Shown in pieces: positions 1 through 64,000 of a stretch of DNA of 64,000 nucleotides. Location: the NCBI GenBank assembly GCA_022565335.1, contig JAIUMY010000003.1:1861-65860 (forward strand), given 5' to 3'. The notes beneath the pieces were generated by a model. The model had not been told where the DNA came from. It was given only the letters and a program-made list of their open reading frames with translations, and made no database searches. The translations under genes and the position numbers were made by a program. How positions within the stretch are numbered: position 1 is the stretch's first letter; the number at the start of each line of letters is the position of its first letter. Source of the DNA: Opitutales bacterium (GTDB taxonomy: Bacteria > Verrucomicrobiota > Verrucomicrobiia > Opitutales > T3Sed10-336).

Positions 1-1169
1 CCTATTGGCTGCCCAGCCATTTCGGGTTTTGTTTGGGCGTACAGAATGCCATTGAGCGGGCCTATGAGACTATTGTGGAAAACCCCCGGAAACGGATCTT
101 CATGCTCAGCGAACTGATTCATAATCCTTTCGTCAACCGCGATCTGGCCAAACGGGGTCTCCGTTATTTGCAGACTGACAAGGGTGTTCCCTGTTTGAAC
201 CCGGAAACCGGAAAACCTTGGTGGGATTTGCTAAATGATGACGATATCGTCATCATACCCGCCTTTGGCGCAACCAATGAGGATAAGGCGCGATTGATCG
301 CCAAAGGGATCAATTTCCAGGAGAATGACGCCACCTGCATGCTGGTGGAAAAGGTCTGGAAAGCGGCTAAAGCCTACGGGCGGAAAGGCTACACGGTGAT
401 CATCCATGGAAAAAGTGAGCACGAGGAAACCAAGGCCACCTTTTCCAACACCCTTCCCTACGCCCCTTGCCTGGTGATCAGAGACCGCCATCAGGCCGGA
501 ATTCTGGCAGAAATCATGACTTCCGACGATCCCTTCCGACAGCAAGAACTTTGGCAGAGGCATTTTCAGGATCTGGCGAGTCCCGGCTTTAACCCGGAAA
601 AGGATCTGGAGAAAATTGCCGTAGTAAACCAAACCACCCTTTTACGAAACGAAACGCTGAGCATCATCAACCTCTTGGAAAAGCATCTCTCCATTGCCTA
701 TGGCAATGAAGTGGCGGCTCAAAGGCTGCATTCGCAAAGCAAAGGCGACACCTTATGCTATGCGACTCAAGTCAACCAGGATGCCTTGGAAAAGGCGCTC
801 GAAGCCGACTTGGACTATGCCATGGTAGTGGGCGGCAAGAATAGTTCAAACACCGCCCAACTCTACCGTATGTGTCGGGAAAAGCTGGGCGACAAGGCGT
901 TTTATATTCAATCTGAGGCCAATATTCTAGGGGAAAACAAAGTCTTACATTATGAAGCGCCCTACCCCAAGAACCGGGAAGATGAGAGCGACATGAAAGT
1001 AAGAGAGTTTTTCCTGCATCCCATGACAGAGAAAAAGAAGATTCTCATCACCGGCGGGGCCTCCTGTCCGGACGGTCTCATTCAACAAATCATAAACCGA
1101 ATCAACGGTTTCTACCAAGCCGAAAACCTTAACTCAATCGAGAAGGTTTTGGAGGGGATCGAAGGCTGA
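1..1169 (+). CDS. ispH: 4-hydroxy-3-methylbut-2-enyl diphosphate reductase (IspH/LytB), 5' end outside window
   Basis: The reading frame stays open to the window edge (..YWLPSHFGFCLGVQNAIERA), so the TTG at 33 in the ORF track is internal. All three IspH cysteine motifs are visible: GFCLGV, NDATCMLV and DTLCYATQVNQ. Confidence 0.9.
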   Translation, partial: YWLPSHFGFCLGVQNAIERAYETIVENPRKRIFMLSELIHNPFVNRDLAKRGLRYLQTDKGVPCLNPETGKPWWDLLNDDDIVIIPAFGATNEDKARLIAKGINFQENDATCMLVEKVWKAAKAYGRKGYTVIIHGKSEHEETKATFSNTLPYAPCLVIRDRHQAGILAEIMTSDDPFRQQELWQRHFQDLASPGFNPEKDLEKIAVVNQTTLLRNETLSIINLLEKHLSIAYGNEVAAQRLHSQSKGDTLCYATQVNQDALEKALEADLDYAMVVGGKNSSNTAQLYRMCREKLGDKAFYIQSEANILGENKVLHYEAPYPKNREDESDMKVREFFLHPMTEKKKILITGGASCPDGLIQQIINRINGFYQAENLNSIEKVLEGIEG

Positions 1170-1186
1170 TCCAGCTGTCTAACTAA

Positions 1187-4100
1187 TTACTCGAGGGCAG
1201 CATAGAAGGCCAGAATGGCTTCTTTGAGTTCATTATACTCCGCTGCGGTAATTTCCCGGTAATTGCGAATGCGGTAACTTCGTGCCTGTAAGGCCCCGGG
1301 AGGATAGTTTCCGTTTTCAAAAAACTTACTGAACCCCCAGTCTCTAACCGGAGGATTATAAGCAAACCCACCCCACATACCGGCGGCGTGTTGACTTCGA
1401 AACAAGCCTACCATCGAGCCACGAATTCGAAGGGTGCGATCGTAGTCACCCCAGTGGGAGGTTGCGGAGATGTCTTGTTGGGGATGCCTGATGAAAGAAG
1501 TGCCAACCAAGCTAGCATTTTTCAAAGAAACCAAATGAGAAAGGCTGTGACGGTGGTGGTTGTTGAAACCGGGTCCATTAACGATGTGATCATTCCAAGC
1601 AGAATTTCGATCACCATTCCCGTAGGCGCCTTGTCCGGTCCAACCAGCCCCGTCGATCCAACCGCGAAAGGCGAAACCGGAGATATTCCCGTCCCAATTC
1701 ATAATACCCGTCCCAAAATCATATTGGTTAAAGCTTGTTGTATCTCCATAATAGACATGGATATTATAACGATTTCCTTGAAGTTGAAAGTCTTTCACGT
1801 CGTCTTTGTCAGAGGGAAATCCATCAGCCATGTAAAACCGGCCAAAATCAAAATCAAAGAGCTGGAATAAGGCGTGATCAGCGTCTGGATTATAGGTGAC
1901 CCAGGCACCAATGTCCGTTAGCTCTCCCTCTTCCAAATCGTCAGCATTAAAATGCTTTGGATCAAAATCATCACTTTGAACGAATTCTTTAACTTCCAAC
2001 AACCAATTATTCCATTGCGCGAAATGGCCGTCCGGGGTGTCCGTATAATCACTACCGAAACCTGTTGGCATCACTGGCATGTCCTGCAAAATCGTATGGA
2101 ATTCCTCAATTTGATTCCTCCGGGCAAGACTTTCACCACTATCATCAGAATCTAATTCTCCAAGGTCAACCGGTCCCGGAGGTGGCGCGTCGCCATCATG
2201 CCGCCATTGACCCCAGTTTTCGATTAACCGGGGAAAGTTTTCCAATCCACCGGAATAATTTCTCGGCGTAGTAGGCACGATACCCGAAATCAAACCGGCA
2301 CTCACCTCGGTAAAAGTCGCATCACGCTGGAAGGTGATACGGGAACGGTTCCGATTGCCTGGCAAATCCCTATAATAGCGCCAGGTATGAGGCAAATGGT
2401 CCTCCCAATTGTCCGAAAGAATAGTGATACTATCGGCAATAAGAGCGGAAGGCACTTCGGTTGGGGTATAGTCAGGACGACCAATCTTTTCCAAATCCTC
2501 CGGATCATCCATATCCCGGGCCGACCCAGTATAAGGATCCCCATCAGCGTTGAAATGCCCCTGAATGTACAAAGGGCTATTGGTGATCAGGGTAAACCCA
2601 TAACCAGTCACTTCCGTGCCATCAGGATTTACCTGGCGAAAGGCCCGGGGTACTTGACCCGCATTCTGTAAGCGAATCCCCGATTTGTGAAAATGAGAGC
2701 CGGGCTGAGGATCCCCATATTCAGCAAAATCAACGGGATCGGGCAGGCCTTCGTTTTCAATGTAAACAACCCCATTCCACCACGCAGGATCATTGCTTTC
2801 CATGTAATGCGCCAGCGCCCCGACATCCAATGTAGCCAATACGACTCCTCCCCATTCGTTGGCCACAGGATCGTAGTGAGGCAATTCCACATGCCCCGAG
2901 AGAAAAGAAAAGTTATCTGTCGTATTCTGGACCGCCGTTTGAAATTCGGAGTTTTCGGCCACCAGATTATTAATTTGGTCATTCCAATACGTAGCAATAC
3001 CCCCGAATTCCGCTGGTTCAGTGGGATCGGAAGCCAGCCGTTCCCCGAACTCGTTGACCACATAACCATCGGTATCAATCAGGCGCCCGTCGTTATGAAG
3101 AAAATTAATCCGCAACCCATTTTCCCGGGGATCATACAAATCGATACCTTCCCGGGTCGTAATCAAATCCGAAGGCAAAACCACCGGAGTACCAGCAGAC
3201 CAAGGGTCTTCTTCCTCGCGGTCAACAATTCTGGCCACAAAAGGCAGGTTCACCACGTCACCCTCACCGATGCGCTGGGAGGGGTCAAAAGAGTCAAAGG
3301 GATTCACCTTGATATACAGACTTGCGGAGCGGGAGAACTTTGCGAGTTCGAATTCCCGTCGCGAATCCTGCTCCGCCGGATCAGCATGGGTGATGGCGGT
3401 AACGTCCTGCGGGGGGCTAATTAGGTTCCATGGTGACCGAACCTCGGGATTAAAATACTCCCCCTCCGTAATATTCTCCGCAGTGGCCACTGGCAGCGAG
3501 GGCAGAACCCCATGATCTCCGGTAAGCAGGCCACCCCGCCAGGTATCCAACACGCCATTAAACCATGATGCCATATCACTTTGATAACCCGTCCCCGGTT
3601 CGTTACCAAAAGCGTCCTGAAACTTCACCAGTTGACCGGAACGCAAATTTTTGAAAAACAAATCACCTTCACTGGACGCTCGGGGCCCGTTGGGCATAGC
3701 CCCATGGTAGAAGCCTTGAGTGATAGTCACCCGGTCATGCCACCGTGAGGCGACGGGGTCATTGGCATGGATATATAGGTTGCCATTTACGTGAACCGGA
3801 CCAAAAAAATCCATATTGGCACCAGCCCCGGCTTCCATGTCCATATTGAAAAACGCCCCATAGGCAAACAGAGGGGCATCCCGGATTTCCAAAGTCTGTC
3901 GGCCGAACACACTCGTCTCCACATTCCCCCGTTTTGCGGTAGCCCTTCCCAACACATCAATCTCCCTCATCATTACTCTCATACCGGCAAGGTTGTCCAT
4001 GGCATTAGACGGATCGTTGGGATCGATGGTCACCCACTCGGCCCATTGAATTTGGTCTGTAGGCCTACCGCTGCCCGTATAATCTTCAACCGTTTGCGTT

Positions 4101-4504
4101 GCCTCTTTCAAGGTTTCCAGAAGGGTTTTTCCGGGAAGAATTACGGGGGTATTGGAGCCAATCACTTCGATCGAACCCGGATCGATCCCGAGCTTGGAAA
4201 AGAATTGGGTATTATCCTCAAGGACCGTGGGTTGAGTGAGATTTTCGCGGGAAGGTTCGAGCCAACGCATGGGCAGGGACTCGAAATTCTGCATTTGGGT
4301 AATGATCTGCGCATGGGCGTGCTCCAAGGTAGACTCGACACCATACTGCGCCTGCGCATGAGTAAGGGTCCGGTAATGAAGATTTTTCTCGGTGATGGCA
4401 AAGCGAATCAAACTGGCTCCGGCAATCGAAAGCACGAGGACGACAATCAGCACGAAGACAATCGAACTTCCCCGCTGGTTGGTAAAATCGGTAAAATGTT
4501 TCAT
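1187..4504 (-). CDS. Giant (1105 aa) GspK/PilX-like pseudopilin-type protein
   Basis: The N-terminus MKHF..QRGSSIVFVLIVVLVLSIAGASLIRF is a GspK/PilX-style hydrophobic pseudopilin anchor. The start lies 1 nt from the stop of the upstream prepilin gene. I recognise no motif in the remaining ~1050 aa. Confidence 0.6.
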   Translation of the reverse strand: MKHFTDFTNQRGSSIVFVLIVVLVLSIAGASLIRFAITEKNLHYRTLTHAQAQYGVESTLEHAHAQIITQMQNFESLPMRWLEPSRENLTQPTVLEDNTQFFSKLGIDPGSIEVIGSNTPVILPGKTLLETLKEATQTVEDYTGSGRPTDQIQWAEWVTIDPNDPSNAMDNLAGMRVMMREIDVLGRATAKRGNVETSVFGRQTLEIRDAPLFAYGAFFNMDMEAGAGANMDFFGPVHVNGNLYIHANDPVASRWHDRVTITQGFYHGAMPNGPRASSEGDLFFKNLRSGQLVKFQDAFGNEPGTGYQSDMASWFNGVLDTWRGGLLTGDHGVLPSLPVATAENITEGEYFNPEVRSPWNLISPPQDVTAITHADPAEQDSRREFELAKFSRSASLYIKVNPFDSFDPSQRIGEGDVVNLPFVARIVDREEEDPWSAGTPVVLPSDLITTREGIDLYDPRENGLRINFLHNDGRLIDTDGYVVNEFGERLASDPTEPAEFGGIATYWNDQINNLVAENSEFQTAVQNTTDNFSFLSGHVELPHYDPVANEWGGVVLATLDVGALAHYMESNDPAWWNGVVYIENEGLPDPVDFAEYGDPQPGSHFHKSGIRLQNAGQVPRAFRQVNPDGTEVTGYGFTLITNSPLYIQGHFNADGDPYTGSARDMDDPEDLEKIGRPDYTPTEVPSALIADSITILSDNWEDHLPHTWRYYRDLPGNRNRSRITFQRDATFTEVSAGLISGIVPTTPRNYSGGLENFPRLIENWGQWRHDGDAPPPGPVDLGELDSDDSGESLARRNQIEEFHTILQDMPVMPTGFGSDYTDTPDGHFAQWNNWLLEVKEFVQSDDFDPKHFNADDLEEGELTDIGAWVTYNPDADHALFQLFDFDFGRFYMADGFPSDKDDVKDFQLQGNRYNIHVYYGDTTSFNQYDFGTGIMNWDGNISGFAFRGWIDGAGWTGQGAYGNGDRNSAWNDHIVNGPGFNNHHRHSLSHLVSLKNASLVGTSFIRHPQQDISATSHWGDYDRTLRIRGSMVGLFRSQHAAGMWGGFAYNPPVRDWGFSKFFENGNYPPGALQARSYRIRNYREITAAEYNELKEAILAFYAALE

Positions 4505-4505
4505 A

Positions 4506-5336
4506 TCATCCTCTGGGGGTTACGGTAAAATTGTAGGTATTTGAGGCTCTTTGCTGACGATTGCCGCGGTGAATGATCTCTCCTCGAACAATAACACTTT
4601 GGTCCTGGAAATTATAAAAAAGAACGCCTTCAGCCAACCCGCGGGACAATTCCAAAGTCAGACGGTGCTCTTCCGAACCAACCGTTGAAGGATCGGGGAG
4701 ATAAGTCGTTAAGAGCCCCTCTTCGCCATCATGGTCGGCAGTTGCGGGAATGTCTCTGATTGGCGGTGCTTTGTCACGGGGCAAAATGGAGGCGTCTTCC
4801 ATACGATCAACCAGATTATCGCGATGATAGGGATTGTCCGGATCGCTGATATCACTTAAATCAACCATAAAGCGGCGGACTTCCGCACCGTCGTCGCTAG
4901 GGGTCCCATTACGATAATAGCCGACCAAATGAGTCACCCGCTGAAATTTTTCCCCGGGTCCATCAGGGTCGAGGGAGCCATCGGGAAGGATTTGCGGCAG
5001 GCGATCAGGAACTTGGCGAACAAGTACCAAAAAGTCCCCCGAACCACCGCGGGGAACGTTTTCCTGTTCCGAAGAATATTCCCGATCGACAAAGGAAGGA
5101 TAGATTAAAAAGGAGGAAGAAGCCCGCCCGTTCGAGCGCAATTCATTGGTGAATTGGCGAATATCCTTACCCACGAGAAGTTTCCCGGTCGTCATATACG
5201 ACGTTCCCAGATTGAAAATGAAGAAGCTGATCAATCCTGAGGAGAGGATGCTAAAAACACCTAAAGTCATTAAGACTTCAGCAAGCGTAAAGGCTTTCTT
5301 GCAAGAACGGTTTCCGATAAAGAATAAAGATTTCAT
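4506..5336 (-). CDS. Prepilin-type N-terminal cleavage/methylation domain protein (minor pseudopilin-like)
   Basis: The N-terminus ..SCKKAFTLAEVLMTLGVFSILSSGLISF carries the class III signal motif (A|FTLxE) followed by a hydrophobic helix. The gene sits 7 nt after the preceding prepilin gene. Confidence 0.75.
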   Translation of the reverse strand: MKSLFFIGNRSCKKAFTLAEVLMTLGVFSILSSGLISFFIFNLGTSYMTTGKLLVGKDIRQFTNELRSNGRASSSFLIYPSFVDREYSSEQENVPRGGSGDFLVLVRQVPDRLPQILPDGSLDPDGPGEKFQRVTHLVGYYRNGTPSDDGAEVRRFMVDLSDISDPDNPYHRDNLVDRMEDASILPRDKAPPIRDIPATADHDGEEGLLTTYLPDPSTVGSEEHRLTLELSRGLAEGVLFYNFQDQSVIVRGEIIHRGNRQQRASNTYNFTVTPRG

Positions 5337-5343
5337 AACGATT

Positions 5344-6012
5344 TCAGAAACTATTGTAACGGGTTCTTATAGCACTAACGGTAAAGGAGTTGCGATGCAT
5401 GGAACGAGTTGTAGAGGGGACTTCATAGGTAACGTGAAGGTGGATAATCGCCCCGTGATTTTCGTGATGTAAAAGAGGTTCAACTTCCGGGGTAATAAGC
5501 ATCTTCATCTGCCGGCCCCCGGAAACTACCCCATTGGTACCATCACTCCCCAAATCAGCGACAATCGTATAGCGGCGAAGATTTCGGGCCGTGTCCTGGC
5601 CGATTTTTTCCGAAGCTTCGGCAAAATCCACGTCGTTTAGATAATTGTAATCCTCAAAGGCAAAGTCGGCAAAGGGATCACCATCCGGCCATAAAGTTGA
5701 ATCGATGTACAATGACAGGGCATCTTCAGTGGTACCATCGATCCCGGAGACCGTTTTGATGGGATTTTTGGAAGTCCAAACCAGCGAACCATTATCGTCG
5801 ACCTGTTCCATGAGGTCGAACCAAGCCATCGATTTTATCTGTTCCAAATACCCTTGGGAAATGGTTTGGGCCATCGCTTGGTAAACATTCGCCTCGGCCA
5901 GACGCCGCACTTGAAGGGTTAGGGAGATGAGGCCTATGCCTGAAAAGGCAAAGATGAAAGTTGCCACCATAACCTCTACTAAAGTGAAGCCGGTTGTTTT
6001 TCTGGATAACAT
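5344..6012 (-). CDS. Prepilin-type N-terminal cleavage/methylation domain protein (pseudopilin)
   Basis: The N-terminus MLSRKTTGFTLVEVMVATFIFAFSGIGLISL has the canonical G|FTLVE prepilin peptidase site. It is the first gene of a three-gene minus-strand operon and is preceded by an AT-rich 300-bp region. Confidence 0.8.
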   Translation of the reverse strand: MLSRKTTGFTLVEVMVATFIFAFSGIGLISLTLQVRRLAEANVYQAMAQTISQGYLEQIKSMAWFDLMEQVDDNGSLVWTSKNPIKTVSGIDGTTEDALSLYIDSTLWPDGDPFADFAFEDYNYLNDVDFAEASEKIGQDTARNLRRYTIVADLGSDGTNGVVSGGRQMKMLITPEVEPLLHHENHGAIIHLHVTYEVPSTTRSMHRNSFTVSAIRTRYNSF

Positions 6013-6313
6013 AGGAGGGCTGAAATTTAGAACAAGTTATCATGAAAATATCCCGAATCCAAGAAAGAATTACTTGATTGGGTGAAATTGTGACTTTTTC
6101 TTTCTCTATGTGCGAAAGGTATTTCTTTTTCTAATAAAGTTGCCAAACTTTTGAGCAGATCACGCCATGATTCAGCTGATGACGACTCCCGGATAAGTTA
6201 CTTTTCAGCAATAGCCTTTTACTCTATTTACATTTCAGGCAAAAGCCGCAAACGACTCAAGGCTCACGCGAACCATTCACAACGTCTATGGAACAGCTTT
6301 TCTTGGGGCCTTT

Positions 6314-6862
6314 TCAGTCAATCCGGCAGATATAAATATTTTTTCCAACCTTGCGATGCTGTTCGGAAAGGGTCTCCAGCGAGGACAAAAGATCCGGTGA
6401 TTCAGCCACCAGATACCCTCCACCCTCTTCTTTCAAAAAGCCCAGAACTTGCGTCACGATCTCTTGCTCCTTGGTTTGCCAAAGCTGGTAAGGGGGGTCA
6501 ACGATCACCAAATCAAAGCTTCCGGCAAGATAGGGCATGGGGCGAAAAGCATCTTTTGCCAAAACCCGGGTGGGAATAGCCTCACCGTTCATGGCTTTTT
6601 GCACCGCCTCCAGATTTTTCTTCAAAAGCCGGGCTACTGGCGCGGCTTTTTCCACCCACGTTACCGAACCGGCCCCACGGCTGAGTGCCTCCAATCCGTA
6701 GGCCCCGGTCCCGGCAAACAGATCCAAAACCGACCTCCCTTGAAGCCAGGACCCCAGCGAAGAAAAAAGCGCTTCCCGATCCCGATCGGTTGCGGGGCGA
6801 GTCTGGTCTCCCTTCGGGACCCTCAAAGGAATGCCTCTGGCGGCACCTCCGGTAATCCTCAT
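6314..6862 (-). CDS. rsmD: 16S rRNA (guanine966-N2)-methyltransferase RsmD
   Basis: Motifs seen: MRITGGAARG..L.VP....RPT.DR.REALF, the SAM-binding motif LDLFAGTGAYGLEALSRGA, and the DPPY catalytic motif (VIVDPPYQ). I prefer the start at 6862 because it forms an ATGA overlap with the CYTH gene stop. The ORF-track start at 6883 adds 7 aa. Confidence 0.85.
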   Translation of the reverse strand: MRITGGAARGIPLRVPKGDQTRPATDRDREALFSSLGSWLQGRSVLDLFAGTGAYGLEALSRGAGSVTWVEKAAPVARLLKKNLEAVQKAMNGEAIPTRVLAKDAFRPMPYLAGSFDLVIVDPPYQLWQTKEQEIVTQVLGFLKEEGGGYLVAESPDLLSSLETLSEQHRKVGKNIYICRID

Positions 6863-7350
6863 TGCAACAAAGCCTTTCGCCAATCTTCGCTCGTTGCCAC
6901 GATCCGGCGCAAGGCGGCATTGGTGTAGCGGCTATCGCCGGAAACCTCCCGTCCCAGCCAAGTGGGCAAGGAAACCTCTTCGGCGTTCGATGCCAATTCC
7001 ACCTCGGCGACCCAGAGGCCTTCCAGCGTCCCGCGGTAAGAATCGATTTCCCAGAGGCTGCCCTCCAGGGAAACACGGTAACGGGTTTTCTCGATCAACC
7101 CGGGAAGAACAAGGGTCAACAATTCCCGGGCATCGTCGGCCAAAATTTCCTTTTCCCACTCAAAACGGGTAAGGCCATCGGCCTGAGTTATTCCTTTGAT
7201 CGTCAGAGAGCCTTGCTCCCCCGCCAACCGGACCCGCACGGTTCTTTCGGGATCATCACTCAAATAGCCCTGCTGTAAAAGCTGCCCTTCCCCCAACTCC
7301 ACCGGAGGCGGACCGGAGAGAAGAAATTTTCGTTCGATTTCCACTGGCAT
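6859..7350 (-). CDS. CYTH-domain protein (triphosphate tunnel metalloenzyme family)
   Basis: The N-terminal EIERKFLL signature (MPVEIERKFLL) is present. Size (163 aa) and the alternating charged beta-strand pattern are typical of the CYTH/ThTPase family. Confidence 0.75.
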   Translation of the reverse strand: MPVEIERKFLLSGPPPVELGEGQLLQQGYLSDDPERTVRVRLAGEQGSLTIKGITQADGLTRFEWEKEILADDARELLTLVLPGLIEKTRYRVSLEGSLWEIDSYRGTLEGLWVAEVELASNAEEVSLPTWLGREVSGDSRYTNAALRRIVATSEDWRKALLQ

Positions 7351-7399
7351 ATGGATATGCTAGGACTCTCCCACGCTCTCGTCAAAATGAACTTTTCCC

Positions 7400-8143
7400 A
7401 TGTCCCTGGTTGCCCGTAAAATCCATAAATCCTTCGTCTCCAGCGAAGGAGAGTCGATTGCCGTGCTGCGCGGGGTCTCGCTGGAATGCGTGCGGGGAAA
7501 AACCACTGGCCTGATCGGTCCCAACGGGGCGGGCAAGACCACCCTTCTGCGCATCCTCGCCACTCTGCTGCAACCGGACCAGGGGGAAGCCTTCATCGAA
7601 GGCCTGTCGCTTCGGGAAAACCCGGCCCTCGTTCGCCGAAAAATTTCGTTTCTCACCAATTCCGCAGAACTCTACCGTCGCCTAACCGTTCGGGAAACCC
7701 TTGAATATTTCAGCCGTCTGCACGGGCTCGCACCAAAGGTCTTTCAACAACAGCTCAAACGATTGACCGAGGAACTCGATCTGACGGATTTCCTGGACCG
7801 TCGGGGCGACCGCTTATCCACGGGAATGAAACAGCGCGCCGCCCTGGCCCGGGCAATTTTGCACGACCCGCCGGTTTTAATTTTTGATGAGCCCACCAAT
7901 GGACTTGATATCCTCGCCACCCAACGAATCCTTGCCTTTCTTAGAGAACGGCAACGGGAAGGGAAAACCATTCTTTTTTCCTCTCACCATCTCACCGAGG
8001 TGGAAGAACTGAGCCAACAGGTAATCTTTCTTGGAAAAGGCGAAATTCTCGCTCAGGGCTCCCTGAGTGAGATCCTTGAAACCACCGGACAAGCCACGTT
8101 CTCCGAGGCGGTCAACCACCTTTATCCAACCCGCACGCCATGA
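7400..8143 (+). CDS. ABC transporter ATP-binding protein (ABC-2/NatA-like)
   Basis: Walker A is GPNGAGKTT, the signature is LSTGMKQRAALARA, Walker B is LIFDEPTNGLD, and the H-loop is SSHH. An ATGA overlap links it to the downstream permease. Confidence 0.9.
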   Translation: MSLVARKIHKSFVSSEGESIAVLRGVSLECVRGKTTGLIGPNGAGKTTLLRILATLLQPDQGEAFIEGLSLRENPALVRRKISFLTNSAELYRRLTVRETLEYFSRLHGLAPKVFQQQLKRLTEELDLTDFLDRRGDRLSTGMKQRAALARAILHDPPVLIFDEPTNGLDILATQRILAFLRERQREGKTILFSSHHLTEVEELSQQVIFLGKGEILAQGSLSEILETTGQATFSEAVNHLYPTRTP

Positions 8144-9351
8144 AACCAGGAAGTTTCACCCATCAGACATGGACCGTTTTCCGCAAGGAAGCGAAGGAGA
8201 TCCTGCGTGACAAGAGAACCCTTTTTGCGATGATCGGAATTCCTCTCCTACTCATTCCGGGACTCTTTCTATTAATCGCCTTTCTGGCCTTTTTCTTTTT
8301 GCAAGAGGCCGAGCGGGAAACGGTGTTTTATGCCCTTGATGAGATTCGCGTGGAAACTTTTCCCGCCCTTGAGGTATTGGATCAATGGGATACTTGGCAA
8401 CCCCGTTCCCTAACCAACCCGCGCGAGCAAATTGAATCCCGGGAACTGCAAATCGTCATTCAAGAGAAAACCATAGAAAGCCCTGGGGACGACCGGATCC
8501 CCCGGTTCCAGATTCTTTACCATGAGGGAGAGATCCGCTCCCAAATGGCTGCGGAACGCCTGCACCAAGCACTCAACCGATGGCTGGAAAAACACCAGGC
8601 CGAGGAGTGGGAGCGGGCCGGATTAGATCCTGAACGGCGAACCCCTTTTCATGTCGAACGGCACAATCTGGCGTCTCCGCAAAAAGTGACCGGCGGACTT
8701 CTGGGGGGATTACTCCCCTATCTGGTGGTCATGCTGAGCCTTACCGGGGCGGCTTATGCGGCGCTGGACTTAACCGCCGGGGAAAAAGAGCGGGGAACCC
8801 TGGAAACCATCTTGAGTAGCCCTGTGGCCCGGGAAGCTTTAGTTCTGGGCAAATGGCTACTGACTTTCATAGCCTCCCTGTTTACCAGCCTCCTAACTCT
8901 TTGTTCGTTGGGGATTCTGCTTTTCAGCGTACCCCCTTTGCTATTTCCCCAAGCTGAAGGCAGCGACCATTTTCTTCCGGGCTTCGACGCCGGGGCACTT
9001 CTGGGCACTTTGGTTTTACTGTTGCCGCTGGCCGCCTTCTTTTCCGCCTTGCTTCTCTTGATCGGCATCTGGGCGCGCAGTTACCGCGAGGCCCAGTCGT
9101 ATCTTTCACCCGTTTTCCTGCTCGCTTTGTTGCCTGCCATTGTCTCCACCTTACCAGGGATTACCCCCAACGCTTTTCTTCTTTCCCTTCCCATTGTCAA
9201 CGTCTGTCTCCTTGCCCGCGAAATGTTTCTCGGTACCTATTTATGGATGCCCATTCTCGGAGTAATGGGGATGAATTTTCTCCTCGCCGCCTTGGCCTTA
9301 CTTTTAACGGGATATTTCTTCCGCAAGGAATCGGTTCTTTTTCGCTATTAG
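8140..9351 (+). CDS. ABC-2 family permease (NatB-like)
   Basis: The 403-aa protein has one N-terminal TM helix, a ~140-aa soluble loop and a C-terminal cluster of 5-6 TM helices. It is translationally coupled to the ATPase at 7400. Confidence 0.75.
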   Translation: MKPGSFTHQTWTVFRKEAKEILRDKRTLFAMIGIPLLLIPGLFLLIAFLAFFFLQEAERETVFYALDEIRVETFPALEVLDQWDTWQPRSLTNPREQIESRELQIVIQEKTIESPGDDRIPRFQILYHEGEIRSQMAAERLHQALNRWLEKHQAEEWERAGLDPERRTPFHVERHNLASPQKVTGGLLGGLLPYLVVMLSLTGAAYAALDLTAGEKERGTLETILSSPVAREALVLGKWLLTFIASLFTSLLTLCSLGILLFSVPPLLFPQAEGSDHFLPGFDAGALLGTLVLLLPLAAFFSALLLLIGIWARSYREAQSYLSPVFLLALLPAIVSTLPGITPNAFLLSLPIVNVCLLAREMFLGTYLWMPILGVMGMNFLLAALALLLTGYFFRKESVLFRY

Positions 9352-9550
9352 GTTTTGTTTTGGATGGCCATCAAAGAGGGCCTTCCTCTTCGGAAACCTT
9401 CGGTGCTCTCTCCCGGACGGGTCAGGTCCGAAGATCCTCGAGGGGCACCGAACCGCACCTAAAACCTGCGGCTACCATCTTTGCGTCCCCTGGTAGCGCG
9501 AGGCTTTAGCGGAAATTGCAGGCACCACCGTCTAAAGGACTAAAATCCCC

Positions 9551-10348
9551 TCACTTCCGAGCGCTGTCTCGCGCGAGTTCGGGAATTCGTTCCTCGGGAG
9601 GGATGTTCAAATCCTCTTCCAACTCCCGAATCCGGCGAAGCATCACCTCAGCCCGGTCATAAATATTGTCGGGGTCCAATGTCGGATAGATACCCGCCAG
9701 CCATTCATAGGCCTCTTGATCGCGTCCCAAACGGCGCAAAAGCTGAGCATAAACCCTGGCGGCGTAAGCCGGAGCATTGGGCATCTCACTGGCCTTGCGG
9801 TAGTATTTGAGTGCGCCCTCCAAATCATCCATCCGGCGCGCCTTAATCAAACCGATTTCCAAAGGATACTGGGGATTATTTGGATGATAAACCATGGCTC
9901 GATGGAGAATTTCAATCCCGGCCAAATTCTGTTCTTCGAAAATGCGCTCTTGTACCACTTCCGGAACATTCTGGCGTCCCCCTTGTTCACGAATTCGCCA
10001 ATGAGGCATATCCAGAGAGGTAATGCGGGCCCCATTCATCCAAAAGAAACTGGGACGGGGGTCAATGGCGGTGACCAACCGAATCATCGTTTGCATACCG
10101 GGCAAATCCTGCTCCTTCCAATACTCCGACCCGCGTATCCACAAGAGATTGGCAAAAATCGAGCGAAAACCGCCCATCACGCCAACGATAATGCCCTGTC
10201 CGAGCAAATCTTCCAGACTTTCCAATTGCAGGGCTGGTTCCTGTTCCCGCACCCACTGCCAGGCCGGTTCCTCTACGGGACGGGCCAAAAGCCCCACCAG
10301 AAAGGCGGCGACCAAAACCAGAGCGAGACTTTTCCAGAAGGGATTCAT
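9551..10348 (-). CDS. Membrane-anchored TPR-like repeat protein
   Basis: It has an N-terminal TM/signal anchor (LALVLVAAFLVGLLA). The C-terminal helical repeats have a TPR-like A/Y/L pattern (ALKYYRKASEMPNAPAYAARVYAQLLRRLGRDQEAYEWL). It is the last gene of the fabF-acyP-ABC minus-strand operon. Confidence 0.5.
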   Translation of the reverse strand: MNPFWKSLALVLVAAFLVGLLARPVEEPAWQWVREQEPALQLESLEDLLGQGIIVGVMGGFRSIFANLLWIRGSEYWKEQDLPGMQTMIRLVTAIDPRPSFFWMNGARITSLDMPHWRIREQGGRQNVPEVVQERIFEEQNLAGIEILHRAMVYHPNNPQYPLEIGLIKARRMDDLEGALKYYRKASEMPNAPAYAARVYAQLLRRLGRDQEAYEWLAGIYPTLDPDNIYDRAEVMLRRIRELEEDLNIPPEERIPELARDSARK

Positions 10349-10362
10349 AGGAAATGCGTTTT

Positions 10363-11193
10363 CTAGATCTCCCGGGAACGAAAGCTTACCACCGCCAGAA
10401 GGTTGTAAACGATAATATAAATCGCCGAAAGGCCGACCAGCGAACCAATCACCGACCAGGGCAGGGGCTCATACAGCGCCACATACTCGCCCACATTGAA
10501 AACCTGAAAATTGGGAAAGGCAAACCCCATCACCGCTACCCCCATTCGGGCCGGCCAGAAAGCAATCTCCGCCCAGGCGTCCCGGGCCAAATACTGAAGA
10601 TGGCAAATGATTAAAATGAAAAACGAAATCACCACCGTGAAAAGATTGGTGCGGGCAAACCCTGCCACAATCATCGTAATGGAAATCAAAATACCAAATT
10701 TCAACCACTGCAAAAACCCGACCCAAAGGATATCCCCATACAGAACTTTCCGCCCCTCCGGAAAATCTCTGGCAAAACGTTCCATCCCCATGAGAATTCC
10801 TTCCCGATACCAAAGGATGGCCATCAACAAAAGGGTCATCATGGCGGTGAAGGCCAGGACCACCGCCCAAACTCCGGTGAATTTCCCCAGAATAAACTCT
10901 ATCCGACGCACCGGTTTGGCCAGAATGGTCAGGGCGGTGCGGTTTTCAATTTCATTGAAAAACAACTGCGCCGCCCCGGCGATACTGAGAATCGAACCAA
11001 AGAAAACGATCGCCCCAAAACCAAAATCAGAGATGAATTTCAACTCGGAGAAGCCAAAATCCAGATCCCGGAAGTAGAACGAACTGACGATGAAGGCCGC
11101 GGCAATGAAAACCAAAAACAGAAACAGTTTCTGCCGGACCGCCTCGAGAAAGGTGTTTCCGGCAATCAATCGAATGATACGCAGACTATTCAT
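10363..11193 (-). CDS. ABC-2 type permease (NosY/GldF-like)
   Basis: This 276-aa polytopic protein has ~6 TM helices. It overlaps the upstream ATPase gene by 8 nt. Confidence 0.7.
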   Translation of the reverse strand: MNSLRIIRLIAGNTFLEAVRQKLFLFLVFIAAAFIVSSFYFRDLDFGFSELKFISDFGFGAIVFFGSILSIAGAAQLFFNEIENRTALTILAKPVRRIEFILGKFTGVWAVVLAFTAMMTLLLMAILWYREGILMGMERFARDFPEGRKVLYGDILWVGFLQWLKFGILISITMIVAGFARTNLFTVVISFFILIICHLQYLARDAWAEIAFWPARMGVAVMGFAFPNFQVFNVGEYVALYEPLPWSVIGSLVGLSAIYIIVYNLLAVVSFRSREI

Positions 11194-12115
11194 TTTCCGA
11201 ATCCTTTCCCGCTTTGTCAGAGGTTACCTGGGAGCCCAGTTGAACCGACTCGCTCCCCTGGCGATAGATGAGATCCGCTTTGCCGATCTCCCGTAAAAAC
11301 ACTTCGTCCAATCGGAGTTGTGGACGTTTAACCTGTCGCAAGTCGATGCCACGTTCCCCCAACCAACGGCGCAAGGCCTCGACCTCCGGTTCCGGCAATT
11401 GGTCGAGGCGAATCTCGGTATCGCCCTGCCCTTCGGTAATTTCCGCCAAAGGCCCCTGGCGAATGCAGCGACCTTTATTCATAATAGCCACATGGTCACA
11501 GATGTCCTCGACCTGAGCGAGTAAATGGGAACAAAGTAAAATGGTTTTTCCGGCTTCCTTGAGTTTGAGCACCAAACTGGAAATCTCCGCCGAGCCGACC
11601 GGGTCAACTCCGGCCGTTGGTTCGTCGAGGATAATCAACTGCGGATCATGCACCAGTGCCTGAGCAATGCCAATGCGCTGGAGCATCCCTTTACTGTAGG
11701 TTCCCACCCGTCGCCGGGCGGCATCCTTCAGCCCCACCCATTCAATTACCTCCCAAGCCCGCTCACGGGCCCGGGCAGCGGAGAGACCGCAGATTTTCCC
11801 CATTAAAACCACCATCTCCAGACCGCTCAGGTATTTGTAGAAGTATGGGGCTTCCGGCAAAAAACCAACCTCTTTGCGGGCGGCCGTTTTGTTACTGGGA
11901 AGCCCGTAAACCCGACACTCTCCCGCCGTGGGTGTCAACAAACCAAGAATAACCTTCATGGTGGTGCTCTTTCCGGAGCCATTGGGTCCCAAAAGACCAA
12001 ACACCTGGTTCTGTTCCACCCGCAGGGACAAATGGTCGACCGCCCGAAGTTTGTATTTCCCCAGACCAAGGGGAAAATCCTTGGTCAGTTCCTTGATTTC
12101 AATTGCCGGTGCCAT
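11186..12115 (-). CDS. ABC transporter ATP-binding protein (ABC-2 subfamily)
   Basis: Walker A is GPNGSGKST, the signature is YSKGMLQRIGIAQA, Walker B is IILDEPTAGVD, and the H-loop is CSHL. It also carries a C-terminal ~90-aa extension. Confidence 0.9.
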   Translation of the reverse strand: MAPAIEIKELTKDFPLGLGKYKLRAVDHLSLRVEQNQVFGLLGPNGSGKSTTMKVILGLLTPTAGECRVYGLPSNKTAARKEVGFLPEAPYFYKYLSGLEMVVLMGKICGLSAARARERAWEVIEWVGLKDAARRRVGTYSKGMLQRIGIAQALVHDPQLIILDEPTAGVDPVGSAEISSLVLKLKEAGKTILLCSHLLAQVEDICDHVAIMNKGRCIRQGPLAEITEGQGDTEIRLDQLPEPEVEALRRWLGERGIDLRQVKRPQLRLDEVFLREIGKADLIYRQGSESVQLGSQVTSDKAGKDSENE

Positions 12116-12124
12116 AGTAATAGA

Positions 12125-12397
12125 TCAGCGGATTTCAAAACCGCGAAACCCCTTCATTTGTTCCATGGATTTTTTCTCGGTCCGCTGAATATACCCTTCC
12201 ATTTCGGTTTCGATCGCCTGGACAAATTCTTCCACTTCTTTGGGAGAACCCTCCACCTGAAGTTCCACCCGGCCATCGGTAAGATTGCGAACCCAACCGC
12301 ACACCTCAAACCCCTGGGCGATTTGTCGAACGGTGTAGCGAAAACCCACCCCTTGGACCCGTCCCTCAAAAAAAACTTCCCAATGAACTGAACTCAT
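12125..12397 (-). CDS. acyP: Acylphosphatase
   Basis: The 90-aa protein carries the GRVQGVGFRYTV phosphate-binding loop and the GWVRNLTDGRVELQVEG motif. It overlaps fabF by 4 nt. Confidence 0.85.
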   Translation of the reverse strand: MSSVHWEVFFEGRVQGVGFRYTVRQIAQGFEVCGWVRNLTDGRVELQVEGSPKEVEEFVQAIETEMEGYIQRTEKKSMEQMKGFRGFEIR

Positions 12398-13650
12398 GGT
12401 TTATAGCGGGCCACCACCAAACTGGCATTATGCCCGCCGAATCCGAGATTGTTGCTCATCGCAATCTCCACCGGTGCCGAAACTTTCTGATTGGGAACAT
12501 AGTCCAAATCCAATTCGTCCTCCGGTTCCTCGTAGTTGATGGTCGGGGCGATTTCTCCGGTTTCGATGGCTTTTAAACAAACGATCGCCTCCACGCCTCC
12601 GGCGGCTCCCAAGAGATGGCCAGTCATCGATTTGGTCGAACTCATTTTGAGGCGGTAGGCATGATCGCCGAAGGTATCCTTGACGGCCTTGGTCTCGACC
12701 CGGTCATTAAAAGGTGTCGAGGTGCCGTGCGCGTTGATGTAGTCAACCTGCTCCCGTTCCAGGCCACCGTTTTTCAACGCTTTCTTCATGCACAGGGACA
12801 ATCCCGCCCCACTGGTTTCCGGGGCGGTCACATGATAAGCATCGCAGGTGGCGGCATAACCTTTGATTTCGCCGAGGATATTGGCCCCCCGGGCCAAAGC
12901 GTGCTCAAGGGTTTCCAAGACCACAATACCGGCCCCTTCTCCCATAATAAAACCGTCCCGCCCCCGATCAAAGGGACGGCTCGCCCGTTGCGGCTCATCG
13001 TTACGGGTGCTCATGGCTTTCATGGAACAAAAACCGGCATACCCCAAAGGGGTGATCGCTGCTTCACTGCCTCCGGCAATCATTACCTGGGCCTCCCCGC
13101 TGCGAATAATACGAAGGGATTCACCAATGGCATGGGTGGCGGTCGCACAGGCGCTGACCACGGCAAAATTAGGGCCCTTCATGCCAAACTCTATGGCGAC
13201 CAAACCACTGGCAATGTTGGCGATTAGAGAAGGGATCATAAACGGCGAAACCCGTCTTGGTCCGCGTTCGTGCAAGACCCGGCTCTGGTTTTCAATGGTC
13301 CACATCCCCCCGATTCCGGAACCGACCAACACCCCGACCTCACCGGGATCCTCGGCAGTCATATCCAGCCCCGCCGAGGCCACCGCTTTCTTACTCGCGG
13401 CCAAGGCAAAATGGGCATACCGGTCACTGCGGCGGGCCTCCTTCGGGTCCATCCACTCCTCCGCTTTAAAGTCCTTGCATTCGGCCCCGATGCGACAGGC
13501 AAATTTTTCCGTATCAAAGGAATCAACCGTGGAAATCCCACTCTCTCCGGCCAATAGGCGATTATAAAACTCATCAACTTCATTGCCGAGGGAGGAAACC
13601 ACCCCCATACCGGTTACGACAACGCGTTGCGAAAAATTGGAAGACGACAT
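12394..13650 (-). CDS. fabF: 3-oxoacyl-[acyl-carrier-protein] synthase II
   Basis: The KAS II catalytic triad context is visible: VVSACATATHAIG (Cys), INAHGTSTPFND (His) and SMTGHLLGAAGG (His). The C-terminal NNLGFGGHNASLV is also present. Confidence 0.95.
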   Translation of the reverse strand: MSSSNFSQRVVVTGMGVVSSLGNEVDEFYNRLLAGESGISTVDSFDTEKFACRIGAECKDFKAEEWMDPKEARRSDRYAHFALAASKKAVASAGLDMTAEDPGEVGVLVGSGIGGMWTIENQSRVLHERGPRRVSPFMIPSLIANIASGLVAIEFGMKGPNFAVVSACATATHAIGESLRIIRSGEAQVMIAGGSEAAITPLGYAGFCSMKAMSTRNDEPQRASRPFDRGRDGFIMGEGAGIVVLETLEHALARGANILGEIKGYAATCDAYHVTAPETSGAGLSLCMKKALKNGGLEREQVDYINAHGTSTPFNDRVETKAVKDTFGDHAYRLKMSSTKSMTGHLLGAAGGVEAIVCLKAIETGEIAPTINYEEPEDELDLDYVPNQKVSAPVEIAMSNNLGFGGHNASLVVARYKP

Positions 13651-13847
13651 AGGATCAAAAAACTCTGGGATTTATGTTTCAGGGAAATGGGTTTTAACAA
13701 AGTAAGCCTCCTTTAATAAAGGGATTTCGGAGCAAAGAAAATCTTTTTTTAAAAAGGAAAGACAAAGAAGCCTTCTTTCGCAATGGAATTGCGCGCATTA
13801 GCGAAACACCTACCCTCCGGCACTCGCTCTGCGAGGCATTTTCCGGG

Positions 13848-13882
13848 GGGGGTAGCCGTGGGGTTCACCCACGGCTACCCTC
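13848..13882. other. Strong isolated hairpin (13-bp perfect stem, 5-nt loop)
   Basis: gGGTAGCCGTGGG-gttca-CCCACGGCTACCc: positions 13850-13862 pair perfectly with 13868-13880. No U-tract follows on either strand. The stem starts with GTAG, as REP elements do. Confidence 0.7.
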
Positions 13883-13970
13883 ACATCATTCCTACGGGAC
13901 TACAAAACAGCCAATGAAATCATAAATCAATAAGCCCGTAATCCGGTCCTCGTCCTGCAAGCGCGTAACC

Positions 13971-13990
13971 GGTGGCCGCAGGTGGCCGCA
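13971..13990. repeat. Perfect tandem 10-mer (ggtggccgca x2)
   Basis: Read directly from the sequence: ggtggccgca occupies 13971-13980 and is repeated at 13981-13990. Confidence 0.9.
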
Positions 13991-14028
13991 GTAACGTGCG
14001 ACGAAGGGTTTTCGAGGTCTCAGGAGTG

Positions 14029-14236
14029 TTGCGCGCAGGGACATGAAGTCCCCGCTCGCGGTTGAGAAGGGGCGACTATTTCCGTTTTCCGAAGCATTGC
14101 GCACAGGGGCACAAGGCCCCCGTTCGCTGTTTACAAGGGAGGACACGGGTTCGTTTGCTCATGTTCGCCAACCGGTAGGCACAAGGCCACCGTTCGCTGT
14201 TTGCACAAGGGAGGGGGGCTCGTGTCGTTGGCTGTT
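14029..14236. repeat. Three diverged tandem copies of a ~68-70-nt unit in non-coding DNA
   Basis: The units start at about 14029, 14097 and 14167. The core ggcacaaggcccccgttcgctgtttacaagggagg (14108-14142) recurs as ggcacaaggccaccgttcgctgtttgcacaagggagg (14178-14214). The first 35 nt of units A and B match at 27 of 35 positions by hand alignment. Confidence 0.75.
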
Positions 14237-14662
14237 ACCCCAAGCGGGGACCCTGTGCGGAGTTCTTCAAGCCAGGGACGCGTGCCGACCACCTCCTCCG
14301 CGCGGGGACCCCCGATACGCTTCGCTCATTTCCCTTCGGCGGGATTTCGCGAGCTCAATTTGTGGGGCTGCGCGGAACACTCCGATCTCGTATGTCTCTC
14401 CCCGCCTACTCCAGCTTCGCTGGTGGTGTCCCCCGACCTGAAAAATATGCCGGTTCCCGATAAGGGGTTATTTTTTGCGCAAGAAAAAACAGTATTCGCT
14501 CGGAATGCGGGCACTTAATCTGTCAGAATATTTCGCTTTCGAGAAATTTCCTTGGCTCAAAAGCCTTTTTTCCTTTTCACAAAGCCTAAGAAATGAAATT
14601 TTAAGCTTTTTGCCGAAAACCCACTTTATTGATTTCCTTACCCTTTCCCCTTCTTTTATTTC

Positions 14663-15400
14663 ATGCCTGCCAAAAACGAAACCCTGATTGAAGCCATTGA
14701 TGTTGAAAGAGCCTATCCGACCGGAAAGACCGTGGTTTATGCGCTCAAGAAAATCAATTTAAGTGTCTACGCGGGCGAATACATCTCCTTGATGGGTCCC
14801 TCGGGTTCCGGGAAAACGACCTTTTTCAATATGATTGGCGCCCTCGATTTGCCCACCAAGGGGACCATTCGGCTGGGCAACCGGAACCTGCAGGACTTGG
14901 CGCCCGCCGAGTTGGCCTCCCTGCGTTGCGCCAACATCGGCTACATTTTTCAAAATTATAATCTGATTGAGGTGGTTTCGGCTTTGCAGAATGTGGTTCT
15001 GCCAATGCGTTTTCTGGGCCTCACCGAACAGGAGGCCCGGGAAAAGGCCGCCGGGTTGCTCGAAATGGTCGGCTTGGGCGAACGTATGCATCACCTTCCC
15101 GGCGAACTTTCCGGCGGACAGCAACAACGGGTGGCCATTGCCCGCGCCCTCGCCAACGACCCCGACCTCATCCTGGCCGACGAACCCACCGGCAACCTGG
15201 ATTCCAAAACCGCCGTCTCCATTGTCGAACTTTTGAGCAAGCTCAGTGTCGATCGTGGGGTCACCGTAGTTTCTGCTACTCACGACGCCCGCATGTTGAA
15301 TGTTTCCGACCGGGTGGTTTACCTCCGCGACGGTGAGGTCGAGAAGATCGTCAAACGTGAAGACCTGAACATTTCCATCGGCTCCATCGCCGAACACTAA
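14663..15400 (+). CDS. MacB/LolD-type ABC ATPase (first of two in locus)
   Basis: Walker A is GPSGSGKTT, the signature is [14 protein letters not shown], Walker B is [11 protein letters not shown], and the H-loop is ATHD. The 245-aa size is typical of partners of FtsX-type permeases. Confidence 0.9.
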
Positions 15401-15444
15401 ACCCCGACCTATTTTGCTTCTTTTTTCCATACGCACCTGCTGAC

Positions 15445-18354
15445 ATGAGTATTTCCCGCGCCGTAACCATTCTGATCGGATTAGTCCTAATTGTGATCCT
15501 CGCGCCCTTGTCCCAGTTTATGACCATGATGACGGTCAACGCGGACATTGAAACGGCCACTCCGGTGGGTTGGGCTATCGGGATCATCTTCACGCTGTTG
15601 CTGGCGTGGGCCTTTATCCGCTCCATGGCCAAAGTGCAGGCTATTCCGCGACAGAATCTGGTCATCCTTTTCGTCATGCTGACCATCGCCGCACCGGTGA
15701 TGAATCTCGGCTTGGTCCGGACTTTTTACAATGCCAACTCGGCCGCTCTGGATGAGTATTTCTTCCAGGGCAATCCGACCTACCGGACGATTTTTGACAG
15801 CATGAGCGACAGCTGGTTTCCCAAGGTTCCCACCGATGAGGGACTGGCATGGAACCGGGCGGATCGGTTTTTACGGTTTCTAACCGATAATGAGATTATC
15901 CGCGACAGCGACCAGGCCCGGCGCTCCCTGGTCGGGGCCTTGGAAACGGTGGAAGCGGAACTGGTTCGTCGTCAGCGTTTGGAGGAATTGGAAGAACTTC
16001 CCCCGGTAGAATCCATCGGCGACGAGACTTTGGCCGAACTGGTGGAGATAGAGTCCCTGAGTGAACGAATCCCTTACCTGCTTTTTGATGATGCCCGGCG
16101 ACTGCTGGACGATGATTCAGCCGGAATTTTCCCGCACCTTGGTTTGGCGGAAGAGATCGAGGCGCAACAAGAACAACGGGAGGCACGAAGCGAGGAAATC
16201 ACTCCCTTGCTTATAACCGAGCTGTCGGATTATGACGAATTTCTCCTCACCATGGTGGAGGAGTTTCAATTCACCATGGACCCCGCTATGGTGCTGCGGG
16301 TGGATGAGGAATTGAACCGTCTACCCGAGGAAGAAAGAGAGCTTCGCCAGCGGATTGCCGAACAGGAAATCGCCCCGCGTTGGCAGGAATGGCAGGCCCA
16401 GGTCTCGGTGCTTACCGAGGTTGACCGAAGAGAGGTCCGCAATGGTTTGATGGAAGCTTATTTATCGCAGCAAGCCGAACTCTCACGGGCTGAGCGGGAT
16501 GAGATGCTCTCCGGTTTTGCCTTTCGTCTCAGCCGGAGCGAGCGGCGGAGCCTGATTCGCCAAGACGGTTCGGATGAGCCCAATCAAAATATATTTGCCT
16601 TCCGCAACGGGCTCTGGGATGATTCCTCCAGTCGGCAGATGCGGGACCAGGAAAGTTTTTGGAGCAACATGGCTTCGGCCCGCGAGCGAATCCCCTGGGG
16701 ACTCTGGGTTAAACCGATGTTCAACTGGGGTATGCTGTTCCTGGCCATCTTTTTGTTCATGATGTGCCTCGCCGAATATTTCCGGCGAAAATGGGTGGAG
16801 CGGGAAAACCTGGCCTTCCCCTTGGTCGAGATCGCCGACGGGCTGATCCGACACGATTACAAACTGGAAACCGCCGACGATGTTCGGGAACCGGAAAAGC
16901 GGGGCGTTCTCTTTGACCGATTCTTTATTTTTGGCGCCTTTCTCGGGTTTTTAATCCTCTCATTGGAAGCCATCAACCACTATGGCTTGGTCGGTAATGA
17001 TATGCGCATCGTTTTCGATGCCAGCGGGACCCTGTTTACCAGCGGTATATTATCGGAAATTGACAAGGTGGTCTTTGTCTTTTCCCCCATTGTCATCGGC
17101 ATCGCCTTCTTGATCAGTCTTGAGTTGAGCTTTTCCATCTGGATGATCTTTTTCATCTATACCCTGCTGAGCTGGATCATGCGGCTCATGGCCGACGGAG
17201 CCTTCAATACCGGGCTCTACACCGGCTGGGCCGGAGGATCGAACTACCCCTATCCGATGGAGCAATTGCTCGGTGCAGTCGTCTGTTTTACTCTCTTCCT
17301 CCTGATAAAATCCTGGAAAACGAAAAGCCGTCCCAACACCGGAGAAGTCCCGGATCAGTACGTCCCTCCCCGCCTGACCATGGCCGGACTGATTGTTTTA
17401 CCGATTTTCATTTTCATCATGATCTGGAACATCGGGGTCAATAGTCCGTTCGTCATTCTTCTGTTTGGCCTTCTGGTTATGGCGATCACCATCGCGGCGG
17501 CCCGGGTCCGGGCGGAAACGGGTCTCCCCACCCATCATGTTACCTACGATTTCACCAAAATGCCGATGGTCCTCGGCCTAACCAGTGGGATGGGGGCCAA
17601 AAACTACGCCGCGTTCCTGAACATTGTGTTCCTTCCCTGGACCCTGATCTTCCGCAGTTTGCCCCAACAATTGGAAAATATCGAGCTGGCCCGGCGCTAT
17701 AAGTTGCGTTACAGCGTGGTTGCCGTAGCCTCCCTCCTGGCCTTCGTGGTGGCTATCGGCGCCGGTTTATTCAGTTTCCTGATGTTGTCCCACTACTTCG
17801 GCGATGGGATGCAGGGAGCCTCTCTGCGTGAAGGCGCGGCGACCATCAACAATGTCAATATGGCCAAATATCCCCTGTGGGTTGGCCACTTCCAGGGAGA
17901 AGGTTCCCTTGAGATGCACAACACGTTCTCCGGCGTCCATGTCTTTTTCATGGTCGTGGGCTTTGTCGTCATCCTGGCCTTGACCCTCCTGCGGAAATAT
18001 TTCCTCAGCTTTCCCCTGCACCCAATTGGCTATCTGGTCCTCCTTTTCAGCCTCTACTACCACTGGATATCGCCCTACCACAAGGGGGAAGGTTTCACGA
18101 ATGAAGCCTCGCTGGTCTGGGGTGGCGTACTGGTGGCCTGGGGCTTCAAAAAACTGATTATCAAATACGGTGGGATGAATTCCTACAAAGCCGCCAAACC
18201 CTTCTTTATCGGCCTGGTGATCGGGTCCGTCTTCTGTGTCTTCTGCTGGAACATGCTCGATCTACTGGCCATGCTCATGGACCAAAGTGGTTCGGACGCC
18301 AACTTCATCGAACCTTTCCAAAACCACCAATTGTTCAGCCCCCGCTTTTACTAA
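15445..18354 (+). CDS. 969-aa polytopic membrane protein, OPT-superfamily-like, with ~325-aa acidic coiled-coil insertion
   Basis: About 3 N-terminal TM helices are followed by an E/D/R-rich soluble segment (aa ~95-420, e.g. RRQRLEELEELPPVESIGDETLAELVEIESL) and then >10 TM helices. The motif ENLAFPLVEIADGLI and the C-terminal KKLIIKYGG..AKPFFIGLVIG parallel KLPFPLAPIAAEGAI and RKFGKERW..PILAVGFAAG in the 686-aa protein. Confidence 0.6.
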   Translation: MSISRAVTILIGLVLIVILAPLSQFMTMMTVNADIETATPVGWAIGIIFTLLLAWAFIRSMAKVQAIPRQNLVILFVMLTIAAPVMNLGLVRTFYNANSAALDEYFFQGNPTYRTIFDSMSDSWFPKVPTDEGLAWNRADRFLRFLTDNEIIRDSDQARRSLVGALETVEAELVRRQRLEELEELPPVESIGDETLAELVEIESLSERIPYLLFDDARRLLDDDSAGIFPHLGLAEEIEAQQEQREARSEEITPLLITELSDYDEFLLTMVEEFQFTMDPAMVLRVDEELNRLPEEERELRQRIAEQEIAPRWQEWQAQVSVLTEVDRREVRNGLMEAYLSQQAELSRAERDEMLSGFAFRLSRSERRSLIRQDGSDEPNQNIFAFRNGLWDDSSSRQMRDQESFWSNMASARERIPWGLWVKPMFNWGMLFLAIFLFMMCLAEYFRRKWVERENLAFPLVEIADGLIRHDYKLETADDVREPEKRGVLFDRFFIFGAFLGFLILSLEAINHYGLVGNDMRIVFDASGTLFTSGILSEIDKVVFVFSPIVIGIAFLISLELSFSIWMIFFIYTLLSWIMRLMADGAFNTGLYTGWAGGSNYPYPMEQLLGAVVCFTLFLLIKSWKTKSRPNTGEVPDQYVPPRLTMAGLIVLPIFIFIMIWNIGVNSPFVILLFGLLVMAITIAAARVRAETGLPTHHVTYDFTKMPMVLGLTSGMGAKNYAAFLNIVFLPWTLIFRSLPQQLENIELARRYKLRYSVVAVASLLAFVVAIGAGLFSFLMLSHYFGDGMQGASLREGAATINNVNMAKYPLWVGHFQGEGSLEMHNTFSGVHVFFMVVGFVVILALTLLRKYFLSFPLHPIGYLVLLFSLYYHWISPYHKGEGFTNEASLVWGGVLVAWGFKKLIIKYGGMNSYKAAKPFFIGLVIGSVFCVFCWNMLDLLAMLMDQSGSDANFIEPFQNHQLFSPRFY

Positions 18355-18357
18355 GCC

Positions 18358-21300
18358 ATGTCCTTTTCTTTTTCCCGCTTCCTCCCTTCCCTGACCCGCC
18401 AAGCCTTTTTGGTGGCCTTGCTCACCGGGACCGGACTGTCCGCCCCGGGACTCCTCGCCGACCAGAATGCGGACTTCGTCGAGCGACTTTCCCCGGAACG
18501 ACAGAACCAACTTCTCAGCTTCGACCTGTTCGAAAATGCCTCCCTGCGCGAAATCGCCGCGCGTACCCAGGAAGAAACCCTTCGCCCGCTGATCGAGGAA
18601 ATTCTCAGCGTGGACAGCCTCTCGATAGGGGTCCGCGAGGTTGACGAAAATGATCGGGCCGAAATCCATCATCTTCTTCTCGACCACTTGAACAAACTCG
18701 AGCCTTACGGGGTCGAATACGTCGGCTCGCTCACCGGGATTGCCGCCGTTCCGGTTTCGGTGGACCGGCGCCTTGACCCCGACGAGCGCGAAGCCCCCTC
18801 GGCGTTGACCATTGGCGAGGAACAAATCACCGTCCACCCCCTCTGGCCCAACGGTCCGATGCCCAGTCTTGCCCCCAAAGAGGGAATCACCGGAAAACTC
18901 GTCGACATTGGCTCCGGCCGCTGGAGTGATCTGAATGGAAAAGACCTGCGGGGCAATATCGCGGTAATGTCCTTCCGGGGCGGGAACAATTTCGAACGGG
19001 CCTTCTACCTCGGAGCCCGCGCCATCCTGATCGTCGAGGACAATAACGTGGATATGGAAAACGCTGAACGGCTTTTCCGTCACACTCCCCTTCCCTACCC
19101 GCGCTTTTATCTACCCCGCGCCGAGGGCCAGGCATTGTTGGAGCAAATCAACCAATCCGAAAATCCCATCGAAGCAACCCTGAACGGAGGGCAAGTCATT
19201 GAAAACCGGCCCATCGAATCGATCTTCGCCTTTCTCCCCCCCGACGAGGAAAGAACTCTGGAAGTCGGCGAAGATACTCACCTTCGTCTCATTGCCGACC
19301 AATTCGGAGTCTCCACACGGGATCTTCTGCGAGCCAACGATAAGACCTCCCCAAACGTTACCGAGGGAGACGAAATTATCATTCCCGGCCGCACTGATAT
19401 TTTCACCATTCCCGAAGGAGACCTTATCAGTCGTCTGGCGAATCGCTACGGCACGACCCCCGACGATTTCCGGGAGGCCAATGATTGGGACGAGGGTCAA
19501 ACGTTGCAGCCCGGAGACTCCTATCTCGTTCCCAACCGCGAAGACCCCTTCGTTATCACCGTCAATATCGATACCGTCTCGGTGGTTCCCGACCTGCCCC
19601 ACGGTGCCCACCAAGCGAAAAATATCGCTTTTGCCCTGAATACCATGGAACACCTGGCGACCAGTGAAAACAGCTGGCGGCGCCGGGGCATTCTCTTTGC
19701 CTTCATGGACGGCGATACGCAGGGGGGCATCGCCAGCCGGAAGTTGGCGGAGCACTATCAACTCTACCACAATCGTCTGCGTACCGCACACGGCGAAGAT
19801 CTGGCCGCGGAAATCGAAAATTATGAGGGGGCCATGGCCTTCTTCGATCCGGATCGTTCCATACAGGATATGGACCGCGAATATGCCATGTGGTTTGCTA
19901 ATGATTGGATCGTTCCGCGCCTCGAGGATGTCCGTATTGACATTGGGGAAAAACGGGTCGCCCTCATTAACGAACTGCTGGAAATGCCCGATCCGGATCC
20001 GGGACCAGGGGAAATTCGCCATCCGGACCTGGAGAAAATGTCCCCTGCGGAAATCGAAGCACTCCGCGAAGAGCGCCGCGAACTGCGACAGCGTCAGGCT
20101 TATCAGGAAAATCGTCGGGACCGGTTACAGGAACTGCGTTTACAAACAATTGAGCAACGACGCCTGAGTTTCCAAGACCGTCTGGAAAGTTTCCATGATA
20201 TCATTACGGAGAACCCGGACACCAATTTCCCGGACCGGATAGCTGATGCGATGAAGGGTGAATCCTTTGCCGCTCTTTTCGGGGAAACAGATATGACCTT
20301 CGAGTCTCTGAAGGAGCGTTTCCTGGTGGAGATGGAGGAAGAGAAGGAGGCCCAAGCCTACCTGCTGAACAACTTGGATTTGGCCGAAAAGCTCTATCCC
20401 ATCCTGCATCCCGCGGACGAAGAAGACCCCCGTTTGGGATGGTTCCTCGACTTATCCAGCGACAGCCGCACCATCGGCCTCCCAGCTCTGGACAGTTCGG
20501 ATTTCCGGGGCCGGCTCCCCGGTGACGGCGCAAATCATGGACGGGATTTGGAAAACTCCTTCCAGTACGCTCTCTCTCTCGGCCACATCCGCGCGGGTTG
20601 GGAAGAACAATGGAGCTTTTACCGCCGGGAGGATTCCCTGGACTTCCCCGTTCTCCCTGCCCGCCAAGCCCCCATCTATGGAGATTTCTGGGCCGCCCTC
20701 CGAGTCGGTGTTCTCCCTATGGGGAATTTTAATGACCGCCTGTCCCGCTTGGACACCCCGCACGACACCCTCGAAAATATCAATTTTGAGAACTTTTCCA
20801 TTGTCGCGCGGAATGCCCTTTTCCTGATGCAACTCGGGGCGGAAAGCCCTACCGACTCCAGCGGTCCCTCCCGCATGAGCCGCCCGCGCTTTACCCGCAT
20901 CGGGGGACAGACCGTGGAGGCCAGCATCCGCTCCGCCCTCGACGCCGAAGACCCGGTGGGAGGAACCATCGTCCATTATCCGGGAATCCGCACCCAGGAA
21001 GAGCGCAACAACCACAACACCAACGCCTATCGTGGAACCCGTAGAAGTTTTCAACGGGTCAGTATGCTCAACGGACGATACCGCGTCCCCTTGGAAAACA
21101 TCGGTTTTTCCAACATGATGAACCATATTTATGCCTATCATCTGAACCGGGATCGGGCTATTTTTGATAAAATTGCCACCCAAGGTCTTTTGGGTGCCGC
21201 CACCGAAGCCCAGACACCCGCTTTCCAGATGATCGAAGGCCGCGAGGCGGAGAAAAAAATCATTCTGGTGGATGTCGCCCCTCTGGTCTTTTTTGCGGGC

Positions 21301-24039
21301 AGCGAACCGCATGATTATCAAATTTTAGGAAGTGGAAACCACGACCTCCGGGTTCTTGAAGCGGTCACTCGAGGCAACCCGCGGGAATATGCGCTGGAAA
21401 ACCCGGTGCGCCATTTTGCCGAACTCGAAACCCTCGGCAACATTATCTACATGAACGAAGGGGGCCGAGCTTCCATCCTGTACCAGCGAACCGGCCAGAA
21501 TATGTTTATGCTGGTCGGGCGTTTGGTCGAAGACGAGCGCTTTGGCGGCACCCGTCGGGGGGAAGGTATTCGGATTGGCCCCACCGATGACGGAGAGGAG
21601 AATACTTTTTACCCCTTTACCGCCATGCGCGTCGCCGAACAGATGCTGGACTTGGCCATTGACCGGCAGGACACCTATGCGGACTTCGGGATTCGGTCCC
21701 AATCGATCGCCCGCGCCATCGCCCGCAGCCAGGAAAAATTAAATGAGGCCTATGCCTTCTACGAAGAAAAAGAATGGCAAAAGGCCGAAGGCGCAGCCCG
21801 GGAGTCCTGGGGGATGCTGGTCAAATTCTACCCCCGCATCCTCGGACTGGGCCGCGAGGCGGTTTTCTCTGTTATCATGATCATGGCGATCCTGTTGCCA
21901 GCTTCCTATTTTCTCGAAAAACTTCTCATTGGCAGCAAAGCCATCATCGCCCAGATTTTTGGCACCAGTACCCTCTTCGCCCTGGGGACGGTCTTTTTAT
22001 GGCTGTTCCATCCGGCCTTCTCCATCGCCGTATCGCCCTTTATTGTGGTGATTTCTTTTACCATGATCCTGATGTCGATCATCGTGTTGACCATCTGTTA
22101 TCAGCGATTCGAGACCCTGGTGCGTCGGGCCCGAATTGCCGGCGGTGAGGTCGAAGGCGAGGAGATCAGTTTGGTGAGTTCTCTGGGCACCGCCCTTTCC
22201 ATGGGGGTTTCCAATCTGAAAAAACGCCCTTCCCGGACGTTCCTCACCTCCCTTACGGTAACCGTTCTAACCTTCTCCATTGTCGCCTTCGTCTCGGTGA
22301 CCGGCGAAGAAACCGTCTCCGAGCGTTCCGTTTCGCTCGACCACAATGTCGAAGGACGCACCATTGAAGCCATGGAGCCAGCCTTTGAGGGCATGCTCTT
22401 TCGGAGTTTCAACTGGCAATCGCTCACCTCCTCCTTCGTCGATGCTGTTGAAACGGAATTCGGTTCCCATCTCCCCACTACCACCCGCGCCTGGTACATT
22501 GAGCGGGAAGGAGGCAATAATGCCGCCGTTGAGGGAGCGAACCAAGTGGAAATACGCTTGGGTGACCGCCAGCACATTTCCACGGGTATCATGGTCTTCG
22601 AACCCAACGAAACCGAATTCAGTGGCCTGCACCGGGCCGTATCCAACGCCGAATGGTTCCGGCCCGCCCAATGGGAAGAAGGCATCGCCCCGGATCGTAA
22701 TGTCATCATCCTCCCCGACAACGCCGCCCAGCGCCTGGGAATTACCGAAGAGCACATTTTCGACGAAAACGGTCAACGCCGTCCCGTCGGGGAATTGCCC
22801 TCGGTTATCATGCAAAACCAGCAATGGTCGGTCATCGGCATTCTTGACGTGGAAAAAGCCAATCGTATCCGCGATGTGAACGGCCGCAGCCTTGCCATGG
22901 TGGACTACGTCCGCTCCAACATGACCGGTAATGCCCCCGGCGAACTGATCAACGAAGATCCGGTTTCCTACCACTTTGACTGGGAACGTCTGGTTATCGT
23001 TCCCATGGCCGCGCGCACCGATGTCAACGCCCGCCTGCGCTCAGTGGTCGTACAGTTCCAGGAAGATACCGATGTCGAACAGATCTACCATGATGTAGCC
23101 CTTCGTTTGAACCGACCCTTCTTCGCTCATCACGATGAAAATCTAAGCTTCATTACCACCCGTACCCAACGTGACATCGGAGGCATCGCCAAAATCATCG
23201 TTCCCATCATTCTCTGCGTGCTCATTGTTCTCAACACCATGATGGGCACCGTGGACGAACGTCGAGGGGAGGTAGGTATGCTCGGCGCGGTCGGTCTATC
23301 GCCGAAACAGATATCCTTCCTTCTCCTCTCGGAATCGGCGGTGTACTCGGTCATCGGCATTCTCTTCGGGATGTTCATAGGCCTTCTCTTTGCCAACAGT
23401 ATTCCCTTCTTCAATGAAGTTCTGGGGGTCGCCTTCCTCAGCGAGTTGTCCTTCAACTTCACTTCGGTGATTTCCATGGGATTGGCCCTGGGAACCGGCG
23501 TGATCGTTATGATCGCCACCCTGATCCCCGCCAAACGGGCCGCCACTCTGGCCGCTCCGAGCGGGATGTCCAACTGGGAATTGCCGGAGCCTGCAGACGA
23601 TAAGAACATTTACTTTGAACTGCCCTTCACCCTCACCCGGGGCAATGCAGTGGGGATGTCCGCCTTTTTCCGGCAGTTTCTGCTCAATCATACCGACGCC
23701 AGTTCGGAAGACTTCACCTGCCGCGATATTCGTCTGGAAAACCGGGTGACCGAAGAGGGGGGGCCTGCCCTGCGCATTGAATCCTCGATGTGGCTGAGTC
23801 CCTACGACCTTGACGTGGCCCAGCACTTTATCATGGATATCGTTCCCACCAAGAACCCCGGAGTTTACGCGGTGGAATTGATTCTGGAGCGTACCTCGGG
23901 TGCCGAGGATGCTTGGATCCGCATCAATTACCGCTTTTTGAACAATGTCCGACACCAATTCCTGCTTTGGCGGAACCTTTCCCCTGAAGAGCGCAACAAC
24001 TTCATCAAACGCGGTGCTGAACTGCTGCAAGACGACTGA
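18358..24039 (+). CDS. 1893-aa fusion protein: signal peptide, PA-like domain, 2x LysM, degenerate M28-like module, coiled coil, unknown ~470-aa region, TM cluster, FtsX/MacB-type permease module, ~165-aa C-terminal domain
   Basis: The gene is a single uninterrupted ORF that starts 3 nt after the previous stop. The PA-like segment is GKLVDIGSGRWSDLNGKDLRGNIAVMSFRGGNNFERAFYLGARAILIVED. The FtsX TM1 context is SNLKKRPSRTFLTSLTVTVLTFSIVAF. The FtsX core is VLNTMMGTVDERRGEVGMLGAVGLSPKQISFLLLSESAVYSVIGILFGMFIGL. Confidence 0.8.
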   Translation: MSFSFSRFLPSLTRQAFLVALLTGTGLSAPGLLADQNADFVERLSPERQNQLLSFDLFENASLREIAARTQEETLRPLIEEILSVDSLSIGVREVDENDRAEIHHLLLDHLNKLEPYGVEYVGSLTGIAAVPVSVDRRLDPDEREAPSALTIGEEQITVHPLWPNGPMPSLAPKEGITGKLVDIGSGRWSDLNGKDLRGNIAVMSFRGGNNFERAFYLGARAILIVEDNNVDMENAERLFRHTPLPYPRFYLPRAEGQALLEQINQSENPIEATLNGGQVIENRPIESIFAFLPPDEERTLEVGEDTHLRLIADQFGVSTRDLLRANDKTSPNVTEGDEIIIPGRTDIFTIPEGDLISRLANRYGTTPDDFREANDWDEGQTLQPGDSYLVPNREDPFVITVNIDTVSVVPDLPHGAHQAKNIAFALNTMEHLATSENSWRRRGILFAFMDGDTQGGIASRKLAEHYQLYHNRLRTAHGEDLAAEIENYEGAMAFFDPDRSIQDMDREYAMWFANDWIVPRLEDVRIDIGEKRVALINELLEMPDPDPGPGEIRHPDLEKMSPAEIEALREERRELRQRQAYQENRRDRLQELRLQTIEQRRLSFQDRLESFHDIITENPDTNFPDRIADAMKGESFAALFGETDMTFESLKERFLVEMEEEKEAQAYLLNNLDLAEKLYPILHPADEEDPRLGWFLDLSSDSRTIGLPALDSSDFRGRLPGDGANHGRDLENSFQYALSLGHIRAGWEEQWSFYRREDSLDFPVLPARQAPIYGDFWAALRVGVLPMGNFNDRLSRLDTPHDTLENINFENFSIVARNALFLMQLGAESPTDSSGPSRMSRPRFTRIGGQTVEASIRSALDAEDPVGGTIVHYPGIRTQEERNNHNTNAYRGTRRSFQRVSMLNGRYRVPLENIGFSNMMNHIYAYHLNRDRAIFDKIATQGLLGAATEAQTPAFQMIEGREAEKKIILVDVAPLVFFAGSEPHDYQILGSGNHDLRVLEAVTRGNPREYALENPVRHFAELETLGNIIYMNEGGRASILYQRTGQNMFMLVGRLVEDERFGGTRRGEGIRIGPTDDGEENTFYPFTAMRVAEQMLDLAIDRQDTYADFGIRSQSIARAIARSQEKLNEAYAFYEEKEWQKAEGAARESWGMLVKFYPRILGLGREAVFSVIMIMAILLPASYFLEKLLIGSKAIIAQIFGTSTLFALGTVFLWLFHPAFSIAVSPFIVVISFTMILMSIIVLTICYQRFETLVRRARIAGGEVEGEEISLVSSLGTALSMGVSNLKKRPSRTFLTSLTVTVLTFSIVAFVSVTGEETVSERSVSLDHNVEGRTIEAMEPAFEGMLFRSFNWQSLTSSFVDAVETEFGSHLPTTTRAWYIEREGGNNAAVEGANQVEIRLGDRQHISTGIMVFEPNETEFSGLHRAVSNAEWFRPAQWEEGIAPDRNVIILPDNAAQRLGITEEHIFDENGQRRPVGELPSVIMQNQQWSVIGILDVEKANRIRDVNGRSLAMVDYVRSNMTGNAPGELINEDPVSYHFDWERLVIVPMAARTDVNARLRSVVVQFQEDTDVEQIYHDVALRLNRPFFAHHDENLSFITTRTQRDIGGIAKIIVPIILCVLIVLNTMMGTVDERRGEVGMLGAVGLSPKQISFLLLSESAVYSVIGILFGMFIGLLFANSIPFFNEVLGVAFLSELSFNFTSVISMGLALGTGVIVMIATLIPAKRAATLAAPSGMSNWELPEPADDKNIYFELPFTLTRGNAVGMSAFFRQFLLNHTDASSEDFTCRDIRLENRVTEEGGPALRIESSMWLSPYDLDVAQHFIMDIVPTKNPGVYAVELILERTSGAEDAWIRINYRFLNNVRHQFLLWRNLSPEERNNFIKRGAELLQDD
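19258..19533 (+). other. Two consecutive LysM-like (peptidoglycan-binding) modules inside the 1893-aa ORF
   Basis: The first module, aa ~301-343, reads LEVGEDTHLRLIADQFGVSTRDLLRANDKTSPNVTEGDEIIIP. The second, aa ~348-392, reads FTIPEGDLISRLANRYGTTPDDFREANDWDEGQTLQPGDSYLVP. Both fit the LysM pattern x-V-x-x-GD-T/L-x-x-IA-x-x-y-g-x(4-6)-l-x-x-N-x(6-10)-G-x-x-l-x-iP. Confidence 0.7.
23173..23538 (+). other. FtsX-family 3-TM core (TM2-TM4) of the 1893-aa protein
   Basis: This segment covers aa ~1606-1727. Its helix-loop pattern and the E-R-x-x-E-v-G-x-L-x-A-x-G motif match FtsX-domain permeases. It is preceded by a ~290-aa extracytoplasmic segment between TM1 and TM2, as in MacB/LolC. Confidence 0.75.
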
Positions 24040-24050
24040 TTTAGACCACC

Positions 24051-26111
24051 ATGGCTGACCAATCTCCACCTCCTGAAGCTCCCAAAAAGACAGGGATCGA
24101 GAACGAAGAGTTCTTTGATGCCAAGTTCTCCATTGAGGCCATCCAGAACGAGCCGTATGAAGACGGCTTCACCTGGCGGACCATTGTCGGAGCGTTTTTC
24201 ATTTCCTTCGTCATGTTGCCGGGCCTCATCTTCATGGGCTTGATGATCGGCTACGACATGGGGACCGCCGCCGAGTGGGTGACCATCATCCTCTTTGTCG
24301 AAGTCGCCCGCCGCTCCTTCCTGACCCTGCGTAAACAGGAGCTGTATATGCTCAAATACACCGCTGGTCAGCTCACCCACATGGCGGGGGGGATATCCAT
24401 CGGAGGGGGGATTTTCGGGATGCTGGTCTATTTCCGCTACCTGCGGAACTCCGATGCTTTTCACACCTTCGGCATTGCCCACCAAGTTCCGGATTGGGTC
24501 GCGCCATACGGCGATGCCGCCTACAATGTTTTCACCCATCCGGTCTGGTATCCGGCGATTATCGTCACTATCGCCTCCATGACCCTTTCCAAGCTCACTC
24601 AGTTGAGTTTGGGCTTCCTGGCCTACAAAGCCACCGCCGATGTGGAGAAACTTCCCTTCCCGCTCGCGCCGATTGCCGCGGAAGGGGCTATCGCCCTGGC
24701 CGAAACCAGTCAGGACAAAAACAAACGGGGCTACCGCCAATACTGCTTCTCCCTGGGAGCGATCATCGGCGCGGTATTCGGGATCATTTACGTCGGGGTG
24801 CCCACCTTGAGTAATGCCTTCCTCGACCAGACCCTGACCATTATTCCGATCCCCTTCCTGGATTTAACGACCACCATGGAACGGTATCTGCCGACGGCCC
24901 CAATCGGGATTACTTTGAATCTGGGATTGATCTTCTTCGGCTTCGTGCTGCCCTGGCGGGTCTGTATGGGCATGGTCGCCAGTACCTTTCTGTTCCAGCT
25001 TATTCTGAATCCTTTTGTCTTCTACCCGCTAGGCTGGCTCCCCACCTGGACCCCCGGCAAATCGGCCATTCAAACGAACGTTTCCAACGCCCTCGACCTC
25101 TACCTCTCCATGGGGATCGGGATCGCCTTTGCCATTCTCTGCGTTGGCCTCTACGGCATGGGCAAATCCTGGATGAAGTACCGGAACAATAAGGATCAGG
25201 ATGAGGACGGCTTTGATATTAAGGCCTTCTGGCGTCAGGACAAACCCCGGGGAGACGTCAAAACCTGGCTGGCCATTGGCGTCTATTCAGGCGTTTCGCT
25301 TATTTACGTCATTTTCTGTAACTACCTCGTCAACGGCAACCTCCCTCCCGATGTGGAACCCTTCCCCATTTACTGGTTGGTTCTCTTTGCCTACGTCTGG
25401 ACCCCGATGAACACCTACATCAACGCCCGGATGTCCGGTATTGCCGGTCAGCACGCCGGGATTCCCTTCGTCACCGAGGGTGCCATCTTCGCCTCCCAGC
25501 ACCGCGGCGTGGCCATCTGGTTCGCCCCGCTGCCCATTGCCAACTATGGTAAGTTTGCCGACGAGCTCCGGGAAACCCAGCTGACCCGGACGAAGTTCAC
25601 CTCGATCCTCAAAGCGGAACTATTGGCCTTCCCCTTGTTGATCATCGCCTCCTTTATCTTCTGGAGCTATATCGTCACCCTTGGCGATATTCCCTCCGAC
25701 CGCTATCCCTTCGTGGAACAATTCTGGCCGCAGTATGCCACCATGCAGGGGGTCTGGGCTTCCTCCATGCAGGAGGGGCAGACCCTCCTCTTCCAGTCGT
25801 TGAAACTGGAAGTCATTATCACTAGCTTCATCGGATCCATTGGGCTCTTCAGCGGCTTCAGCGCAGCGGGACTGAGCCACCAGTATATCTACGGAGGCAT
25901 TACCACGGTCACCCAATTGCCCCACATGGCGATTTTGATTTTCGTCGGCGCCCTTCTCGGCCGCTTCTTCTTCATGCGGAAGTTCGGCAAGGAACGCTGG
26001 ACCAATTACACCCCTATTCTGGCCGTCGGCTTCGCCGCCGGAATGGGGCTCACGGGGATGCTTAGCATCGCCATAAACTTCCTCTGGGCCTCCATCGGGG
26101 CCTCCTTCTAA
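24051..26111 (+). CDS. 686-aa polytopic membrane protein, OPT-superfamily-like (paralogue of the 969-aa protein)
   Basis: It has about 14-16 predicted TM helices. FTWRTIVGAFFISFVMLPGLIFMGLMIG, KLPFPLAPIAAEGAIALAE and the C-terminal G-rich helices resemble oligopeptide-transporter (OPT) family hallmarks as I recall them. Confidence 0.55.
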   Translation: MADQSPPPEAPKKTGIENEEFFDAKFSIEAIQNEPYEDGFTWRTIVGAFFISFVMLPGLIFMGLMIGYDMGTAAEWVTIILFVEVARRSFLTLRKQELYMLKYTAGQLTHMAGGISIGGGIFGMLVYFRYLRNSDAFHTFGIAHQVPDWVAPYGDAAYNVFTHPVWYPAIIVTIASMTLSKLTQLSLGFLAYKATADVEKLPFPLAPIAAEGAIALAETSQDKNKRGYRQYCFSLGAIIGAVFGIIYVGVPTLSNAFLDQTLTIIPIPFLDLTTTMERYLPTAPIGITLNLGLIFFGFVLPWRVCMGMVASTFLFQLILNPFVFYPLGWLPTWTPGKSAIQTNVSNALDLYLSMGIGIAFAILCVGLYGMGKSWMKYRNNKDQDEDGFDIKAFWRQDKPRGDVKTWLAIGVYSGVSLIYVIFCNYLVNGNLPPDVEPFPIYWLVLFAYVWTPMNTYINARMSGIAGQHAGIPFVTEGAIFASQHRGVAIWFAPLPIANYGKFADELRETQLTRTKFTSILKAELLAFPLLIIASFIFWSYIVTLGDIPSDRYPFVEQFWPQYATMQGVWASSMQEGQTLLFQSLKLEVIITSFIGSIGLFSGFSAAGLSHQYIYGGITTVTQLPHMAILIFVGALLGRFFFMRKFGKERWTNYTPILAVGFAAGMGLTGMLSIAINFLWASIGASF

Positions 26112-26135
26112 GCTTCCTAATTTCCCTTTTTACCC

Positions 26136-26723
26136 ATGGCCCACAAAGAATGGCATATTGATCGTCTGAAGATGAAACCCGGCCTGGTTTGGCAGATGGC
26201 CGTGAACAGCCTGAAAGTCCGGATCAGCCGGACCACGCTGACGCTCCTCACCATCGCCACCTCCAGCGCCTTCCTCATCTACCTACTCACCCTCCCCCGG
26301 TCCGATGATCTGGCCGATCAGCAAACCTGGTATCTGATGCTCGGCCTTTCCGTTTTGGTAAGTGCTGCCGGGGTCTTGAATACCATGCTTATGTCGGTCA
26401 GTCAGCGCTACCGCGAAATCGGCACCATGAAGTGCCTTGGGGCCCTCGATAAGTTTGTCCTTTTTACCGTGATGGTCGAATCGGCCATCCTCGGCTTTGT
26501 CGGTGCGGTCATCGGGGTTATTGTCGGGTTGACCATCTCCATCTTGCTCGGCCTGCTGGAATACGGCTTTAGCCTCTTTCAATACCTCCAATTCGACTGG
26601 ATTCTGCTGAAAATCCTTGCCGCCTTCGCGCTGGGTATCTTTTTAACCACCTTCGGCTCTTCCATCCCTGCGGTTATCGCTTCCCGCATGCCGCCGATGG
26701 ACGCCATGAGAGGAGAAAAATAA
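26136..26723 (+). CDS. Minimal (195 aa) FtsX-family permease lacking an extracytoplasmic domain
   Basis: TM1 (TLTLLTIATSSAFLIYLLTL) is separated from TM2 by only ~11 aa (PRSDDLADQQT). The FtsX core motif is LNTMLMSVSQRYREIGTMKCLGALDKFVLFTVMVESAILGFVGAVIGVIVG. A TAATG overlap links it to the next ATPase. Confidence 0.75.
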   Translation: MAHKEWHIDRLKMKPGLVWQMAVNSLKVRISRTTLTLLTIATSSAFLIYLLTLPRSDDLADQQTWYLMLGLSVLVSAAGVLNTMLMSVSQRYREIGTMKCLGALDKFVLFTVMVESAILGFVGAVIGVIVGLTISILLGLLEYGFSLFQYLQFDWILLKILAAFALGIFLTTFGSSIPAVIASRMPPMDAMRGEK

Positions 26724-27535
26724 TGAGTTCCTTGCATACCAAGACCATACCCGCCTCTGACATGCCCGACCGCCCCGCCTTCAATTGGCTGGATGATACG
26801 GGCGAAGATGCTGACCTCACCGTCATGACCCGGGACGTGACGAAAATCTACCAGATGGGGGAAGAAAAAATCCATGCCCTCGGCGGAGTCAATATCAAGA
26901 TCGCCACTGGCGAATACATCTCCATCATGGGGCCCTCCGGTTCCGGGAAAACCACTTTGTTCAACGTCATTGGCGGATTGACCAAGCCTACCAGCGGTAA
27001 TGTTTTTATCGATGAAATCGATGTCGCCCAGTTGGATGCCAACGAATTGGCGTGGTTACGGTGCCGGAAGATCGGCTACATTTTCCAAAGCTACAATATC
27101 GTCAAGGTGCTTACCGCCCTGGAAAACGTCACCCTGCCTATGCTCTTTGCCGGCGTCCCCCCCGATGAAGCGCAGGACCGCGCCGTTTACATCCTTGGGC
27201 GGGTCGGCTTGGGTGATCGGGTTCTGCACACCCCAAAGGAACTCTCCGGTGGACAGCAACAACGCGTGGCCATTGCCCGCGCTTTTGCCAACAAGCCCTC
27301 CATCATTCTCGCCGATGAACCCACCGCCAATTTGGACCTCAAAACCGGGGAGGAAATCATCGAACTGATGCGCGAAATGAACCAGGAGGAAGGCGTGACC
27401 GTGGTCTGTTCGACGCACGATCACAAGATGCTGAATATTTCCGACCGAATCGCCTGGATGCAGGACGGTCTTCTCAAGAAAATCGCCAAACGGGACGAAG
27501 TGGATATCGAAATCTCCCAACTGGCGGAAAAATAA
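26723..27535 (+). CDS. MacB/LolD-type ABC ATPase (second of two in locus), with ~35-aa N-terminal extension
   Basis: Walker A is GPSGSGKTT, the signature is [14 protein letters not shown], Walker B is ILADEPTANLD, and the H-loop is STHD. Confidence 0.9.
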   Translation: MSSLHTKTIPASDMPDRPAFNWLDDTGEDADLTVMTRDVTKIYQMGEEKIHALGGVNIKIATGEYISIMGPSGSGKTTLFNVIGGLTKPTSGNVFIDEIDVAQLDANELAWLRCRKIGYIFQSYNIVKVLTALENVTLPMLFAGVPPDEAQDRAVYILGRVGLGDRVLHTPKELSGGQQQRVAIARAFANKPSIILADEPTANLDLKTGEEIIELMREMNQEEGVTVVCSTHDHKMLNISDRIAWMQDGLLKKIAKRDEVDIEISQLAEK

Positions 27536-27543
27536 CCGCTGCC

Positions 27544-28530
27544 TTGACTGTCTGGCTTGACCCTTCCTCCCTTTCCTGGACGGTTCTCGCCCTGCTGGTT
27601 CTGGTGGGCTTTATCGGACTAACCTTCGGCGGAGACTTTCTTTGCCGGGGAGCGGTTGGCCTTTCCCGCAAACTGGGGGTTTCCCCCTTGGTTATTGGCC
27701 TGACGGTAGTTTCCATCGCTACTTCAATGCCGGAACTTTTCACCTCCGTGGCCGCCTCTTTGCGTGACGCCCAAGGACTGGTCATCGGAAATATCGTGGG
27801 CAGTAATATCAGCAATCTTGGCCTGATCCTGGGTCTTTCCGCCCTCTTTTGCCCTTTGGTCGTTCAGGTTAGAGTCATTCGCCGGGAAATGCCCGCATTG
27901 GTCCTCATTACTCTCCTTTTTTGCGCTTTGGCCTATTGGGGGGGCGGATTCACCCGGCTTGATGGATTACTCCTTTTGCTCTGCTTGGTCGGCTACCTCT
28001 TTTATTTTTTTATCGAATACCGTCAGCAACCTGACCTCAACGCAGAGATCGCCGAAGAGGAAACTCCTACCCAGTCGACACCGATATTCTTTCTTCTCCT
28101 CGGGGGTACGGTTTTTCTCACCATCGGTGCCGATGCTTTGGTCATCGGAGCCAGTGAAATGGCTTTGCGATGGGGAGTCTCCGAGGTGTTGATTGGCCTC
28201 AGTCTGGTGGCCATCGGCACCAGTCTTCCCGAACTTGCCACCTCTGTCGCGGCCGCTTTGCGCAAACAAATGGATATCTGCGTGGGGAATATTATTGGGT
28301 CCAATGTTTTCAATTTGGTCTTGATTGGCGGAGTTACGGCCTTGGTTTTCCCGTTTCCCGTAGAAGCTCTCTTACTTCGTCTGGAAATACCGATAATGCT
28401 GGGACTCACCCTGCTTTTGTGGCCCTTTGTCATCACCGGCAAAATCATCAGCCGCCGCGAGGGCGCAATCCTGCTTCTCCTGTTCACCGGTTTTCTCCTC
28501 GCCGCTTTCTTTTTTCGTTTGGGGGGCTGA
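27544..28530 (+). CDS. Ca2+/Na+ antiporter, CaCA family (YrbG-like)
   Basis: It has two internal repeats with alpha-repeat motifs, GLTVVSIATSMPELFTS and GLSLVAIGTSLPELATS, each followed by GNI(V/I)GSN. The TTG start lies 8 nt after the preceding stop. Confidence 0.85.
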   Translation: MTVWLDPSSLSWTVLALLVLVGFIGLTFGGDFLCRGAVGLSRKLGVSPLVIGLTVVSIATSMPELFTSVAASLRDAQGLVIGNIVGSNISNLGLILGLSALFCPLVVQVRVIRREMPALVLITLLFCALAYWGGGFTRLDGLLLLLCLVGYLFYFFIEYRQQPDLNAEIAEEETPTQSTPIFFLLLGGTVFLTIGADALVIGASEMALRWGVSEVLIGLSLVAIGTSLPELATSVAAALRKQMDICVGNIIGSNVFNLVLIGGVTALVFPFPVEALLLRLEIPIMLGLTLLLWPFVITGKIISRREGAILLLLFTGFLLAAFFFRLGG

Positions 28531-28645
28531 AATAATCCCGCGACTGAGACTCTTCCGGTAGGCTGAAAATAAAGTTATCTTTTCTAATCTGTTAGTTTTT
28601 TTATTGTTTTTTAAAGGACCTATCCAATACTATAAATTATCCTTT

Positions 28646-29797
28646 ATGCAAAAGATCGTTTTCTGCCTTCTCACCGATTTAACCTATCATCGCGATATGA
28701 TAACCGGGGCCGCCGGTTATGCCCGCGACCATCAATTGCCTTGGGTATTCACCTTTGAACCAAAATCGGCAGCTTTACTAAATAACGATTCTGCCTCCCG
28801 TCCCGATGGAGCGATTATTTATTTACCCCATAGAGAGGACCAAGCTTTCCCGGTCCCCCCTCCCTTTCCAATCGTCAATGTATCCTCGACCACCGAAAAG
28901 AACCTGACCGTTCCCTCCGTTTTGCCCGACAATTCAAGTATCGGACGTATGGCCGCCGCCCATCTAACCTCCCGGGGATATCGAATACTCTACAGTATCG
29001 GGCCCAAAACTCTTTTTGGCAAAAACCGCCACAAGGGGTTCCGGGAGTACTGCGAGAAATGCCAAGGGTTGGAAGTGCATTACTTCGAGCTCCCCTTTCC
29101 CTGGTCTCACAAGAACATCTCCGAGAGCGGATTGTCCCCCGATGAATTGGAAGCCATTGTTCGACGATCAACAACCCCTCCGGCATTTTTTCTTCATGAC
29201 GATGATTTAGCTCTGCACTTCGCCCAAATCGCCGCCCTGGCGAAACTGCGCGTTCCTTTTGACTTGGCCCTGATGGGCGTCAACAATCAGGAACACGTTT
29301 GTATGTTGAATTACCCTCCCCGCAGTTCGATCCAACTTTCGGGAGAAAAGATGGGCTACGAAGCCGCCCGCCAACTTCACCGGCAATTAGAAAAAATCCC
29401 CATCCCCGATCCGGTCGTGAATATCCCGCCTTCGGGCTTGCTCGAGAGAGAGTCAACCGGATACCTGAATGCCGACGACCCATCCGTGCGGGATGCCTTG
29501 GCCTTTATGCAAAATCATTTGGGAAGCAACTTGCTGATCACCGATGTGGCTAAGGCCATCGGCCTTTCCCGGAGAGTCCTCGAAAAACGTTTTCAACGTC
29601 ACATGGGCGTCACCATTGGGAAGAAATGGATTGAAATGCGGATCGATAAAGCGCGCGATATGCTTTTGAACACCGACCTTCAATTAGTGGAAATCGCCAA
29701 TCTCACCGGATTCAATACGCCCCAAAGATTAGCTACCGTTTTCAAACAATATACCGGACTTACCTTGACCCAGGCCCGGCGACAGAATCGCCGCTAG
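28646..29797 (+). CDS. XylR-like transcriptional regulator (periplasmic-binding-protein-like sensor + AraC HTH)
   Basis: The C-terminal AraC-type HTH reads ITDVAKAIGLSRRVLEKRFQRHMG ... IANLTGFNTPQRLATVFKQYTGLTLTQAR. The N-terminal ~270 aa look LacI/PBP-like. I prefer the ATG at 28646 (MQKIVF..) over the ORF-track TTG at 28604. Confidence 0.75.
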   Translation: MQKIVFCLLTDLTYHRDMITGAAGYARDHQLPWVFTFEPKSAALLNNDSASRPDGAIIYLPHREDQAFPVPPPFPIVNVSSTTEKNLTVPSVLPDNSSIGRMAAAHLTSRGYRILYSIGPKTLFGKNRHKGFREYCEKCQGLEVHYFELPFPWSHKNISESGLSPDELEAIVRRSTTPPAFFLHDDDLALHFAQIAALAKLRVPFDLALMGVNNQEHVCMLNYPPRSSIQLSGEKMGYEAARQLHRQLEKIPIPDPVVNIPPSGLLERESTGYLNADDPSVRDALAFMQNHLGSNLLITDVAKAIGLSRRVLEKRFQRHMGVTIGKKWIEMRIDKARDMLLNTDLQLVEIANLTGFNTPQRLATVFKQYTGLTLTQARRQNRR

Positions 29798-29859
29798 AAG
29801 ATTTCCGATGGCTCCTTGACCAAGTAGTCCAACCCCTGACTACTCGAGTTTCGTCCCTC

Positions 29860-31008
29860 CTACCGCTTCTTCACCGCACCACTTTCGTAGCGGGCTATCC
29901 ACTTCTCACTCCAGGAAACAAAATCTCCCGCCTGAAGATGCTTCCGCGCGGAGGCCGTCAGCTCAAGAAAAAAGCGAATATTGTGCAGACTCAATAAGGT
30001 GCCCCCAAGCATTTCTCCCGCCACCAATAAATGCCGCAAATACGAACGACTGAATTCTCCCCCCGGCCCCGGAAAATTCTCGATCAGAGGACGATCATCC
30101 TCGGCATATCGTTCGTGACGTAAATTCAACAAACCATCGGGGGTGAACGCACTCCCGTGACGGGCTAACCGGGTCGGCATAACACAATCAAACATATCCA
30201 CCCCCAACCGTATCATTTTCAAAATCTGCGGCGGCGTCCCCAGCCCCATTGCGTACCGTGCCTTGGTCTCCGGCAAATGCGGAGTCACCGCCCCGACCTG
30301 GGCCAACATCTCGGGCTCGGGTTCGCCCACGCTCACTCCACCAATCGCATACCCCGGAAAATCCATCTCGACCAAACGCTGTGCACACTCCACCCGTTGC
30401 TCGGGGTAATGCGCTCCCTGCACGATGGCAAAAAGTTGTCGCCCCCGCGCCGGCATTTCCCGTTCCTCCCATGCCTGACGGCACCTCCGGGCCCACGCCA
30501 CGGTGCGCTCCAAAGCCTGCCGGGAATCATCCTCGGTGCTCGGATAAGGGGGGCACTCATCCAGAACCATCAAAATATCCGAACCCAGCCGGTCCTGCAC
30601 CGCCACCGCCTCCTCTGGGGTCAGGACAATTTTGCGCCCGTCCAGATGAGATTGAAATTCCACCCCCGCATCAGACAGCTTTCGGGTTTTAGCCAAACTG
30701 AAAATCTGAAAGCCCCCACTATCGGTTAAGATGGGGCGATCCCAACGCATGAAGGAGTGTAACCCACCGCGGCGTTGAATCATCTCCGAACCGGGACGAA
30801 CGTGCAGGTGATAGGTATTGCCGAGCAAAATACGAACCCCTTGCTCCTGCAACTGTTCCGGAGAGCAGCTTTTTACCGTTCCCTGAGTGCCTACCGGCAT
30901 AAAAATCGGGGTCGGAACATCCCCGTGCGCGGTGTGCAAAGTTCCCCAACGGGCCGCCGACGCGGGGTCCTTTCCCCGCAAAGTGAAACCATTATTGATC
31001 ACTGTCAT
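29860..31008 (-). CDS. tgt: tRNA-guanine transglycosylase (queuine tRNA-ribosyltransferase), lacking the CxCxxC zinc motif
   Basis: Motifs seen: TPIFMPVGTQGTVK, LLGNTYHL, LTDSGGFQIFSL, AIVQG and GVDMFDCVMPTR. I chose the start at the ATG at 31008 (MTVINNGF). The ORF-track extension to 31218 overlaps lepB and has no Tgt homology. Confidence 0.9.
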   Translation of the reverse strand: MTVINNGFTLRGKDPASAARWGTLHTAHGDVPTPIFMPVGTQGTVKSCSPEQLQEQGVRILLGNTYHLHVRPGSEMIQRRGGLHSFMRWDRPILTDSGGFQIFSLAKTRKLSDAGVEFQSHLDGRKIVLTPEEAVAVQDRLGSDILMVLDECPPYPSTEDDSRQALERTVAWARRCRQAWEEREMPARGRQLFAIVQGAHYPEQRVECAQRLVEMDFPGYAIGGVSVGEPEPEMLAQVGAVTPHLPETKARYAMGLGTPPQILKMIRLGVDMFDCVMPTRLARHGSAFTPDGLLNLRHERYAEDDRPLIENFPGPGGEFSRSYLRHLLVAGEMLGGTLLSLHNIRFFLELTASARKHLQAGDFVSWSEKWIARYESGAVKKR

Positions 31009-31027
31009 ACCTGTCCTTAAAGCTCCT

Positions 31028-32287
31028 CTATTTGGCCAATCCCCAACGACGGGTGAAGGGGTAATAGATCCACAAGGGTCGCCCCACCAATTCGCTTTTC
31101 CCCACCGGACCATAGGAACGGCCGTCCAAACTGTTCGGGGAATTATCCCCCAACGAGAAGAAATGGTCATCGGGAATGACGATCGATCTTCCAGCCGGCA
31201 GAAACCCCCGGTTCTCATATCCGGGATAATCGCCTTCCAGTGTATTGATCCGCTCCCACACCCGGCGACCGTTCAACAACTCTCCGTTGCGGAATAAATG
31301 CGGCTCCACGATTTCCAACTCATCGCCACCAATGCCCACCATACGCTTGATGTAGTAGGATTCCTGATCGAGGAGACGAATATTGTCGGTGCGAAAGACC
31401 ACCGCACTGCCCACTTTGGGACGAACGAAATGATAGGATAGACGATCCACAAACAAATGATCCCCCGTCCGAATATCAAACGCCAGCAGGGTCTCCCCAG
31501 TCTCCACCGGAATTCCCGTATCGACGATTGCCACCCGCGAATCGCGGGCGGTAACCCGCCCTTCGGAAGCCAATCTACTGACCCAACTGCGAAAGCTCTC
31601 ATCCTCTGGAGAAAGCGCCTTCCGCAAACTCTCATGGGGTTGAAAATCCGCTGGCACCACCGCCTCCACCGGTTGTCCCCCGACCAATACCGGATAGGCT
31701 CGCATGTTTGCGGGGAAAACCAAAAACCGCCGCCCTCTGGTCTCTTGGGAAAGCCACATGGTCTCGCTGAAGTTCTCCGCCAGGGAATTGTACACTACCG
31801 GAAATTGGATCGTTCCACTGGCGGGCGCCTCCAAGCGAATCTGGGTGCGCCCCGGCAATACGCCGCGAAGCGCTCCGGGAGCTTCCTCCGGCTCTTCATA
31901 CACCTCCGCCATCATACCCGAATAGGAAGGATACATCGAGTTCGTCGGAATCTTGAAGGGCTGCAAAAAGTAGGTCCGCACGCCCAAAGCCAAAATTGCC
32001 GCAATGAGTAGTACCTCAATATTTTCCGCCAGAGCGGACCGCTTGAAATAAGGTCCGCCATGAGTTTCCAACGCCTCTTCAAGCGTCGACATAACCATCC
32101 GCAATTTGGCTCCATCCACTTTGGTGCGCAAGGCCTTCCGAACATCCGCAGCCGCCTCTCTCAGCTGAGCAACCTCGCTCTTGCGTAAAAGATCCCGCCG
32201 ATAGTGGATCACTTTATCGGCCAAGCGCAGCCAGTGTTTCGCAGTTTTACGCTGCTTGCTAAGGTCTGAATACAAAAAAGAGAACAC
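31028..32287 (-). CDS. lepB: Signal peptidase I with long N-terminal cytoplasmic extension and large insertion
   Basis: Box B is PTNSMYPSY (Ser nucleophile), box C is GDHLFVDRLSYHF, box D is YYIKRMVGIGGDEL (Lys), and box E is SLGDNSPNSLDGRSYG. Confidence 0.85.
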   Translation of the reverse strand: MFSFLYSDLSKQRKTAKHWLRLADKVIHYRRDLLRKSEVAQLREAAADVRKALRTKVDGAKLRMVMSTLEEALETHGGPYFKRSALAENIEVLLIAAILALGVRTYFLQPFKIPTNSMYPSYSGMMAEVYEEPEEAPGALRGVLPGRTQIRLEAPASGTIQFPVVYNSLAENFSETMWLSQETRGRRFLVFPANMRAYPVLVGGQPVEAVVPADFQPHESLRKALSPEDESFRSWVSRLASEGRVTARDSRVAIVDTGIPVETGETLLAFDIRTGDHLFVDRLSYHFVRPKVGSAVVFRTDNIRLLDQESYYIKRMVGIGGDELEIVEPHLFRNGELLNGRRVWERINTLEGDYPGYENRGFLPAGRSIVIPDDHFFSLGDNSPNSLDGRSYGPVGKSELVGRPLWIYYPFTRRWGLAK

Positions 32288-32299
32288 GACAACAAGGGT

Positions 32300-33313
32300 T
32301 TAGGCGGAGGGCGGAAAAAGCAACTCGGCAATTTGCAGCGCGTTGAGGGCTGCGCCCTTCCACAATTGATCGCCCACCACCCAAAAGCTCAACCCATTGG
32401 GCATTACCAAATCCTTACGCAGACGACCGACCGCGCAGGCTTCTTTCCCGGAACGCTCCAACGGCAAAGGATACCGATTGGCCGCCGGCTCATCCTGCAA
32501 CTCAACACCGGGGAAGGCCCGGATCGTCTCCCTCGCCCGCTCCAGGTCCACGGGTTTATCGAAGGATGCCGTCAGACTCATCGAATGCGCACGCAGAACG
32601 GGAACCCGCACGCAGGTGCAGGAAACCGCCAACTCCGGCAAGTCCATAATCTTTCTTCCCTCACGCAGCATTTTCATCTCTTCCTTGGTATAGCCATTCT
32701 CTTCAAAGCAATCAACATGCGGCAGAACATTGAAAGCAATCTGATGTGGATAAACCGTGTTGGCCGCCGTCTCGCCCTTGGCCCAGGCTTTTAATTGTGC
32801 CTCCAGCTCCAAAACGCCCCCCGTACCGGACCCCGAAACCGCCTGATAGGTCGAGGCGACCACCGAGCGCAAACCGAATTCCCGGTGCAACGGATAAAGC
32901 CCCATTAAGGCAATGGCCGTCGAGCAATTTGGATTGGCGACAATGCCCCGGTGAGCCTTGGCCGCCTCCGGATTGATTTCCGGAACCACCAGGGGAACCT
33001 CCGGATCCTGGCGAAAGGCGGAGCTGTTATCAATAACCACCACGCCTTCCTTGGCCACTGTTGGAGCTAATGCCTGAGACACCGAACCACCGGCACTGAA
33101 AATAGCAAAATCGAGCCCCCGAAAGGCCTCCGGCGTAGCTTCCACGATCTTTCCGGAAAAAGAACCGACTTCAATAGTGCGCCCCGCCGAACGGGCTGAG
33201 GCCAACAGTCGCAACTCCCCCACGGGATAATTATGGCGCTCCAAAAGCCGAATGAATTCTTGACCAACCGCCCCGGTTGCGCCGACGATGCCGATATTGT
33301 ATTTTTTAGACAT
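32300..33313 (-). CDS. asd: Aspartate-semialdehyde dehydrogenase
   Basis: The N-terminal GIVGATGAVGQEF Rossmann motif and the active-site context NPNCSTIAL are present. The 337-aa length fits the family. Confidence 0.95.
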   Translation of the reverse strand: MSKKYNIGIVGATGAVGQEFIRLLERHNYPVGELRLLASARSAGRTIEVGSFSGKIVEATPEAFRGLDFAIFSAGGSVSQALAPTVAKEGVVVIDNSSAFRQDPEVPLVVPEINPEAAKAHRGIVANPNCSTAIALMGLYPLHREFGLRSVVASTYQAVSGSGTGGVLELEAQLKAWAKGETAANTVYPHQIAFNVLPHVDCFEENGYTKEEMKMLREGRKIMDLPELAVSCTCVRVPVLRAHSMSLTASFDKPVDLERARETIRAFPGVELQDEPAANRYPLPLERSGKEACAVGRLRKDLVMPNGLSFWVVGDQLWKGAALNALQIAELLFPPSA

Positions 33314-33884
33314 GAATAATCTACGGGAAAAATTATGGGAATACGCTACTCAAAGCGCGCACTCCCGTAAGATCAAGCTAACAAATGACCTTCTTTGGGT
33401 TAGTATCCCGGAACAGACCCTGGAACATTGGCGGAACGGTCAACACCTCCGTACGTACGACATCTCCACTTCGGAAAGGCCACCCTCGGTACTCCAGGAC
33501 AGCTTGGGAACCCCTACGGGCTGGCTGCGTATTACCGAAAAGATCGGCGACGGGCAACCAACCGGCATGGTTTTCAAGGGAAGGGTCCCCCGAGGCTATT
33601 CCTGGCCCGACGCCCCCCCCGCAGACCAGGAAAAAGCGCTCATCACCTCCCGTATCCTCCGCTTGACGGGCTGCGAAACGGGATGGAACGCCGGCCCCGG
33701 CAGAGACACCTGGGAACGATACATCTACCTTCACGGCACCAACCGTCACCACCGTATCGGCGAACCCCAAAGCGCCGGTTGTGTCCTGCTCAGGGATGAG
33801 GAAATGATCGCCCTCTTCGACGAAGTTCCCGAAGGCACACTGGTCTGGATTCTCGATAAACCAACGATCGAACAGCCGTCATGA
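33312..33884 (+). CDS. YkuD (L,D-transpeptidase catalytic) domain protein without recognisable signal peptide
   Basis: YIYLHGTNRHHRIGEPQSAGCVLL matches the YkuD H..(S/T)xGC motif, with Leu in place of the usual Arg after the Cys. The N-terminus MNNLREKLWEYATQSAHSRK is hydrophilic. An ATGA overlap links it to the next gene. Confidence 0.65.
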   Translation: MNNLREKLWEYATQSAHSRKIKLTNDLLWVSIPEQTLEHWRNGQHLRTYDISTSERPPSVLQDSLGTPTGWLRITEKIGDGQPTGMVFKGRVPRGYSWPDAPPADQEKALITSRILRLTGCETGWNAGPGRDTWERYIYLHGTNRHHRIGEPQSAGCVLLRDEEMIALFDEVPEGTLVWILDKPTIEQPS

Positions 33885-34429
33885 ACCGTTCCTACCCCGA
33901 CAGTTTTCTTCCCGATCCCATCAACCCGCCTTTTTGGAGTTGCCTGCGCACCAGGCCACGATGGGAAAAGAAAATGGCCCGGTGGTTGGAAGAGCGCGAC
34001 TTTGGTTATTTCCTCCCTCTGGTTAATCAAAAAAAAACCTCCCACCGGAAAACCCGGATTACCGAGATCGCTCTATTTCCAGGATACGTCTTCGTTCAAG
34101 GCGACTACGGCAAAGGGGATTTCCAGGAAACCGGCGCCGTAGTCTATGTCCTCAAACCGAAAACTCCCGGCCAACAGAAGGATTTGGCGGAAAACCTTGA
34201 AAGCGTCCGCTGCATTCTCGCCGCCGGACGGGATCCCCGACCTCTGGAGGAATATCGCCCCGGACAAAAAATTATTATTAACCAGGGAACCTTGGCTGGA
34301 GTCCGGGGGGAAATCCTCGAACACTCCGCGCCCGACACCATTACCGTGTGGATCGAGCTTTTGGGACGCGGCCTTTCCCTTCCCCTCACCCCGGAAGACC
34401 TGAGTCTTCTGGAGGACGAAGAAGCTTAG
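33881..34429 (+). CDS. NusG-family paralogue (NGN + KOW; UpxY/RfaH-like specialised antiterminator candidate)
   Basis: The NGN-like segment is WSCLRTRPRWEKKMARWLEERDFGYFLPLV...ALFPGYVFVQG. The KOW-like segment is RPGQKIIINQGTLAGVRGEILE. Confidence 0.7.
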   Translation: MNRSYPDSFLPDPINPPFWSCLRTRPRWEKKMARWLEERDFGYFLPLVNQKKTSHRKTRITEIALFPGYVFVQGDYGKGDFQETGAVVYVLKPKTPGQQKDLAENLESVRCILAAGRDPRPLEEYRPGQKIIINQGTLAGVRGEILEHSAPDTITVWIELLGRGLSLPLTPEDLSLLEDEEA

Positions 34430-34669
34430 GCCAATCCCTCGACATTCTGCGGCGCGGGCCGAACCCCGCCTCTGAGAATGGATCGATATGCCACGAAATG
34501 ACCCATTCGGGTCATTATGTCACTTTCAACATACCCCATCCCGTTCCAGGTCTTCACTCCAGCCCTTTAGTTAAGCTGGTCTCCCCGCTTTTCTGAAACG
34601 GAACGAATTTTGCAAAATCATCCTTGAAATGCGGAACAAGAATAAACTCTCAACTCTCTTAGCAATCCT

Positions 34670-36166
34670 ATGAAAACAATCACCATTGGTTTCCTCTCTC
34701 TTCTGCTGGGGTCCGCCTTGGCAGTGTTTTTTCAATCCGGGAAAGACCTTTCCTTCCTCCAAAACGCCTCCTCCGGGGCCAACGAGGTGCGAATACTGGC
34801 ACAGGACCAGCCGCCGGAACGCCGGAGCCCGGAAATTCCCAGCTTCGCGCCCATGATTCGGGAAGTAAACCCGAGCGTGGTCAATATCTATACGACCCGA
34901 CGGGTGGAAACCCGCGGCGGACGTTCCCCCTTCGATGACCCTTTCTTCCGCCGGTTTTTTGGCGAGGAATTTTTCCCTGAACAAAGACGTCAGCAACCCC
35001 GTTATCGGGAGCAACAGGGTTTGGGTTCAGGTGTCATCGTCTCTTCCGACGGGTTCATCCTCACCAACCATCATGTCATCGCCCAAGCTGATGAGATTCG
35101 GGTAAAACGGGAAGACGGCGAAGAGGAATATGTCGCCGAGGTGATCGGTTCCGACGAGGGAACCGACCTCGCCGTATTAAAAATCGACGCCACCGACCTG
35201 CCGGCTCTCACTTTTGCCAACAGTGACCACCTGGAAGTGGGGGACCTGGTTTTCGCCGTCGGCAATCCCTTCGGCCTGGGGCATACCGTGACCATGGGAA
35301 TCGTGAGCGCCCTGGGACGCGACGATATGCGCATTGTGGACTACGAAAACTTTATCCAGACCGATGCCTCCATCAACCCCGGTAATTCCGGTGGTGCCCT
35401 GGTTAACGGATTGGGCGAATTGGTCGGCATCAATACCGCCATCCTCAGCCGAACCGGCGGAAATCTGGGCATTGGCTTTGCCGTCCCTGCCAATTTGGCC
35501 CGCAATGTCATGCAAAGCTTAATTGAACACGGTGAAGTGGTTCGCGGCTTCCTTGGGGTGACACTACAGGAAATTACCCCGGAGTTGGCCGAGGCCATGG
35601 ACCTGCCGGGAACGCGGGGCGTTTTGGTAACCGATGTTGTTCCGGACAGTCCCGCCGATCAAGCCGGACTCCAACAAGGCGACGTCATTCAACAATTTGA
35701 CGGCAAGCGCATGGAATCTCCACGACAGCTGAGGCTGGCCGTAGGCTCTTCCTTGCCGGACACCGAAAAGTCATTGGAATTGCTACGTGATGGCGAAACG
35801 ATTTCCCTAACGGTGACCCTGGGCACTCTTCCCGAAGGAGAAGGTCCACTGGCGCGTTTGGATGACCAGCCAAACGGTGCCCTCACGGGTATCAGGGTTA
35901 AAGATTTGGACGAGGAAAGCCGGGCCGAATTCCGCATTCCCGAACAAATTCAAGGAGCTCTGATTACCGAGGTTGAGCCCGATTCCCGCGCGTTTGAAGC
36001 GGGCCTGCGCCCCGGTATGGTCATTCGGGAAATCAACCGGCATCGAATCAACAGTGCCCGCGAAGCCCGCGAAATCGGACGGGAATTGGAGCCCACCGAC
36101 CGGGTTCTGCTTCTCATTTTCACCGGACGCGGCAACCAATACCTCGTTCTGCCCGGTGACTCGTGA
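34670..36166 (+). CDS. Periplasmic serine endoprotease DegP/HtrA family (trypsin domain + 2 PDZ)
   Basis: A signal peptide is present. The catalytic triad contexts are TNHHVI (His), DLAVLKI (Asp) and GNSGGALV (Ser). Two PDZ-like segments are visible (GVLVTDVVPDSPADQAGLQQGDVI and GALITEVEPDSRAFEAGLRPGMVI). Confidence 0.9.
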   Translation: MKTITIGFLSLLLGSALAVFFQSGKDLSFLQNASSGANEVRILAQDQPPERRSPEIPSFAPMIREVNPSVVNIYTTRRVETRGGRSPFDDPFFRRFFGEEFFPEQRRQQPRYREQQGLGSGVIVSSDGFILTNHHVIAQADEIRVKREDGEEEYVAEVIGSDEGTDLAVLKIDATDLPALTFANSDHLEVGDLVFAVGNPFGLGHTVTMGIVSALGRDDMRIVDYENFIQTDASINPGNSGGALVNGLGELVGINTAILSRTGGNLGIGFAVPANLARNVMQSLIEHGEVVRGFLGVTLQEITPELAEAMDLPGTRGVLVTDVVPDSPADQAGLQQGDVIQQFDGKRMESPRQLRLAVGSSLPDTEKSLELLRDGETISLTVTLGTLPEGEGPLARLDDQPNGALTGIRVKDLDEESRAEFRIPEQIQGALITEVEPDSRAFEAGLRPGMVIREINRHRINSAREAREIGRELEPTDRVLLLIFTGRGNQYLVLPGDS

Positions 36167-36628
36167 GGCTTGGCCTTATGGATTTTCATCAAATTACCTT
36201 CCAGATGAACACCGAGAGAAGCCAACCATAGCTCTTTAAGTGGAGAAAGCGGCAAGCCTCTTGCCACTTTCTCCAGCCGCAGCCTGCGGCGGCGTTATCA
36301 GCCCTGGGGTTCGGTCCCGTTTTGACCGGACCTTCACCACCGACGGCGCTCCACAAGTGGAGGCCCTACAATCACCCTCCAAATCAATTCGGCCGAAACT
36401 TCCTGTAGGGCTCGCGCTTGCGCGATGCCGTCGCGGAGGGGATCATCGAAACGTACAGATGAGGAACGCCTTTCCCGACCACCAACGCCAACTTTCGGCC
36501 GACAGGCCGCGACCTCAGTCCAAGGACGGCTCCGCCGTCGAATGGAAAACGGATTTCCCCTCAATCGGATCCAATTCTTCAACTGCGGCGTTTAGGTCCA
36601 TGACTTGCGGAACAAGAGCCTCCTCATC

Positions 36629-36663
36629 AAGGTCCGACTTAACAGAGTCGGACCTTTCTTATT
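36629..36663 (+). terminator. Rho-independent terminator (plus strand)
   Basis: The stem aaGGTCCGACT / AGTCGGACCtt is 9 bp, extendable to 11 bp, pairing 36631-36639 with 36646-36654. The loop is taacag, followed by TCTTATT. The reverse strand has no U-tract, so the element is plus-strand specific. Confidence 0.7.
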
Positions 36664-36726
36664 GAATGAAATTCTAAGCGAAATTTCCCTCGCAAAACCG
36701 TTTTCTCACCCTGTAGTATTTTTCTC

Positions 36727-39666
36727 ATGAACATTACCCCTTGTTTTCGCCTGGCCTCCCTGGCCATTTTTGGTTGCAGCCTCTTCGCCCCCGCCCTCTC
36801 GGCCGACTGGACGATCCGCAACGGCTTTAACTTCGATGTGGAAAATGAGATTCTACGCATCACCACCGTTCCGGATAACCGCGTGGACCGTGTAAATGAC
36901 GGCACCCTCCTGCGCGATGGCCAAGCGGTTCCGCACCAGGTCCGTCGCTACTGGGACGAAAACCAACTCTGGTCGGTTGCCTCGGCACCCGCCGAGACTT
37001 CCTTGCAATACACCTTCCAAGGGGGCTCCTCCACAACGCAACTTCCCGAGGGGCTGTCCGCCTCGGCCATCTTTGAAGAAGAGGGCTTCCTCCATCTGAG
37101 CAATGCCTACTTCACTGTTCGCTTGCCCGCCAGTGCCTCCGGATCCACCCCTCCGGCTCCCATTCTGGGACTTCTGCCCCATCCGGACCTCACCGCTGAA
37201 CAACGGGCTGGCTTAACTCCCGATGCCTTGGAAAATTCCACCGGGCTGCAAGAGCTTCGCGGCGAGGCTACCAATTGGATCGGCCGCGGCGAATGGCAAA
37301 CCGAATTGCCCCTGGCCAAACTCGAAGTCGATATTACCAGCGAAGGCCCGCTCTTTCAGGAAGTCCTTCTTACCTACCTTTTTGAAGGCGATATCGGGAC
37401 TGATTACCAGCCCTTTGCCCAAATCCGGATTCGGATTTTCAGCGGCGGCGAACAACTGGAAATCGAGGAACGTTTCCACATGAAACGCAACGATGCCTGG
37501 ACCTTTGATCTCGCCCCCGGATGGTCTCCCGATGAAAGCCTCGTGCAGGTCCACGGCGGCGGAGCGGGACAACCGGCCAAGTCGAACATGCAGGAAATGA
37601 CCTTTACCCTACCCGGCAAACGCTGGCCGCATGAGGACGAAATCTGGAAAAAAGGGGACCGCCTGATCAGCCTTTTACCCCGCTGGACCCAGGCCTACGA
37701 TGATGGCTGGTTTTATGGCGCCTCCGACGGCCAAAAGGTTTTTGGCAGCCTCGTCGCCAAAGCGGGCAAATGGGTCTGGCCGCATGAGACTAAAATCAAT
37801 GTCCACCTCAATGAGCAAGGTAACCAAGCGCTTCTACGCCTGCCCACTCACCGCGGCTCCCGCTTCCATTATCTCCTCTACATGGCCAAGAGTGATGTCG
37901 AACCAGCCGAACGGGAAGACCGCCGTGGGCGGATGCGCAGAACCAACCAAATGGACGGCATTGTTCAAGGCTTGGCAATGAGGAATCTTGACCGTTTCAA
38001 CAATAAATTCATCACCGAATGGCCCGGCAACGATGACGGTCGTTTCTCCGCTTTCTTCTTTTACAGCCAGAACATCAACCCCACCGGCTTTTGGCGCCAA
38101 CAAGCCCGCCAGGACGCTAACCGGGTGGGAAGCAAAGGAAATCTCGGCACCCTTACCTGGGTGCAAAACATGTTTCATGCCGACGCCTTTGGATCGTATC
38201 TTAATATGTGGTCTCCGCTGAACCCAAACTTCAACACCGATTTTATTCAGCGACCCATCATGCAGGCCACCCGGCTCAAGGACCATCCGGATTTCGAAAC
38301 CTTTCGCAAACGTGCCGAAATTGAGCTCCGCAAGGACATGTATTATGCCATCACCCTCCCCGGGGGGGCCGGACAGGAATGCTTTGGCTATCTCAAACAT
38401 GCTTTGGGCATATACGAGAAATTAGCCGAGGTGACCCGCGAACATTTGGATTTCGACCCCACCGAGTGGCCTCGTTACCAAGCCGCCCGGGATTTTCTTT
38501 ATCGAACCTCCTATCCGAAAAATGGTCGTCGGCATATTCACCCCGGCGGCGACACCCACCCACGGGGTGACCGCGGAAGCCCTACCGTCGGTGATTACGG
38601 TTTGAGCGGGAACGCCCAAGAATTGGAATCCGAGGAATTCCCCGGCTTCGGGGTGGTCCTGCGCAACCACTCCGGAACCGACCGGGAAACCTATTTTGCC
38701 TTAAAGAGTGGCCCCAACCGTGGACACTTCCACGGCGATCAACTTTCTTTCCACTATGCCGCTCATGCCAATCCCCTCGCCGTGGACCACCACGTCAGTT
38801 TCAACCCAAGAGCTGGCCAGGAACATATGCACAACCGGGTTTCCTTTGGCACGGAGGAAATGCCCTGGGCCAATATGGACGGATACGAACGCACCATTGC
38901 CTTTGAAACCGATGAGAAGGTCGATATCGTCATGGGACAAGTGGAAAGCAACCGCCTCCGGGAAACGAAAAAAATGCCCCCCGAAAGATGGAACCAGGAA
39001 TATCCTCAAATCCGTTTCGATGACAATCCCCTCACCTACCGCCGCACCGTGGTCCAGGTCAAGGATGCCCCCTCCGGAAACGATTATTTTGTCATCTGGG
39101 ACCAATTCCACGGCCCCGAACTGAAGGCCACCTACAACCTACATGTCCTGGGCGACAAACTGGAGCGAAACGGCCAAACCCTGAACTTCAATAAACTTAC
39201 CACCTTCGTCGCCTATCCGGAGAATTTTTCTTTCGATACCCTTCCCTGGAGCCATGAGCGCGGCGGCGGCCAAACGACCCAAGGGGCCCGCCTTACCGTC
39301 GAAGGAGACCAAGGCGAGTTTATCACCGTTCTCTATCCGGACGAAAACCCACCCGCCATGGAATCGATGGCCAATGGCGTCAAAGTCGGCGATGACCAGA
39401 TCCTTTTCAACCGCCACCCCTCCAACGCCTCGGATGCCGTGGTGGTCGTTCAGCGGGGCAAAGAAACCATTGGGAGACTGGCCTACGGGGACATCGACTT
39501 AAATCGCTCCCAGGGAGAAATCGGCCTCTTCATCCCCGACGCAGGCTACCCCTTCGGCGAAATTCCAGACTGGCTGGCCGAACAACGCACCGGTATTCCG
39601 GAGTATGCCCGCGAAATCGCCACCCCCGCCGCCCTCCGCTGGGGCCAGGGCGCGATTACTCGTTAA
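36727..39666 (+). CDS. Secreted heparinase II/III-like (polysaccharide lyase-like) protein
   Basis: A signal peptide is present (LASLAIFGCSLFAPALSA). KSGPNRGHFHGDQLSFHY resembles the heparinase II/III family G-H-x-H-x-D-x-L-S-F motif. The protein is 979 aa. Confidence 0.5.
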   Translation: MNITPCFRLASLAIFGCSLFAPALSADWTIRNGFNFDVENEILRITTVPDNRVDRVNDGTLLRDGQAVPHQVRRYWDENQLWSVASAPAETSLQYTFQGGSSTTQLPEGLSASAIFEEEGFLHLSNAYFTVRLPASASGSTPPAPILGLLPHPDLTAEQRAGLTPDALENSTGLQELRGEATNWIGRGEWQTELPLAKLEVDITSEGPLFQEVLLTYLFEGDIGTDYQPFAQIRIRIFSGGEQLEIEERFHMKRNDAWTFDLAPGWSPDESLVQVHGGGAGQPAKSNMQEMTFTLPGKRWPHEDEIWKKGDRLISLLPRWTQAYDDGWFYGASDGQKVFGSLVAKAGKWVWPHETKINVHLNEQGNQALLRLPTHRGSRFHYLLYMAKSDVEPAEREDRRGRMRRTNQMDGIVQGLAMRNLDRFNNKFITEWPGNDDGRFSAFFFYSQNINPTGFWRQQARQDANRVGSKGNLGTLTWVQNMFHADAFGSYLNMWSPLNPNFNTDFIQRPIMQATRLKDHPDFETFRKRAEIELRKDMYYAITLPGGAGQECFGYLKHALGIYEKLAEVTREHLDFDPTEWPRYQAARDFLYRTSYPKNGRRHIHPGGDTHPRGDRGSPTVGDYGLSGNAQELESEEFPGFGVVLRNHSGTDRETYFALKSGPNRGHFHGDQLSFHYAAHANPLAVDHHVSFNPRAGQEHMHNRVSFGTEEMPWANMDGYERTIAFETDEKVDIVMGQVESNRLRETKKMPPERWNQEYPQIRFDDNPLTYRRTVVQVKDAPSGNDYFVIWDQFHGPELKATYNLHVLGDKLERNGQTLNFNKLTTFVAYPENFSFDTLPWSHERGGGQTTQGARLTVEGDQGEFITVLYPDENPPAMESMANGVKVGDDQILFNRHPSNASDAVVVVQRGKETIGRLAYGDIDLNRSQGEIGLFIPDAGYPFGEIPDWLAEQRTGIPEYAREIATPAALRWGQGAITR

Positions 39667-39770
39667 GGGAAAAATCTATCCGGCGAACGGCGTTCAAACA
39701 ATATGCGATCATTCATGAAGGAGATCTTATGGGCAGGAAATGGTTCTCTGTCCTTATAGCTCAGGTCCCC

Positions 39771-40964
39771 TCACAGCTTCGCGCAATAGGCTTTCATTCT
39801 TTGCAAGCCTTTTTCGATCACTTCATCGGAGGTGGCATAACTTAAACGCAAATACCCATCAGCTCCGAAGCCCTCTCCGGAAACCACGGCGACTTTCTCT
39901 TTTTCCAAAAGCTCCTCGGCAAATTGCGTCGAGGTCAGCCCCCAATCGGGATTAATTTTCGGGAAGAGATAAAAGGCTCCTTGCGCCAAGGTGCATTCCA
40001 CCCCTGGAATCTCTGTCAGCCCTTGGAAAAGCATCTTCCGCCGACGATCAAAAACCCCCAGCATCTCCTGAATGGCAGTCCGGGCCGCATCGGAATTTTG
40101 CAGAGCCACCAAGGCTCCATATTGCGCAAAAGTCGTCGCATTAGAGGAGGTCTGACTCTGCAAGCTACTCACCGCTTTGGCAACCTCGTCCGGAGCCACC
40201 ATCGTACCCAGACGCCAACCCGTCATCGAAAAGGTTTTGCTGAAGCCGGCAACGGTAATGGTCGATTCCGCCGCATCCGGTCCAAAGGAGGCAATGCTGT
40301 GATGGGTCACATCATCATACAATAGGTACTCGTAAATTTCATCCGCCAAAATCCAAACCCCATGGCTTAGGCAGACTTCAAACAAGGCTTCCAATTCCTT
40401 CCGCGTATAGACCGCACCCGTCGGATTTGAGGGGCTATTTAGGATGACCATTCGGGTTTTGGGTGTCAAAACCTCGCGCAATTGCTCCGGGGTGATTTTA
40501 AATCCCTGTTCGATTCCCGCCATAACATAAACGGGCGTTCCCCCTGCCAATTTGATCATTTCCGGATAACTGACCCAATAGGGCGCAGGCACCACCACTT
40601 CATCCCCGGGGCTGCAAGTCGCCCGGATGGCCAAATAACAGGAGAACTTACCCCCCGGACTAACCACCACATTTTTCGGTTCAGCCCGCGTGATCCCGTT
40701 TTCGTTACGGTATTTCTCCGCCAGAGCCCAGCGCAGATCAGGGATCCCGGCGGCCGGGGCATATTTCGTCTTTCCGTCCTGCAAAGCTTTAATTGCCGCT
40801 TCTTTGATAAATTCAGGGGTATCAAAATCGGGTTCACCAGCCCCAAAACCACACACATCCTCACCTGCGGCCTTTAACGCTTTGGCTTTGGCGTCAACCG
40901 CGAGGGTCGGCGAAGGAGAAATATTACGAGCCCAGACAGAGAGAGGAAGCTTGCTGTTTTGCAT
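39771..40964 (-). CDS. Class I pyridoxal-phosphate-dependent aminotransferase (aspartate aminotransferase-like)
   Basis: GEPDFDTP, the NSPSNPTG motif, the PLP-lysine context [14 protein letters not shown] and the C-terminal RLSYA are all present. Confidence 0.85.
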
Positions 40965-41058
40965 TAGATCTAAAGGAAGGCGGACGCAGCGGATTTGTCA
41001 AAACATCTCAGCCTGCGATAATGAGTTTTTTCGGTCGACCGGACAAATGAATTGAAAA

Positions 41059-41586
41059 TCATGGTTTTTGCGAAACCTTTCGCACCAACCCCCGCGAAAG
41101 GCACCAGGCCGCCATTGAGGAAAGCATCAACAAAAATGCCGTTACCAGATCAGGGCGCCCAATGGCCCAACCAGAACCAGTCCCCAGGAAGGCCACGATC
41201 AGAAGAAACGCCAGAAACCACGTACTTCGTCGTTGCCCATTTTCCTGATTCAACCACCACAAGAAACCCAATAAGGTGAGACCGGCTAATTGCGATACCC
41301 AAAAGCTCCAGTGATTCTCCAAAAGTTTTCCCTCCACGCGAAAGGCCAGACTCAAAAGTAAGAAAAAAGCCTGATTGAAGAAAAGGAATCCCGCCACCAG
41401 AAGATGCCCCACAAACTTTCTTTGCTTTGCATTCAGTCCTTCTCCTTCGCCGCTAACCGATGCTGCCATGGCACAACCCAAGCAACAAAAGACCGGCTCG
41501 TTTTTGCGGCGGACTACCCCCCGCAGCGGCAAACCACAATAGCTGCAAGGCATGTTTTCCGGGGTTGATGGGGTTTGGTCTTCCAT
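41059..41586 (-). CDS. Small membrane protein with N-terminal Cys-rich zinc-ribbon-like motif and 4 TM helices
   Basis: The N-terminus contains CSYCGLP...VFCCLGCAMA, a CxxC..CCxxC pattern like the metal-binding N-terminal domain seen on some cation-transport ATPases. Four hydrophobic helices follow. Confidence 0.45.
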   Translation of the reverse strand: MEDQTPSTPENMPCSYCGLPLRGVVRRKNEPVFCCLGCAMAASVSGEGEGLNAKQRKFVGHLLVAGFLFFNQAFFLLLSLAFRVEGKLLENHWSFWVSQLAGLTLLGFLWWLNQENGQRRSTWFLAFLLIVAFLGTGSGWAIGRPDLVTAFLLMLSSMAAWCLSRGLVRKVSQKP

Positions 41587-41683
41587 AAATTCGGGCTTAC
41601 TTTGTTCTCGTCGCGGAAATTGCCCAACACTGCGTTAGCTTTAAATCTCTACTTTAAATTGGGTTGTCGGTTGGAATTCGGGT

Positions 41684-42619
41684 TCATTGACCAAAACGTC
41701 GCACTGCTTCCTCGCGGTCACGGCGAATTTGCGCAGACAACTCATCCAAGGAGTCAAAACGCTGCTCCGGCCGGAGACCGAAAACCCATTCTACTTCAAG
41801 TTTCATCCCTTCCCTCCAGGGAGATTCCGCAGACAGAAGATGAACCTCCAGTTGCGGCTTTGTGGCCCAGCTTTCTACCGTTGGCCGCAGTCCAAGATTC
41901 GCGACACCCTTGACCCATTCGGGCCGGTCAAGCGAACGCACCCGCACTCCGTACACCCCGAGGGCGGGGACCAAATCATATGTCCAGGGCAAGTTCAGGG
42001 TGGGAAAACCAATCTTTCGGCCCAGTCTTCGTCCCGATACCACCATGCCTTTAAAACAATAAGGCCAACCCAGCAAATGGTTCGCCTCCTCGATTTCTCC
42101 TTTTTCCAGATACGCACGAATTCGACTACTGCTTACCGGAGCCTCCCCATAAGAAACTCTCTCCATCGCTTCCACCGCGAAACCGGCGGCCGGGCCATCC
42201 TGACGCAGACTTTGCGCATTACCTCTCCGACCCTTCCCATAATGCCAGTTAGCCCCGACAAAAACCTTCTCCAAAGTTGGATAGCGCCTCTTTAACCAGA
42301 AGGGAAATTCGGAAGCTTCAATAGAAGCCAAACCGGATTCGAATGGTAGCTCGAAAACCTCTTGCACCCCAAGAGCTTTAAGAAGGTCAGTCCTACGTTC
42401 GGCCGGATAAATCATGCGGGTGGGCCGCGGGGATTGAAAAAACACACTGGGATGCGGCCAAAAGGTCAAGACACCTGCCTTGCCACCATGGCAACGGGCT
42501 TCCGCAATGGCCGATTTAATCAAGCTTTGGTGGCCAATATGAACCCCATCAAACATCCCAATCGCCAAGAACAACGGGGATTGATCAACTTTTTCGGTTG
42601 CTGCGTGGGAAGGAATCAT
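41684..42619 (-). CDS. ribF: Bifunctional riboflavin kinase / FMN adenylyltransferase
   Basis: AIGMFDGVHIGHQ (FAD synthetase), the GxxxGRxIGFPTLN riboflavin kinase motif (GRRLGRKIGFPTLNL) and the C-terminal LRPEQRFDSLDELSAQIRRD are present. Confidence 0.9.
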   Translation of the reverse strand: MIPSHAATEKVDQSPLFLAIGMFDGVHIGHQSLIKSAIAEARCHGGKAGVLTFWPHPSVFFQSPRPTRMIYPAERRTDLLKALGVQEVFELPFESGLASIEASEFPFWLKRRYPTLEKVFVGANWHYGKGRRGNAQSLRQDGPAAGFAVEAMERVSYGEAPVSSSRIRAYLEKGEIEEANHLLGWPYCFKGMVVSGRRLGRKIGFPTLNLPWTYDLVPALGVYGVRVRSLDRPEWVKGVANLGLRPTVESWATKPQLEVHLLSAESPWREGMKLEVEWVFGLRPEQRFDSLDELSAQIRRDREEAVRRFGQ

Positions 42620-42642
42620 CAGAGACCGGTATAGTGCAGGTT

Positions 42643-43368
42643 TCAGGTTTTCGCAGCCAATGGCAAAAATTGGGAAACGGGTCGCAAGCGGGCCAACAAC
42701 TCAAGCCGGGGCAATGCTTCCAGCTCTGCCAGAGGCATCGAATCCTCGACCCGGAGTTCATCGATTGCGGTCCGCCGCAAAGCCGATAAATGAGCACCAC
42801 AGCCCACTTTCTCCCCGAGATCATGCGCTAGCGTGCGAACGTAGGTCCCTTTTGAGCACCGCACCCTGAAATCCATCACCGGCGGGTTCCAGGCTAACAG
42901 CTTGAAAGAGGAAATATGAATAAACCGGGGTTCCCGTTTCACTTCCTGGCCCTTTCTGGCCATCTTATACAGCGGAACGCCGTCGATTTTTATGGCCGAA
43001 TGCATCGGGGGCATTTGATATTGATCCCCTTTGAAGGCCCGCAGATGGCTTTGCAACTCATCCTCCGAAAGTTCCGGCACCGGACTGCTGGCCAGGACTT
43101 CTCCCTCGGCGTCTTGGGTATTGGTCACTTGTCCAAAGGTTACCGAACCTTCGTATTCCTTATTTAAACTGATCAAGTACTGCGACGCCTTCGTAGCTTT
43201 GCCAATGAGACAAAGTAATAGACCGGTTGCCATGGGATCGAGCGTTCCCGCATGCCCGATACGCTTCATTTGAAACTTCTTGCGGAGTTTGGCAATTACA
43301 TCGTGGGAAGTAAAATCAGTCGGTTTATCAACCAGCAAAAGGCCTTCTGGGTTAGTCGGATCCATCAT
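42643..43368 (-). CDS. truB: tRNA pseudouridine(55) synthase
   Basis: GLLLVDKPTDFTSHDVI, the HAGTLDPMATGLL catalytic Asp motif and SKGTYVRTLAHDLG are present. Confidence 0.9.
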   Translation of the reverse strand: MMDPTNPEGLLLVDKPTDFTSHDVIAKLRKKFQMKRIGHAGTLDPMATGLLLCLIGKATKASQYLISLNKEYEGSVTFGQVTNTQDAEGEVLASSPVPELSEDELQSHLRAFKGDQYQMPPMHSAIKIDGVPLYKMARKGQEVKREPRFIHISSFKLLAWNPPVMDFRVRCSKGTYVRTLAHDLGEKVGCGAHLSALRRTAIDELRVEDSMPLAELEALPRLELLARLRPVSQFLPLAAKT

Positions 43369-43409
43369 AATAATTAGCTCGGTTTAGTGGTCCCCAAGGG
43401 GCCGGATTT

Positions 43410-44408
43410 TCAGGTTTCACCCCTCCCTTTACTCGCTTCAAGTAGTCTTTCGGCCGCTTGCAAAAATTGCGGAAAAAACTCCCTGAAAGAACCTTTCCAG
43501 GTCAGTCCGGCAGCACAGGCATGACCGCCTCCGCCAAATTGTCCAGCTAGTAAATCCACCCGATAGGTTTCATCACCACTGCGCAGGCTTCCTTTTACCT
43601 CCCCGTCATGAATTTCAAAATAAGCTGCCACCTGCACCCCATCCAAAGAACGGCCATAACTGACAAAACCCTCCGTTTCCTCATACGTTGCCCCGGTTTC
43701 ACTAAAATCCTTCTCCTTCAACCAAGTGTAACACAGAAGTCCCCCGGCCACCACTTCCATTCGGTCCAGAACTCGCTGCAAAAGTTTCATCCGGGCGAGA
43801 CTTTCCCTTTCGTAGATCAATTGCGCAATCTTTGACGGAGAAGCGCCCATCCGAATCAAATACGCCGAAAGTTGCAAAACCTGCCCCGTCGTCGAAGGAT
43901 ATGTGAAGTTACCGGTGTCCGTGACAATTCCCGCCCAAAGGGCCTGGGCCGTCAGTTCATCCACGGGGAAGCCACAATCTATAAATAACCCGGCCAATAT
44001 TTCACAAGTTGCCGCGGATTTAGCCTCCACCAAGTCAAAAGTCGCAAAACCCTCGTTACTACGGTGATGATCAATATTCCCCAGGATCCCGGGAAGGTTT
44101 TTTGCCATTTCCGGGCCAACCCGGGCCGCATCCGAACAATCCACCAAGATGACCTTTTCTCCGGAAAATTCCCACGGCGCCCCATGGTAAAAAGGAACGC
44201 CTTCGGCGATGAAGTTCACCCGTTTCGGTATGGTACTTTCATTTACCGCGAAAGCATCGATATTAAGCGCCTGCAAAATCCGCACCAACGCTACCTGCGC
44301 ACCAATGCAATCGCCATCCGGACGACGGTGCCCCACTACCGCTACCTTCTGCCCACGGCACTGCAAAAGGAGTTCTTTAAAGGCAGAATGAAGACCGGGA
44401 AAGTACAT
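43410..44408 (-). CDS. nrnA: DHH/DHHA1 phosphoesterase (NrnA-like oligoribonuclease/pAp phosphatase)
   Basis: The motifs GHRRPDGDCIGA, DCSD, NIDHHRSN and the DHHA1 GGGHACAAG are present. It sits between rbfA and truB. Confidence 0.75.
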   Translation of the reverse strand: MYFPGLHSAFKELLLQCRGQKVAVVGHRRPDGDCIGAQVALVRILQALNIDAFAVNESTIPKRVNFIAEGVPFYHGAPWEFSGEKVILVDCSDAARVGPEMAKNLPGILGNIDHHRSNEGFATFDLVEAKSAATCEILAGLFIDCGFPVDELTAQALWAGIVTDTGNFTYPSTTGQVLQLSAYLIRMGASPSKIAQLIYERESLARMKLLQRVLDRMEVVAGGLLCYTWLKEKDFSETGATYEETEGFVSYGRSLDGVQVAAYFEIHDGEVKGSLRSGDETYRVDLLAGQFGGGGHACAAGLTWKGSFREFFPQFLQAAERLLEASKGRGET

Positions 44409-44420
44409 AATCCGCTTCGC

Positions 44421-44789
44421 TTAATCCTTCTCTCCCCGCTCCCCGGCTTCGTCCTGAATCTCCAACTCATCCATTAAGGCCAGAAGAGAGCTTCCTTGCG
44501 CCAGTCCACGATCCTCCCGAAAATGCAATTCCGGAAGGTACTTTAGCACGATTCTTCGTCCCACCTGCTGACGGAGATCTGACCGTATTCTGGTCAGTAA
44601 GGAACGTGCTTTTCGTTTCTTCTCGTCATCCCCGATCACCGAATAAAAAACCTGCGCCTGCCGCAAATCCGGAGCGGTGTTTACCGAAGTTATGGTAATG
44701 GCCACCGATTCAGCCTGGTACCGGGTATGGAGAACTTCACTGATTTCCCGATGAAGAAGCTCGTTAACTCTGACCGTTCGTTTGGGCAT
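44421..44789 (-). CDS. rbfA: Ribosome-binding factor A
   Basis: RVNELLHREISEVL, the sequence ITSVNTAPDLRQAQVFYSV and PELHFREDR are present. It lies immediately downstream of infB. Confidence 0.9.
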   Translation of the reverse strand: MPKRTVRVNELLHREISEVLHTRYQAESVAITITSVNTAPDLRQAQVFYSVIGDDEKKRKARSLLTRIRSDLRQQVGRRIVLKYLPELHFREDRGLAQGSSLLALMDELEIQDEAGERGEKD

Positions 44790-44801
44790 TCGTTATTTTT
44801 C

Positions 44802-47273
44802 CTACAGAGAAGGCCGTTTTTGAACCACTTGAAAAGTCTCAATCGAGTCGCCTTCGGAGAAATCGTTGAACCGATCCAGCCCGATACCACATTCGTACCC
44901 GGCACGAACTTCCGTCGCATCCTCTTTGAAACGCTTAAGGGTAGAAATTTTGCCTTCGAAAACAATTTCTCCTTTGCGCAATACCCGCGCTGCGGCATCG
45001 CGGCGGATATGTCCTTGGGTTATCAAACAACCAGCCACTTGCGCACGTCCCACCGGAAAAACTTGCCGTACCTCGGCAGCCCCAACCTTGGTTTCTTCCA
45101 AAATCGGATCCAACAATCCCGCCATCGCCTCTTTCACCTGGTCAAACAGTTCGTAGATGATGTTGTGTTGATAAATCTCTACTCCATGATGCTTGGCAAT
45201 TTTCGTAACGCCATTTTCCTGACGTACATTGAATCCAATAATTACCGCTCCGGAAGTGCTGGCCACCATCACGTCGTTCTTGGTTATCAAGCCAACATCT
45301 CCGGCAACAACCTCCACGTCGACCTTATCGCTTTGAATCGCTTCAAGCATCCCTTTGACCGCTTCCAGGGAGCCTTGAACATCACATTTCAAAACCGCCC
45401 GCAAAGTCTTCTTCTGGGTGCTCGCAATGGCGGCAAAAAGATCATCGACCGTGGGCGCCGCTTCCTGCGGTTCCTCGGCCACTGAAGTTCGTTTGCGGAT
45501 CTCCAGATTCTCCGCAGCTTCGGCCTTGGCCACTTTCTCATTTTTGACCACCTTGAAAGTCGCCCCGGCCTCCGGAGCATCCGACCATCCAATGATCCGT
45601 ACCGGCGTCGACGGAGGGGCGGCTTTCAGATTTTTTCCTTTATCGTCGAAAAGCGCCCGGGCCTTCGCATAACGGGTCCCGCAGACCAGGGCATCACCTT
45701 GTTTTAAAGTTCCTTTCTGGATAATAACCGTTGCGCTGGCTCCACGCCCGACTTCCACTTGGGCCTCGACAACCGAACCCTCCGCAGGACAATCGGGATT
45801 GGCCTTGAGCTCCATGATTTCCGTTTGGAGATTGATCATCTCCAAAAGTTGATCGATTCCTTCTCCCTTTAGAGCCGAAACGGCAACCGTTATGGTTTCC
45901 CCTCCCCATTCTTCCGGAGCGAGGTTTCTTTCCTGCATTTGTTGCTTAACGCGATCCAGGTTCGCCCCCTTGGTATCGATTTTATTGATCGCCACGATAA
46001 CCGGTACTTCCGCTTCGCGGGCAAACTTGAGAGCCTCGTCGGTTTGTGGCATAAAGCCATCATCCGCCGCTACCACAAGAATTGCGATGTCCGTTAGCTC
46101 TGCCCCACGGGCACGCATTTTATTGAAAGCGGCGTGACCTGGAGTGTCGAGGAAAGTGATCAGCTTGCCGTCTTTCTCGACTTGATAGCCACCAATGTGC
46201 TGGGTAATACCTCCAAACTCCCCCTTAACCACATTGGCTGACCGAATCCGGTCCAAAAGGGTCGTTTTACCATGATCAACGTGTCCCAAAATACAAACCA
46301 CCGGCGGACGTTCCTTGAGTAGCTTACTCTCATCAACCTTGGGCTTTTCTTTCTTTTTGGCGCCACCTTGGGCACTTTCCCCCCGGTGCTTCACTTCCAG
46401 GAGAAAACCATGCTTGGCCGCAACTTCGGAGGCTACTTCCTCTTCGATCGTTTGATTCATCGCGGCAAAGATATTCATCTCCATCAGTTCGGAAATCAGA
46501 CGGAAAGGCTTGACCCCAATAAGATTCGCGAAATCTCTCACCACAATCGGTGGTTTGATTTGTAAAATCTTCGCATCCTCGCCCTTCTCTGGAGACTCCG
46601 AAGGTGTTTCACTCTTCTCCTCTTGCGTCGACTCTGGTGAGGAAGTCGCAGGGGGGCGGGGAGCCGCAGACGGCGGAGGGGGTGGAACCCCCGGGCCACG
46701 ACGCGCCGGAGGAGGCGGAGGCGCCATCGGAGGACGACCCGCCGTAGGCGGCGGGGGGGGTGGCCCGCGACGCGCAGGCGGGGGCGGGGGCGGGGCGGAG
46801 GGCTTGGCACCGCTAGCCTCCTTTTTTGCTTCTTCAGCGGCCGCTTTTTCGCGGTCCAGATCATCCTTCGACTTTACGAAAACCCCACTGGGTAAACCAC
46901 TACCCGCCTCAGAACCTTTCGACTCTGGAGTCTTCGCTGGCGCCTCCGGGGACTTCGATTGTGGCGGGGGCGGGGGCGGAGGTGGCGGAGCAGAGGATGG
47001 TCGGGCAGGAGGAACCGGGGCAGGTTTTTTGCTGCCATCCCCGGAACTCGAGGCGGCCTCGGGCTTTTCCTCTTTCTCGGTTTTCATCCCCTCATCATCG
47101 GCTTTTGACTCCTTATTTGAAGATTTAAACTCTTCAATGATCGACTCTGCGTCAATATTGTTAATCGTGCTGGAAGCACTTTTTACGTCAAAACCTCTCT
47201 CTTTCAGGAGAGCAAGAAGCTCCTTGTTCTCCATTCCGATCTCTTTGGATATTGTATATATGCGGGTACTCAT
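44802..47273 (-). CDS. infB: Translation initiation factor IF-2
   Basis: The G-domain motifs are [17 protein letters not shown] and NKID. It has a long Pro/Ala-rich N-terminal region and a C-terminal beta-barrel domain, and totals 823 aa. Confidence 0.95.
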
Positions 47274-47287
47274 TAGCGGCTGTTATT

Positions 47288-47335
47288 AAAATTTAAAAGG
47301 GTTTAAAAGGACAGCCACCAATGTTTGGGGCTGTC
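47288..47335 (-). terminator. Hairpin + U-rich tract between nusA and infB (weak terminator/attenuator candidate)
   Basis: The minus strand reads GACAGCC-ccaaacattggt-GGCTGTC, a 7-bp stem (47310-47316 / 47329-47335), followed by CTTTTAAACCCTTTTAAATTTTAATAA. Confidence 0.35.
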
Positions 47336-47355
47336 TTACTGAACCGTGAGCGTCT

Positions 47356-48615
47356 TCACGGCTGAGCGTTTTGCTGGGCGAAAAATTCCTGCACCCGTTC
47401 CAAGACAAAAGCGGCTTCTTCAGCACTAAACCCTGCCTCCACCAAATCATCCGGCTCGACTCCGGAAAAAGTTTCCGGACTGACGAATCCAACCGCAACC
47501 AAACGAGTGGCCAAATCGCCCTCCAAACCGGGAATCTGGTTGATCGCATCAGCGGCCATTTTCTTTTTGTCTTCAAAGTCGAGCTTTTGGGTGCGCTCTT
47601 TGTGAATATCAAGTTTCCAGCCTAAGAGACGGGAGGTTAAACGGGCATTTTGCCCTTTGCGGCCAATAGCCACGGCAAGGTCATCTTCAGAAACTTCAAA
47701 ACTTATTTTCTTACTGCGACGATCGAGATTGATGTTTTTAGGTACCGCGGGGCGCAATGTTTCGGTCAAAAATTCAACAGGATCGTCGGAATAGCGGACG
47801 ATATCAATTTTTTCACCCCCCAACTCTCTCACAATACTTTTTACCCGAGCCCCACGGGCTCCCACACAGGCTCCTACCGGATCGACTTTGGAATCATTGC
47901 TGATAACCGCAATTTTTGTCCGGTAACCGGCTTCCCGCGCCAAGGCACGAAGAACAACGGTTCCGTCGGCGATTTCCGTAACCTCCAGCTCAAATAACCG
48001 GCGAACGAATTTGGGATGGGCCCGCGACAGAATAAGCTCTGGACCGCGGTTGCTGTTATCGATCTTTAAAAGCAAACAACGGATACGCTCTCCCGGCGAA
48101 TAATCTTCCCCCGGAACTCTTTCCCGGTGCGGCAGAAGGGCCTCCGCAGTGCCTAATTCTACGATCAGATCACCTCTTTCACGCCGACGAACGATTCCCG
48201 ATACCACATCCCCAACCTGATCCTTGAAATGGTCGTAAATCCTTTCCTTTTCAAACTGCCGTAGCCTTTGCATGATACCCTGACGGGCCGCTTGCGCGGC
48301 AATACGTCCCAGATAGGAGGGATCGATCTCTCGTTCTACGAAGTCTCCCAATTGCGCGTCGGGCTTCAGCAAACGGGCCTTTTCCAAATTAATTTCGGAC
48401 TTGGGATCACTCATCGAGTCGACGACTTTAAGCAGACTCCAAGCTTGTAAGTGGCCATTTCGGGGGTTGATCTCAACTTTGATCTCCTGGCCCGCGTTCA
48501 CTCCTTTCGCCGCGGCATTTTTTATGGCCGTGGAAATGATGGAGATCATCTCGTCGCGGGTGATCCCCTTTTCTTTTTCCATGTATTCCAGGATGGATAG
48601 TATCTCAGCGCTCAT
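47356..48615 (-). CDS. nusA: Transcription termination/antitermination factor NusA
   Basis: The N-terminal [18 protein letters not shown], the S1 domain ([18 protein letters not shown]) and the KH domains ([26 protein letters not shown]; [11 protein letters not shown]) are present. I prefer the start at 48615. The ORF-track extension to 48660 translates a leader hairpin and U-tract. Confidence 0.9.
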
Positions 48616-48631
48616 GTATTTGGATTGGCGT

Positions 48632-48660
48632 ATAAATAAAAAAAGCGAGCCAAAGCTCAC
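48632..48660 (-). terminator. Terminator-like hairpin + U7 tract in the nusA 5' leader (attenuator candidate)
   Basis: The minus strand reads GUGAGC-uuug-GCUCGC (6 bp including one G.U), followed by UUUUUUUAUUUAU. It ends ~17 nt before the nusA ATG. Confidence 0.45.
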
Positions 48661-48759
48661 TCTGTTCAGTGTGCAAAAACGAAATCTTGAAATGCCGCCA
48701 AAGAAATGTCAAGAGTCCAAGCGCAGACATTCTCCTTTCTGAATTTAACAATTTTCTCA

Positions 48760-49755
48760 ATGCCCAACCCGAAATCCACTTCCCGCCAAGACCTTCAACC
48801 GCGAAATATTCTTCGCTTCCTTTCGGTGGGCTTTCTTATGGGAACGGCAAATCTGGTGCCAGGGGTTTCGGGCGGCACCATCGCTTTGGTTTGCGGCATT
48901 TACGAACGCTTAATCTTTGCTCTACGGACCCTGGATCGTAAATCTCTTTCTCTTTTTTTACGAGGGGACCTGCGCGGATTATGGGAAAAAGTCCCCATTC
49001 TTTTTCTCGCTGCTTTGACCCTAGGTGTAGCTGTGGCTTTTTTGAGCATGGCCCATCTCTTGTCTTTTTTGATTAATTCCTACCAAAGTTTTCTCTGGGC
49101 CTTCTTCACCGGACTCATCGGCGGGTCTATCCTGTATATCGGTAGAGAGGTTGGTAAATGGGACTTGGCCAAAGCCGCTCTCTTCGCCGCTTCAACCATC
49201 ATGGCAATCCTCCTTACCGGACCATTTTCCATACAACTGCCCACCGAAGCCCCCTTTCTGGTTCTGGGCGGAATGATTGCCGTTGCGGCCCTTCTTCTTC
49301 CCGGACTATCGGGATCCCATGTGCTCGTGGTCATCGGCCTCTATGGTTTCATCCTCGAAGCTTTCACCTCGCTGCAATTGCAGAATCTCGCCCTTTTTGG
49401 CAGTGGCATGGTTCTGGGAGTCCTCGTTTTCGCGCAAGCCATTGGGGCTTTATTAAAAAAAGCCCGAAACGCGGTTCTCGCGGTCCTGACGGGTCTGATG
49501 GCTGGTTCTCTGCCCGCGGTCTGGCCTTGGCAAAAAACCGTCACCGAGCGTATCAATAGCGCCGGAGAGCCTGTTCCTTTGCAGCAAGTGCCAGTGCTTC
49601 CCAGTACTCCCCCGGACATGACCGAAGGGTCCATCCTTCTCCTTTGCTTGGTCATCGGTATATTTTCGGTTTATCTCCTCACCCGCCTGCAGGAAAAAAA
49701 CCTCCCCTCGCTCCAAAATCCCCAAGCTGTCAAAACCGAATCCGCCAAACTGTAA
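48760..49755 (+). CDS. DUF368-family integral membrane protein
   Basis: FLMGTANLVPGVSGGTIALVCGIYERLI and a second LLPGLSGSHVLVVIGLY repeat are the DUF368 hallmarks as I recall them. It has ~8 TM helices. I prefer the ATG at 48760. Confidence 0.7.
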   Translation: MPNPKSTSRQDLQPRNILRFLSVGFLMGTANLVPGVSGGTIALVCGIYERLIFALRTLDRKSLSLFLRGDLRGLWEKVPILFLAALTLGVAVAFLSMAHLLSFLINSYQSFLWAFFTGLIGGSILYIGREVGKWDLAKAALFAASTIMAILLTGPFSIQLPTEAPFLVLGGMIAVAALLLPGLSGSHVLVVIGLYGFILEAFTSLQLQNLALFGSGMVLGVLVFAQAIGALLKKARNAVLAVLTGLMAGSLPAVWPWQKTVTERINSAGEPVPLQQVPVLPSTPPDMTEGSILLLCLVIGIFSVYLLTRLQEKNLPSLQNPQAVKTESAKL

Positions 49756-49790
49756 AAGTTTGTCTCCAGGACTCTATAAGCAACCGTCCT

Positions 49791-50231
49791 TCACTCGTTT
49801 TCCCTGGCCAGAAAACGTTCCATGGCCGCCAGAGTTTCCGCTCCCAAATGGTGTTCAATGCCTTCCGCATCCTCCCGCGCGGCATTCTCCGGCACCCCCA
49901 AAGCCAAGAGAAAAGACTCCACCGTGCGGTGTCTTTCGTAACATTCAAGCGCCAGTTTTGTACCTTTCACGGTCAAGGCGATGCCCTTGCTTCCACGCTC
50001 TACCAACCCTTCTTTTTCCAATTTTTCCAAAGCCCGAATGACCGTAACATGCGAGACCCCAAAAACTCCTTGGAGGTCGACAACACGAACTTCCTTTCCA
50101 TTTTGCGCAAGCAAATAAATCGCCTCCACATAATCCTCTGTCCGCTCATCCCGGTGCTGCAACCTTACCGCACGGTGGGCATCGGACATCAATCCCGAAG
50201 AGGGGTCGGTATCGGGGGAGTCTTCCATCAA
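49791..50231 (-). CDS. DtxR/MntR-family metal-dependent transcriptional repressor
   Basis: TEDYVEAIYLL... is followed by a winged-helix segment (VRVVDLQGVFGVSHVTVIRALEKLEKEGLV) and a dimerisation/metal segment (HRTVESFL..LGV......DAEGIEHHL). Confidence 0.8.
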   Translation of the reverse strand: MMEDSPDTDPSSGLMSDAHRAVRLQHRDERTEDYVEAIYLLAQNGKEVRVVDLQGVFGVSHVTVIRALEKLEKEGLVERGSKGIALTVKGTKLALECYERHRTVESFLLALGVPENAAREDAEGIEHHLGAETLAAMERFLARENE

Positions 50232-50294
50232 AGCAAACTTCCGTAAAAGAAAATACAGGTCAAGAATAAGAAGACTCTTTTCACGTTAGCCTTT

Positions 50295-51320
50295 TTAAGA
50301 AGAGGTTCCCCGCTCCCTGAAATTTGGAACGTTCCCTGACCTTTTCGGCCCCCTGAACTTCTTTTGTCCCACGAAAAGTTCCTCGCTCACCTGGTTTTTT
50401 GCCTCGCCCCGGCAATCAACAAATTTGCCCGTCACTCTTTCCACGAATGCTTTCGCACCTATGATCATGCCATACCCCAAAGAACGTAAAAACCTCCAGT
50501 TTTTCCGTGTTGCACCACTTTCCTCCCGCTGCCGCTCACTCAAAATCCTGACCATCTCTTCCCTGGCTCCATCAGACCCAGCCTGTCCCAGCAAAAGCAG
50601 GCGATACTCACGCAATACCTCCTTACCCCACGCATCTCCCCGCAATCCCCGCAAAACATCCACCAGCCCGGCCCGCGGATACCCTTCCTTCTCCCCCTCA
50701 CCGTAACCGCTAAAGGCATAGTCACGCGGGTCCTCCACCAACCCCGCCCGCACTGGGTTCAAATCGATATACGCCGCCATCACCAGCAACGCCGTCCCAC
50801 TCCCCTGCACCAAAACACTTTTGAAACGATCACTCCATAGCGGCCCATAGCGGTCATGATTGGCATTGTACCAAATGCTCACCTGTTGCTTGTAGATCTT
50901 CACAAAAGCCGACAAATCATGCATCCGAGCCAGCAAGCTCGCCCGCATCTTCTCCGCCTCCTCACCCCCGTCTTTCAAGGTTCGCTCCACCTGTTCCGGC
51001 GTATTCGGCGCATACTTGCGTGCCCGCTCACTCTTGCGCAGCACCCCATCCTCCCCATGCAGCATCCGGTACCGCCGGAGCAACTCCCTATCATCAAGTT
51101 TCATCTGACCCCCATCAGGCACCTCGACCAAGAAATGGAAGTGATTGCCCATCAGGCAATAGGTCAGGATCTTCACCCCGCAAAACCCCGCCACCTTAAA
51201 CAGCATCCGCCGCATCGCCTCTTTCTCTTCATCCGAGAAAAAGATCTCCCCATTCACCGTCCGGGACATCACATGGTACAACGCCCGCTGCCCCTTTACC
51301 TTAATTCGTTCCTTTCTCAT
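50295..51320 (-). CDS. IS200-like Y1 (HUH) transposase family protein, RAYT/REP-associated tyrosine transposase-like, solo
   Basis: YHVMSRTVNGE, the HUH motif in LMGNHFHFLVE and the Tyr motif AAYIDLNPVRAGLVEDPRDYAFSGY are present. No TnpB/accessory gene and no terminal hairpins are visible in the flanks. Confidence 0.75.
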   Translation of the reverse strand: MRKERIKVKGQRALYHVMSRTVNGEIFFSDEEKEAMRRMLFKVAGFCGVKILTYCLMGNHFHFLVEVPDGGQMKLDDRELLRRYRMLHGEDGVLRKSERARKYAPNTPEQVERTLKDGGEEAEKMRASLLARMHDLSAFVKIYKQQVSIWYNANHDRYGPLWSDRFKSVLVQGSGTALLVMAAYIDLNPVRAGLVEDPRDYAFSGYGEGEKEGYPRAGLVDVLRGLRGDAWGKEVLREYRLLLLGQAGSDGAREEMVRILSERQREESGATRKNWRFLRSLGYGMIIGAKAFVERVTGKFVDCRGEAKNQVSEELFVGQKKFRGPKRSGNVPNFRERGTSS

Positions 51321-51402
51321 ACCCCCACAAAACCCAAAAATCCGTCAATAGTCAAGAGTCAATCCCTTAAAATTTAATTTGTCAAATAATAAGAGCCGCG
51401 GT

Positions 51403-52734
51403 CTATTTGCGGTAGGCTTCGGCAAGGATGGTGACCGGATGTTTTACGGGGATCCCGCCTGCTCCGTCGGCTTGGAGGCCGGCTTGAATTTGAATGTTGC
51501 AGCCTGGGTTGGCGCTGGCAATGCAGTCTACCGGTTTCTTGCGAATATGCCCGATCTTGCGATCGCGTAGTTTACGGGAGGTTTCGGGTTGGGTAATATT
51601 GTAAATGCCCGCACTGCCACAGCACCACATGCTTTCCTCGAGCTCGACCAACTCCAGGCCGGGGATGGCCCGGAGAATATTGCGCGGGGGAACACGAATC
51701 CCCTGCCCATGGCAAAGGTGACAGGCCTCATGATAGGTCACCCGTTGCGCCCCCCCCTCCCCTTGCGGCGTCACAAGGCCAATTTCATCCAACCATTCGT
51801 GAATATCCTTACATTTGGCTGACCATTCCCGGGCTTTGTCCGCGTATTCCGGATCGTCTGCCAACAGGCGATCATAATGTTTCAAATGCGATCCACAACC
51901 GGCGGCATTGGTAATGATGGAATCGAGGGAGGACAGATCAAACGCATCAATGTTTTTCCGGGCCATTTCCTTGGAGAGTTCGTATTCGCCGTTGTGCCCA
52001 TGCAGTGACCCGCAGCAATGCTGCACGCGGGGGGTAATCACGGTGCAATGGTTATGGCGCAAAACCTCCGCCGTATCGGCATTGACAGAGGCAAAAACAA
52101 TATCTTGCACGCATCCTGTAAGGAGACCCACCTGATACTTTTCTTCTCCATAGGCCGTGGCCCGCAGAGGAATCTGTTGGTGAGAAAAGCGGGCTTCGGC
52201 GGTCGGGGTAAGTTCCTCCAGTTCGCGATACCTCTTGGGCAATAGTTTATTGAGCCGCAAGCCTCGAAAAGCCGCTTGCAATTTGGAAGCCTGGTAAAGC
52301 CACAGTGAACGTCCGACAAACCGCAACAACCGCGGCCGGGTAAATAGGAGCCGCAAGGTTAACCACCGCACCAAGCGGCGTTTTTTTCCGGTAAGAACTT
52401 TCTCCTCCTCGGCCTGGGCGCGGGCTTTTTCGAAAAGATCAGCATAGTCCACCCCCGCCGGGCAGGCACTTACACAGGCGAGACAACCCAGACAGTAATA
52501 CATTTCATCAGCAAAGGCTTTCTCAATCTTCAATTCCCCGTCGGCCACTGCCCGCATCAAAGCGATACGCCCCCGGGGGCTATTGCGCTCGCGGCCCGTT
52601 TCCTCATACGTAGGACAAGTGGGCAGACACATCCCGCAGTGCATGCATTGTTGCAAAACAGAGTAGTCCATATCGGCGAGATAGTTTTTCTTTCCCATGG
52701 ACGGGGAATTCACGTTGGAGGGAAAATTCTTCAT
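51403..52734 (-). CDS. glcF: Glycolate oxidase iron-sulfur subunit GlcF-like ((Fe-S)-binding protein with two CCG domains)
   Basis: Two 4Fe-4S ferredoxin motifs are present, CMHCGMCLPTCP and CLGCLACVSACP, followed by Cys-rich CCG-type repeats (CCGS.. / CCGSAG). It overlaps glcD by 4 nt. Confidence 0.8.
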   Translation of the reverse strand: MKNFPSNVNSPSMGKKNYLADMDYSVLQQCMHCGMCLPTCPTYEETGRERNSPRGRIALMRAVADGELKIEKAFADEMYYCLGCLACVSACPAGVDYADLFEKARAQAEEEKVLTGKKRRLVRWLTLRLLFTRPRLLRFVGRSLWLYQASKLQAAFRGLRLNKLLPKRYRELEELTPTAEARFSHQQIPLRATAYGEEKYQVGLLTGCVQDIVFASVNADTAEVLRHNHCTVITPRVQHCCGSLHGHNGEYELSKEMARKNIDAFDLSSLDSIITNAAGCGSHLKHYDRLLADDPEYADKAREWSAKCKDIHEWLDEIGLVTPQGEGGAQRVTYHEACHLCHGQGIRVPPRNILRAIPGLELVELEESMWCCGSAGIYNITQPETSRKLRDRKIGHIRKKPVDCIASANPGCNIQIQAGLQADGAGGIPVKHPVTILAEAYRK

Positions 52735-54155
52735 GCGGACCGGGATTTGCGCTCAACATCAACCAGTTTACCCGGATTGAGCAACCCTTTGGGATCAATT
52801 GCTGCTTTGAACGTTTTGAAGAGTTTTATCCCCTCGGCCCCGTATTGTTGCGGCAGAAAATTCTTTTTGGCCACCCCTACCCCATGTTCACCGGTGATGG
52901 TACCTCCCAGCGAAATGGCAAAGGTGAAAATTTCTTTCATGGCTTTTTCGACTTTTTCCATTTCCTCGTGGTTCTTTTCATCGGTCAGAAAGGTGGGGTG
53001 CAAATTCCCATCTCCCATATGCCCAAAGGTTCCGATACGAAGCTGGTATTTTTTGCCAATTTCCTGAATAAACGTAACGATTTTCGTCAGCTCGCTTCGG
53101 GGAACGGTAGCATCTTCTAAAATCGTTGTTGGGCGAACCCTCGCCAAAGCCGAAAAGGCGGTACGGCGTGCTGCGGCCAGTTCGTTCGCCTCCTCGACTG
53201 ACTTGGCAACCCGCACTTCCCGGGCGCCGTTTTTCCGCGCAATGTCGGCCATCTCCAGGGCTTCGGCTTCTACTACCGACAAAGGCCCATCGCTCTCCAT
53301 TAAAAGAATAGCTCCGGCATCCGTGGGTAGGCCGATTTTGGCATAATCCTCAATGCACTGAATGGTGACCTGGTCGAGGAACTCTAAAGTACAAGGGATG
53401 ATTTTACGCGAAATAATCTCCGAGACCGTGGTCGCGGCATCCTCCATTCTGGGATACATCGCCAACATCGTTTGACGGGCGGGAGGCGGAGGAACAAGGC
53501 GAAGGAGCACTTTGGTAATCAGGCCCAAGGTGCCCTCGGAACCGATAAAAACATCTTTCATCGAGAAGCCGGCGACATCTTTCACACATTTGTTGCCCAA
53601 AAAGGTGACCGTACCGTCGGGCAAAATCACCTCCATCCCCATCACATAATTCCGGGTGACTCCATATTTCAAACCACGAAGCCCTCCTGAATTCTCGGCC
53701 ACGTTGCCGCCAATCGTGGAGATTTTCATAGACCCTGGATCCGGAGGGTAAAACAGCCCCTCAGCACTGGCAGCTTCGGCGATCTTCTGGGTAATCACCC
53801 CACATTCGGCAAGTAGGGTCAGATTATCCGCGTCCACTTCGAGGATTTCATTCAGCCGCAAAAGGCAAATAATAATGCCCTCTTCCACCGGCAGGCTGCC
53901 ACCGCTAAGGCCGGTTCCGGAGCCACGGGTGACCATCGCCAAATCATTTTCTGAACAAAAACGCACAACGGCGGCGGCTTCCTCAACGGTGCCTGGAAAA
54001 ACCACACATTCAGCGGCCTTTTTGAGGGCCGCGGTACCGTCAAAGCCGAAAGGCAAAACGTCTTCCTTTTCGGTCAGAACCTGTTCCCGCCCGACAATTC
54101 CGGACAAGGCTTCGATGATCCGGGCTTTCTGTTTCAAGGGGTCTCTCCTTCCCAA
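52731..54155 (-). CDS. glcD: FAD-linked oxidase, GlcD-like (glycolate/D-lactate dehydrogenase subunit)
   Basis: The FAD-binding PCMH-type N-domain (VTRGSGTGLSGGSLP) and the C-terminal GGTITGEHGVGVAKK motif are present. Confidence 0.8.
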   Translation of the reverse strand: MGRRDPLKQKARIIEALSGIVGREQVLTEKEDVLPFGFDGTAALKKAAECVVFPGTVEEAAAVVRFCSENDLAMVTRGSGTGLSGGSLPVEEGIIICLLRLNEILEVDADNLTLLAECGVITQKIAEAASAEGLFYPPDPGSMKISTIGGNVAENSGGLRGLKYGVTRNYVMGMEVILPDGTVTFLGNKCVKDVAGFSMKDVFIGSEGTLGLITKVLLRLVPPPPARQTMLAMYPRMEDAATTVSEIISRKIIPCTLEFLDQVTIQCIEDYAKIGLPTDAGAILLMESDGPLSVVEAEALEMADIARKNGAREVRVAKSVEEANELAAARRTAFSALARVRPTTILEDATVPRSELTKIVTFIQEIGKKYQLRIGTFGHMGDGNLHPTFLTDEKNHEEMEKVEKAMKEIFTFAISLGGTITGEHGVGVAKKNFLPQQYGAEGIKLFKTFKAAIDPKGLLNPGKLVDVERKSRSA

Positions 54156-55252
54156 TCAATAAGGAACTGGGCAAGCTCATCGAGATTCGCGCTGCGCGCC
54201 TCCCGAACAAAAAACCCAGAGGAAGCGGTCCCGATCGCCAGACGCTCCCAGGGGGCAAAGCCCAGCACGGTGGAAAGCACATAACCGGCGTTGAAACGAT
54301 CCCCCGCTCCGGTACTTTTCTTCGGTTTGGGGCAATACGGTCCGGTGATCGAGGCGGCTCCGTCAGGGCCATCCACCGCAGCATATTTAATCCAGTGAAC
54401 CGCCACCTCATCGATCTCCAGGGCTTTTCGCAAAGCGACCGCTTGGGTGGCCACCGAATCCTCGGCATCCTCACCTTCCGGCAATCCCAAAATGCGACAC
54501 AGAAGGTTGGCTTCGTTGCCGTTTAGGCCGAGAGTCAAAACACCATTTTGAGAGATATCCGGAAGAACCTTGAGCATGGCCCGAATGTCCTCCTCCGAGC
54601 GGGAGGACGGGTCAACGAGGTCGATCATGAAACGTTTTCCGGCCGGGAGTTTGGCATAGACCTCGTCGCACAGAATCTTCCAAACCTCGGTCATGTGCGG
54701 ATAGAGAGTCCAGTCGGTCAGGGCAATCAGAGAGGCTTCCTCACAACTTTTGAGATAGGGCCCGGTGGCTAATTTTTGCTGCACATAGGAGGCATCCAAA
54801 TCAGCCAACTGGCGAACCGCACTGAACATCAGTTTGCCATCGGCAAATTCAAATGCGAGGGTGCGACCCGGTTCGGCGCCCCAGGATTCGACGGTGCGGC
54901 ATCGCCGGGTGAGTTCGGCGAAAGCCGGATGCTCTGGCTCGCCAAGGGTGGCGAAAAGATCCAGCGGCAAGCCGAAATTCACCAATCCATCACCCATATT
55001 GACGGCACAGCCACCGGCATCGACCTGGTTGACAACAATTTCACGCAGACTGCTATGCCCGGCCGCCCCGGAAATTAATTTGCCAAAAGTGGCGATATCC
55101 GGAACGGCATCATAATCGTCGAGGCTGCGACGTTCATTCACTACCGAGATCATCTCATCGACGAACCCATCAAACCCGGAAACCACCGGGTGTTTCATGG
55201 GTTCATGGCGTTCCCGTAATAATTTTTCTGCGAGCAAGGCTTTGTTTTCCAT
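54134..55252 (-). CDS. Ribokinase-superfamily sugar kinase (PfkB/ADP-dependent-kinase-like)
   Basis: The N-terminal VVSGFDGFVDEMISVV and the C-terminal anion-hole/catalytic motif TGAGDRFNAGY are present. The 3' end overlaps the glcD start by 22 nt. Confidence 0.6.
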   Translation of the reverse strand: MENKALLAEKLLRERHEPMKHPVVSGFDGFVDEMISVVNERRSLDDYDAVPDIATFGKLISGAAGHSSLREIVVNQVDAGGCAVNMGDGLVNFGLPLDLFATLGEPEHPAFAELTRRCRTVESWGAEPGRTLAFEFADGKLMFSAVRQLADLDASYVQQKLATGPYLKSCEEASLIALTDWTLYPHMTEVWKILCDEVYAKLPAGKRFMIDLVDPSSRSEEDIRAMLKVLPDISQNGVLTLGLNGNEANLLCRILGLPEGEDAEDSVATQAVALRKALEIDEVAVHWIKYAAVDGPDGAASITGPYCPKPKKSTGAGDRFNAGYVLSTVLGFAPWERLAIGTASSGFFVREARSANLDELAQFLIDWEGETP

Positions 55253-55276
55253 AATAAGTTTCTTTTGAGTTTGAGG

Positions 55277-56407
55277 TTATGCGGAAAGGCCCGCAAGAAA
55301 AGACCATTTAACGGGAACCCTGATTTTCTTTCCGGCGGCGTTCATGATCAAAATCGCCTCTTCCCCCCGAAGCGGACGAAGATCCGTTACCATGCCAAAG
55401 TTTTTCGGCACGGGATGAACCCCCTGAACAATTCGCAGCGAAACGGTCTCGTCAGCCTTGAAAGTTCTGGTGCAGGGGACGCCGTATTTTTTCCGCAGGG
55501 GCTCGGTCCGTGAGGTGTCCAAGCCATCACTGAAAAACGAGCAAACTTCTTCCAATCCCAAACGGCGACGGTGCAGACCGTTCCATGGAGGGCTATGGCG
55601 ACCACCGTTGGAAAACCACATCATGGTACTGGGGAAATCCCTGGTATCCTTGAGGGAGAACCAAACATAGCCGTCAAGGGTTGCCGCCGTCCAGGCAAAG
55701 CCGGTAGGTTTGGCGCTCACCATTACCAAATCCTCAAACCCCTCCCGGGCAGGATACTCCCGCAGGTCCACCTTCCCCTCGCGTATGGTGGGCACCCTGC
55801 GCAGATGCTGGAAAGTCGCCCCGCTGGGCAAAGCCCCATACTCCCCCCCGGGAGGATTATCGTAGGGAGGAGGCTTGATTCCTCCGAAACGAATCGGGCT
55901 GGTATTAAAGTAGTAAGGTCCGCCCTCCTCCGGAAATTCCAGAATCGCGTGATGGCCGTAATTGAAGGCTCCTTCAAGGCCGCTGATTTGGTGTTCCTGA
56001 TAAACCGCGCGGCTTTCGCCGTCGAGGGAGACGATTTTGCGTATTTTCCCCGGAAACTGGCGAAGGCGCAGATCGGCCGTCAAAGAGGTGTGATTTTCTT
56101 TCACCAAGCGCCAGGAAAGATTTGCCGGATCTCCGTGGACCCCGGGAACGGATTCCGAAACGCCAAAAGGGAGACAGAAGAAGTCACCGCGCAGAACTTC
56201 CAGAATCGGCGGAGTGCCCTTTTCGCAGTCCTTTGGCTTCCAGGGGGCTTTGGAGTATGGCTCGACCACCCGATTTCGCGGAAGAGAAAAGGCCACCGGA
56301 CCAAGATGACCTCCACGCTTGGTTAAACTCAGGGAAACAGGACCAGAGGTCAGGGACCAAGCCGGTTCTCCGTGGATTTCTTTAGGGGTTTGTAGTTTCA
56401 TAAACAA
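55277..56407 (-). CDS. Conserved hypothetical protein (possibly mutarotase-like beta-sandwich; uncertain)
   Basis: This 376-aa ORF is the first gene of the minus-strand operon with the kinase and glcDF. It has no signal peptide. Only a weak resemblance (FNYGHHAILEF, WFSNGGR) to aldose-epimerase-like proteins is visible. Confidence 0.3.
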   Translation of the reverse strand: MFMKLQTPKEIHGEPAWSLTSGPVSLSLTKRGGHLGPVAFSLPRNRVVEPYSKAPWKPKDCEKGTPPILEVLRGDFFCLPFGVSESVPGVHGDPANLSWRLVKENHTSLTADLRLRQFPGKIRKIVSLDGESRAVYQEHQISGLEGAFNYGHHAILEFPEEGGPYYFNTSPIRFGGIKPPPYDNPPGGEYGALPSGATFQHLRRVPTIREGKVDLREYPAREGFEDLVMVSAKPTGFAWTAATLDGYVWFSLKDTRDFPSTMMWFSNGGRHSPPWNGLHRRRLGLEEVCSFFSDGLDTSRTEPLRKKYGVPCTRTFKADETVSLRIVQGVHPVPKNFGMVTDLRPLRGEEAILIMNAAGKKIRVPVKWSFLAGLSA

Positions 56408-56512
56408 TCTATCTCAAAGAATAACCAATTTCCGCGCAACAGCGAAAAGCGAATTCTGTTAGGATGTCCGCTTTTCTTTGCTTTCCGGCATTTTTTTTTC
56501 TAACCTGACTTT

Positions 56513-57019
56513 ATGAAAAGACCTGAACTCACCCTTCTCCTGGTCGACGACGAAGCCGACGTACTGGATTCACTCGCCCGCGATCTGTCTTCCTTTGAGG
56601 ACCATTTTGTGTTGGAAACCGCCAGCGATGCAAACGAAGCCAAGAAGGTTCTCGAAACGATCAAGTCCAAAGGCCAATCCCTGGCCCTGATTTTCTGTGA
56701 CCATGTAATGCCCGGCCAAAGTGGGGTTGATTTCCTGATCGAGCTCGCCAAGGACAAAGAACTCAACCGCGCGAAAAAGGTTCTTTTCACCGGTCAGGCC
56801 GGACAGGAAGATACCATTGAAGCCTTGAATCGCGCCCACCTCGACCATTACGTGGCCAAGCCCTGGGACCGTGAGAAACTCCTTGAAACAACGCGCAATT
56901 TGCTCACTGATTTTGTTCTCGAAAACAAAATCAATCCGATTCCTTACATGGCGATCCTTGACACGGAAAGACTGGCGACCGATGTCGCACGCCGGGATCT
57001 CTTTAATGATTCTATCTGA
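56513..57019 (+). CDS. Response regulator receiver-domain protein (no DNA-binding output)
   Basis: LLVDDEADVLDSL, the phospho-acceptor context LIFCDHVMPGQSG, and KVLFTGQA / VAKPWD are present. A TGATG overlap links it to the downstream kinase. Confidence 0.85.
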   Translation: MKRPELTLLLVDDEADVLDSLARDLSSFEDHFVLETASDANEAKKVLETIKSKGQSLALIFCDHVMPGQSGVDFLIELAKDKELNRAKKVLFTGQAGQEDTIEALNRAHLDHYVAKPWDREKLLETTRNLLTDFVLENKINPIPYMAILDTERLATDVARRDLFNDSI

Positions 57020-58524
57020 TGAACGGCGAAAGCCCGGAAACCACCCCCGTCTCCGAAGAGAATACTGATCGGCTGATTAAAGAAATTCGCGAGGCCTTTA
57101 CCTCCTCCGAGGAGAATCAGAAAAAAATCAAAAAATACGCCTCGGGCGATTGGCTGATCCGCGAAAGCGAAAGGCAGGAAAGGGTGTTCATTATTCTCGA
57201 AGGAGAAGTGGCTCTCTATAAAACCACGGATGATGGTCAACGCCTGCAGGTTGATAGCCTCTCTTCCGGCGATATGATGGGGTTGCTTTCCTATTTTGCC
57301 CGCAACCGGAATTTTGTTGGCGGCCGCTGTCAAAACGAAGTCACGGCAATCCGGCTAACCTGGGAAGAGTTCGACCACTACAACTACGCCGACCCCATAG
57401 GCGGTGCCCTTCTCATGTTGATTCGCGACAACATGGCGCAGCGCTACCGTCGAATGGTCGGGGTACAACTAAAAATGGCGACTTTGAACGCCACCCTGGC
57501 CAAGGAGCGTAACGAGTTACGCGACACCATTATCGAACTTGAGCAAACCCGGAACCGCTTGGTGAACCAGGAACGTTTGGCAATTCTGGGGCAACTCATC
57601 GCCGGACTGGCCCATGAGATCAACAACCCTGCCGCGGCGATGCTACGCTCCACCGATTATTTGCGCGAATCTTTGGAGCATTTGTTTGCCATGCTTAAGG
57701 ACAAGGACCTGACAATCATCAGGGAAACGGGCCCAGCCTTTTGGGAGGAAGGTCTTCGGGACGGGAATCACCCGGCCAGAGAACAACTCGACAAAAACCG
57801 TGAGCAATGGGAAAAGCTTTTTCCGGACCTGCCCCGTTCTCTCTACCGCCGCCTTTCCTTCCTTCCCGAAAGCACCCGTGATCATTTGCGGGAGAACAAA
57901 CTGATCCAGAAATCCTTCCGTAAGGCCAAAACGATGGCGGACAAAGCCGATTTTCTCGAGGAGGTCATACTCCCCTTTGAGACTGCTCACCATGTGCGCA
58001 CCGTAAGCATTGCCGGCGACCGGATACGCAAGCTTATCGCAGGACTGAAAAACTACAGCCGCCCTGGGCAGATGAAAAATGCTCCGGTCGATTTACGCCA
58101 GGGGATCGAAGATACGCTCCTGATTCTCAGCAATCGCCTGAAGGAAGTATTTGTCCACCTTGAGGCCCCGGAAAAGCTGGAAGTTCCCGGAAACGCTGGT
58201 GAACTGAACCAAGTTTGGACAAACATCATGGTAAACGCGTGCGATTCCATGGAGGATCATGGTCGCCTTGATATAAAGTTAGCCAAAACCGAGGATGATC
58301 AGGTCAAGGTTACGTTTGAGGACACCGGACCGGGGTTGCCGCAGGGGATTTTGGATAAACTTTTCAAACCCAATTTCACTACCAAAAACCAAAGTCGTTC
58401 TTTTGGCCTCGGGTTGGGATTAAGCATATCCAAGGACATTGTGGAAAAACACAATGGGCAAATCTATGCCGAAAACCGAACCTCCGGAGGGGCTAGGTTT
58501 GTTATCCTTTTGCCCTTGCGTTGA
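57019..58524 (+). CDS. Cyclic-nucleotide-binding-domain histidine kinase (soluble)
   Basis: The cNMP-binding-like beta-roll is GDWLIRESERQERVFIILEGEVALYKT..GDMMG. The HisKA H-box is LGQLIAGLAHEINNPAAAM. The HATPase G-boxes are EDTGPGLP and FGLGLGLSISKDIV. No TM helices are present. Confidence 0.8.
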   Translation: MNGESPETTPVSEENTDRLIKEIREAFTSSEENQKKIKKYASGDWLIRESERQERVFIILEGEVALYKTTDDGQRLQVDSLSSGDMMGLLSYFARNRNFVGGRCQNEVTAIRLTWEEFDHYNYADPIGGALLMLIRDNMAQRYRRMVGVQLKMATLNATLAKERNELRDTIIELEQTRNRLVNQERLAILGQLIAGLAHEINNPAAAMLRSTDYLRESLEHLFAMLKDKDLTIIRETGPAFWEEGLRDGNHPAREQLDKNREQWEKLFPDLPRSLYRRLSFLPESTRDHLRENKLIQKSFRKAKTMADKADFLEEVILPFETAHHVRTVSIAGDRIRKLIAGLKNYSRPGQMKNAPVDLRQGIEDTLLILSNRLKEVFVHLEAPEKLEVPGNAGELNQVWTNIMVNACDSMEDHGRLDIKLAKTEDDQVKVTFEDTGPGLPQGILDKLFKPNFTTKNQSRSFGLGLGLSISKDIVEKHNGQIYAENRTSGGARFVILLPLR

Positions 58525-58612
58525 AACTTCAAAATGCGCCCCTCTCTTGCCAGACAAGGCATCATTTGTTTAATTGCCAATTGTCATTCCAATAAGCCCA
58601 CAATTAAGTCCT

Positions 58613-59056
58613 ATGCGTGTATTTCCAACAACCCTCCTCATCCTCAGCTTATCCCTTACGAGCGCGATCCAGGCCAACCCGGCAGATGAATTGCCCGAAC
58701 CAACTGATATCTTTCTAACCCTGACCTCAGAGGACCCGGAAATCCAATTTATGGCTTTGGTTATTTCCATGGAAGCGGCCAAAGAAGGTGCCCAAGTGCG
58801 CATTCTCCTTTGCGGGGAAGCGGGAGACTTGGCCTTATCTGACGTAGAATCGCCGGCGATTCTACCACCAGAAATCAGCCCCGCTCAATTATTGGAGCGC
58901 CTCCTTGAGCACGGGGCATTGGTTCAGGTCTGTGCCATATATTTACCCCAAAGAGAACTTGACCCAAGTGAGCTGCGGGAGGGTATCACCACCGCAACCC
59001 CTCCGGAAATTGCGGCCATATGGCAGGACTCTTCCCAGCGCCTGCTGAGTTTCTAA
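58613..59056 (+). CDS. Small secreted protein, DsrE/DsrF-like fold suspected
   Basis: A signal peptide is present (MRVFPTTLLILSLSLTSAIQA). The size and the pattern VRILLCGEAGDLAL / LVQVCAIYL weakly resemble DsrE-like proteins. Confidence 0.35.
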   Translation: MRVFPTTLLILSLSLTSAIQANPADELPEPTDIFLTLTSEDPEIQFMALVISMEAAKEGAQVRILLCGEAGDLALSDVESPAILPPEISPAQLLERLLEHGALVQVCAIYLPQRELDPSELREGITTATPPEIAAIWQDSSQRLLSF

Positions 59057-59123
59057 CACGGACTTGAGTCAAGTTTTGTACCCCCCAACGGACGCGACGA
59101 TTTTGCCATCATCGCAGCGCCTG

Positions 59124-59705
59124 TTACTCAAAGATCCGCATCTGCGGCTCACTCAAAAGGTCATGAGCTTTGAAAAGACGAATAATCTCCATGGCAGGAT
59201 TTTCGTGAAACTTGTTTCCGCTTTCTATTTTGGCAACGAGATCAAGCATCACGCTCCGCAGGGAGAAAACCCCGCTGATTCCTTCGTCCGACAAAAGTTT
59301 CTCCATTCGCCCCTTTTGCGGTTCGCGCAAGGGGAAAGCGGGTATCAGAAGAAAAAAATGAGGATTAGGGATTTCGCTTTCGGCCTTCAGTTGGTCCCGC
59401 TCTTTTTGGAAATTTTTATTGATTCGGCCCTGGACAAATTTCAAAAGCTGATCGGGTTTACGGACTAAAGTGGAGGAAAACCCTTCCAACAGAGGAGGAT
59501 ACACCCATAGAACCCCCGTTGGCAGCACAGGGATTTGATTACTGAACAAATAGAATCCCGGCTGAGCAGATTCAACGGCCGCTCCCCAGTGCAAAAGGAC
59601 TCGTTCCTCCGGGGGAAGACGACGATTTCCGTCCAGCCAAACTCTTTTCTGAACCGGACGCAGTCCATACCCCTCCAGGTATTCCCGTAAAAGCGTAACA
59701 ATCAT
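59124..59705 (-). CDS. Hypothetical protein (193 aa)
   Basis: This is an uninterrupted ORF with reasonable amino-acid composition in its own intergenic context. I recognise no motif. Confidence 0.4.
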   Translation of the reverse strand: MIVTLLREYLEGYGLRPVQKRVWLDGNRRLPPEERVLLHWGAAVESAQPGFYLFSNQIPVLPTGVLWVYPPLLEGFSSTLVRKPDQLLKFVQGRINKNFQKERDQLKAESEIPNPHFFLLIPAFPLREPQKGRMEKLLSDEGISGVFSLRSVMLDLVAKIESGNKFHENPAMEIIRLFKAHDLLSEPQMRIFE

Positions 59706-59848
59706 TTATACCGATAAAAACCCATTCTGATACCGTTGTCAGCGGTAAACGATGAGACTTCGTCCTCCTTGCTTTGACGGGGGGAACAATTTCTTTGCTT
59801 GCCCACTCTCCTTAAGTTTTCAGACTGTTGATATCAAACCCCTTCAAA

Positions 59849-62812
59849 ATGCATAGACGAATCAAACCTTTTGCCGGAAAAGCCCGATGGGGACTTTCCC
59901 TCTTACCCTTGGCGGCTCTTAGCTTTTCTGCGTGTCTGGCGATGGACGAAGAAAAAAACAACGAAATCCCCCGTACGTGGTCTCTGCATGAAAGCCAACT
60001 CCCTTACGGGATTCCGGAGATCAAGAAATCAGAGATCCTTTTTTCTGCTCATCAAGTGGCCCCAACCGACCGGGAGAACATGTTGTTGTCGCTCCGCTTC
60101 ATACACCTGCGGGAGCATCCCTCCCTCAGCGGGCCAGGCGAAGTCACCCTCCAATTCCACAAAGAAGATGGAGCGTGGCAGGCTCAGGCCAACCACGCCA
60201 GTGCGGACTATAACCAACGCAGCGAAAACAGCGCCGAATTGCTCGAATGGACCTGGGACGATGAATCCCTGGCTTTTTCCGGTAAAGTGGCGATTACCAT
60301 CGGACCTGATTCGCCGCGTCCCAGAACGGTTGGAATTCCCAATCCCGCCGATGAGTATATTCTGGAAGTACAAGGCCAGGTAAACGAATCCGAGATCCTC
60401 CCCTACTTGCCTCTGCGGGAAGCCTCCATGGCCCCGTGGCGCGTGCAAACTCCTATCTTCAGTGGGTACCTGGTAGAAGGAACATACCAAGGCATTCTGA
60501 AAACTGAAGACCAGTCACTTGAAGGAGAGTTGGTGGGCGGATACAATTATCGCCCACAAACTGGTCGTATCGGTTTTGTCGGCCCCATGACCCTAAACGG
60601 TTCGCCTTCGGAAGAAGAAGGTCTCCCCTTGCTGGCTCGTTTACCGGAAGAGCGCGTAGCTTCTCACCATGCCGCCCAAGCGCGTTACCTCCTTGGCCCC
60701 GAGGACCCCCAAAACTGGGAAGATTGGAGTGGTCTCCGACTGACCGTATCAAGCCCCTCTAAGCTCGCCCATGCGGGGATTCTTTTAACCATTCAAGAAG
60801 ACGAAGGCACCTCATACAGCGTGAACCATGCCGCCCCCCTGGCGGGCGAAAAAGTAACAGTTACCATTCCCTTTAGCGACTTCCGGGGCGGTACCGGAGG
60901 AACATACTTTCTTGATTTGGATCGCGTTCGTCATCTCGATATCGGCATCAATAACCCCTTTGGCATCGGTGATATTCCCTTTGCTTTACATAAGGTGGAA
61001 CTGGTTGGCTGGGATCCAGCTTACCGCGACCTGACAAAGGATCCGGTCGACATTTCCCTCGACCCCAACCGTATTATCGGCCAGGAGGGTGCCTATGAAG
61101 TCCCTTCCGGGCTCTTTGGGTTTCACCAGGTTGGCGGCATCCGCGATCCCCGGGAGGGTGAGGTCACCGCCGAAGAACATCTCGCATCTTTGAATCCAGG
61201 TTTTCTCCGGCCGTTAACGCACACTGGTTTCAACGCCCGCCCAATCAGCGACGAGGAAGTCGCCGAACGGCTGGAGAAGAAAATTGAGGAAGAACCGGAT
61301 AGCGCAATCTATCGACTGGCCCGGGCCGGCAACGCCGTGGACCACATCATCTGGTGCCATACCCAGGATCTCTGGAACCGGCCTTCGTGGATGGATAACG
61401 ATCTGGAAGGATTTTTGGAGAACGTTTTCAATTTCTATCGCCGCCAAGCGGCCGGAGCCTGGACCCCCGGGGACGATTTCAACTTGCTCCGCCGCTTTGA
61501 GGTATGGAATGAACCTTTCATGTGGGGACGGCATTTCAACATGGGGCACCGTCAACCACCCAATCGCCGAACATGGGAGGACCCAACGCAGCATGGCTAT
61601 ATCCCGGCGGAAAAGGGAATGGCCATTTATTCCGATATCTTCCTCGCCGCTGCCCGGGGAGCCCGCTCCGCCAATCCTCACGTCCTTCTTGGAGGCCCCT
61701 CGGCCCCTTCCTTTAACAGCGATGCTTTCAGCGTCCTGGAGGACCATGTAATTCCCTTCCTCGATGCCGCTCACGAAGAGATCGATTTTTTAGCGGAGCA
61801 CCATTACGGCGGATACCGTCAAACTTTTGCCGCCAGCTTTGATGTGGCGACAGCTTATATGGATACGCGTTTTAACAAGCGAGTCCCTATTTACAACACC
61901 GAAGCCAACGACTTGGGAGGAAACAGTCTGGACAAAGCCCATTATAACATCGAAGACATTTTGGCCAGTATCATGGCCGCTCCCGACCGCAACCTGGGCC
62001 GGGCTTTACACGCCCTCTGGGATGGCTATTTGCGCAATCAGGGAGAGCGCGATGCCTATCGTATTCTCTCCACCTTACGGGGAAAAATCCTTGATCTCCG
62101 GACCTCCGACCCCCGCTTAATGGGGCTGGCGAGTTCCCCGCAGGACGACCAGATCGTGGTGTTTCTTTTCAACAATTCCCGCAAGGAACGGGAACTCAAT
62201 TTCCCCTTCCCTGCAGAATTTTCTCTGGATGAAGCCAAACGCCTTGTTGGCGGGGACAATCTCATCGCTGGCGAACGCGTGGGCGACATTGAAGGGATGG
62301 ACGTGCAGCGAGGTTCCGGCGATACCGTTTTAGAACGGTTGGACCCTGAGACTTTTTCCCCGGAAGGTCTAAACAATTACCCTCTCCCCTCGCGAGCGGC
62401 TTTACGGCTCACCCTGAGCAAAGAGGATTATCGACCCGAACAAAAGGAAAATTGGCAGCAGGTCTTTGCTGATGCGGTTCTTTCCTGGGTCGCTCCCGGA
62501 GAAAGTCTGGAAACCAATTTCAACTGGGACGGGCGCCTTCCTTCTCCCGAAAATATTCAGGAGGTTCGTTTGCGCTTGATCACCCATGATGTTCACCGGG
62601 GCGAAGGAACCATTGCCTTTGGCGAGCACGAACTACCCTTGCCCAGATCGTCTTCAAACTTTGATGACGCGGTCATCCAGGAAATCCCCCTTCCCGAAGA
62701 CCAGTGGTCCGATCTGGAATCAGCGGAATTCCGGTCGGTGGATTTCCCTGCCGGCAACGGCTTCCGGGTACTTTCAGCTTCCCTGCGGATTCTTCTCAAG
62801 GACGAAAATTGA
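59849..62812 (+). CDS. Secreted/lipoprotein glycoside hydrolase, clan GH-A (TIM-barrel) type with flanking beta-rich domains
   Basis: The N-terminal signal has a Cys (LAALSFSAC). FEVWNEPFMW is the typical acid/base NEP motif and PIYNTEAN a typical nucleophile Glu context for clan A hydrolases. I prefer the ATG at 59849. Confidence 0.55.
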   Translation: MHRRIKPFAGKARWGLSLLPLAALSFSACLAMDEEKNNEIPRTWSLHESQLPYGIPEIKKSEILFSAHQVAPTDRENMLLSLRFIHLREHPSLSGPGEVTLQFHKEDGAWQAQANHASADYNQRSENSAELLEWTWDDESLAFSGKVAITIGPDSPRPRTVGIPNPADEYILEVQGQVNESEILPYLPLREASMAPWRVQTPIFSGYLVEGTYQGILKTEDQSLEGELVGGYNYRPQTGRIGFVGPMTLNGSPSEEEGLPLLARLPEERVASHHAAQARYLLGPEDPQNWEDWSGLRLTVSSPSKLAHAGILLTIQEDEGTSYSVNHAAPLAGEKVTVTIPFSDFRGGTGGTYFLDLDRVRHLDIGINNPFGIGDIPFALHKVELVGWDPAYRDLTKDPVDISLDPNRIIGQEGAYEVPSGLFGFHQVGGIRDPREGEVTAEEHLASLNPGFLRPLTHTGFNARPISDEEVAERLEKKIEEEPDSAIYRLARAGNAVDHIIWCHTQDLWNRPSWMDNDLEGFLENVFNFYRRQAAGAWTPGDDFNLLRRFEVWNEPFMWGRHFNMGHRQPPNRRTWEDPTQHGYIPAEKGMAIYSDIFLAAARGARSANPHVLLGGPSAPSFNSDAFSVLEDHVIPFLDAAHEEIDFLAEHHYGGYRQTFAASFDVATAYMDTRFNKRVPIYNTEANDLGGNSLDKAHYNIEDILASIMAAPDRNLGRALHALWDGYLRNQGERDAYRILSTLRGKILDLRTSDPRLMGLASSPQDDQIVVFLFNNSRKERELNFPFPAEFSLDEAKRLVGGDNLIAGERVGDIEGMDVQRGSGDTVLERLDPETFSPEGLNNYPLPSRAALRLTLSKEDYRPEQKENWQQVFADAVLSWVAPGESLETNFNWDGRLPSPENIQEVRLRLITHDVHRGEGTIAFGEHELPLPRSSSNFDDAVIQEIPLPEDQWSDLESAEFRSVDFPAGNGFRVLSASLRILLKDEN

Positions 62813-62869
62813 TTTTGTCCAGAAATAGAGTCCAGTCTTGTCCCTGGGCGTAGATTGGCTTAGTTTACG

Positions 62870-63766
62870 TTGATGCTTTACGATCGGCCTTACATGCAAT
62901 CCGGATACCAACCACCCTCGGGGAAAAGTGGCTGGCAGGTCGATCGTGTGATCATCGGCGTAACTGTTGCCATTTTTATTATACAGGCGATTTCCGCAAT
63001 TTGGTTTGCGCCTGCAAGCCCCACCCAGAGGGGGTTCATGGAGCGTTATTTCGCCCTTTACCCGCAAGGCATTCAAGAAGGCTTGGTCTGGTCCTTTTTT
63101 ACCTACGGTTTCCTCCACAGCACGCAGAATCTTTTTCATATTCTGTTAAATATGCTGATCTTTTACTTCTTCGCGCAACCACTCTTGCAGCGAATGGGGG
63201 ATAAACTTTTTTTGATTCTCTACTTTGGGGGTATCCTGTTGGGAGGAATCGGCTGGATCCTTTTTAATTTTGATAGCACCCGTCCTCTGGTGGGAGCCTC
63301 GGCCGGAGTTTTTGGCCTGGTCATTTGTTTTATCTGCCTAAACCCGCGCCAGCCTCTTTATCTTTTTCCCTTCCCTTTTCCCATTAAGCCCGTTGTTCTG
63401 GCTTATATTCTCGTCGGTATCAATGGGTTTGGTTTTATCTTTTACGAATTGCCGGGGACCGGAAATGTGGCCTTTTCGGCCCACCTTGCCGGGGCGCTTT
63501 ACGGATACCTTTTCTATCGGGTGCTTTTTAAATCCGGTGGTCTGTTCCAGAAATCAGACCGTAATGTGGAAAAGCCTTCCTGGTGGAAGAAAAAGGATAA
63601 AGTCGAAAAAACCACCCGGAATTTCACCATCAATCTCAGTTCACGCAAAAAAACGCAGGAGGAAGTTGATCGCATTCTTGATAAAATCAACGAACACGGC
63701 TTCGGTTCCTTGACTGAAGATGAGAAGAAAACCCTCGATCGTGCCCGTGACCTCGGCAAAAAATAA
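62870..63766 (+). CDS. Rhomboid-family intramembrane serine protease with basic C-terminal tail
   Basis: TM helices are present, with HILLNMLIFYF, the catalytic Ser context LVGASAGVFGL and the His context FSAHLAGALYGYL. Confidence 0.8.
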   Translation: MMLYDRPYMQSGYQPPSGKSGWQVDRVIIGVTVAIFIIQAISAIWFAPASPTQRGFMERYFALYPQGIQEGLVWSFFTYGFLHSTQNLFHILLNMLIFYFFAQPLLQRMGDKLFLILYFGGILLGGIGWILFNFDSTRPLVGASAGVFGLVICFICLNPRQPLYLFPFPFPIKPVVLAYILVGINGFGFIFYELPGTGNVAFSAHLAGALYGYLFYRVLFKSGGLFQKSDRNVEKPSWWKKKDKVEKTTRNFTINLSSRKKTQEEVDRILDKINEHGFGSLTEDEKKTLDRARDLGKK

Positions 63767-64000
63767 CAAGAAGAGTCTCAACCTCACCCTCGGGCGGAAT
63801 GCGGAAAAGGCGTTGGCGGCCTTTCGGGGAATCCCCTTCCAATACGGCAATCAGGAAAACCGAAGGGTAAAAACCTTGGCCGACTTATTGCCAGGGATCA
63901 TTGACCGTCATTCGATCGACGGAACCAGCGTAGAACAAAAAATCATGGACCGATGGGAGGAAATCGTCGGTTCCCACTTCGCCCCTTTTAGTTATTTAAT
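63720..64000 (+). CDS. DUF721/DciA-like protein, 3' end outside window
   Basis: This frame is not in the ORF track because no stop falls within the window. It opens after a TGA at 63711, with an ATG at 63720. The translation ..KTLADLLPGIIDRHSIDGTSVEQKIMDRWEEIVGSHFAPFSYL matches the DUF721 pattern (..W..IVG..la..). It overlaps the rhomboid 3' end by 47 nt. Confidence 0.4.
   Translation, partial: MRRKPSIVPVTSAKNNKKSLNLTLGRNAEKALAAFRGIPFQYGNQENRRVKTLADLLPGIIDRHSIDGTSVEQKIMDRWEEIVGSHFAPFSYL

Follow-up and report, generated by a model that had tools for sequence, protein, structure and literature searches.

A probable REP/BIME-like palindromic repeat island in the conserved spacer between fabF and an ABC operon of an uncultured Opitutales bacterium

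In enterobacteria and pseudomonads, REP and BIME elements occur in extragenic DNA as short imperfect palindromes, GC-rich and 20 to 40 nt long, in clusters of alternating orientation, at gene 3' ends or within operons. RAYT genes encode Y1 transposases, are short (~500 bp) and are flanked by REPs or REPINs (PMC3337134); REPINs and more complex REP arrangements have both been described (PMC3337134). Here we analyze an intergenic spacer of an uncultured Opitutales bacterium (Verrucomicrobiota) whose core contains a GC-rich palindromic unit. The unit is likewise a short imperfect palindrome and recurs in clusters of alternating orientation, both here and in a sister species. It differs in its setting, between divergent promoters. 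The copies of classic REP/BIME elements are also many, scattered over tens to hundreds of loci in a genome, whereas the present unit occupies a single locus in the sequence covered (64 kb plus ~270 kb), which counts against the explanation that we prefer. On balance, the spacer core is probably a locus-specific REP/BIME-like palindromic repeat island within a conserved divergent control region. The spacer is an ordinary kind of bacterial spacer and not a demonstrable new large RNA.

The spacer is gene-free, measures ~1 kb and separates fabF from the divergent ABC/DUF6785/FtsX-LysM operon in a 64-kb stretch of DNA, which we call the window. The locus is arranged as follows:

12394-13650, minus strand, fabF (Pfam ketoacyl-synt)
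13651-14662, the spacer
14663-15400, plus strand, ABC ATPase gene, the first gene to the right of the spacer
15445-18354, DUF6785/DUF6784 gene of the plus-side operon, after the ABC ATPase gene
18358-24039, gene for an FtsX/LysM protein of 1893 aa, after the DUF6785/DUF6784 gene

The NCBI protein accessions of fabF, the ABC ATPase and DUF6785 are consecutive (MCH8473805/6/7); therefore, the depositor annotated no protein between fabF and the ABC gene. Every feature listed in an initial annotation of this DNA was found where it had been placed, including the AT-rich ends (GC, 0.33 to 0.42) and the GC-rich core (0.52 to 0.66, with 0.535 for the whole window). That annotation had seen no credible ORF in the spacer, and we agree: the longest ORF (132 aa) had no Pfam match and no relative among 1.84e9 representative proteins searched with phmmer.

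Does the spacer contain a known RNA? The Rfam scan proposed in the initial annotation returned no match in the entire window at the gathering thresholds of Rfam 15, and at E ≤ 10 the interval from 13500 to 14800 gave four matches (E of 0.57 to 9), all far under the gathering score. ARAGORN found no tRNA or tmRNA gene in the window. No intrinsic terminator, defined as a GC-rich stem of 5 bp or more with a U-run after it, was present between 13400 and 14900 (2.7 expected in shuffles), and we found no promoter-like or terminator-like site on the plus strand of the spacer. BLASTN with the spacer gave no plasmid or phage matches, the pattern of the repeat unit did not occur in viral contigs, and exact-pattern scans of metagenomes returned no matches either to the unit or to the best-conserved portion of the hairpin block described below.

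One sister species (locus L084) shares the junction between fabF and the ABC operon, with amino acid identities of 98% for FabF and 92% for DUF6785 and a spacer of 744 nt. The middle of the spacer spans 428 nt here versus 159 nt in the sister. Divergence between the two is 8.7% in the left block, 16% in the right block and ~50% in the filler, and the remainder consists of indels; fourfold sites, which served as the neutral yardstick, differ by 32 to 41%. The repeat unit and the blocks at 13776-13937 and 14366-14550 are conserved 3 to 5 times better than fourfold sites. Short-read assemblies of the sister species break within the spacer, at hairpins.

More distant relatives have other arrangements: ruvX-fabF in L082, a membrane protein as the neighbor of fabF in L081, and, in L085 and L092, an ABC operon that comes after peptidase M3 at a distance of ~180 nt. 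These four loci lack both the junction and the spacer sequence, and neither BLASTN nor nhmmer detected spacer homology in 80 loci anchored on FabF, drawn from other Opitutales and others. Conservation in relatives had been proposed in the initial annotation as a test of a large RNA; here it extends to one sister species, and beyond that species its absence argues against such an RNA. Remnants of the ancestral neighbors (peptidase M3, ruvX, manC-like and membrane protein) were not found in the spacer by tblastn. We also considered and rejected a pseudogene, with negative results from tblastn with the relatives' proteins flanking fabF and the ABC operon, from phmmer of the 132-aa ORF and from Pfam.

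The end of the spacer next to fabF and the adjoining hairpin block contain these features:

13651-13800, minus strand, AT-rich fabF-proximal control region (putative promoter/5'UTR; GC, 0.33 to 0.36)
13732-13749, minus-strand sequence AAAAAAGATTTTCTTTGC, an 18-nt box within the fabF-proximal region
13776-13937, plus strand, conserved hairpin block (85 to 97% identity to the sister in 40-nt bins)
13780-13792, plus strand, S0, a stem of the hairpin block, kept in both species
13783-13917, plus strand, weak candidate ORF of 44 aa inside the hairpin block
13813-13820/13843-13850, plus strand, S1, a stem enclosing S2, kept in both species
13823-13835, plus strand, S2, inside S1, kept in both species
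13850-13880, plus strand, S3, a perfect 13-bp hairpin, with its inner 7 bp kept in both species
13888-13900, plus strand, S4, a stem of the hairpin block

The fabF-proximal region is 90 to 97% identical to that of the sister, against a 32% difference at fourfold sites, and its 18-nt box recurs at an equal distance (~83 to 100 nt) upstream of fabF in L081, a locus with 81% identity in FabF. In the 64 kb, no other perfect hairpin is as long as the 13-bp S3, which had been singled out before, and a length of 13 bp was not reached in any of 30 dinucleotide shuffles of the entire window. The outer 6 bp of S3 are unpaired in the sister, where the left arm reads CCAAACATCC versus GGTAGCC here; the cluster of changes that separates the 13-bp hairpin from the 7-bp version of the sister is restricted to one arm. 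The 8-bp stem S1 is also present as annotated, with one U.G pair, and RNAalifold retains 7 of its pairs in both species. Both S1 and S4 contain U.G pairs or changes able to pair on the plus strand only. Two further candidates for this region were rejected: an upstream ORF of fabF with a perfect AAGGAGG (13712-13706, minus strand), whose motif and TTG start are both altered in the sister, and a recombination tract behind the low divergence of the left block, given third-position differences of 0.20 to 0.33 in the neighboring codons of fabF.

On the other side, the region next to the ABC operon forms the right block:

14366-14662, plus strand, conserved region upstream of the ABC operon (83.8% identity to the sister)
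14411-14423, hairpin
14454-14467, small hairpin with a 4-bp stem that includes two wobble pairs; a U-run comes next (14468-14476)
14467-14490, palindrome
14547-14587, 22-nt tandem repeat

In the sister, the small hairpin at 14454-14467 shows a change from C-G to U-A at 14456/14465 and from U.G to C-G at 14454/14467. The last ~110 nt, an ancestral and promoter-proximal stretch, weakly resemble the ~180-nt spacers found in L085 and L092 and are the sole part of the right block to do so.

What lies between these two conserved blocks? The core is a mosaic of one GC-rich imperfect palindrome of ~38 to 50 nt in both orientations. In this unit, a 12-bp stem interrupted by two conserved mismatches closes a loop of 5 nt; across 4 copies, 95% of the cells are paired. 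One sequence of the unit is TTGCGCRCAGGGGCACAAGGCCCCCGTTCGCTG, and we searched for copies with a covariance model of the unit (R1). Three direct copies (head-to-tail), one truncated inverted copy and one inverted half were present:

13938-14028, segment missing from the sister (a gap in both alignments)
14029-14066, plus strand, U1, direct unit (R1, 51.9 bits, E = 3.6e-12), with a 5' flank GGAGTGTT that begins at 14023
14097-14134, plus strand, U2, direct unit (R1, 60.8 bits)
14165-14204, plus strand, U3, direct unit (R1, 45.5 bits), absent from the sister
14233-14276, minus strand, inverted unit truncated by ~9 nt, which pairs with U1 and U2 in long-range complements
14281-14360, unconstrained filler (47 to 50% identity to the sister in aligned columns)
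14366-14386, minus strand, inverted half unit (5' half only), located at the start of the conserved right block

In the sister we count a single direct unit, a single inverted one and the half unit: 1+1.5 copies versus 3+1.5 here. Its lone direct unit is the orthologue of U2 (94% over 36 nt, sister positions 2203-2238), and U1 is absent from the sister in direct orientation. U1 and U2 differ by two compensatory pairs (2 of 10 pairs). In U3, the 5' arm has been replaced and the stem restored (CGGU-A-GGC/GCCACCG), as seen in the minimum-free-energy fold. The reverse complement of 14233-14276 can be aligned to the units as well as to the sister's complete inverted copy (2235-2272; R1, 28.2 bits, E = 8e-5), and that of 14366-14386 aligns with the 5' half of the unit in both species. 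The three ~69-nt tandem units described earlier were recovered by repeat search at 14040, 14108 and 14178 (spacing of 68 and 70; identities of 68%, 100% and 93%), by self-BLAST (72% over 119 nt, E = 5e-9) and by the covariance model (52, 61 and 45 bits); TRF did not call them. The perfect tandem 10-mer (GGTGGCCGCA, 13971-13991) was called by TRF as 2.1 copies with 100% matches. A CsrA/Rsm-type sponge was considered for ACAAGGGAGG, which occurs twice (14133-42 and 14205-14), and was rejected, both occurrences being in segments missing from the sister.

The long-range complements that had been read as nested RNA helices are present and are longer than first described:

14023-38/14368-83, 16 nt, 94%
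14091-108/14251-68, 18 nt, 83%
14048-62/14237-51, 15 nt, 87%
14048-58/14299-309

Three inverted repeats map exactly onto pairs of direct and inverted units; in the outermost helix, 14023-38/14368-83, the inverted half unit partners the 5' half of U1. The appearance of nested long-range helices thus arises because copies of one unit lie in opposite orientations. A dispersed repeat or MITE was rejected as well: the 16-nt "terminal inverted repeats" at 14023-38/14368-83 are unit derived, and there are no other copies in the window. Searches of the 64 kb with the covariance model (filters off), self-BLAST and three pattern searches yielded no further unit, and neither did the covariance model in 25 related loci (~270 kb in all, of which ~25 kb come from the sister genome).

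The folding energy of the spacer is only partly above background. A 681-nt fold had a z of -3.48 on the plus strand versus -1.53 on the minus strand, and the plus strand also folded more strongly in the sister (-4.18 versus -2.71). The z values of the 386-nt repeat domain (14010-14395) were -3.55 (plus) and -2.98 (minus), a similarity that is expected of DNA-level inverted repeats; the minimum-free-energy fold and the centroid of this domain nearly coincide. Among 300-nt windows, only 13650-14100 stood out, with a plus-strand z of -3.5 to -4.0 that placed it in the top ~1% of 426 background windows (13650-13949, -4.0 versus -2.1 on the minus strand). The repeat region was unremarkable at this window size (z of about -0.8), and some coding windows in the same genome reach -4.3. 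RNAalifold, run on two species only, reported five "compensatory" pairs, four of which lie in the filler of ~50% identity; one compensatory pair is in the helix between unit and inverted unit. The architectures predicted for the two species are very different.

These data bear on several alternatives to a palindromic repeat island. One of them, which we regard as rather unlikely, is a lineage-specific structured RNA from the plus strand, in the form of a long 5' leader to the ABC/DUF6785/FtsX-LysM operon or of an independent ncRNA of ~0.6 to 0.7 kb. It would run from ~13780 to the small hairpin and U-run at 14454-14476, with the conserved blocks as its core and the duplicated units as expansion segments. 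The higher plus-strand z in both species, the agreement of fold and centroid in the repeat domain, the conserved blocks far under neutral divergence and the C-G to U-A change in the 14454-14467 hairpin argue for such an RNA, and the plus-strand fold bias, the compensatory pairs and the G.U pairing that the unit stem, S1 and S4 allow on this strand only would fit its transcription equally well. However, it has no Rfam family and no plus-strand promoter- or terminator-like site (the stem that most resembles a terminator being the one of 4 bp), half of it is missing or unalignable in the sister, and its predicted architectures are strongly unlike in the two species. The inverted unit copies account for its long-range helices, coding windows of the same genome lie at equal or lower z, and a homologue in one sister species only yields no statistical covariation. 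Could the candidate 44-aa protein account for the conservation of the left block instead? Its frame is intact in the sister across 41 codons, an in-frame 3-nt indel included, and the simple substitutions affect codon positions 3, 1, 3, 1 and 3 and never position 2, a pattern that, with just five substitutions, is not significant. This protein is extremely improbable: its C terminus is frameshifted and 17 codons longer in the sister, the ORF has no Shine-Dalgarno sequence, no Pfam match and no place in the annotation, and the hairpins account for the same changes.

It is quite unlikely that the unit belongs to a true REP/REPIN family, with many genomic copies and, to mobilize them, a Y1 transposase of RAYT type, for which the RAYT-like ORF at 50295-51320 would be a candidate. 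The match of this ORF to Y1_Tnp (PF01797, 38 bits) and to the NCBIfam model "REP-associated tyrosine transposase" (NF047646, 56 bits), together with the conserved mismatches of a short GC-rich palindrome and the adjacent direct and inverted copies of the sister, which resemble a REPIN doublet, is what such a family would predict. The NCBIfam score is nonetheless below the cutoff of 80, the ORF, at 341 aa, has about twice the usual RAYT length, no unit-like palindromes flank it, and the searches of the window, the 25 loci, metagenomes and viral contigs returned no copy beyond those of the spacer in the two species. Functionless debris, meaning that a gene or some other sequence was left to decay at a rearrangement junction and survives as the core, is very unlikely. 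The junction is clade specific, the filler evolves at about the random level and large indels separate the sister species, all of which suits debris; conservation 3 to 5 times better than that of fourfold sites does not, and neither do the negative tblastn searches for ancestral neighbors and the lack of any relative of the longest ORF. A combined scheme is unlikely: a clade-specific plus-strand RNA of ~0.6 to 0.7 kb, built from a duplicated and inverted hairpin module, would control the envelope-type ABC/DUF6785/FtsX-LysM operon that lies downstream, and the units could be substrates of the RAYT-like Y1 protein, making up a young, very-low-copy REP-type system of the Verrucomicrobiota.

The initial annotation had left a choice between an undescribed large ncRNA or 5' leader and a decaying REP/minisatellite cluster. 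We favor a version of the latter, on account of the unit copies in both orientations and their variable number; the large RNA or leader is rather unlikely and a generic REP family quite unlikely. Under our preferred reading, the repeat island, the spacer would serve two divergently transcribed units as a common control region, and a rearrangement specific to a small Opitutales clade probably made their genes neighbors. Three kinds of sequence would coexist in it: selected ends with a ~160-nt hairpin block, the palindrome mosaic and unconstrained filler. The promoter-proximal ends and the hairpin block appear to be under purifying selection, and both promoters must lie in the conserved flanks. 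The mosaic probably expands and contracts fast, and we infer replication slippage for the tandem units and the 10-mer and intrastrand template switching for the perfected 13-bp palindrome and the inverted copies. If the core is transcribed, or if its DNA is negatively supercoiled between the promoters, the hairpins would be only generic structural elements, which might pause, insulate or stabilize. A point against this reading is that conservation far exceeds that of neutral sequence in the unit (94% between species), in the hairpin block and in the right block, which indicates that they hold something functional, as DNA or as RNA.

The spacer is mostly a cautionary example for ncRNA screens based on folding energy and the absence of ORFs: a few copies of one unit in both orientations suffice for a GC-rich, hairpin-dense locus with the look of nested helices, and one sister genome to compare it with is all that is needed to expose the repeat origin. 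It also illustrates that bacterial spacers can join strongly constrained control sequence with a repeat core of fast turnover. Dispersal of the unit and its linkage to the RAYT-like gene would extend REP/RAYT biology to the Verrucomicrobiota, and a discrete transcript would be a very young structured RNA; either would be a modest advance.

Among known systems, REPIN/RAYT (PMC3116915, PMC3337134) resembles this locus in the back-to-back direct and inverted units of the sister, which fold into a 20-bp hairpin, and in the distant Y1/RAYT-like protein encoded in the window; it differs in that the present locus has no copy population and in that the RAYT-like ORF, below the cutoff and of twice the usual length, lies 36 kb off and is not flanked by units. 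Large structured bacterial ncRNAs in Rfam, such as OLE, GOLLD, HEARO, ROOL and raiA, are like the spacer in size (0.4 to 0.7 kb), in a GC-rich predicted fold of many helices and in intergenic location. The spacer differs from these large ncRNAs in having no Rfam model match, repeat-derived helices without covariation support, and conservation limited to one sister, in which half of the sequence is replaced. CRISPR arrays share with it a period of 68 to 70 nt, a better-conserved hairpin of ~36 nt alternating with a less-conserved part of ~33 nt and one degenerate copy; a CRISPR array was rejected because its "spacers" would be interrelated (the self-alignment runs through them), the repeats are 68 to 93% identical with an indel, some copies are inverted, and the window has no cas genes or domains. 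Quasipalindrome correction and tandem duplication hotspots arise by template switching and slippage. At the present locus, where the direction of change is unpolarised without an outgroup and the mechanism is read from the pattern only, the likeness to quasipalindrome correction consists in the cluster of changes in one arm, from a 7-bp to a perfect 13-bp hairpin, with tandem duplications, perfect and diverged, adjacent to it.

The spacer between fabF (minus strand) and a six-gene operon (plus strand, 14663-27535) of an uncultured Opitutales bacterium (Verrucomicrobiota) is best described as a conserved divergent control region that contains a fast-evolving, locus-specific mosaic of one palindromic unit. 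It is the longest gene-free stretch noticed in the window, and its surroundings are as follows.

12394-13650, minus strand: FabF, identical to NCBI protein MCH8473805.1
13651-14662: spacer, 1012 nt
14663-15400, plus strand: ABC ATPase, first gene right of the spacer
15445-18354: DUF6785/DUF6784 protein, 969 aa, operon right of the spacer
18358-24039: FtsX/LysM protein, 1893 aa, same operon
rest of the operon: an unannotated 686-aa protein, FtsX (195 aa) and a second ABC ATPase (270 aa)

As the initial annotation had stated, the spacer lacks a credible ORF: the longest frame is 132 aa, lacks a Pfam match and has no relative in a set of 1.84 billion representative proteins. The depositor's accessions for fabF, the ABC ATPase and the DUF6785 protein are consecutive, which leaves no annotated protein between fabF and the ABC gene. 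Homologues of the DUF6785 protein are carried by metagenome-assembled genomes labelled Opitutales, Puniceicoccaceae and Phycisphaerae; the literature searched does not mention DUF6785. The Rfam scan proposed earlier returned nothing at gathering thresholds across the window and only noise for the spacer at E<=10. Neither tRNA nor tmRNA was found, and the spacer showed no plasmid or phage similarity.

What is the origin of this junction? To find relatives, FabF, the DUF6785 protein and the ABC ATPase were used as protein queries, and the encoding contigs were then retrieved. Opitutales and other Verrucomicrobiota supply the best FabF matches in species-representative genomes, at no more than 69%. 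One sister species, with two assemblies (GCA_020831535.1 and GCA_022565675.1), shares the junction; compared over 4,020 nt, its contigs L083 and L084 are 100% identical, and its FabF and DUF6785 protein are 98% and 92% identical in amino acids to those of the window. In a third lineage (FabF 93% identical in amino acids, fourfold sites 58-63% different), the sequence upstream of fabF is unalignable past ~60 nt, and the contigs end 116-145 nt upstream. Among other relatives' contigs, ruvX is followed by fabF in L082 (9333-11257), a membrane protein gene is divergent from fabF in L081 (1-2156), and peptidase M3 precedes the ABC/DUF6785 operon in L085 (1-2408) and L092 (923-3930), across a spacer of only ~180 nt. 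The order of the operon genes is kept in L083 and L085. Because the next relatives have other neighbors, the junction is a clade-specific rearrangement. Remnants of ancestral neighbor genes were sought in the spacer and none are left, and no spacer homologue was detectable beyond the two species.

To compare the two spacers (744 nt in the sister), we used as a neutral yardstick the fourfold-degenerate sites of the flanking genes, which are 32-41% different between the species.

13653-13937: left 285 nt, 8.7% different from the sister
14097-14132: one unit, 6% different
14241-14280: segment, about 13% different
14281-14360: filler, random level, ~50% identity
14366-14662: right 297 nt, 16% different
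remainder of the 428-nt center: counterpart absent in the sister, which has 159 nt there

Measured against this yardstick, the spacer ends and some internal pieces are under constraint, and the center turns over through insertions, deletions and duplications. A recent recombination tract behind the conserved left block was ruled out by the third-position divergence of 0.20 to 0.33 in the adjacent fabF codons.

All of the elements listed in the initial annotation are present at their coordinates: a 13-bp perfect hairpin (13850-13880), an 8-bp stem with one U.G pair (13813-20/13843-50), a perfect 10-mer tandem (13971-13991), three diverged units spaced 68 and 70 nt apart (self-BLAST, 72% over 119 nt, E=5e-9) and long-range complements, which proved longer than reported, at up to 16-18 nt. 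The hairpin is the longest perfect one in the 64 kb, and 13 bp was reached in no shuffle of the window. From the three window units and the sister's unit we built a covariance model, R1, which has a 12-bp stem with 10 pairs modelled, 95% of cells paired and both-sided changes in 2 pairs. R1 detects the three direct copies of the window. Its hits in the sister are a single direct copy and, next to it, an inverted one (2235-72, 28 bits, E=8e-5). Reverse-complement alignment revealed the inverted pieces in the window.

14029-66: direct copy U1
14097-134: direct copy U2
14165-204: direct copy U3
14233-14276: the sister's inverted copy minus ~9 nt
14366-86: inverted 5' half unit, in both species, opening the conserved right block
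14023-38/14368-83: inverted repeat, U1 5' half versus inverted half unit
14091-108/14251-68: inverted repeat, U2 5' half versus inverted copy
14048-62/14237-51: inverted repeat, U1 3' half versus inverted copy

The inverted repeats map exactly onto pairs of direct and inverted copies; the "nested long-range helices" are thus a by-product of a two-orientation repeat. With R1, no further copies were found in the 64 kb (filters off) or in another 25 loci, ~25 kb of the sister genome among them, and metagenome and viral collections scanned for exact patterns gave no match.

Could the spacer instead encode a clade-specific structured RNA on the plus strand? Folding is better on this strand in both species, and the 681-nt core has plus- and minus-strand z values of -3.5 and -1.5, respectively. 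However, the spacer's folding energy is only partly exceptional. Against a background of 426 windows of 300 nt across the window (mean z -0.27, sd 1.19), the one stretch to stand out is 13650-14100 (z of -3.5 to -4.0 on plus); values over the repeats are about -0.8, and several coding windows reach -4.3. The repeat domain as a whole (14010-14395) has a z of -3.55 on plus and -2.98 on minus, strands that are almost equal because one repeat is present in both orientations. Four substitutions whose pairing survives only as plus-strand G.U (in the 8-bp stem, in a stem at 13888-13900 and in the unit stem) favor an RNA, as do compensatory pairs among the paralogous units and, in the two-species alignment, a C-G to U-A switch in a 4-bp hairpin (14454-14467) followed by UUAUUUUUU. 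Yet a compensatory pattern among direct and inverted copies can equally come from concerted evolution of repeats. Two sequences are too few to test covariation; RNAalifold gives five "compensatory" pairs, of which four sit in unalignable filler. Moreover, the predicted architectures differ between the species, and no terminator-like site was found in the spacer region, nor a promoter-like one on the plus strand. The large structured RNA is thus not supported, whereas the repeat island, the other reading in the initial annotation, holds in a modified, locus-specific form.

Low folding energies also occur elsewhere in the window. Antisense to the coding part of the 1893-aa FtsX/LysM gene, 20701-21000 (minus strand) has a z of -4.28, as extreme as any in the spacer. 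The lowest value, -4.30, lies at 36001-36300 (plus). A second long gene-free spacer, of 560 nt (36167-36726) and flanked by an HtrA-like protease and an unannotated 979-aa ORF, has visible GC-rich hairpins, including a perfect 11-bp one at 36629-36656, and no Rfam match.

Signs of structure-driven mutation may be read in the spacer. In the sister, the 13-bp hairpin pairs only at its inner 7 bp; the changes are clustered in the left arm (GGTAGCC in the window versus CCAAACATCC in the sister), and the right arm is identical. Quasipalindrome correction, that is, intrastrand template switching, is expected to leave such a one-arm cluster. The difference is consistent with this process, in a direction unpolarised without an outgroup, and replication slippage may explain the perfect 10-mer tandem and the extra units. 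The sister's short-read assemblies break inside the spacer, at hairpins, and contig ends of independent short-read assemblies fall in it (L083, L090 and L091 at 1-30; starts of L086 to L088). In one assembly, two contigs share a 24-nt overlap that lies inside a 22-bp hairpin; the end of another contig is in the unit hairpin. At the contig-end hairpins, L084 and L090 differ by a single base (TTTCACTG versus TTTCCCTG).

A further point on the side of an RNA is the conserved hairpin block at 13776-13937, the strongest candidate for a functional element, whether as RNA or as DNA. Within it, a 44-aa ORF (13783-13917, plus) stays in frame over 41 codons in the sister despite a 3-nt indel; the substitutions fall at codon positions 3, 1, 3, 1 and 3, and the C terminus is frameshifted. 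The ORF has neither an RBS nor a Pfam match, and the five substitutions that might indicate coding are below significance. An 18-nt box at 13732-13749 (minus strand AAAAAAGATTTTCTTTGC) is exactly conserved at 788-805 of L081, where FabF is only 81% identical and the upstream neighbor differs; its distance from the fabF start codon downstream, ~83-100 nt, is also kept. This box is a candidate promoter or operator element of fabF.

A CRISPR reading of the 68- to 70-nt period fails on the related spacers, imperfect repeats, inverted copies and lack of cas genes. The center resembles REP/BIME elements in its short GC-rich imperfect palindromes, both orientations, linkers and variable copy number, and the direct and inverted units that lie back to back in the sister are similar to a REPIN doublet (REPIN definitions, PMC3337134 and PMC3116915). 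Membership in REP/BIME is not established because many-copy dispersal, tested in the sequence at hand, was not found. The window also encodes a 341-aa Y1-transposase-domain protein (50295-51320, minus; IS200-like Y1, PF01797, 38 bits) with a visible HFHF (HUH) motif, which scores 56 bits against the NCBIfam "REP-associated tyrosine transposase," below the cutoff of 80. Its flanks hold no palindromes like the spacer's unit, and, as differences from REPIN/RAYT systems, it is 341 aa long and lies 36 kb off. We consider it unlikely that the spacer encodes a plus-strand RNA specific to the clade or that Verrucomicrobiota have here a nascent REP/RAYT system; each would be of moderate interest. The palindromic mosaic belongs to a known type of intergenic repeat, and there is little new in the spacer.

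Follow-up and report, generated by a model that had tools for sequence, protein, structure and literature searches.

A conserved six-gene locus of PVC bacteria encodes a predicted asymmetric type VII ABC system together with OPT-related polytopic proteins

Introduction

To our knowledge, few type VII ABC systems are understood, namely MacAB-TolC, LolCDE, FtsEX, Bce and YbbAP-TesA, and the way in which ATP hydrolysis in the cytoplasm is turned into work outside the membrane differs from one to the next. Transporters of the OPT family carry out proton-coupled transport of oligopeptides or metal chelates. The two-zinc site of M28 peptidases consists of His, Asp, Glu, Asp and His, plus a catalytic Glu, and nicastrin and nicalin are inactive PA-M28 relatives. 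PVC bacteria dominate polymer breakdown in saline and soda-lake sediments, and their envelope biology is poorly known. Asymmetry within type VII systems is found in the BceAB-type transporters, which have one extracellular domain for two FtsX-like bundles (PMC11466899). The YtrBCDEF system of B. subtilis has been tied to cell-wall homeostasis (PMC8060467), and a separate transporter is predicted for YtrB with YtrC and YtrD, which are permeases of the ABC-2 type (PMC11466899).

Here we analysed a six-gene membrane locus from an Opitutales bacterium. It appears to bring together an FtsX pair of extreme asymmetry, a LysM-anchored receptor resembling nicastrin, a cytoplasmic domain of a new kind and two OPT-superfamily proteins, a combination that is not seen in the understood type VII systems. 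The first-pass annotation did not know the architecture as a described system, and our literature search likewise found no characterised operon or paper with this six-gene combination. We propose that the six genes form one operon encoding a single asymmetric type VII ABC mechanotransducer that works with two OPT-fold proteins, a proposal that we hold to have about an even chance of being right.

Results

The source DNA, called the window below, was the whole stretch of 64,000 nt that was analysed (Opitutales bacterium, assembly GCA_022565335.1, contig JAIUMY010000003.1, positions 1,861 to 65,860 of the forward strand). The following genes were taken from the ORF listing:

14663-15400, + strand: ATPase NBD1 (245 aa)
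15445-18354, + strand: polytopic protein with DUF6785 and DUF6784 (969 aa)
18358-24039, + strand: giant FtsX subunit (1893 aa)
24051-26111, + strand: P4, OPT-fold polytopic protein (686 aa)
26136-26723, + strand: minimal FtsX subunit, mini-FtsX (195 aa)
26723-27535, + strand: ATPase NBD2 (270 aa)
27544-28530: CaCA antiporter ORF (328 aa, TTG start)

From the first to the sixth gene the intergenic gaps were 44, 3, 11 and 24 nt, followed by a 1-nt overlap (TAATG) of the mini-FtsX stop and the NBD2 start, and the CaCA antiporter gene began 8 nt further on. The junction sequences were read directly, among them AAATAATGAGT, and agreed with the ORF list and with the six same-strand genes and spacings of the first-pass annotation. 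The same annotation had noted that genes for a membrane-fusion protein, an outer-membrane factor or a substrate-binding protein were missing; none was found among the six products or the neighbouring ORFs that were scanned. Domains of membrane-fusion adaptors or outer-membrane ducts were also not detected in the six products, in the scanned neighbours or in the Phycisphaerae operon, which is flanked by unrelated genes.

The genes were conserved together in roughly 40 genomes of Verrucomicrobiota, Phycisphaerae and further PVC groups, and among about 185,579 species representatives the system was present in 67; all homologues came from metagenome-assembled genomes. The order NBD1-DUF6785-giant-P4 was found in 29/30 PVC-clade loci of different species with enough upstream flank, with NBD1 as the first cluster gene in 29/30 loci, and the order P4-miniFtsX in 27/34 loci with enough downstream flank, so that the cluster passed the check on other genomes that had been set beforehand. 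The exceptions were a cyclic permutation (miniFtsX-NBD2-NBD1-DUF6785-giant-P4) with all six genes still adjacent. Each of the six genes has homologues at hundreds of bits and dozens of species repeat the gene order, and therefore the cluster is not a chance arrangement. On this comparison we regard the six genes as one real conserved operon. The CaCA antiporter gene was not conserved alongside the cluster and does not belong to the six-gene system.

The most constant element was the junction of the giant and P4. P4 was located directly downstream of the giant in 62/63 loci across phyla, usually at -4 to +22 nt and often with a 4-nt overlap, and the pair was kept even in clades without other cluster genes nearby (among others at loci L043, L046, L054 and L065). 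Judged by gene order, the giant FtsX protein and the OPT-fold protein thus make up the invariant core of the system. In some distant genomes neither an NBD nor a small FtsX was found within 10 kb of the giant-P4 pair, which argues against a single machine of six components.

The gene order within the cluster forms two mirror-image triads (NBD-polytopic-FtsX, then polytopic-FtsX-NBD), as would be expected if two independent ABC systems were co-transcribed, one with NBD1 and a giant homodimer (with the DUF6785 protein) and the other with NBD2 and a mini-FtsX homodimer (with P4). The permuted loci bear on this in two ways: miniFtsX and NBD2 relocate as one block, which suits a separate system, whereas P4 stays with the giant when the block moves and therefore falls outside any second triad. 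Two NBDs in one operon can mean two transporters, as in the ytrBCDEF operon of B. subtilis, where YtrB2CD and YtrE2F2 are predicted to be separate (PMC11466899), and this precedent also speaks against the single-machine reading. However, a giant and a small FtsX gene are accompanied by a single NBD gene in Latescibacterota, Tepidisphaeraceae and other Planctomycetota; this NBD gene stands beside the small FtsX, and the giant was never found with an NBD gene of its own in these distant clades. In addition, an FtsX homodimer without a periplasmic domain would have no obvious output. We therefore find two separate systems quite unlikely.

The clusters of the distant phyla also contain PqqD-like, TPR and unknown genes. 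The PqqD-like gene was conserved beside the small FtsX in Latescibacterota, Planctomycetota and Tepidisphaeraceae, and its product could bind a modified peptide that the ABC/FtsX proteins expel or resist in the fashion of BceAB or MacB. MacB- and Bce-type systems are known to handle peptides (PMC5985334; PMC11466899). Such RiPP-like peptide export or immunity is nevertheless highly improbable, as no gene for a precursor peptide or a modifying enzyme was found in the clusters examined, and the PqqD-like gene was absent from the window and its whole clade.

The products of the first and last genes had been annotated as intact MacB/LolD-type ATPases, and this was confirmed. Both matched Pfam ABC_tran (NBD1 6.6e-33, NBD2 1.5e-33) and each contained Walker A, Walker B (ILADE), Q-loop, LSGGQ, D-loop and H-switch (THD), indicating that both NBDs of the window are catalytically complete. 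The two were 53% identical to each other. Their best NCBIfam matches were MacB, LolD, DevA and FtsE, all under the equivalog cut-offs: the scores were 215.9-225.6 for LolD (cut-off 307.75), 204.7 and 197.1 for FtsE (cut-off 264.85) and 218 for the MacB model NF007826 (cut-off 966). As in a type VII system, the cognate NBDs are thus of the MacB/LolD/FtsE class with intact motifs.

Mini-FtsX matched Pfam FtsX at aa 67-187 (4.9e-19, 69 bits vs cut-off 25.5). It had four transmembrane (TM) helices but lacked a periplasmic domain; only about 10 residues joined TM1 to TM2, in line with its annotation as an FtsX protein without ectodomain. In the giant, the expected FtsX module was found at aa 1615-1730 (Pfam FtsX, 1.8e-14, 54.2 bits vs cut-off 25.5), and the two FtsX modules were 26% identical (E 3e-9). 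Both subunits therefore carry the four-TM FtsX-type membrane domain of type VII systems.

The exact protein of the giant is present in NCBI as 'LysM peptidoglycan-binding domain-containing protein [Opitutales bacterium]', and full-length homologues of 1750-2150 aa were found in more than 40 species. One homologue had been labelled 'MepM/NlpD' by JGI annotators. The order of its parts is signal peptide, PA, two LysM modules, M28-like fold, three TM helices, MacB-type FtsX and a cytoplasmic domain. The following features were located, each with its basis:

18460-21837, + strand: periplasmic ectodomain, aa 35-1160 (AlphaFold model, Foldseek, PDB profile search)
19252-19530, + strand: pair of LysM modules, aa ~299-391, inserted after the PA part and before the M28-like part (Pfam)
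19531-19797, + strand: N-terminal half of the M28-like core, aa 392-480, nicastrin-like (sub-profile PDB matches)
21838-22095, + strand: three extra TM helices, aa ~1161-1246, leading from the ectodomain to the FtsX module (hydropathy)
22243-23556, + strand: MacB-type FtsX module, aa ~1296-1733, with TM1, a periplasmic core of ~290 aa and TM2-4 (Pfam, PDB profile)
23557-24039, + strand: conserved cytoplasmic C-terminal domain, ~160 aa (alignment of giants)

The ectodomain was modelled with AlphaFold (pLDDT 89.5, pTM 0.89) and consisted of an N-terminal helical part, PA, the two LysM modules, the M28-like fold, a region rich in beta structure and a stalk of three helices; a long helical insert divides the M28-like fold. 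With Foldseek it matched PA-M28 aminopeptidases (2ek8 3e-12, BSAP), transferrin receptor and GCPII (E 3e-12 to 1e-7). Pfam Peptidase_M28 and PA were matched by distant homologues of the giant, and together with the PDB profile search and the model this supported the PA and M28 parts; the giant has an M28 fold with a PA insert. The LysM modules were confirmed by two Pfam stretches (1.1e-10, 41.7 bits vs cut-off 20.9), matches to LysM proteins in PDB (7e-17) and two beta-alpha-alpha-beta units in the model. In PDB sequence searches the sub-profile of the M28 core matched nicastrin (1.6e-8) better than nicalin (1e-7) and leucyl aminopeptidase (2e-7). The zinc-site positions were mapped with aminopeptidase residue numbering. 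The first His aligned with N, P or Y, the bridging Asp with Q, S or V, and the Glu-Glu pair with D-T or different residues, and on these alignments and this numbering the M28-like fold of the giant appears to be without zinc ligands.

The three extra TM helices were assigned from hydropathy, and a consistent topology needs an odd number of helices; this region was highly conserved in the alignment. The best PDB matches of the FtsX module were YtrF (7e-13), LolC (1e-10), LolF and MacB (7e-9). The MacB and LolF alignments spanned only part of the ~290-aa domain between TM1 and TM2, and Pfam MacB_PCD was matched only by the giant's homologue P0230. The C-terminal ~160 aa had no match in Pfam or among PDB sequences, and many of its columns were invariant in all giants, including the distant ones. 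This region is predicted to be a new domain.

The two LysM modules and the degenerate hydrolase-like fold would also suit an FtsEX-like regulator of wall hydrolysis, in which the giant has a built-in EnvC/PcsB-like adaptor (inactive M28 plus LysM) that switches on a peptidoglycan hydrolase in growth or division, and the OPT-fold proteins import the released peptides. FtsEX operates in this way with EnvC, PcsB and CwlO (PMC7668044, PMC5061712), and the JGI label mentioned above points in the same direction. However, only giants of the PVC clade had LysM modules, which the distant ones in the alignment lacked, no hydrolase gene was found in the cluster, and the scores for FtsE (204.7 vs 264.85) and FtsX (25.6 vs 255) were far under the cut-offs. 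With only 67 of about 185,579 species representatives carrying it, the system is also too rare to be a core part of the divisome. We consider such a regulator improbable.

P4 is named 'OPT/YSL family transporter' in NCBI. It had no Pfam match, and the OPT HMM (PF03169) matched neither P4 nor the 969-aa protein even at E<=1. Pfam OPT was matched by 1/29 close P4 homologues (1.3e-8) and by several distant relatives (up to 1.3e-14). The AlphaFold model of P4 was of moderate confidence (pLDDT 71.8, pTM 0.75) and matched barley Yellow Stripe 1 (HvYS1, 7wst_A) with Foldseek E 8.4e-10, probability 1.00 and TM score 0.56/0.62 at ~15% identity, and the next PDB matches had TM scores of ~0.1. The model match, together with profiles reaching the OPT-hitting subfamily, agrees with the OPT-like character first assigned to P4, and the protein is predicted to have the OPT/YSL fold. 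Some P4 relatives have an inserted PDZ domain, and the large unannotated OPT-like family comprises 945 clusters at 50% identity.

The 969-aa protein matched Pfam DUF6785 (PF20581; 1e-52, 179.8 bits vs gathering score 25) and DUF6784 (PF20580; 4.6e-17, 62.5 bits vs gathering score 26.4), as did all 28 of its aligned homologues. It had been described as OPT-like and paralogous to P4. With hhalign it was linked to the P4 family (96.3% probability, E 1.2e-9, 603 columns) and to the OPT-hitting subfamily (99.8%, E 1e-28), with reversed-profile controls at 1.2% or less, and the profile comparisons tied both proteins to this subfamily with 99.8-100% probability. The OPT-like assignment thus holds at the level of profiles, whereas the direct Pfam matches are DUF6785/DUF6784 and not OPT. 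Similarly, enriched profile-profile comparison supports remote homology with P4, but BLASTP found no similarity (E 0.7) and 'paralogous' would seem to overstate the likeness. We take the 969-aa protein to be a remote member of the OPT superfamily, with its fold deduced from hhalign. A short DUF6785 protein was found in an unrelated gene context. One loop of the 969-aa protein carries a further feature:

15730-16689, + strand: charged alpha-helical insert, ~320 aa (aa ~96-415)

The insert formed a single gap in the hhalign alignment to P4, had no counterpart in the ~650-aa DUF6785 forms, and gave PDB matches only to coiled-coil/ApoA-I-type noise. It appears to be specific to the PVC clade and, by the positive-inside rule, is probably periplasmic.

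The two OPT-fold proteins might also act without forming a complex, as ordinary proton-coupled importers of peptides or metal chelates, while the ABC/FtsX proteins have a separate periplasmic task, such as the release or presentation of a wall substrate, within a shared pathway such as peptidoglycan-peptide recycling. OPT/YSL proteins are secondary carriers, and the P4 model matches one of them. Many P4 relatives of ~630 aa look like stand-alone OPT proteins, and the unrelated context of the short DUF6785 protein fits as well. That known OPT proteins are proton-coupled secondary carriers needing no ABC partner also weighs against the single-machine reading. Against separate action stand the very tight giant-P4 junctions in the 62/63 loci and the identity of P4 homologues between Opitutales and Phycisphaerae, which was 57-71% as compared to about 40-47% for the giant and the DUF6785 protein. 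P4 was the most conserved of the six components, which suggests constraint from partners. Linked genes without a complex are in our view unlikely.

Discussion

In the single-machine reading, an NBD1-NBD2 heterodimer would sit beneath an FtsX heterodimer made of the giant and the 195-aa subunit without outer domain, a pairing as in LolCDE whose one-sided asymmetry recalls BceB. Binding and hydrolysis of ATP would shift the MacB-type periplasmic core of the giant, and the movement of the core would drive a peptidoglycan-tethered receptor module (LysM plus a PA/M28 pocket, apparently without metal ligands). The receptor may catch or free an envelope ligand of peptide type, such as a stem peptide of peptidoglycan or some other peptide or protein end in the periplasm, and the ligand would be passed to, or would gate, the adjoining inner-membrane OPT-fold proteins. 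The PDZ insert of P4 relatives and the PqqD-like peptide-binding protein of distant clusters are hints of a peptide ligand. The absence of LysM from the distant clade counts against the tethering step and means that tethering to peptidoglycan would not be universal. The partial dependence of the apparent ligand loss on residue numbering and the moderate confidence of the P4 model (pLDDT 71.8) also weigh against this reading.

One heteromeric machine had been proposed in the first-pass annotation. The distant clades with one NBD gene per two FtsX genes add to this idea, and its physical assembly is something we infer. We likewise infer the recruitment of the OPT-fold proteins and a role on the envelope rather than on a solute. 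More tentatively, and with some doubt, we suggest an unrecognised class of envelope machine, in which a motor of NBD1/NBD2 and asymmetric FtsX is physically coupled to the OPT-fold proteins, a wall-tethered, FtsX-fused receptor resembling nicastrin and transferrin receptor picks a peptide or protein end, and ATP-driven motion loads or gates an OPT-fold channel. Such a machine would be the first OPT system coupled to ATP, and in bacteria it would correspond to the complexes of an inactive M28 receptor with a polytopic partner. If the six products assemble into one complex, an ABC motor could drive or gate OPT-fold proteins, and a functional context would be available for the first time for DUF6785/DUF6784 and the large unannotated OPT-like family. 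Among PVC bacteria the system is widespread.

The cluster shares with MacAB-TolC the MacB-type NBD and the FtsX module, with a probable MacB-type periplasmic core. However, its NBDs are not fused to the permease, and no MacA-like adaptor or TolC-like gene was found in the six products, the scanned neighbours or the Phycisphaerae operon. A MacAB-TolC pump was rejected on this result and on the NF007826 score (218 vs 966). OPT/YSL transporters (TC 2.A.67; 7wst/7wsr) have the fold predicted for P4, with DUF6785 linked at profile level, but their known members are lone proton-coupled carriers and do not stand beside an ABC system. Like nicastrin, nicalin and transferrin receptor, the M28 module of the giant is membrane-anchored beside polytopic partners, and it too may be non-catalytic. 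Those proteins are eukaryotic with a single-pass anchor, whereas the module of the giant is fused to an ABC permease and has LysM inserts; the likeness implies no common descent beyond the M28 family.

FtsEX with EnvC, PcsB or CwlO belongs to the type VII mechanotransmitters and works on peptidoglycan by way of a degenerate hydrolase-like adaptor, comparable to the LysM modules and apparently inactive hydrolase fold of the giant. In contrast to the cluster, FtsEX has a small FtsX, no OPT-fold partners and an adaptor of LytM or CHAP type that is a protein of its own. Identity with FtsEX was rejected on the scores for FtsE (204.7/197.1 vs 264.85) and FtsX_Gneg (25.6 vs 255). YtrBCDEF resembles the cluster with its two NBDs, one MacB_PCD+FtsX protein and two more polytopic proteins, and YtrF was the best PDB match to the FtsX module of the giant (7e-13); the cluster differs in that its extra polytopic proteins have the predicted OPT fold and that there are two FtsX genes.

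LolCDE resembles the proposed machine in having two different FtsX-type subunits per NBD dimer, its operon likewise lacks genes for a membrane-fusion or outer-membrane partner, and the FtsX module of the giant had LolC as one of its best PDB matches (1e-10). However, LolC and LolE are of similar size and each has a periplasmic domain, whereas here a subunit of 1893 aa is combined with one without periplasmic domain, and LolCDE has no OPT-fold partners. LolCDE identity was rejected on the scores for LolC (26.7 vs 473), lolCE (24.9 vs 362) and LolD (215.9-225.6 vs 307.75). The BceAB-type transporters share with the cluster a one-sided outer domain over two FtsX-like bundles. BceB is a single polypeptide of 10 TM helices, works with an NBD homodimer and senses antimicrobial peptides; in the cluster, by contrast, the bundles are encoded by separate genes, the ectodomain is of PA/M28/LysM type and the ATPases are two NBD paralogues.

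Gene organization of the locus

The ORF listing returned seven ORFs on the same strand, exactly at the coordinates proposed by the first-pass annotation, and the junctions, when read directly, had the spacings described there (44, 3, 11 and 24 nt and a 1-nt TAATG overlap, then 8 nt).

Genes of the cluster and the gene following it (window positions)
14663-15400, + strand: NBD1, the first ABC ATPase, 245 aa
15445-18354, + strand: DUF6785 protein, polytopic, 969 aa
18358-24039, + strand: giant FtsX protein, 1893 aa
24051-26111, + strand: P4, polytopic, 686 aa
26136-26723, + strand: mini FtsX protein, 195 aa
26723-27535, + strand: NBD2, the second ABC ATPase, 270 aa
27544-28530, + strand: CaCA antiporter, TTG start, 328 aa

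Base composition was even throughout the region. A scan for sigma-70 promoters and terminators gave counts at or below the shuffled expectation and is weakly informative for a verrucomicrobial genome. The genes downstream of the cluster were identified with Pfam and NCBIfam as the CaCA antiporter and an AraC-type regulator. The antiporter was ruled out as a seventh member, as no CaCA homologue was found beside the cluster in any of 67 homologous loci. Because it starts 8 nt past NBD2, it could share a transcript with that gene in this genome. The AraC-type regulator that follows (both within 27544-29797) carries a periplasmic-binding-protein-like sensor domain, and neither gene recurs beside the cluster elsewhere.

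In the 1-kb gap 5' of NBD1 lies a 132-aa ORF without Pfam match (14043-14441, +), which does not recur at that position in the other genomes examined. Further upstream are a FabF-like ketoacyl synthase (12394-13650, -) and two unrelated ABC-2-type pairs of ATPase and ABC-2 permease (7400-9351, + and 10363-12115, -). A 1105-aa protein without Pfam match adjoins two pseudopilin-like genes with prokaryotic N-terminal methylation motifs (1187-6012, -), possibly as a segment of a type II secretion or pilus-like cluster. Another ORF without Pfam match (979 aa) is located at 36727-39666 (+).

Both ATPases matched ABC_tran in Pfam (6.6e-33 for NBD1, 1.5e-33 for NBD2) and share 53% identity. They are intact, as had been reported, with Walker A, Q-loop, LSGGQ, Walker B with its Glu, D-loop and H-switch. 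Their top NCBIfam models were MacB, LolD, DevA and FtsE, every score being under the equivalog cut-off. The mini FtsX protein consists of the FtsX domain alone (Pfam 4.9e-19), with four TM helices and a TM1-TM2 loop of about 10 residues, in agreement with the lack of an ectodomain noticed earlier.

Conservation of the gene cluster

Scanning one genome per species gave the 67 loci, all from metagenome-assembled genomes; every ORF in them was searched with the window proteins and the gene order was tabulated. The synteny script takes each gene's start from its longest ORF, which makes large negative gaps artefactual. Close relatives were found in Opitutales, Puniceicoccaceae, Oceanipulchritudo, Phycisphaerae, Victivallales and other PVC bins, and relatives at 35-41% identity in Kiritimatiellae, Latescibacterota, Tepidisphaeraceae, other Planctomycetota, Armatimonadota, Abditibacteriales and Caldisericota.

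Co-conservation, on which the idea of one machine had been staked, was found on both sides of the cluster in the close clade. The order NBD1-DUF6785-giant-P4 was present in 29 of the 30 loci with at least 9.3 kb upstream, and P4 was followed by the mini FtsX in 27 of the 34 with at least 1.5 kb downstream (25 of these also with NBD2). Five of the seven downstream exceptions had NBD2 immediately 5' of NBD1. An Oceanipulchritudo contig showed the full permuted order miniFtsX-NBD2-NBD1-DUF6785-giant-P4, and on a Phycisphaerae contig all six genes were flanked by unrelated genes. P4 directly followed the giant in 62 of 63 loci, the junction mostly being -4 to +22 nt, and a P4 homologue also followed a still more distant M28-FtsX giant. 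One locus (L015) had no detectable giant.

In a Verrucomicrobia MAG (L041:4447-12059) the giant is broken into four ORFs and P4 into two, reflecting either pseudogene decay or assembly frameshifts. Directly 5' of the permuted Oceanipulchritudo cluster (L073:3764-4821) are an ECF sigma factor and a 153-aa protein without Pfam match, possibly an anti-sigma factor, an arrangement that hints at envelope-stress regulation in that genome. P4 identity between Opitutales and Phycisphaerae was 57-71%, with the giant and the DUF6785 protein at about 40-47% on the same contigs; this points either to unusually strong constraint on P4 or to transfer of the cluster between PVC phyla. The names of many carrier bins are of soda-lake or hypersaline style.

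The cluster of the distant clade comprises, in this order, a DUF6785 protein (about 650 aa, no insert), a protein of about 237 aa with signal peptide, TPR and C-terminal TM helix, a giant without LysM, P4, a cytoplasmic protein of about 290 aa without Pfam match, a PqqD-like protein (about 125 aa) encoded just 5' of the small FtsX gene, the small FtsX and a single NBD. In the Tepidisphaeraceae variant the DUF6785 gene is placed after P4. The three extra genes are located at L044:4348-5061, 12063-12947 and 12984-13361, and occur also in L049, L051, L061, L052 and L067. None of the TPR, 290-aa and PqqD-like proteins was found in the window, also when sought as fused domains of the giant.

The two polytopic proteins

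The 969-aa protein matched DUF6785 (1e-52) and DUF6784 (4.6e-17) in Pfam, and P4 had no Pfam or NCBIfam match. When Pfam OPT was searched directly, neither protein matched even at E<=1; the NCBI label on a protein identical to P4 is 'OPT/YSL family transporter [Opitutales bacterium]'. BLASTP found no similarity between the two (E 0.7), and a first hhalign comparison with small alignments gave a probability of 10.8%. PDB sequence searches returned nothing for the P4 profile and only coiled-coil noise, for the insert, with the DUF6785 profile.

The AlphaFold model of P4 (29-sequence alignment, pLDDT 71.8, pTM 0.75) matched a single kind of solved structure, barley Yellow Stripe 1 of the OPT/YSL family (E 8.4e-10, probability 1.00, TM 0.56/0.62), the next matches having TM of about 0.1. 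Pfam OPT matched one of the 29 close P4 homologues and several distant relatives (up to 1.3e-14, full length). With profiles enriched with sequences from the fetched loci, hhalign aligned the P4 and DUF6785 families over 603 columns across both proteins (96.3%, E 1.2e-9). An OPT subfamily profile of 51 members (about 630 aa), headed by an OPT-matching protein, aligned with P4 at 100% (E 5e-176; 6e-121 as quoted beside the reversed control) and with DUF6785 at 99.8% (E 1e-28). Reversed-profile controls stayed at or below 1.2% when DUF6785 was compared, and at or below 11.6% (E 0.0026) for the OPT subfamily with P4. From the model match of P4 and the profile comparisons, both proteins thus fall within the OPT superfamily, with remote homology between them. 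Of the initial description as a paralogous, OPT-like pair, superfamily membership and remote homology stood; the two are not close paralogues, and the DUF6785 protein has no direct OPT match.

The extra 320 or so residues of the DUF6785 protein (aa ~96-415) are charged, helical and confined to one loop, which by the positive-inside rule is probably periplasmic. A constant bond of DUF6785 to this system was ruled out, a short DUF6785 protein being found in an unrelated sulfatase context. Searching the P4 profile against 1.84 billion representatives gave 945 clusters at 50% identity (337 at E<=1e-30), a count in which the entire PVC clade is one representative. Near profile position ~570, some P4-family members carry inserts, a PDZ domain in P0263 and two-component-regulator propeller repeats in P0245 and P0252; such large inserts suggest that a ligand-binding domain was added to the transporter fold.

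The giant FtsX protein

Pfam detected two LysM modules and an FtsX domain (aa 1615-1730) in the giant, and had no match in its C-terminal domain, TM bundle and beta-rich region. By hydropathy, the N-terminus resembles a signal peptide, TM helices cluster at aa 1161-1246, and the FtsX helices lie at 1296-1314 (TM1) and 1607-1733 (TM2-4). The resulting topology is self-consistent: the ectodomain lies outside, and three TM helices lead to a cytoplasmic linker, followed by TM1, the periplasmic core, TM2-4 and the cytoplasmic tail. This tail of about 160 aa is conserved across all giants and matched no known family in Pfam or the PDB profile search. Full-length homologues have 1750-2150 aa, the LysM pair being an insert confined to the PVC clade; more distant relatives (1500-1740 aa) match Peptidase_M28, PA (weakly), MacB_PCD and FtsX in Pfam.

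Profile searches of the PDB matched the giant to LysM proteins (7e-17), YtrF (7e-13), a PA-containing aminopeptidase (1.7e-10), LolC (1e-10), MacB (7e-9), nicastrin (5e-6) and nicalin (8e-6). For the ectodomain (aa 35-1160) the predicted model was confident (pLDDT 89.5, pTM 0.89), with PA-M28 aminopeptidases, transferrin receptor and glutamate carboxypeptidase II as top structural matches. With the M28-core sub-profile (aa 392-480), nicastrin (1.6e-8) and nicalin (1e-7) both came ahead of active aminopeptidases, and the core has a GAES-type motif in common with these two. At what we take to be the zinc-ligand positions, from alignment offsets and Aeromonas aminopeptidase numbering, the giant family has N/P/Y, Q/S/V and D-T. 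With these ligands presumably replaced, the M28 module is probably a non-catalytic binding domain. We consider an FtsEX-like hydrolase switch very unlikely here.

The ligand would most likely be of peptide type. Pointing this way are the pocket of the M28/PA module, the LysM pair, the PDZ domains inserted in relatives and, in the distant cluster, the PqqD-like protein. That the cluster is a peptide export or immunity system we consider extremely unlikely.

Comparison with known systems

Our best-supported reading, to which we give an even chance, is a single asymmetric type VII ABC mechanotransducer with two OPT-fold inner-membrane proteins as obligate neighbours. An NBD1/NBD2 heterodimer would be its motor, and a giant/mini FtsX heterodimer would correspond to the one-sided geometry of BceB (PMC11466899), split over two proteins. 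The periplasmic output would be a wall-tethered, nicastrin-like receptor, and the two OPT-fold proteins would stand alongside. Physical assembly of the components and the transport direction are what we infer; that the products serve a shared pathway and form no complex has some, if small, probability.

The system scored below the NCBIfam equivalog cut-offs of MacB, LolCDE and FtsEX, and no adaptor or duct genes were found in the cluster or among the neighbouring ORFs scanned, as the first-pass annotation had remarked for the cluster. Full-text literature searches found no earlier account of it, nor of DUF6785/DUF6784, which agrees with its being called undescribed, and we regard it as a type VII ABC system whose partners and geometry have no precedent. 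An operon encoding two independent transporters is predicted for YtrB2CD and YtrE2F2 (PMC11466899); for the present cluster this is distinctly unlikely. LolCDE has two FtsX genes with one NBD gene, and the same pattern in the distant clade speaks for a motor common to the giant and the small FtsX; the window's clade seems to have gained its second NBD by a later duplication.

Follow-up and report, generated by a model that had tools for sequence, protein, structure and literature searches.

Type VII ABC systems such as MacB, LolCDE, FtsEX and YbbAP form a small, well-studied set of machines for mechanical work in the cell envelope. LolCDE and YbbAP-TesA use ABC energy for lipoproteins and lipids. 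Among eukaryotic proteins, nicastrin, nicalin and the transferrin receptor use the M28 fold for binding and not for catalysis. It is well established that the MacB family works by mechanotransmission (PMC5985334), FtsEX acts on wall hydrolases through its periplasmic domain (PMC7668044, PMC5985334), and extraction of membrane substrates has been described for type VII systems (PMC12646458, PMC8333309). The window, a stretch of 64,000 nucleotides from an Opitutales bacterium, contains an open reading frame with an ATG start at positions 18358..24039 (+), which encodes an 1893-aa protein referred to here as the giant. In the literature searched, no paper mentioned its family, its DUF6785-type partner families or this architecture.

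The giant shares with MacB, LolCDE, HrtBA and YtrEF the four-TM topology of the FtsX domain, a large periplasmic domain between TM1 and TM2, a coupling helix between TM2 and TM3 and a separate MacB/LolD-type ATPase (fold matches E=7e-10 to 1e-7), and mechanotransmission is presumed for it as for them (PMC5985334). It differs from this group by about 1250 extra N-terminal residues (the ectodomain and three TM helices) and by a 159-aa cytoplasmic tail, and the NCBIfam models for LolC, LolE and MacB scored far below cutoff. No MacA/TolC-type or LolA-type partner gene was present; the partners are DUF6785-type proteins and a small permease that lacks the Porter domain.

Like FtsEX with EnvC, PcsB, CwlO or RipC, the giant would direct the output of a type VII ABC unit to a non-catalytic or regulatory periplasmic module, and in its PVC branch (Verrucomicrobiota and Planctomycetota) a peptidoglycan-binding element may extend the analogy. 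However, this module is fused rather than recruited and has an M28/PA fold rather than a coiled-coil/LytM, CHAP or NlpC-P60 fold. There is no linked hydrolase, FtsX-specific models did not reach cutoff, and the periplasmic domain is MacB-like, about 290 aa long and larger than that of FtsX. BceAB (fold match 7tcg) is a precedent for asymmetric permeases, with a large periplasmic domain on only one of the two FtsX halves, and YbbAP-TesA for a type VII ABC unit with a hydrolase-fold partner (PMC12646458). In these systems both halves belong to a single 10-TM chain that works with a separate, active enzyme, whereas here each half has its own gene and the hydrolase-fold module is fused to one of them and predicted to be inactive.

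The best sequence and fold matches of the family were bacterial PA-containing M28 aminopeptidases (Aneurinibacillus 2ek8, B. subtilis YwaD/BSAP 6hc6, P. aeruginosa PaAP), which have the same order of N-terminal M28 part, PA insert and M28 core. These are soluble, secreted di-zinc enzymes with the residue set H, D, E-E, D, H, whereas the giant has N, H, D-T, D, D. Nicastrin, nicalin and the transferrin receptor also resemble it in the M28 fold, the PA or apical insert of several members, the loss of zinc ligands and the role as ectodomain of a membrane complex, although for the giant complex membership is suggested by synteny only. The family profile matched nicalin (E=7e-10), the transferrin receptor (E=2e-8) and nicastrin (E=4e-5). 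In contrast to these proteins the giant is bacterial, carries an ABC permease rather than a single TM anchor, and contains LysM and helical inserts and an extra beta-rich domain. There was no evidence for direct descent linking it to them.

The gene and its family

The product of the open reading frame was a 100% match to an NCBI protein of an Opitutales MAG. Comparison with a 93%-identical homologue in another MAG revealed purifying selection, with a dN/dS of 0.056 overall, 0.03-0.05 in the M28 core, 0.13 in the LysM region and 0.035 in the tail. These ratios rule out a chance reading frame, a pseudogene or an assembly chimera, and the frame represents a genuine gene under strong conservation, whose product is a subunit of a membrane ABC transporter. 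The initial annotation had raised the possibility of a mis-joined chimera. The chance that the gene is such an artefact or a decaying pseudogene is negligible: the unusual length of the frame was the sole ground for doubt and nothing else was found in favour, while the same architecture occurs in >80 independent assemblies, closed chromosomes among them, the surrounding genes are as tightly spaced as in an operon, and the structure models were confident across the domain junctions. The proposed fusion of PA-like, two LysM and ligand-deficient M28-like parts with a MacB/FtsX-type permease in a single polypeptide was supported by profiles and models (Table 1).

Species-representative genomes of at least 10 bacterial phyla contained a minimum of 591 loci that encode a relative. 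A search at E<=1e-30 gave 1645 representative proteins, nearly all of them fused; almost all of the top 150 spanned the full profile, with lengths of 1450-2150 aa. No convincing case of a form split into separate genes was found among the homologues. The giant is one member of a very large fused family and not a one-off, and the earlier view of the fusion as an unusual solution, perhaps split elsewhere, was not upheld.

Table 1. Features of the giant and of its operon (window coordinates; assignments within the giant are predictions)
Feature	Residues	Position	Strand	Basis
ABC ATPase 1, 245 aa, MacB/LolD/FtsE-type		14663..15400	+	Pfam ABC_tran E=6.6e-33
DUF6785 + DUF6784 polytopic membrane protein, 969 aa		15445..18354	+	Pfam DUF6785 E=1e-52, DUF6784 E=4.6e-17
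Giant: signal peptide or N-terminal signal anchor	1-35	18358..18462	+	hydrophobic aa 16-34, preceded by R7, R14
Giant: N-terminal part of M28-like fold	36-155	18463..18822	+	aligns to 'GSRxxGxxG...' of LysM-less relatives; pLDDT >90
Giant: PA-like (protease-associated) insert	156-297	18823..19248	+	phmmer to 2ek8 PA region; motif block; Foldseek
Giant: tandem LysM pair in loop between two M28 beta-strands	301-392	19258..19533	+	Pfam LysM
Giant: M28 core motifs 1-3 (N403, H418, D453/T454 at ligand/base positions)	393-470	19534..19767	+	family alignment
Giant: long helical insert within M28 fold	471-690	19768..20427	+	model helices 507-542, 563-596, 648-683
Giant: M28 core motifs 4-5 (D698 in LDLS; D799 in LDTPHDT)	691-835	20428..20862	+	alignment, ligand census
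Giant: family-specific beta-rich periplasmic domain	836-1085	20863..21612	+	mostly beta-strand in model
Giant: three-helix periplasmic stalk into membrane	1086-1165	21613..21852	+	helices 1088-1109, 1115-1136, 1140-1164
Giant: three extra TM helices, chain back to cytoplasm	1166-1250	21853..22107	+	hydropathy, model helices
Giant: cytoplasmic linker, amphipathic helix, MacB-type TM1 (NLKKRPSRTFLT motif)	1251-1314	22108..22299	+	hydropathy, model
Giant: MacB-like periplasmic domain, TM1 to TM2	1315-1606	22300..23175	+	Foldseek
Giant: FtsX-domain TM2-TM4 and coupling helix (ERRGEVGMLGAVGLSP)	1607-1734	23176..23559	+	Pfam FtsX
Giant: conserved 159-aa cytoplasmic tail, then stop codon	1735-1893	23560..24039	+	alignment, model
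p686, 686-aa polytopic membrane protein		24051..26111	+	remote DUF6785 relative (hhalign)
Minimal FtsX-type permease, 195 aa		26136..26723	+	Pfam FtsX E=4.9e-19, TM scan
ABC ATPase 2, 270 aa, intact motifs		26723..27535	+	Pfam ABC_tran E=1.5e-33

Ectodomain and permease of the giant

A periplasmic location, as proposed earlier for the N-terminal part, fits the first ~1130 aa, since the signal sequence, the parity of the TM helices, the positive-inside loops and a third LysM found inside the MacB periplasmic loop of some homologues all agree. Hydropathy peaks of the three extra TM helices were at 1168-1186, 1196-1225 and 1228-1246, and an Arg-rich loop follows the third.

An AlphaFold model of aa 36-1165 (pLDDT 90, pTM 0.89) matched 2ek8 (E=3.5e-12) and BSAP (6hc6, E=8e-12) in Foldseek with probability 1.00. 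The match comprised 420 columns of PA-containing M28 proteins, and the transferrin receptor and GCPII were also matched. By sequence alone the M28 core of the query was marginal: it matched nicastrin-type entries only, and weakly (Pfam Nicastrin, E=0.17; PVC-only profile to 4r12_A, E=0.23), and Pfam Peptidase_M28 (PF04389) gave no match to the query at E<=1 and a precomputed match in LysM-less relatives only. A profile of these LysM-less relatives matched 2ek8 with E=5e-23, and their N-terminal 'GSRxxGxxG...' segment matches M28 peptidases. As the direct signal in the query is weak, the M28 assignment rests on predicted structure and transitive homology, by which the ectodomain is predicted to be built on an M28 aminopeptidase fold with a PA-like insert. 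Within this insert, aa 168-296 matched the PA region of 2ek8 (phmmer E=0.0085) and contained the conserved motif block PLWPNG...G.IAL..F...GA.AV; the Pfam PA profile did not match the giant. The PA-like segment of the initial annotation extends to about aa 297 and not to aa 245.

The two LysM modules were both detected, as two stretches with the Pfam profile (E=1.1e-10, 41.7 bits against a cutoff of 20.9) and at 302-343 and 349-392 with a local HMM, and matched PDB LysM proteins with E~1e-3. They are inserted inside the M28 domain. In the alignment, LysM-less relatives had no LysM at the corresponding point, and LysM occurred in 45 of 174 family representatives, all from the PVC subfamily. The pair is an insertion specific to the PVC group and, because it is confined to this subfamily, wall binding cannot be the core function of the family. 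The stretch annotated as a coiled coil is helical, but in the model it belongs to a 220-aa insert inside the M28 fold, and among family members this insert is between 9 and 302 aa long. About 470 aa that had been left unassigned were resolved into the remainder of the M28 fold, the beta-rich domain and the three-helix stalk. The beta-rich domain had no Pfam or PDB sequence match and was kept in all 150 of the top 150 representatives. In a second, C-terminal model the stalk extends as a 50-residue helix.

Zinc-ligand and catalytic positions were numbered as in Vibrio AAP (H97, D117, E151, E152, D179, H256), and those within aa 393-470 were assigned from the family alignment mapped onto 2ek8, YwaD and AAP. 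At the six positions the query has N403, H418, D453, T454, D698 and D799, of which D698 was placed by motif and strand position rather than by direct alignment. D453 stands at the position of the catalytic base (E151), and D799 replaces the His of the fifth ligand ('vdtPfDtld' aligned to 'YHTPNDTLD' of 2ek8). At most one zinc ligand is kept, probably the fourth (Asp), in agreement with the ligand deficiency noticed at first. In a ligand census none of 154 family representatives retained three or more of the six canonical catalytic residues, and for this reason the M28-like module is very probably non-catalytic, as had been suspected.

The region 1315-1606 matched the periplasmic region of E. 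coli MacB (5c59; Foldseek E=4.5e-4, TM 0.52) as well as whole MacB and LolCE chains, and Pfam MacB_PCD was found in distant relatives of the giant. Pfam placed the FtsX domain at aa 1615-1730 (E=1.8e-14); it matched LolC (7arh_C, E=8.3e-6) and, in Foldseek, MacB (5gko, E=7e-10). R1290, R1293 and T1294 of the motif near the MacB-type TM1 were invariant in the family. The C-terminal model (pLDDT 84) had fold matches to MacB, LolCDE, HrtBA, YtrEF, YbbAP and BceAB; the best were MacB, Spr0694-0695, LolCDE and HrtBA, while FtsX reached only E~0.03. Pfam, hydropathy, model and Foldseek together located an FtsX domain, TM1, periplasmic domain, TM2-4 and coupling helix, the set expected of a type VII ABC permease. 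The unit is predicted to be a complete MacB/LolC-type permease, closer to MacB/LolCE than to FtsX. The annotated order of three TM helices and then a MacB-like unit (TM1, loop, 3-TM core) agreed with hydropathy, model and Foldseek, whereas the name FtsX permease was appropriate for the Pfam domain but not in the sense of FtsX proper. FtsX itself was rejected as the identity of the permease, as NCBIfam FtsX_actino gave 11.3 bits against a cutoff of 250 and no other FtsX model was among the matches listed, the fold match was poor and the operon contained no EnvC-like or hydrolase gene. LolC/LolE were rejected because their models, with cutoffs of 362-540, gave 16-27 bits and aligned to the C-terminal FtsX domain alone. 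A MacAB-TolC pump was likewise rejected, with no MacA/HlyD-type adaptor among the six operon genes or the conserved positions of 87 loci. The cytoplasmic tail had the predicted fold beta-alpha-beta4-alpha2 with the motifs LPFT, WLxPYDLxV and QFLLWR; it showed no Pfam or PDB sequence match, and its fold matches were weak (START/BamC-like, E>=0.015).

Operon and conserved partners

The giant lies in a six-gene operon with gaps of 44, 3, 11, 24 and -1 bp, the start of ATPase 2 overlapping the stop of the small permease, and all six genes were conserved in 12 of 12 fully flanked PVC loci. ATPase 1, present in each of these, has intact Walker A, signature, Walker B and H-loop motifs; its best NCBIfam partial matches were MacB-NBD, DevA, LolD and FtsE, all under cutoff. 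The two ATPases are 53% identical paralogues of MacB/LolD/FtsE type with intact motifs, and by gene content they are the probable cognate ATPases of the giant.

The 969-aa DUF6785 protein contains a helical insert of ~330 aa after TM3, predicted to be periplasmic and restricted to the PVC clade. A DUF6785/DUF6784 gene was directly upstream of the giant in all 18 PVC loci and in 18 of 54 other loci. p686, which had no Pfam, NCBIfam or PDB match, was related to DUF6785 by hhalign (probability 95%, E=3.7e-8) and was the most constant neighbour of the giant, directly downstream in 59 of 82 loci; where a giant is 27% identical to that of the window, the gene that follows it is 37% identical to p686. 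Among non-PVC loci, 29 of 33 had one or more DUF6785-type partners, although searches with DUF6785 and p686 detected no resemblance to a known family of transporters or to a solved structure. At one locus (L087) a DUF6785 gene occupies the expected transporter position in a sugar-acid/sulfatase catabolic cluster.

The small permease has four TM helices and a loop of ~13 aa where the periplasmic domain normally sits. It was present in 12 of 12 PVC loci and 9 of 33 other loci, always adjoining an ATPase. Non-PVC operons contained two different FtsX-type permeases (giant and small) and only one ATPase, which is the LolC/LolE/LolD2 pattern and hints at pairing of the two permeases. On the other hand, 24 of 33 fully flanked non-PVC loci were without an adjacent ATPase and small permease, so pairing may not be obligatory and the giant may form a homodimer. 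At least 15 non-PVC operons additionally contained a PqqD-like peptide-binding protein (Pfam E=7.4e-10) and a conserved gene of no assigned family; PqqD-like genes were absent from PVC operons. No hydrolase, amidase or EnvC-like gene was found in the conserved operon, and no outer-membrane or adaptor component was linked to it.

Proposed function and alternatives

With slightly better than an even chance, the giant is the main subunit of a widespread, uncharacterised class of type VII (MacB/LolCE-like) ABC machines with a wall-tethered dead-peptidase receptor. The whole most likely forms an envelope complex that is driven by ATP, acts by mechanotransduction and has this non-catalytic receptor at its working end. 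The C-terminal half would be a standard mechanotransmitting permease unit with a family-specific cytoplasmic tail, and the N-terminal 1130 residues, having lost the zinc site, would serve as a binding or clamping module and not as an enzyme. Because the three extra TM helices return the chain to the cytoplasm, the ectodomain would lie beside the MacB periplasmic domain. In the Verrucomicrobiota/Planctomycetota branch the LysM pair, inserted next to the former active site, presumably tethers it to peptidoglycan. We infer that the giant pairs as a heterodimer with the minimal 195-aa permease, that two paralogous ATPases (one outside the PVC branch) power the pair, and that two DUF6785-type polytopic proteins join the complex. 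ATP binding would close the ATPase dimer and push on the stalk helices; the resulting movement of the periplasmic domains may affect what is bound by the dead-peptidase ectodomain or the gating that this ectodomain exerts on its membrane partners. The name 'effector' for the pseudo-peptidase module is unproven.

An FtsEX-like regulator of cell-wall hydrolysis, in which the wall-binding pseudo-peptidase takes the place of a separate EnvC/PcsB-type protein and a peptidoglycan hydrolase is turned on or off through ATP hydrolysis, appears quite improbable. The LysM pair combined with a type VII ABC fold would suit it, as would the periplasmic action of FtsEX on wall hydrolases, and a pseudo-enzyme activator would parallel EnvC, a LytM-type activator. 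The FtsEX-type link of the initial annotation was nevertheless not supported by the operon, which lacks a hydrolase, amidase or EnvC-like gene and whose constant partners are polytopic membrane proteins of DUF6785 type along with the minimal permease and the ATPases. In addition, FtsX-specific models and folds matched poorly, and since LysM is absent from about three quarters of the representatives, wall binding would be a late addition. That the M28-like domain is still a hydrolase acting through a non-canonical site, with the ABC unit regulating or positioning an active peptidase, is very unlikely. The LysM-less clade does conserve Tyr, Glu and His at the H97, D117 and E151 positions and Asp at the D99, D179 and H256 positions, and the PDB AAP chain 2anp aligns with His at the catalytic-Glu position; this variant reportedly retains some activity. 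In the PVC clade of the query, however, the same positions vary (P/R/N, K/R/F/L/H, D/E, T/N/A), often with Lys or Arg in place of the bridging Asp, and the census found three or more of the six canonical residues in no family member. As the Tyr-Glu-His set of the LysM-less majority could be functional and even catalytic, the label 'non-catalytic' is safest for the PVC branch only.

Transport or extraction is possible, though rather unlikely. The DUF6785-type proteins would be transporters or flippases and the ectodomain a periplasmic receptor, which hands a peptide- or GlcNAc-containing ligand (a muropeptide, chitin oligomer or ribosomal peptide) to them or receives it from them, with energy from the ABC unit. 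M28 and PA folds serve as scaffolds for peptide binding, and the ligands of LysM are GlcNAc polymers; the known extraction of membrane substrates by type VII systems, the transporter-like position of one DUF6785 gene and the PqqD-like genes of non-PVC operons point the same way. Against this, DUF6785 and p686 resemble no known transporter, the catabolic context is a single locus, PVC operons lack PqqD-like genes, and an outer-membrane or adaptor component is missing. At a similarly low probability, the receptor complex favoured here may be a new envelope machine in which an ABC-powered nicastrin/nicalin-like ectodomain is the gatekeeper of, or a receptor for, a DUF6785-type superfamily including p686, with asymmetric permeases of which one has no Porter domain. 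If so, the DUF6785-type proteins would be a new superfamily of transporters or membrane enzymes that includes the un-annotated 686-aa family.

The family of the giant is large, spans at least 10 bacterial phyla and was previously unstudied. It adds to the type VII ABC systems a branch from hundreds of species of mostly uncultured phyla, with a predicted dead M28/PA working end in cis. DUF6785, DUF6784 and the 686-aa family without a Pfam entry gain a genomic context and a testable set of partners. The Porter domain has so far been regarded as common to all type VII ABC systems, and a minimal FtsX-type permease without a periplasmic domain bears on the need for it in mechanotransmission. If the models are correct, bacteria, like eukaryotes, may repeatedly have reused the M28 fold as a non-enzymatic ectodomain of membrane complexes.

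Integrity and domain structure of the giant

The ORF of the giant starts with ATG, encodes 1893 aa and is identical to an NCBI protein of an Opitutales (Verrucomicrobiota) MAG, which is recorded only as 'LysM peptidoglycan-binding domain-containing protein'. A 93%-identical copy was found in a second Opitutales MAG (L007). The dN/dS between both copies was 0.056 overall, with 0.03-0.05 in the M28 core, 0.13 in the LysM pair, 0.015 in TM2-4 and 0.035 in the tail. As all regional values were low, purifying selection acts along the whole length of the ORF. A mis-joined chimera, considered in the initial annotation, was ruled out by the overall dN/dS and by the recurrence of the same architecture in more than 80 independent assemblies, closed chromosomes included; the giant is not a pseudogene either.

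The Pfam search of the giant detected FtsX (aa 1615-1730, E=1.8e-14) and LysM in two stretches (E=1.1e-10), confirming the two LysM modules described initially. A match to 'Nicastrin large lobe' (aa 399-465, E=0.17) was below the threshold, and neither PA nor Peptidase_M28 was matched. In a sequence search of the PDB the C-terminus found LolC, LolF and MacB, aa 301-393 found LysM proteins, and aa 168-296 found the PA region of the M28 aminopeptidase 2ek8 (E=0.0085). AlphaFold models were calculated with a family alignment of 29 sequences as input and reached a pLDDT of 90 and a pTM of 0.89 for aa 36-1165, and 84 and 0.64 for aa 1140-1893. With Foldseek, the ectodomain model matched the PA-containing M28 proteins 2ek8 (E=3.5e-12), B. 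subtilis BSAP/YwaD, transferrin receptor, GCPII and PaAP. The C-terminal model matched MacB (5gko, E=7e-10), Spr0694-0695, LolCDE, HrtBA, YtrEF, YbbAP and BceAB as well as the isolated MacB periplasmic region 5c59, while FtsX proper gave just E~0.03. The permease, first described as MacB-like and FtsX-type, has the MacB fold but does not belong to FtsX.

According to the family alignment, the M28 fold extends from about aa 36 to 835 with three interruptions (Table). The approximately 470 aa initially listed as unknown sequence could be divided into the remainder of this fold, a beta-rich domain and a three-helix stalk. Pfam and PDB sequence searches gave no relatives for the beta-rich domain, the 159-aa tail, the MacB loop and the helical insert. 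Foldseek similarities of the tail to START/SRPBCC, BamC-N or DcrB-like proteins (E 0.015-0.07) were too weak for naming it.

Because the number of extra TM helices is odd and the loops follow the positive-inside pattern, the first ~1130 aa are predicted to lie on the same, periplasmic side as the MacB loop, as had been proposed. A third LysM within the MacB periplasmic loop of some homologues (P0017, P0046 and P0051) independently supports this placement. The M28 helical insert of P0014, P0016 and P0017 contains two hydrophobic, TM-like stretches.

Table. Genes of the operon, segments and zinc-site positions of the giant, and additional genes at a non-PVC locus (L039)
Feature	Position	Remark
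ATPase 1	14663-15400	
DUF6785/DUF6784 protein	15445-18354 (+)	
Giant	18358-24039 (+)	
p686	24051-26111 (+)	polytopic membrane protein, 686 aa, no Pfam model
Small permease	26136-26723 (+)	FtsX-type, 195 aa
ATPase 2	26723-27535	
N-terminal signal sequence	aa 16-34	hydropathy and models
PA-like insert in M28 fold	aa 156-297	family alignment
LysM pair in M28 fold	aa 301-392	loop preceding strand FVITVNID; family alignment
Helical insert in M28 fold	aa 471-690	220 aa; family alignment
Beta-rich domain	aa 836-1085	
Three-helix stalk	aa 1086-1165	
Three extra TM helices	~aa 1168-1246	hydropathy and models
Arg-rich cytoplasmic linker	after three extra TM helices	canonical NLKKRPSRT motif; hydropathy and models
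MacB-type TM1	aa 1296-1314	hydropathy and models
290-aa loop	between TM1 and TM2	hydropathy and models
TM2-4	aa 1607-1723	hydropathy and models
AAP H97, ligand	N403	
AAP D117, ligand	H418	
AAP E151, catalytic base	D453	
AAP E152, ligand	T454	
AAP D179, ligand	D698	placed by motif and strand position only
AAP H256, ligand	D799	
Unknown ~311-aa protein	L039 16417-17352	CxxC motif; after p686
PqqD-like (peptide-chaperone/RRE) ~149-aa protein	L039 17349-17798	Pfam E=7.4e-10

The zinc site in the family

The relatives of the giant which do not possess LysM carry a Pfam Peptidase_M28 match, and their N-terminal profile found 2ek8 (E=5e-23), YwaD (3e-17), AAP, nicalin, transferrin receptor and nicastrin. 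The zinc site of the giant was mapped from the alignments of these relatives to M28 proteins, carried over via the family alignment (Table; Vibrio AAP numbering). The loss of the zinc ligands noticed in the initial annotation was borne out by the residues at four ligand positions (H97, D117, E152 and H256 of AAP), and in a census none of 154 family representatives retained three or more of the six M28 zinc-site residues. The giant is not a member of the catalytic M28 peptidases. In the LysM-bearing clade these positions are degenerate and variable (P/R/N, K/R/F/L/H, D/E, T/N/A), whereas the LysM-less clade keeps another set, namely Tyr, Glu, His and then Phe/Cys/His. Tyr-Glu-His occupy the positions of M28 His97, Asp117 and the catalytic Glu151, and could possibly form an alternative functional site. 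The AAP chain 2anp, as aligned with the family profile, likewise shows His in place of the catalytic Glu.

The best real match of an 83-residue M28-core profile made only from the PVC clade, to which the giant belongs, was 4r12_A, presumably Dictyostelium nicastrin, at a non-significant E of 0.23; spurious matches to designed 'Pizza' proteins also occurred. The M28 assignment therefore relies on predicted fold and transitive homology and not on the sequence of the giant itself.

Distribution, operon and partner proteins

A word-indexed protein search yielded just 29 family clusters, to which a profile re-search added none. The rarity suggested by this number is an index artefact, refuted by an exhaustive profile search and a genome scan. 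The pattern scan, using one genome per species, detected at least 591 loci that code for relatives. Among the loci listed, the LysM clade (40-93% identity) comprised Opitutales, Oceanipulchritudo, Puniceicoccaceae, other Verrucomicrobiota and Phycisphaerae/Planctomycetaceae, and a clade of 25-30% identity comprised Armatimonadota, Latescibacterota, Gemmatimonadota, Omnitrophota, Fervidibacterota, Anaerolineales, Nitrospirota, WS1 and others. Matches of the latter cover residues ~130-1890 of the giant; the fusion is therefore conserved. An exhaustive hmmsearch of 1.84 billion representatives with the profile of aa 835-1893 gave 1645 matches at E<=1e-30. The best 150 all had E<1e-237, nearly all covered the full profile, and most were 1450-2150 aa long. 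Twenty shorter ones started within domains and had no signal sequences, and were regarded as fragments. No convincing case of a fusion split into separate genes, for which the initial annotation had suggested a search, occurred among these 150. Of 174 representatives, 45 contained LysM, nearly always two copies inserted at one and the same point. Four representatives, P0076 (2451 aa), P0101 (3053 aa), P0116 (2769 aa) and P0118 (2930 aa), have 1400-2100 residues ahead of the conserved C-terminal 1000 and therefore much larger ectodomains.

The six genes of the operon are separated by 44, 3, 11, 24 and -1 bp and flanked by housekeeping genes. The two ATPases share 53% identity, and each has an intact Walker A, signature, Walker B and H-loop motif. 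Two more, unrelated ABC-2-type pairs of ATPase and ABC2_membrane permease (7400-9351 (+) and 10363-12115 (-)), adjoined by a FabF-like ketoacyl synthase gene (12394-13650), lie a short distance upstream of the operon.

Synteny was compared at 87 loci, several counts being restricted to fully flanked loci. The most constant neighbour was p686, located directly downstream of the giant at 59 of 82 loci (LysM clade 23/24, other phyla 36/58). DUF6785 was directly upstream at 18 of 18 loci in the LysM clade versus 18 of 54 in other phyla. Among fully flanked loci, all 12 of the LysM clade had the complete six-gene set, at least one DUF6785-type partner and the small permease with two ATPases; in other phyla such a partner occurred at 29 of 33 loci, and the small permease, with a single ATPase, at 9 of 33. 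The small permease always adjoins an ATPase. It has four TM helices, and as its TM1-TM2 loop comprises just ~13 aa, it has no Porter/Sabre periplasmic domain. At least 15 non-PVC operons (L039, L038, L041, L047, L052, L063, L066, L072, L073, L076, L078, L081, L083, L085 and L086) contain two extra genes after p686 (Table), neither of which occurs in PVC operons.

A p686 downstream of a 27%-identical giant was itself 37% identical to that of the window. The protein contains a conserved E-K-L-P-F-P-L-A-P-I motif. Searches of Pfam, NCBIfam and the PDB with single sequences and profiles gave nothing informative for p686 and DUF6785, p686 having no match at all, and the DUF6785 homologue search returned solely the names 'hypothetical' or 'DUF6785 family'. 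When p686 and DUF6785 were compared by hhalign (58 vs 43 sequences), the N-terminal 120 columns matched with a probability of 95% (E=3.7e-8); a smaller alignment gave 5%. The DUF6785/DUF6784 protein has a ~330-aa helical insert following TM3 (aa ~95-420), predicted to be periplasmic and restricted to the PVC clade; other members have 0-41 aa at this point. Among PVC members its length correlated with that of the M28 helical insert of the giant (rho 0.53, p 0.02), which is only a hint of a link, as phylogeny was not controlled. Short forms of the DUF6785/DUF6784 gene are also present where there is no giant nearby. One (L087 9001-10959) belongs to a cluster that also encodes four enolase-superfamily dehydratases, dehydrogenases and a sulfatase, and at this place one would expect a transporter; another (L088 7899-9872) adjoins an ABC-2 permease.

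Proposed function

Proteins of the MacB family do not move substrates through the inner membrane; dimerisation of the ATPase moves the stalk helices and the periplasmic domain (PMC5985334). The giant has the full part set of such a mechanotransmitting unit, and its three extra TM helices would place the ectodomain alongside the periplasmic domain of MacB type. Non-PVC operons with the small permease combine two different FtsX-type permeases with one ATPase, suggesting that giant and small permease pair asymmetrically on an ATPase dimer, like LolC/LolE/LolD2; in the PVC clade the ATPase is duplicated. The dead M28/PA fold may be a binding or gating module toward DUF6785-type partners, and in the PVC clade LysM would tether the ectodomain to peptidoglycan. 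This proposal as a whole is somewhat favoured, with far greater certainty for the structural identity of the giant than for the mechanism.

A receptor or transport system appears unlikely; it is supported by the DUF6785 gene located among catabolic genes (L087) and by the PqqD-like peptide-binding genes of the extended non-PVC operons. The regulation of hydrolases in the manner of FtsEX, proposed in the initial annotation, is rather improbable. That the M28-like domain is a non-canonical active peptidase is very improbable; this reading could draw on the Tyr-Glu-His set of the LysM-less clade, and has the census of the zinc site against it.

The nearest folds are MacB/LolCE for the permease half and PA-containing M28 aminopeptidases for the ectodomain; nicastrin, nicalin and transferrin receptor are nearest in logic. 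The giant belongs neither to LolC/E nor to the tripartite MacAB pumps, and in the literature library searched there was no mention of the family, DUF6785, DUF6784 or this architecture. The family forms a large, uncharacterised branch of the type VII ABC machines, whose pseudo-peptidase ectodomain is fused in cis and whose partners belong to new families. Its architecture and size would come as a surprise to a specialist, and several DUFs would gain a testable context.
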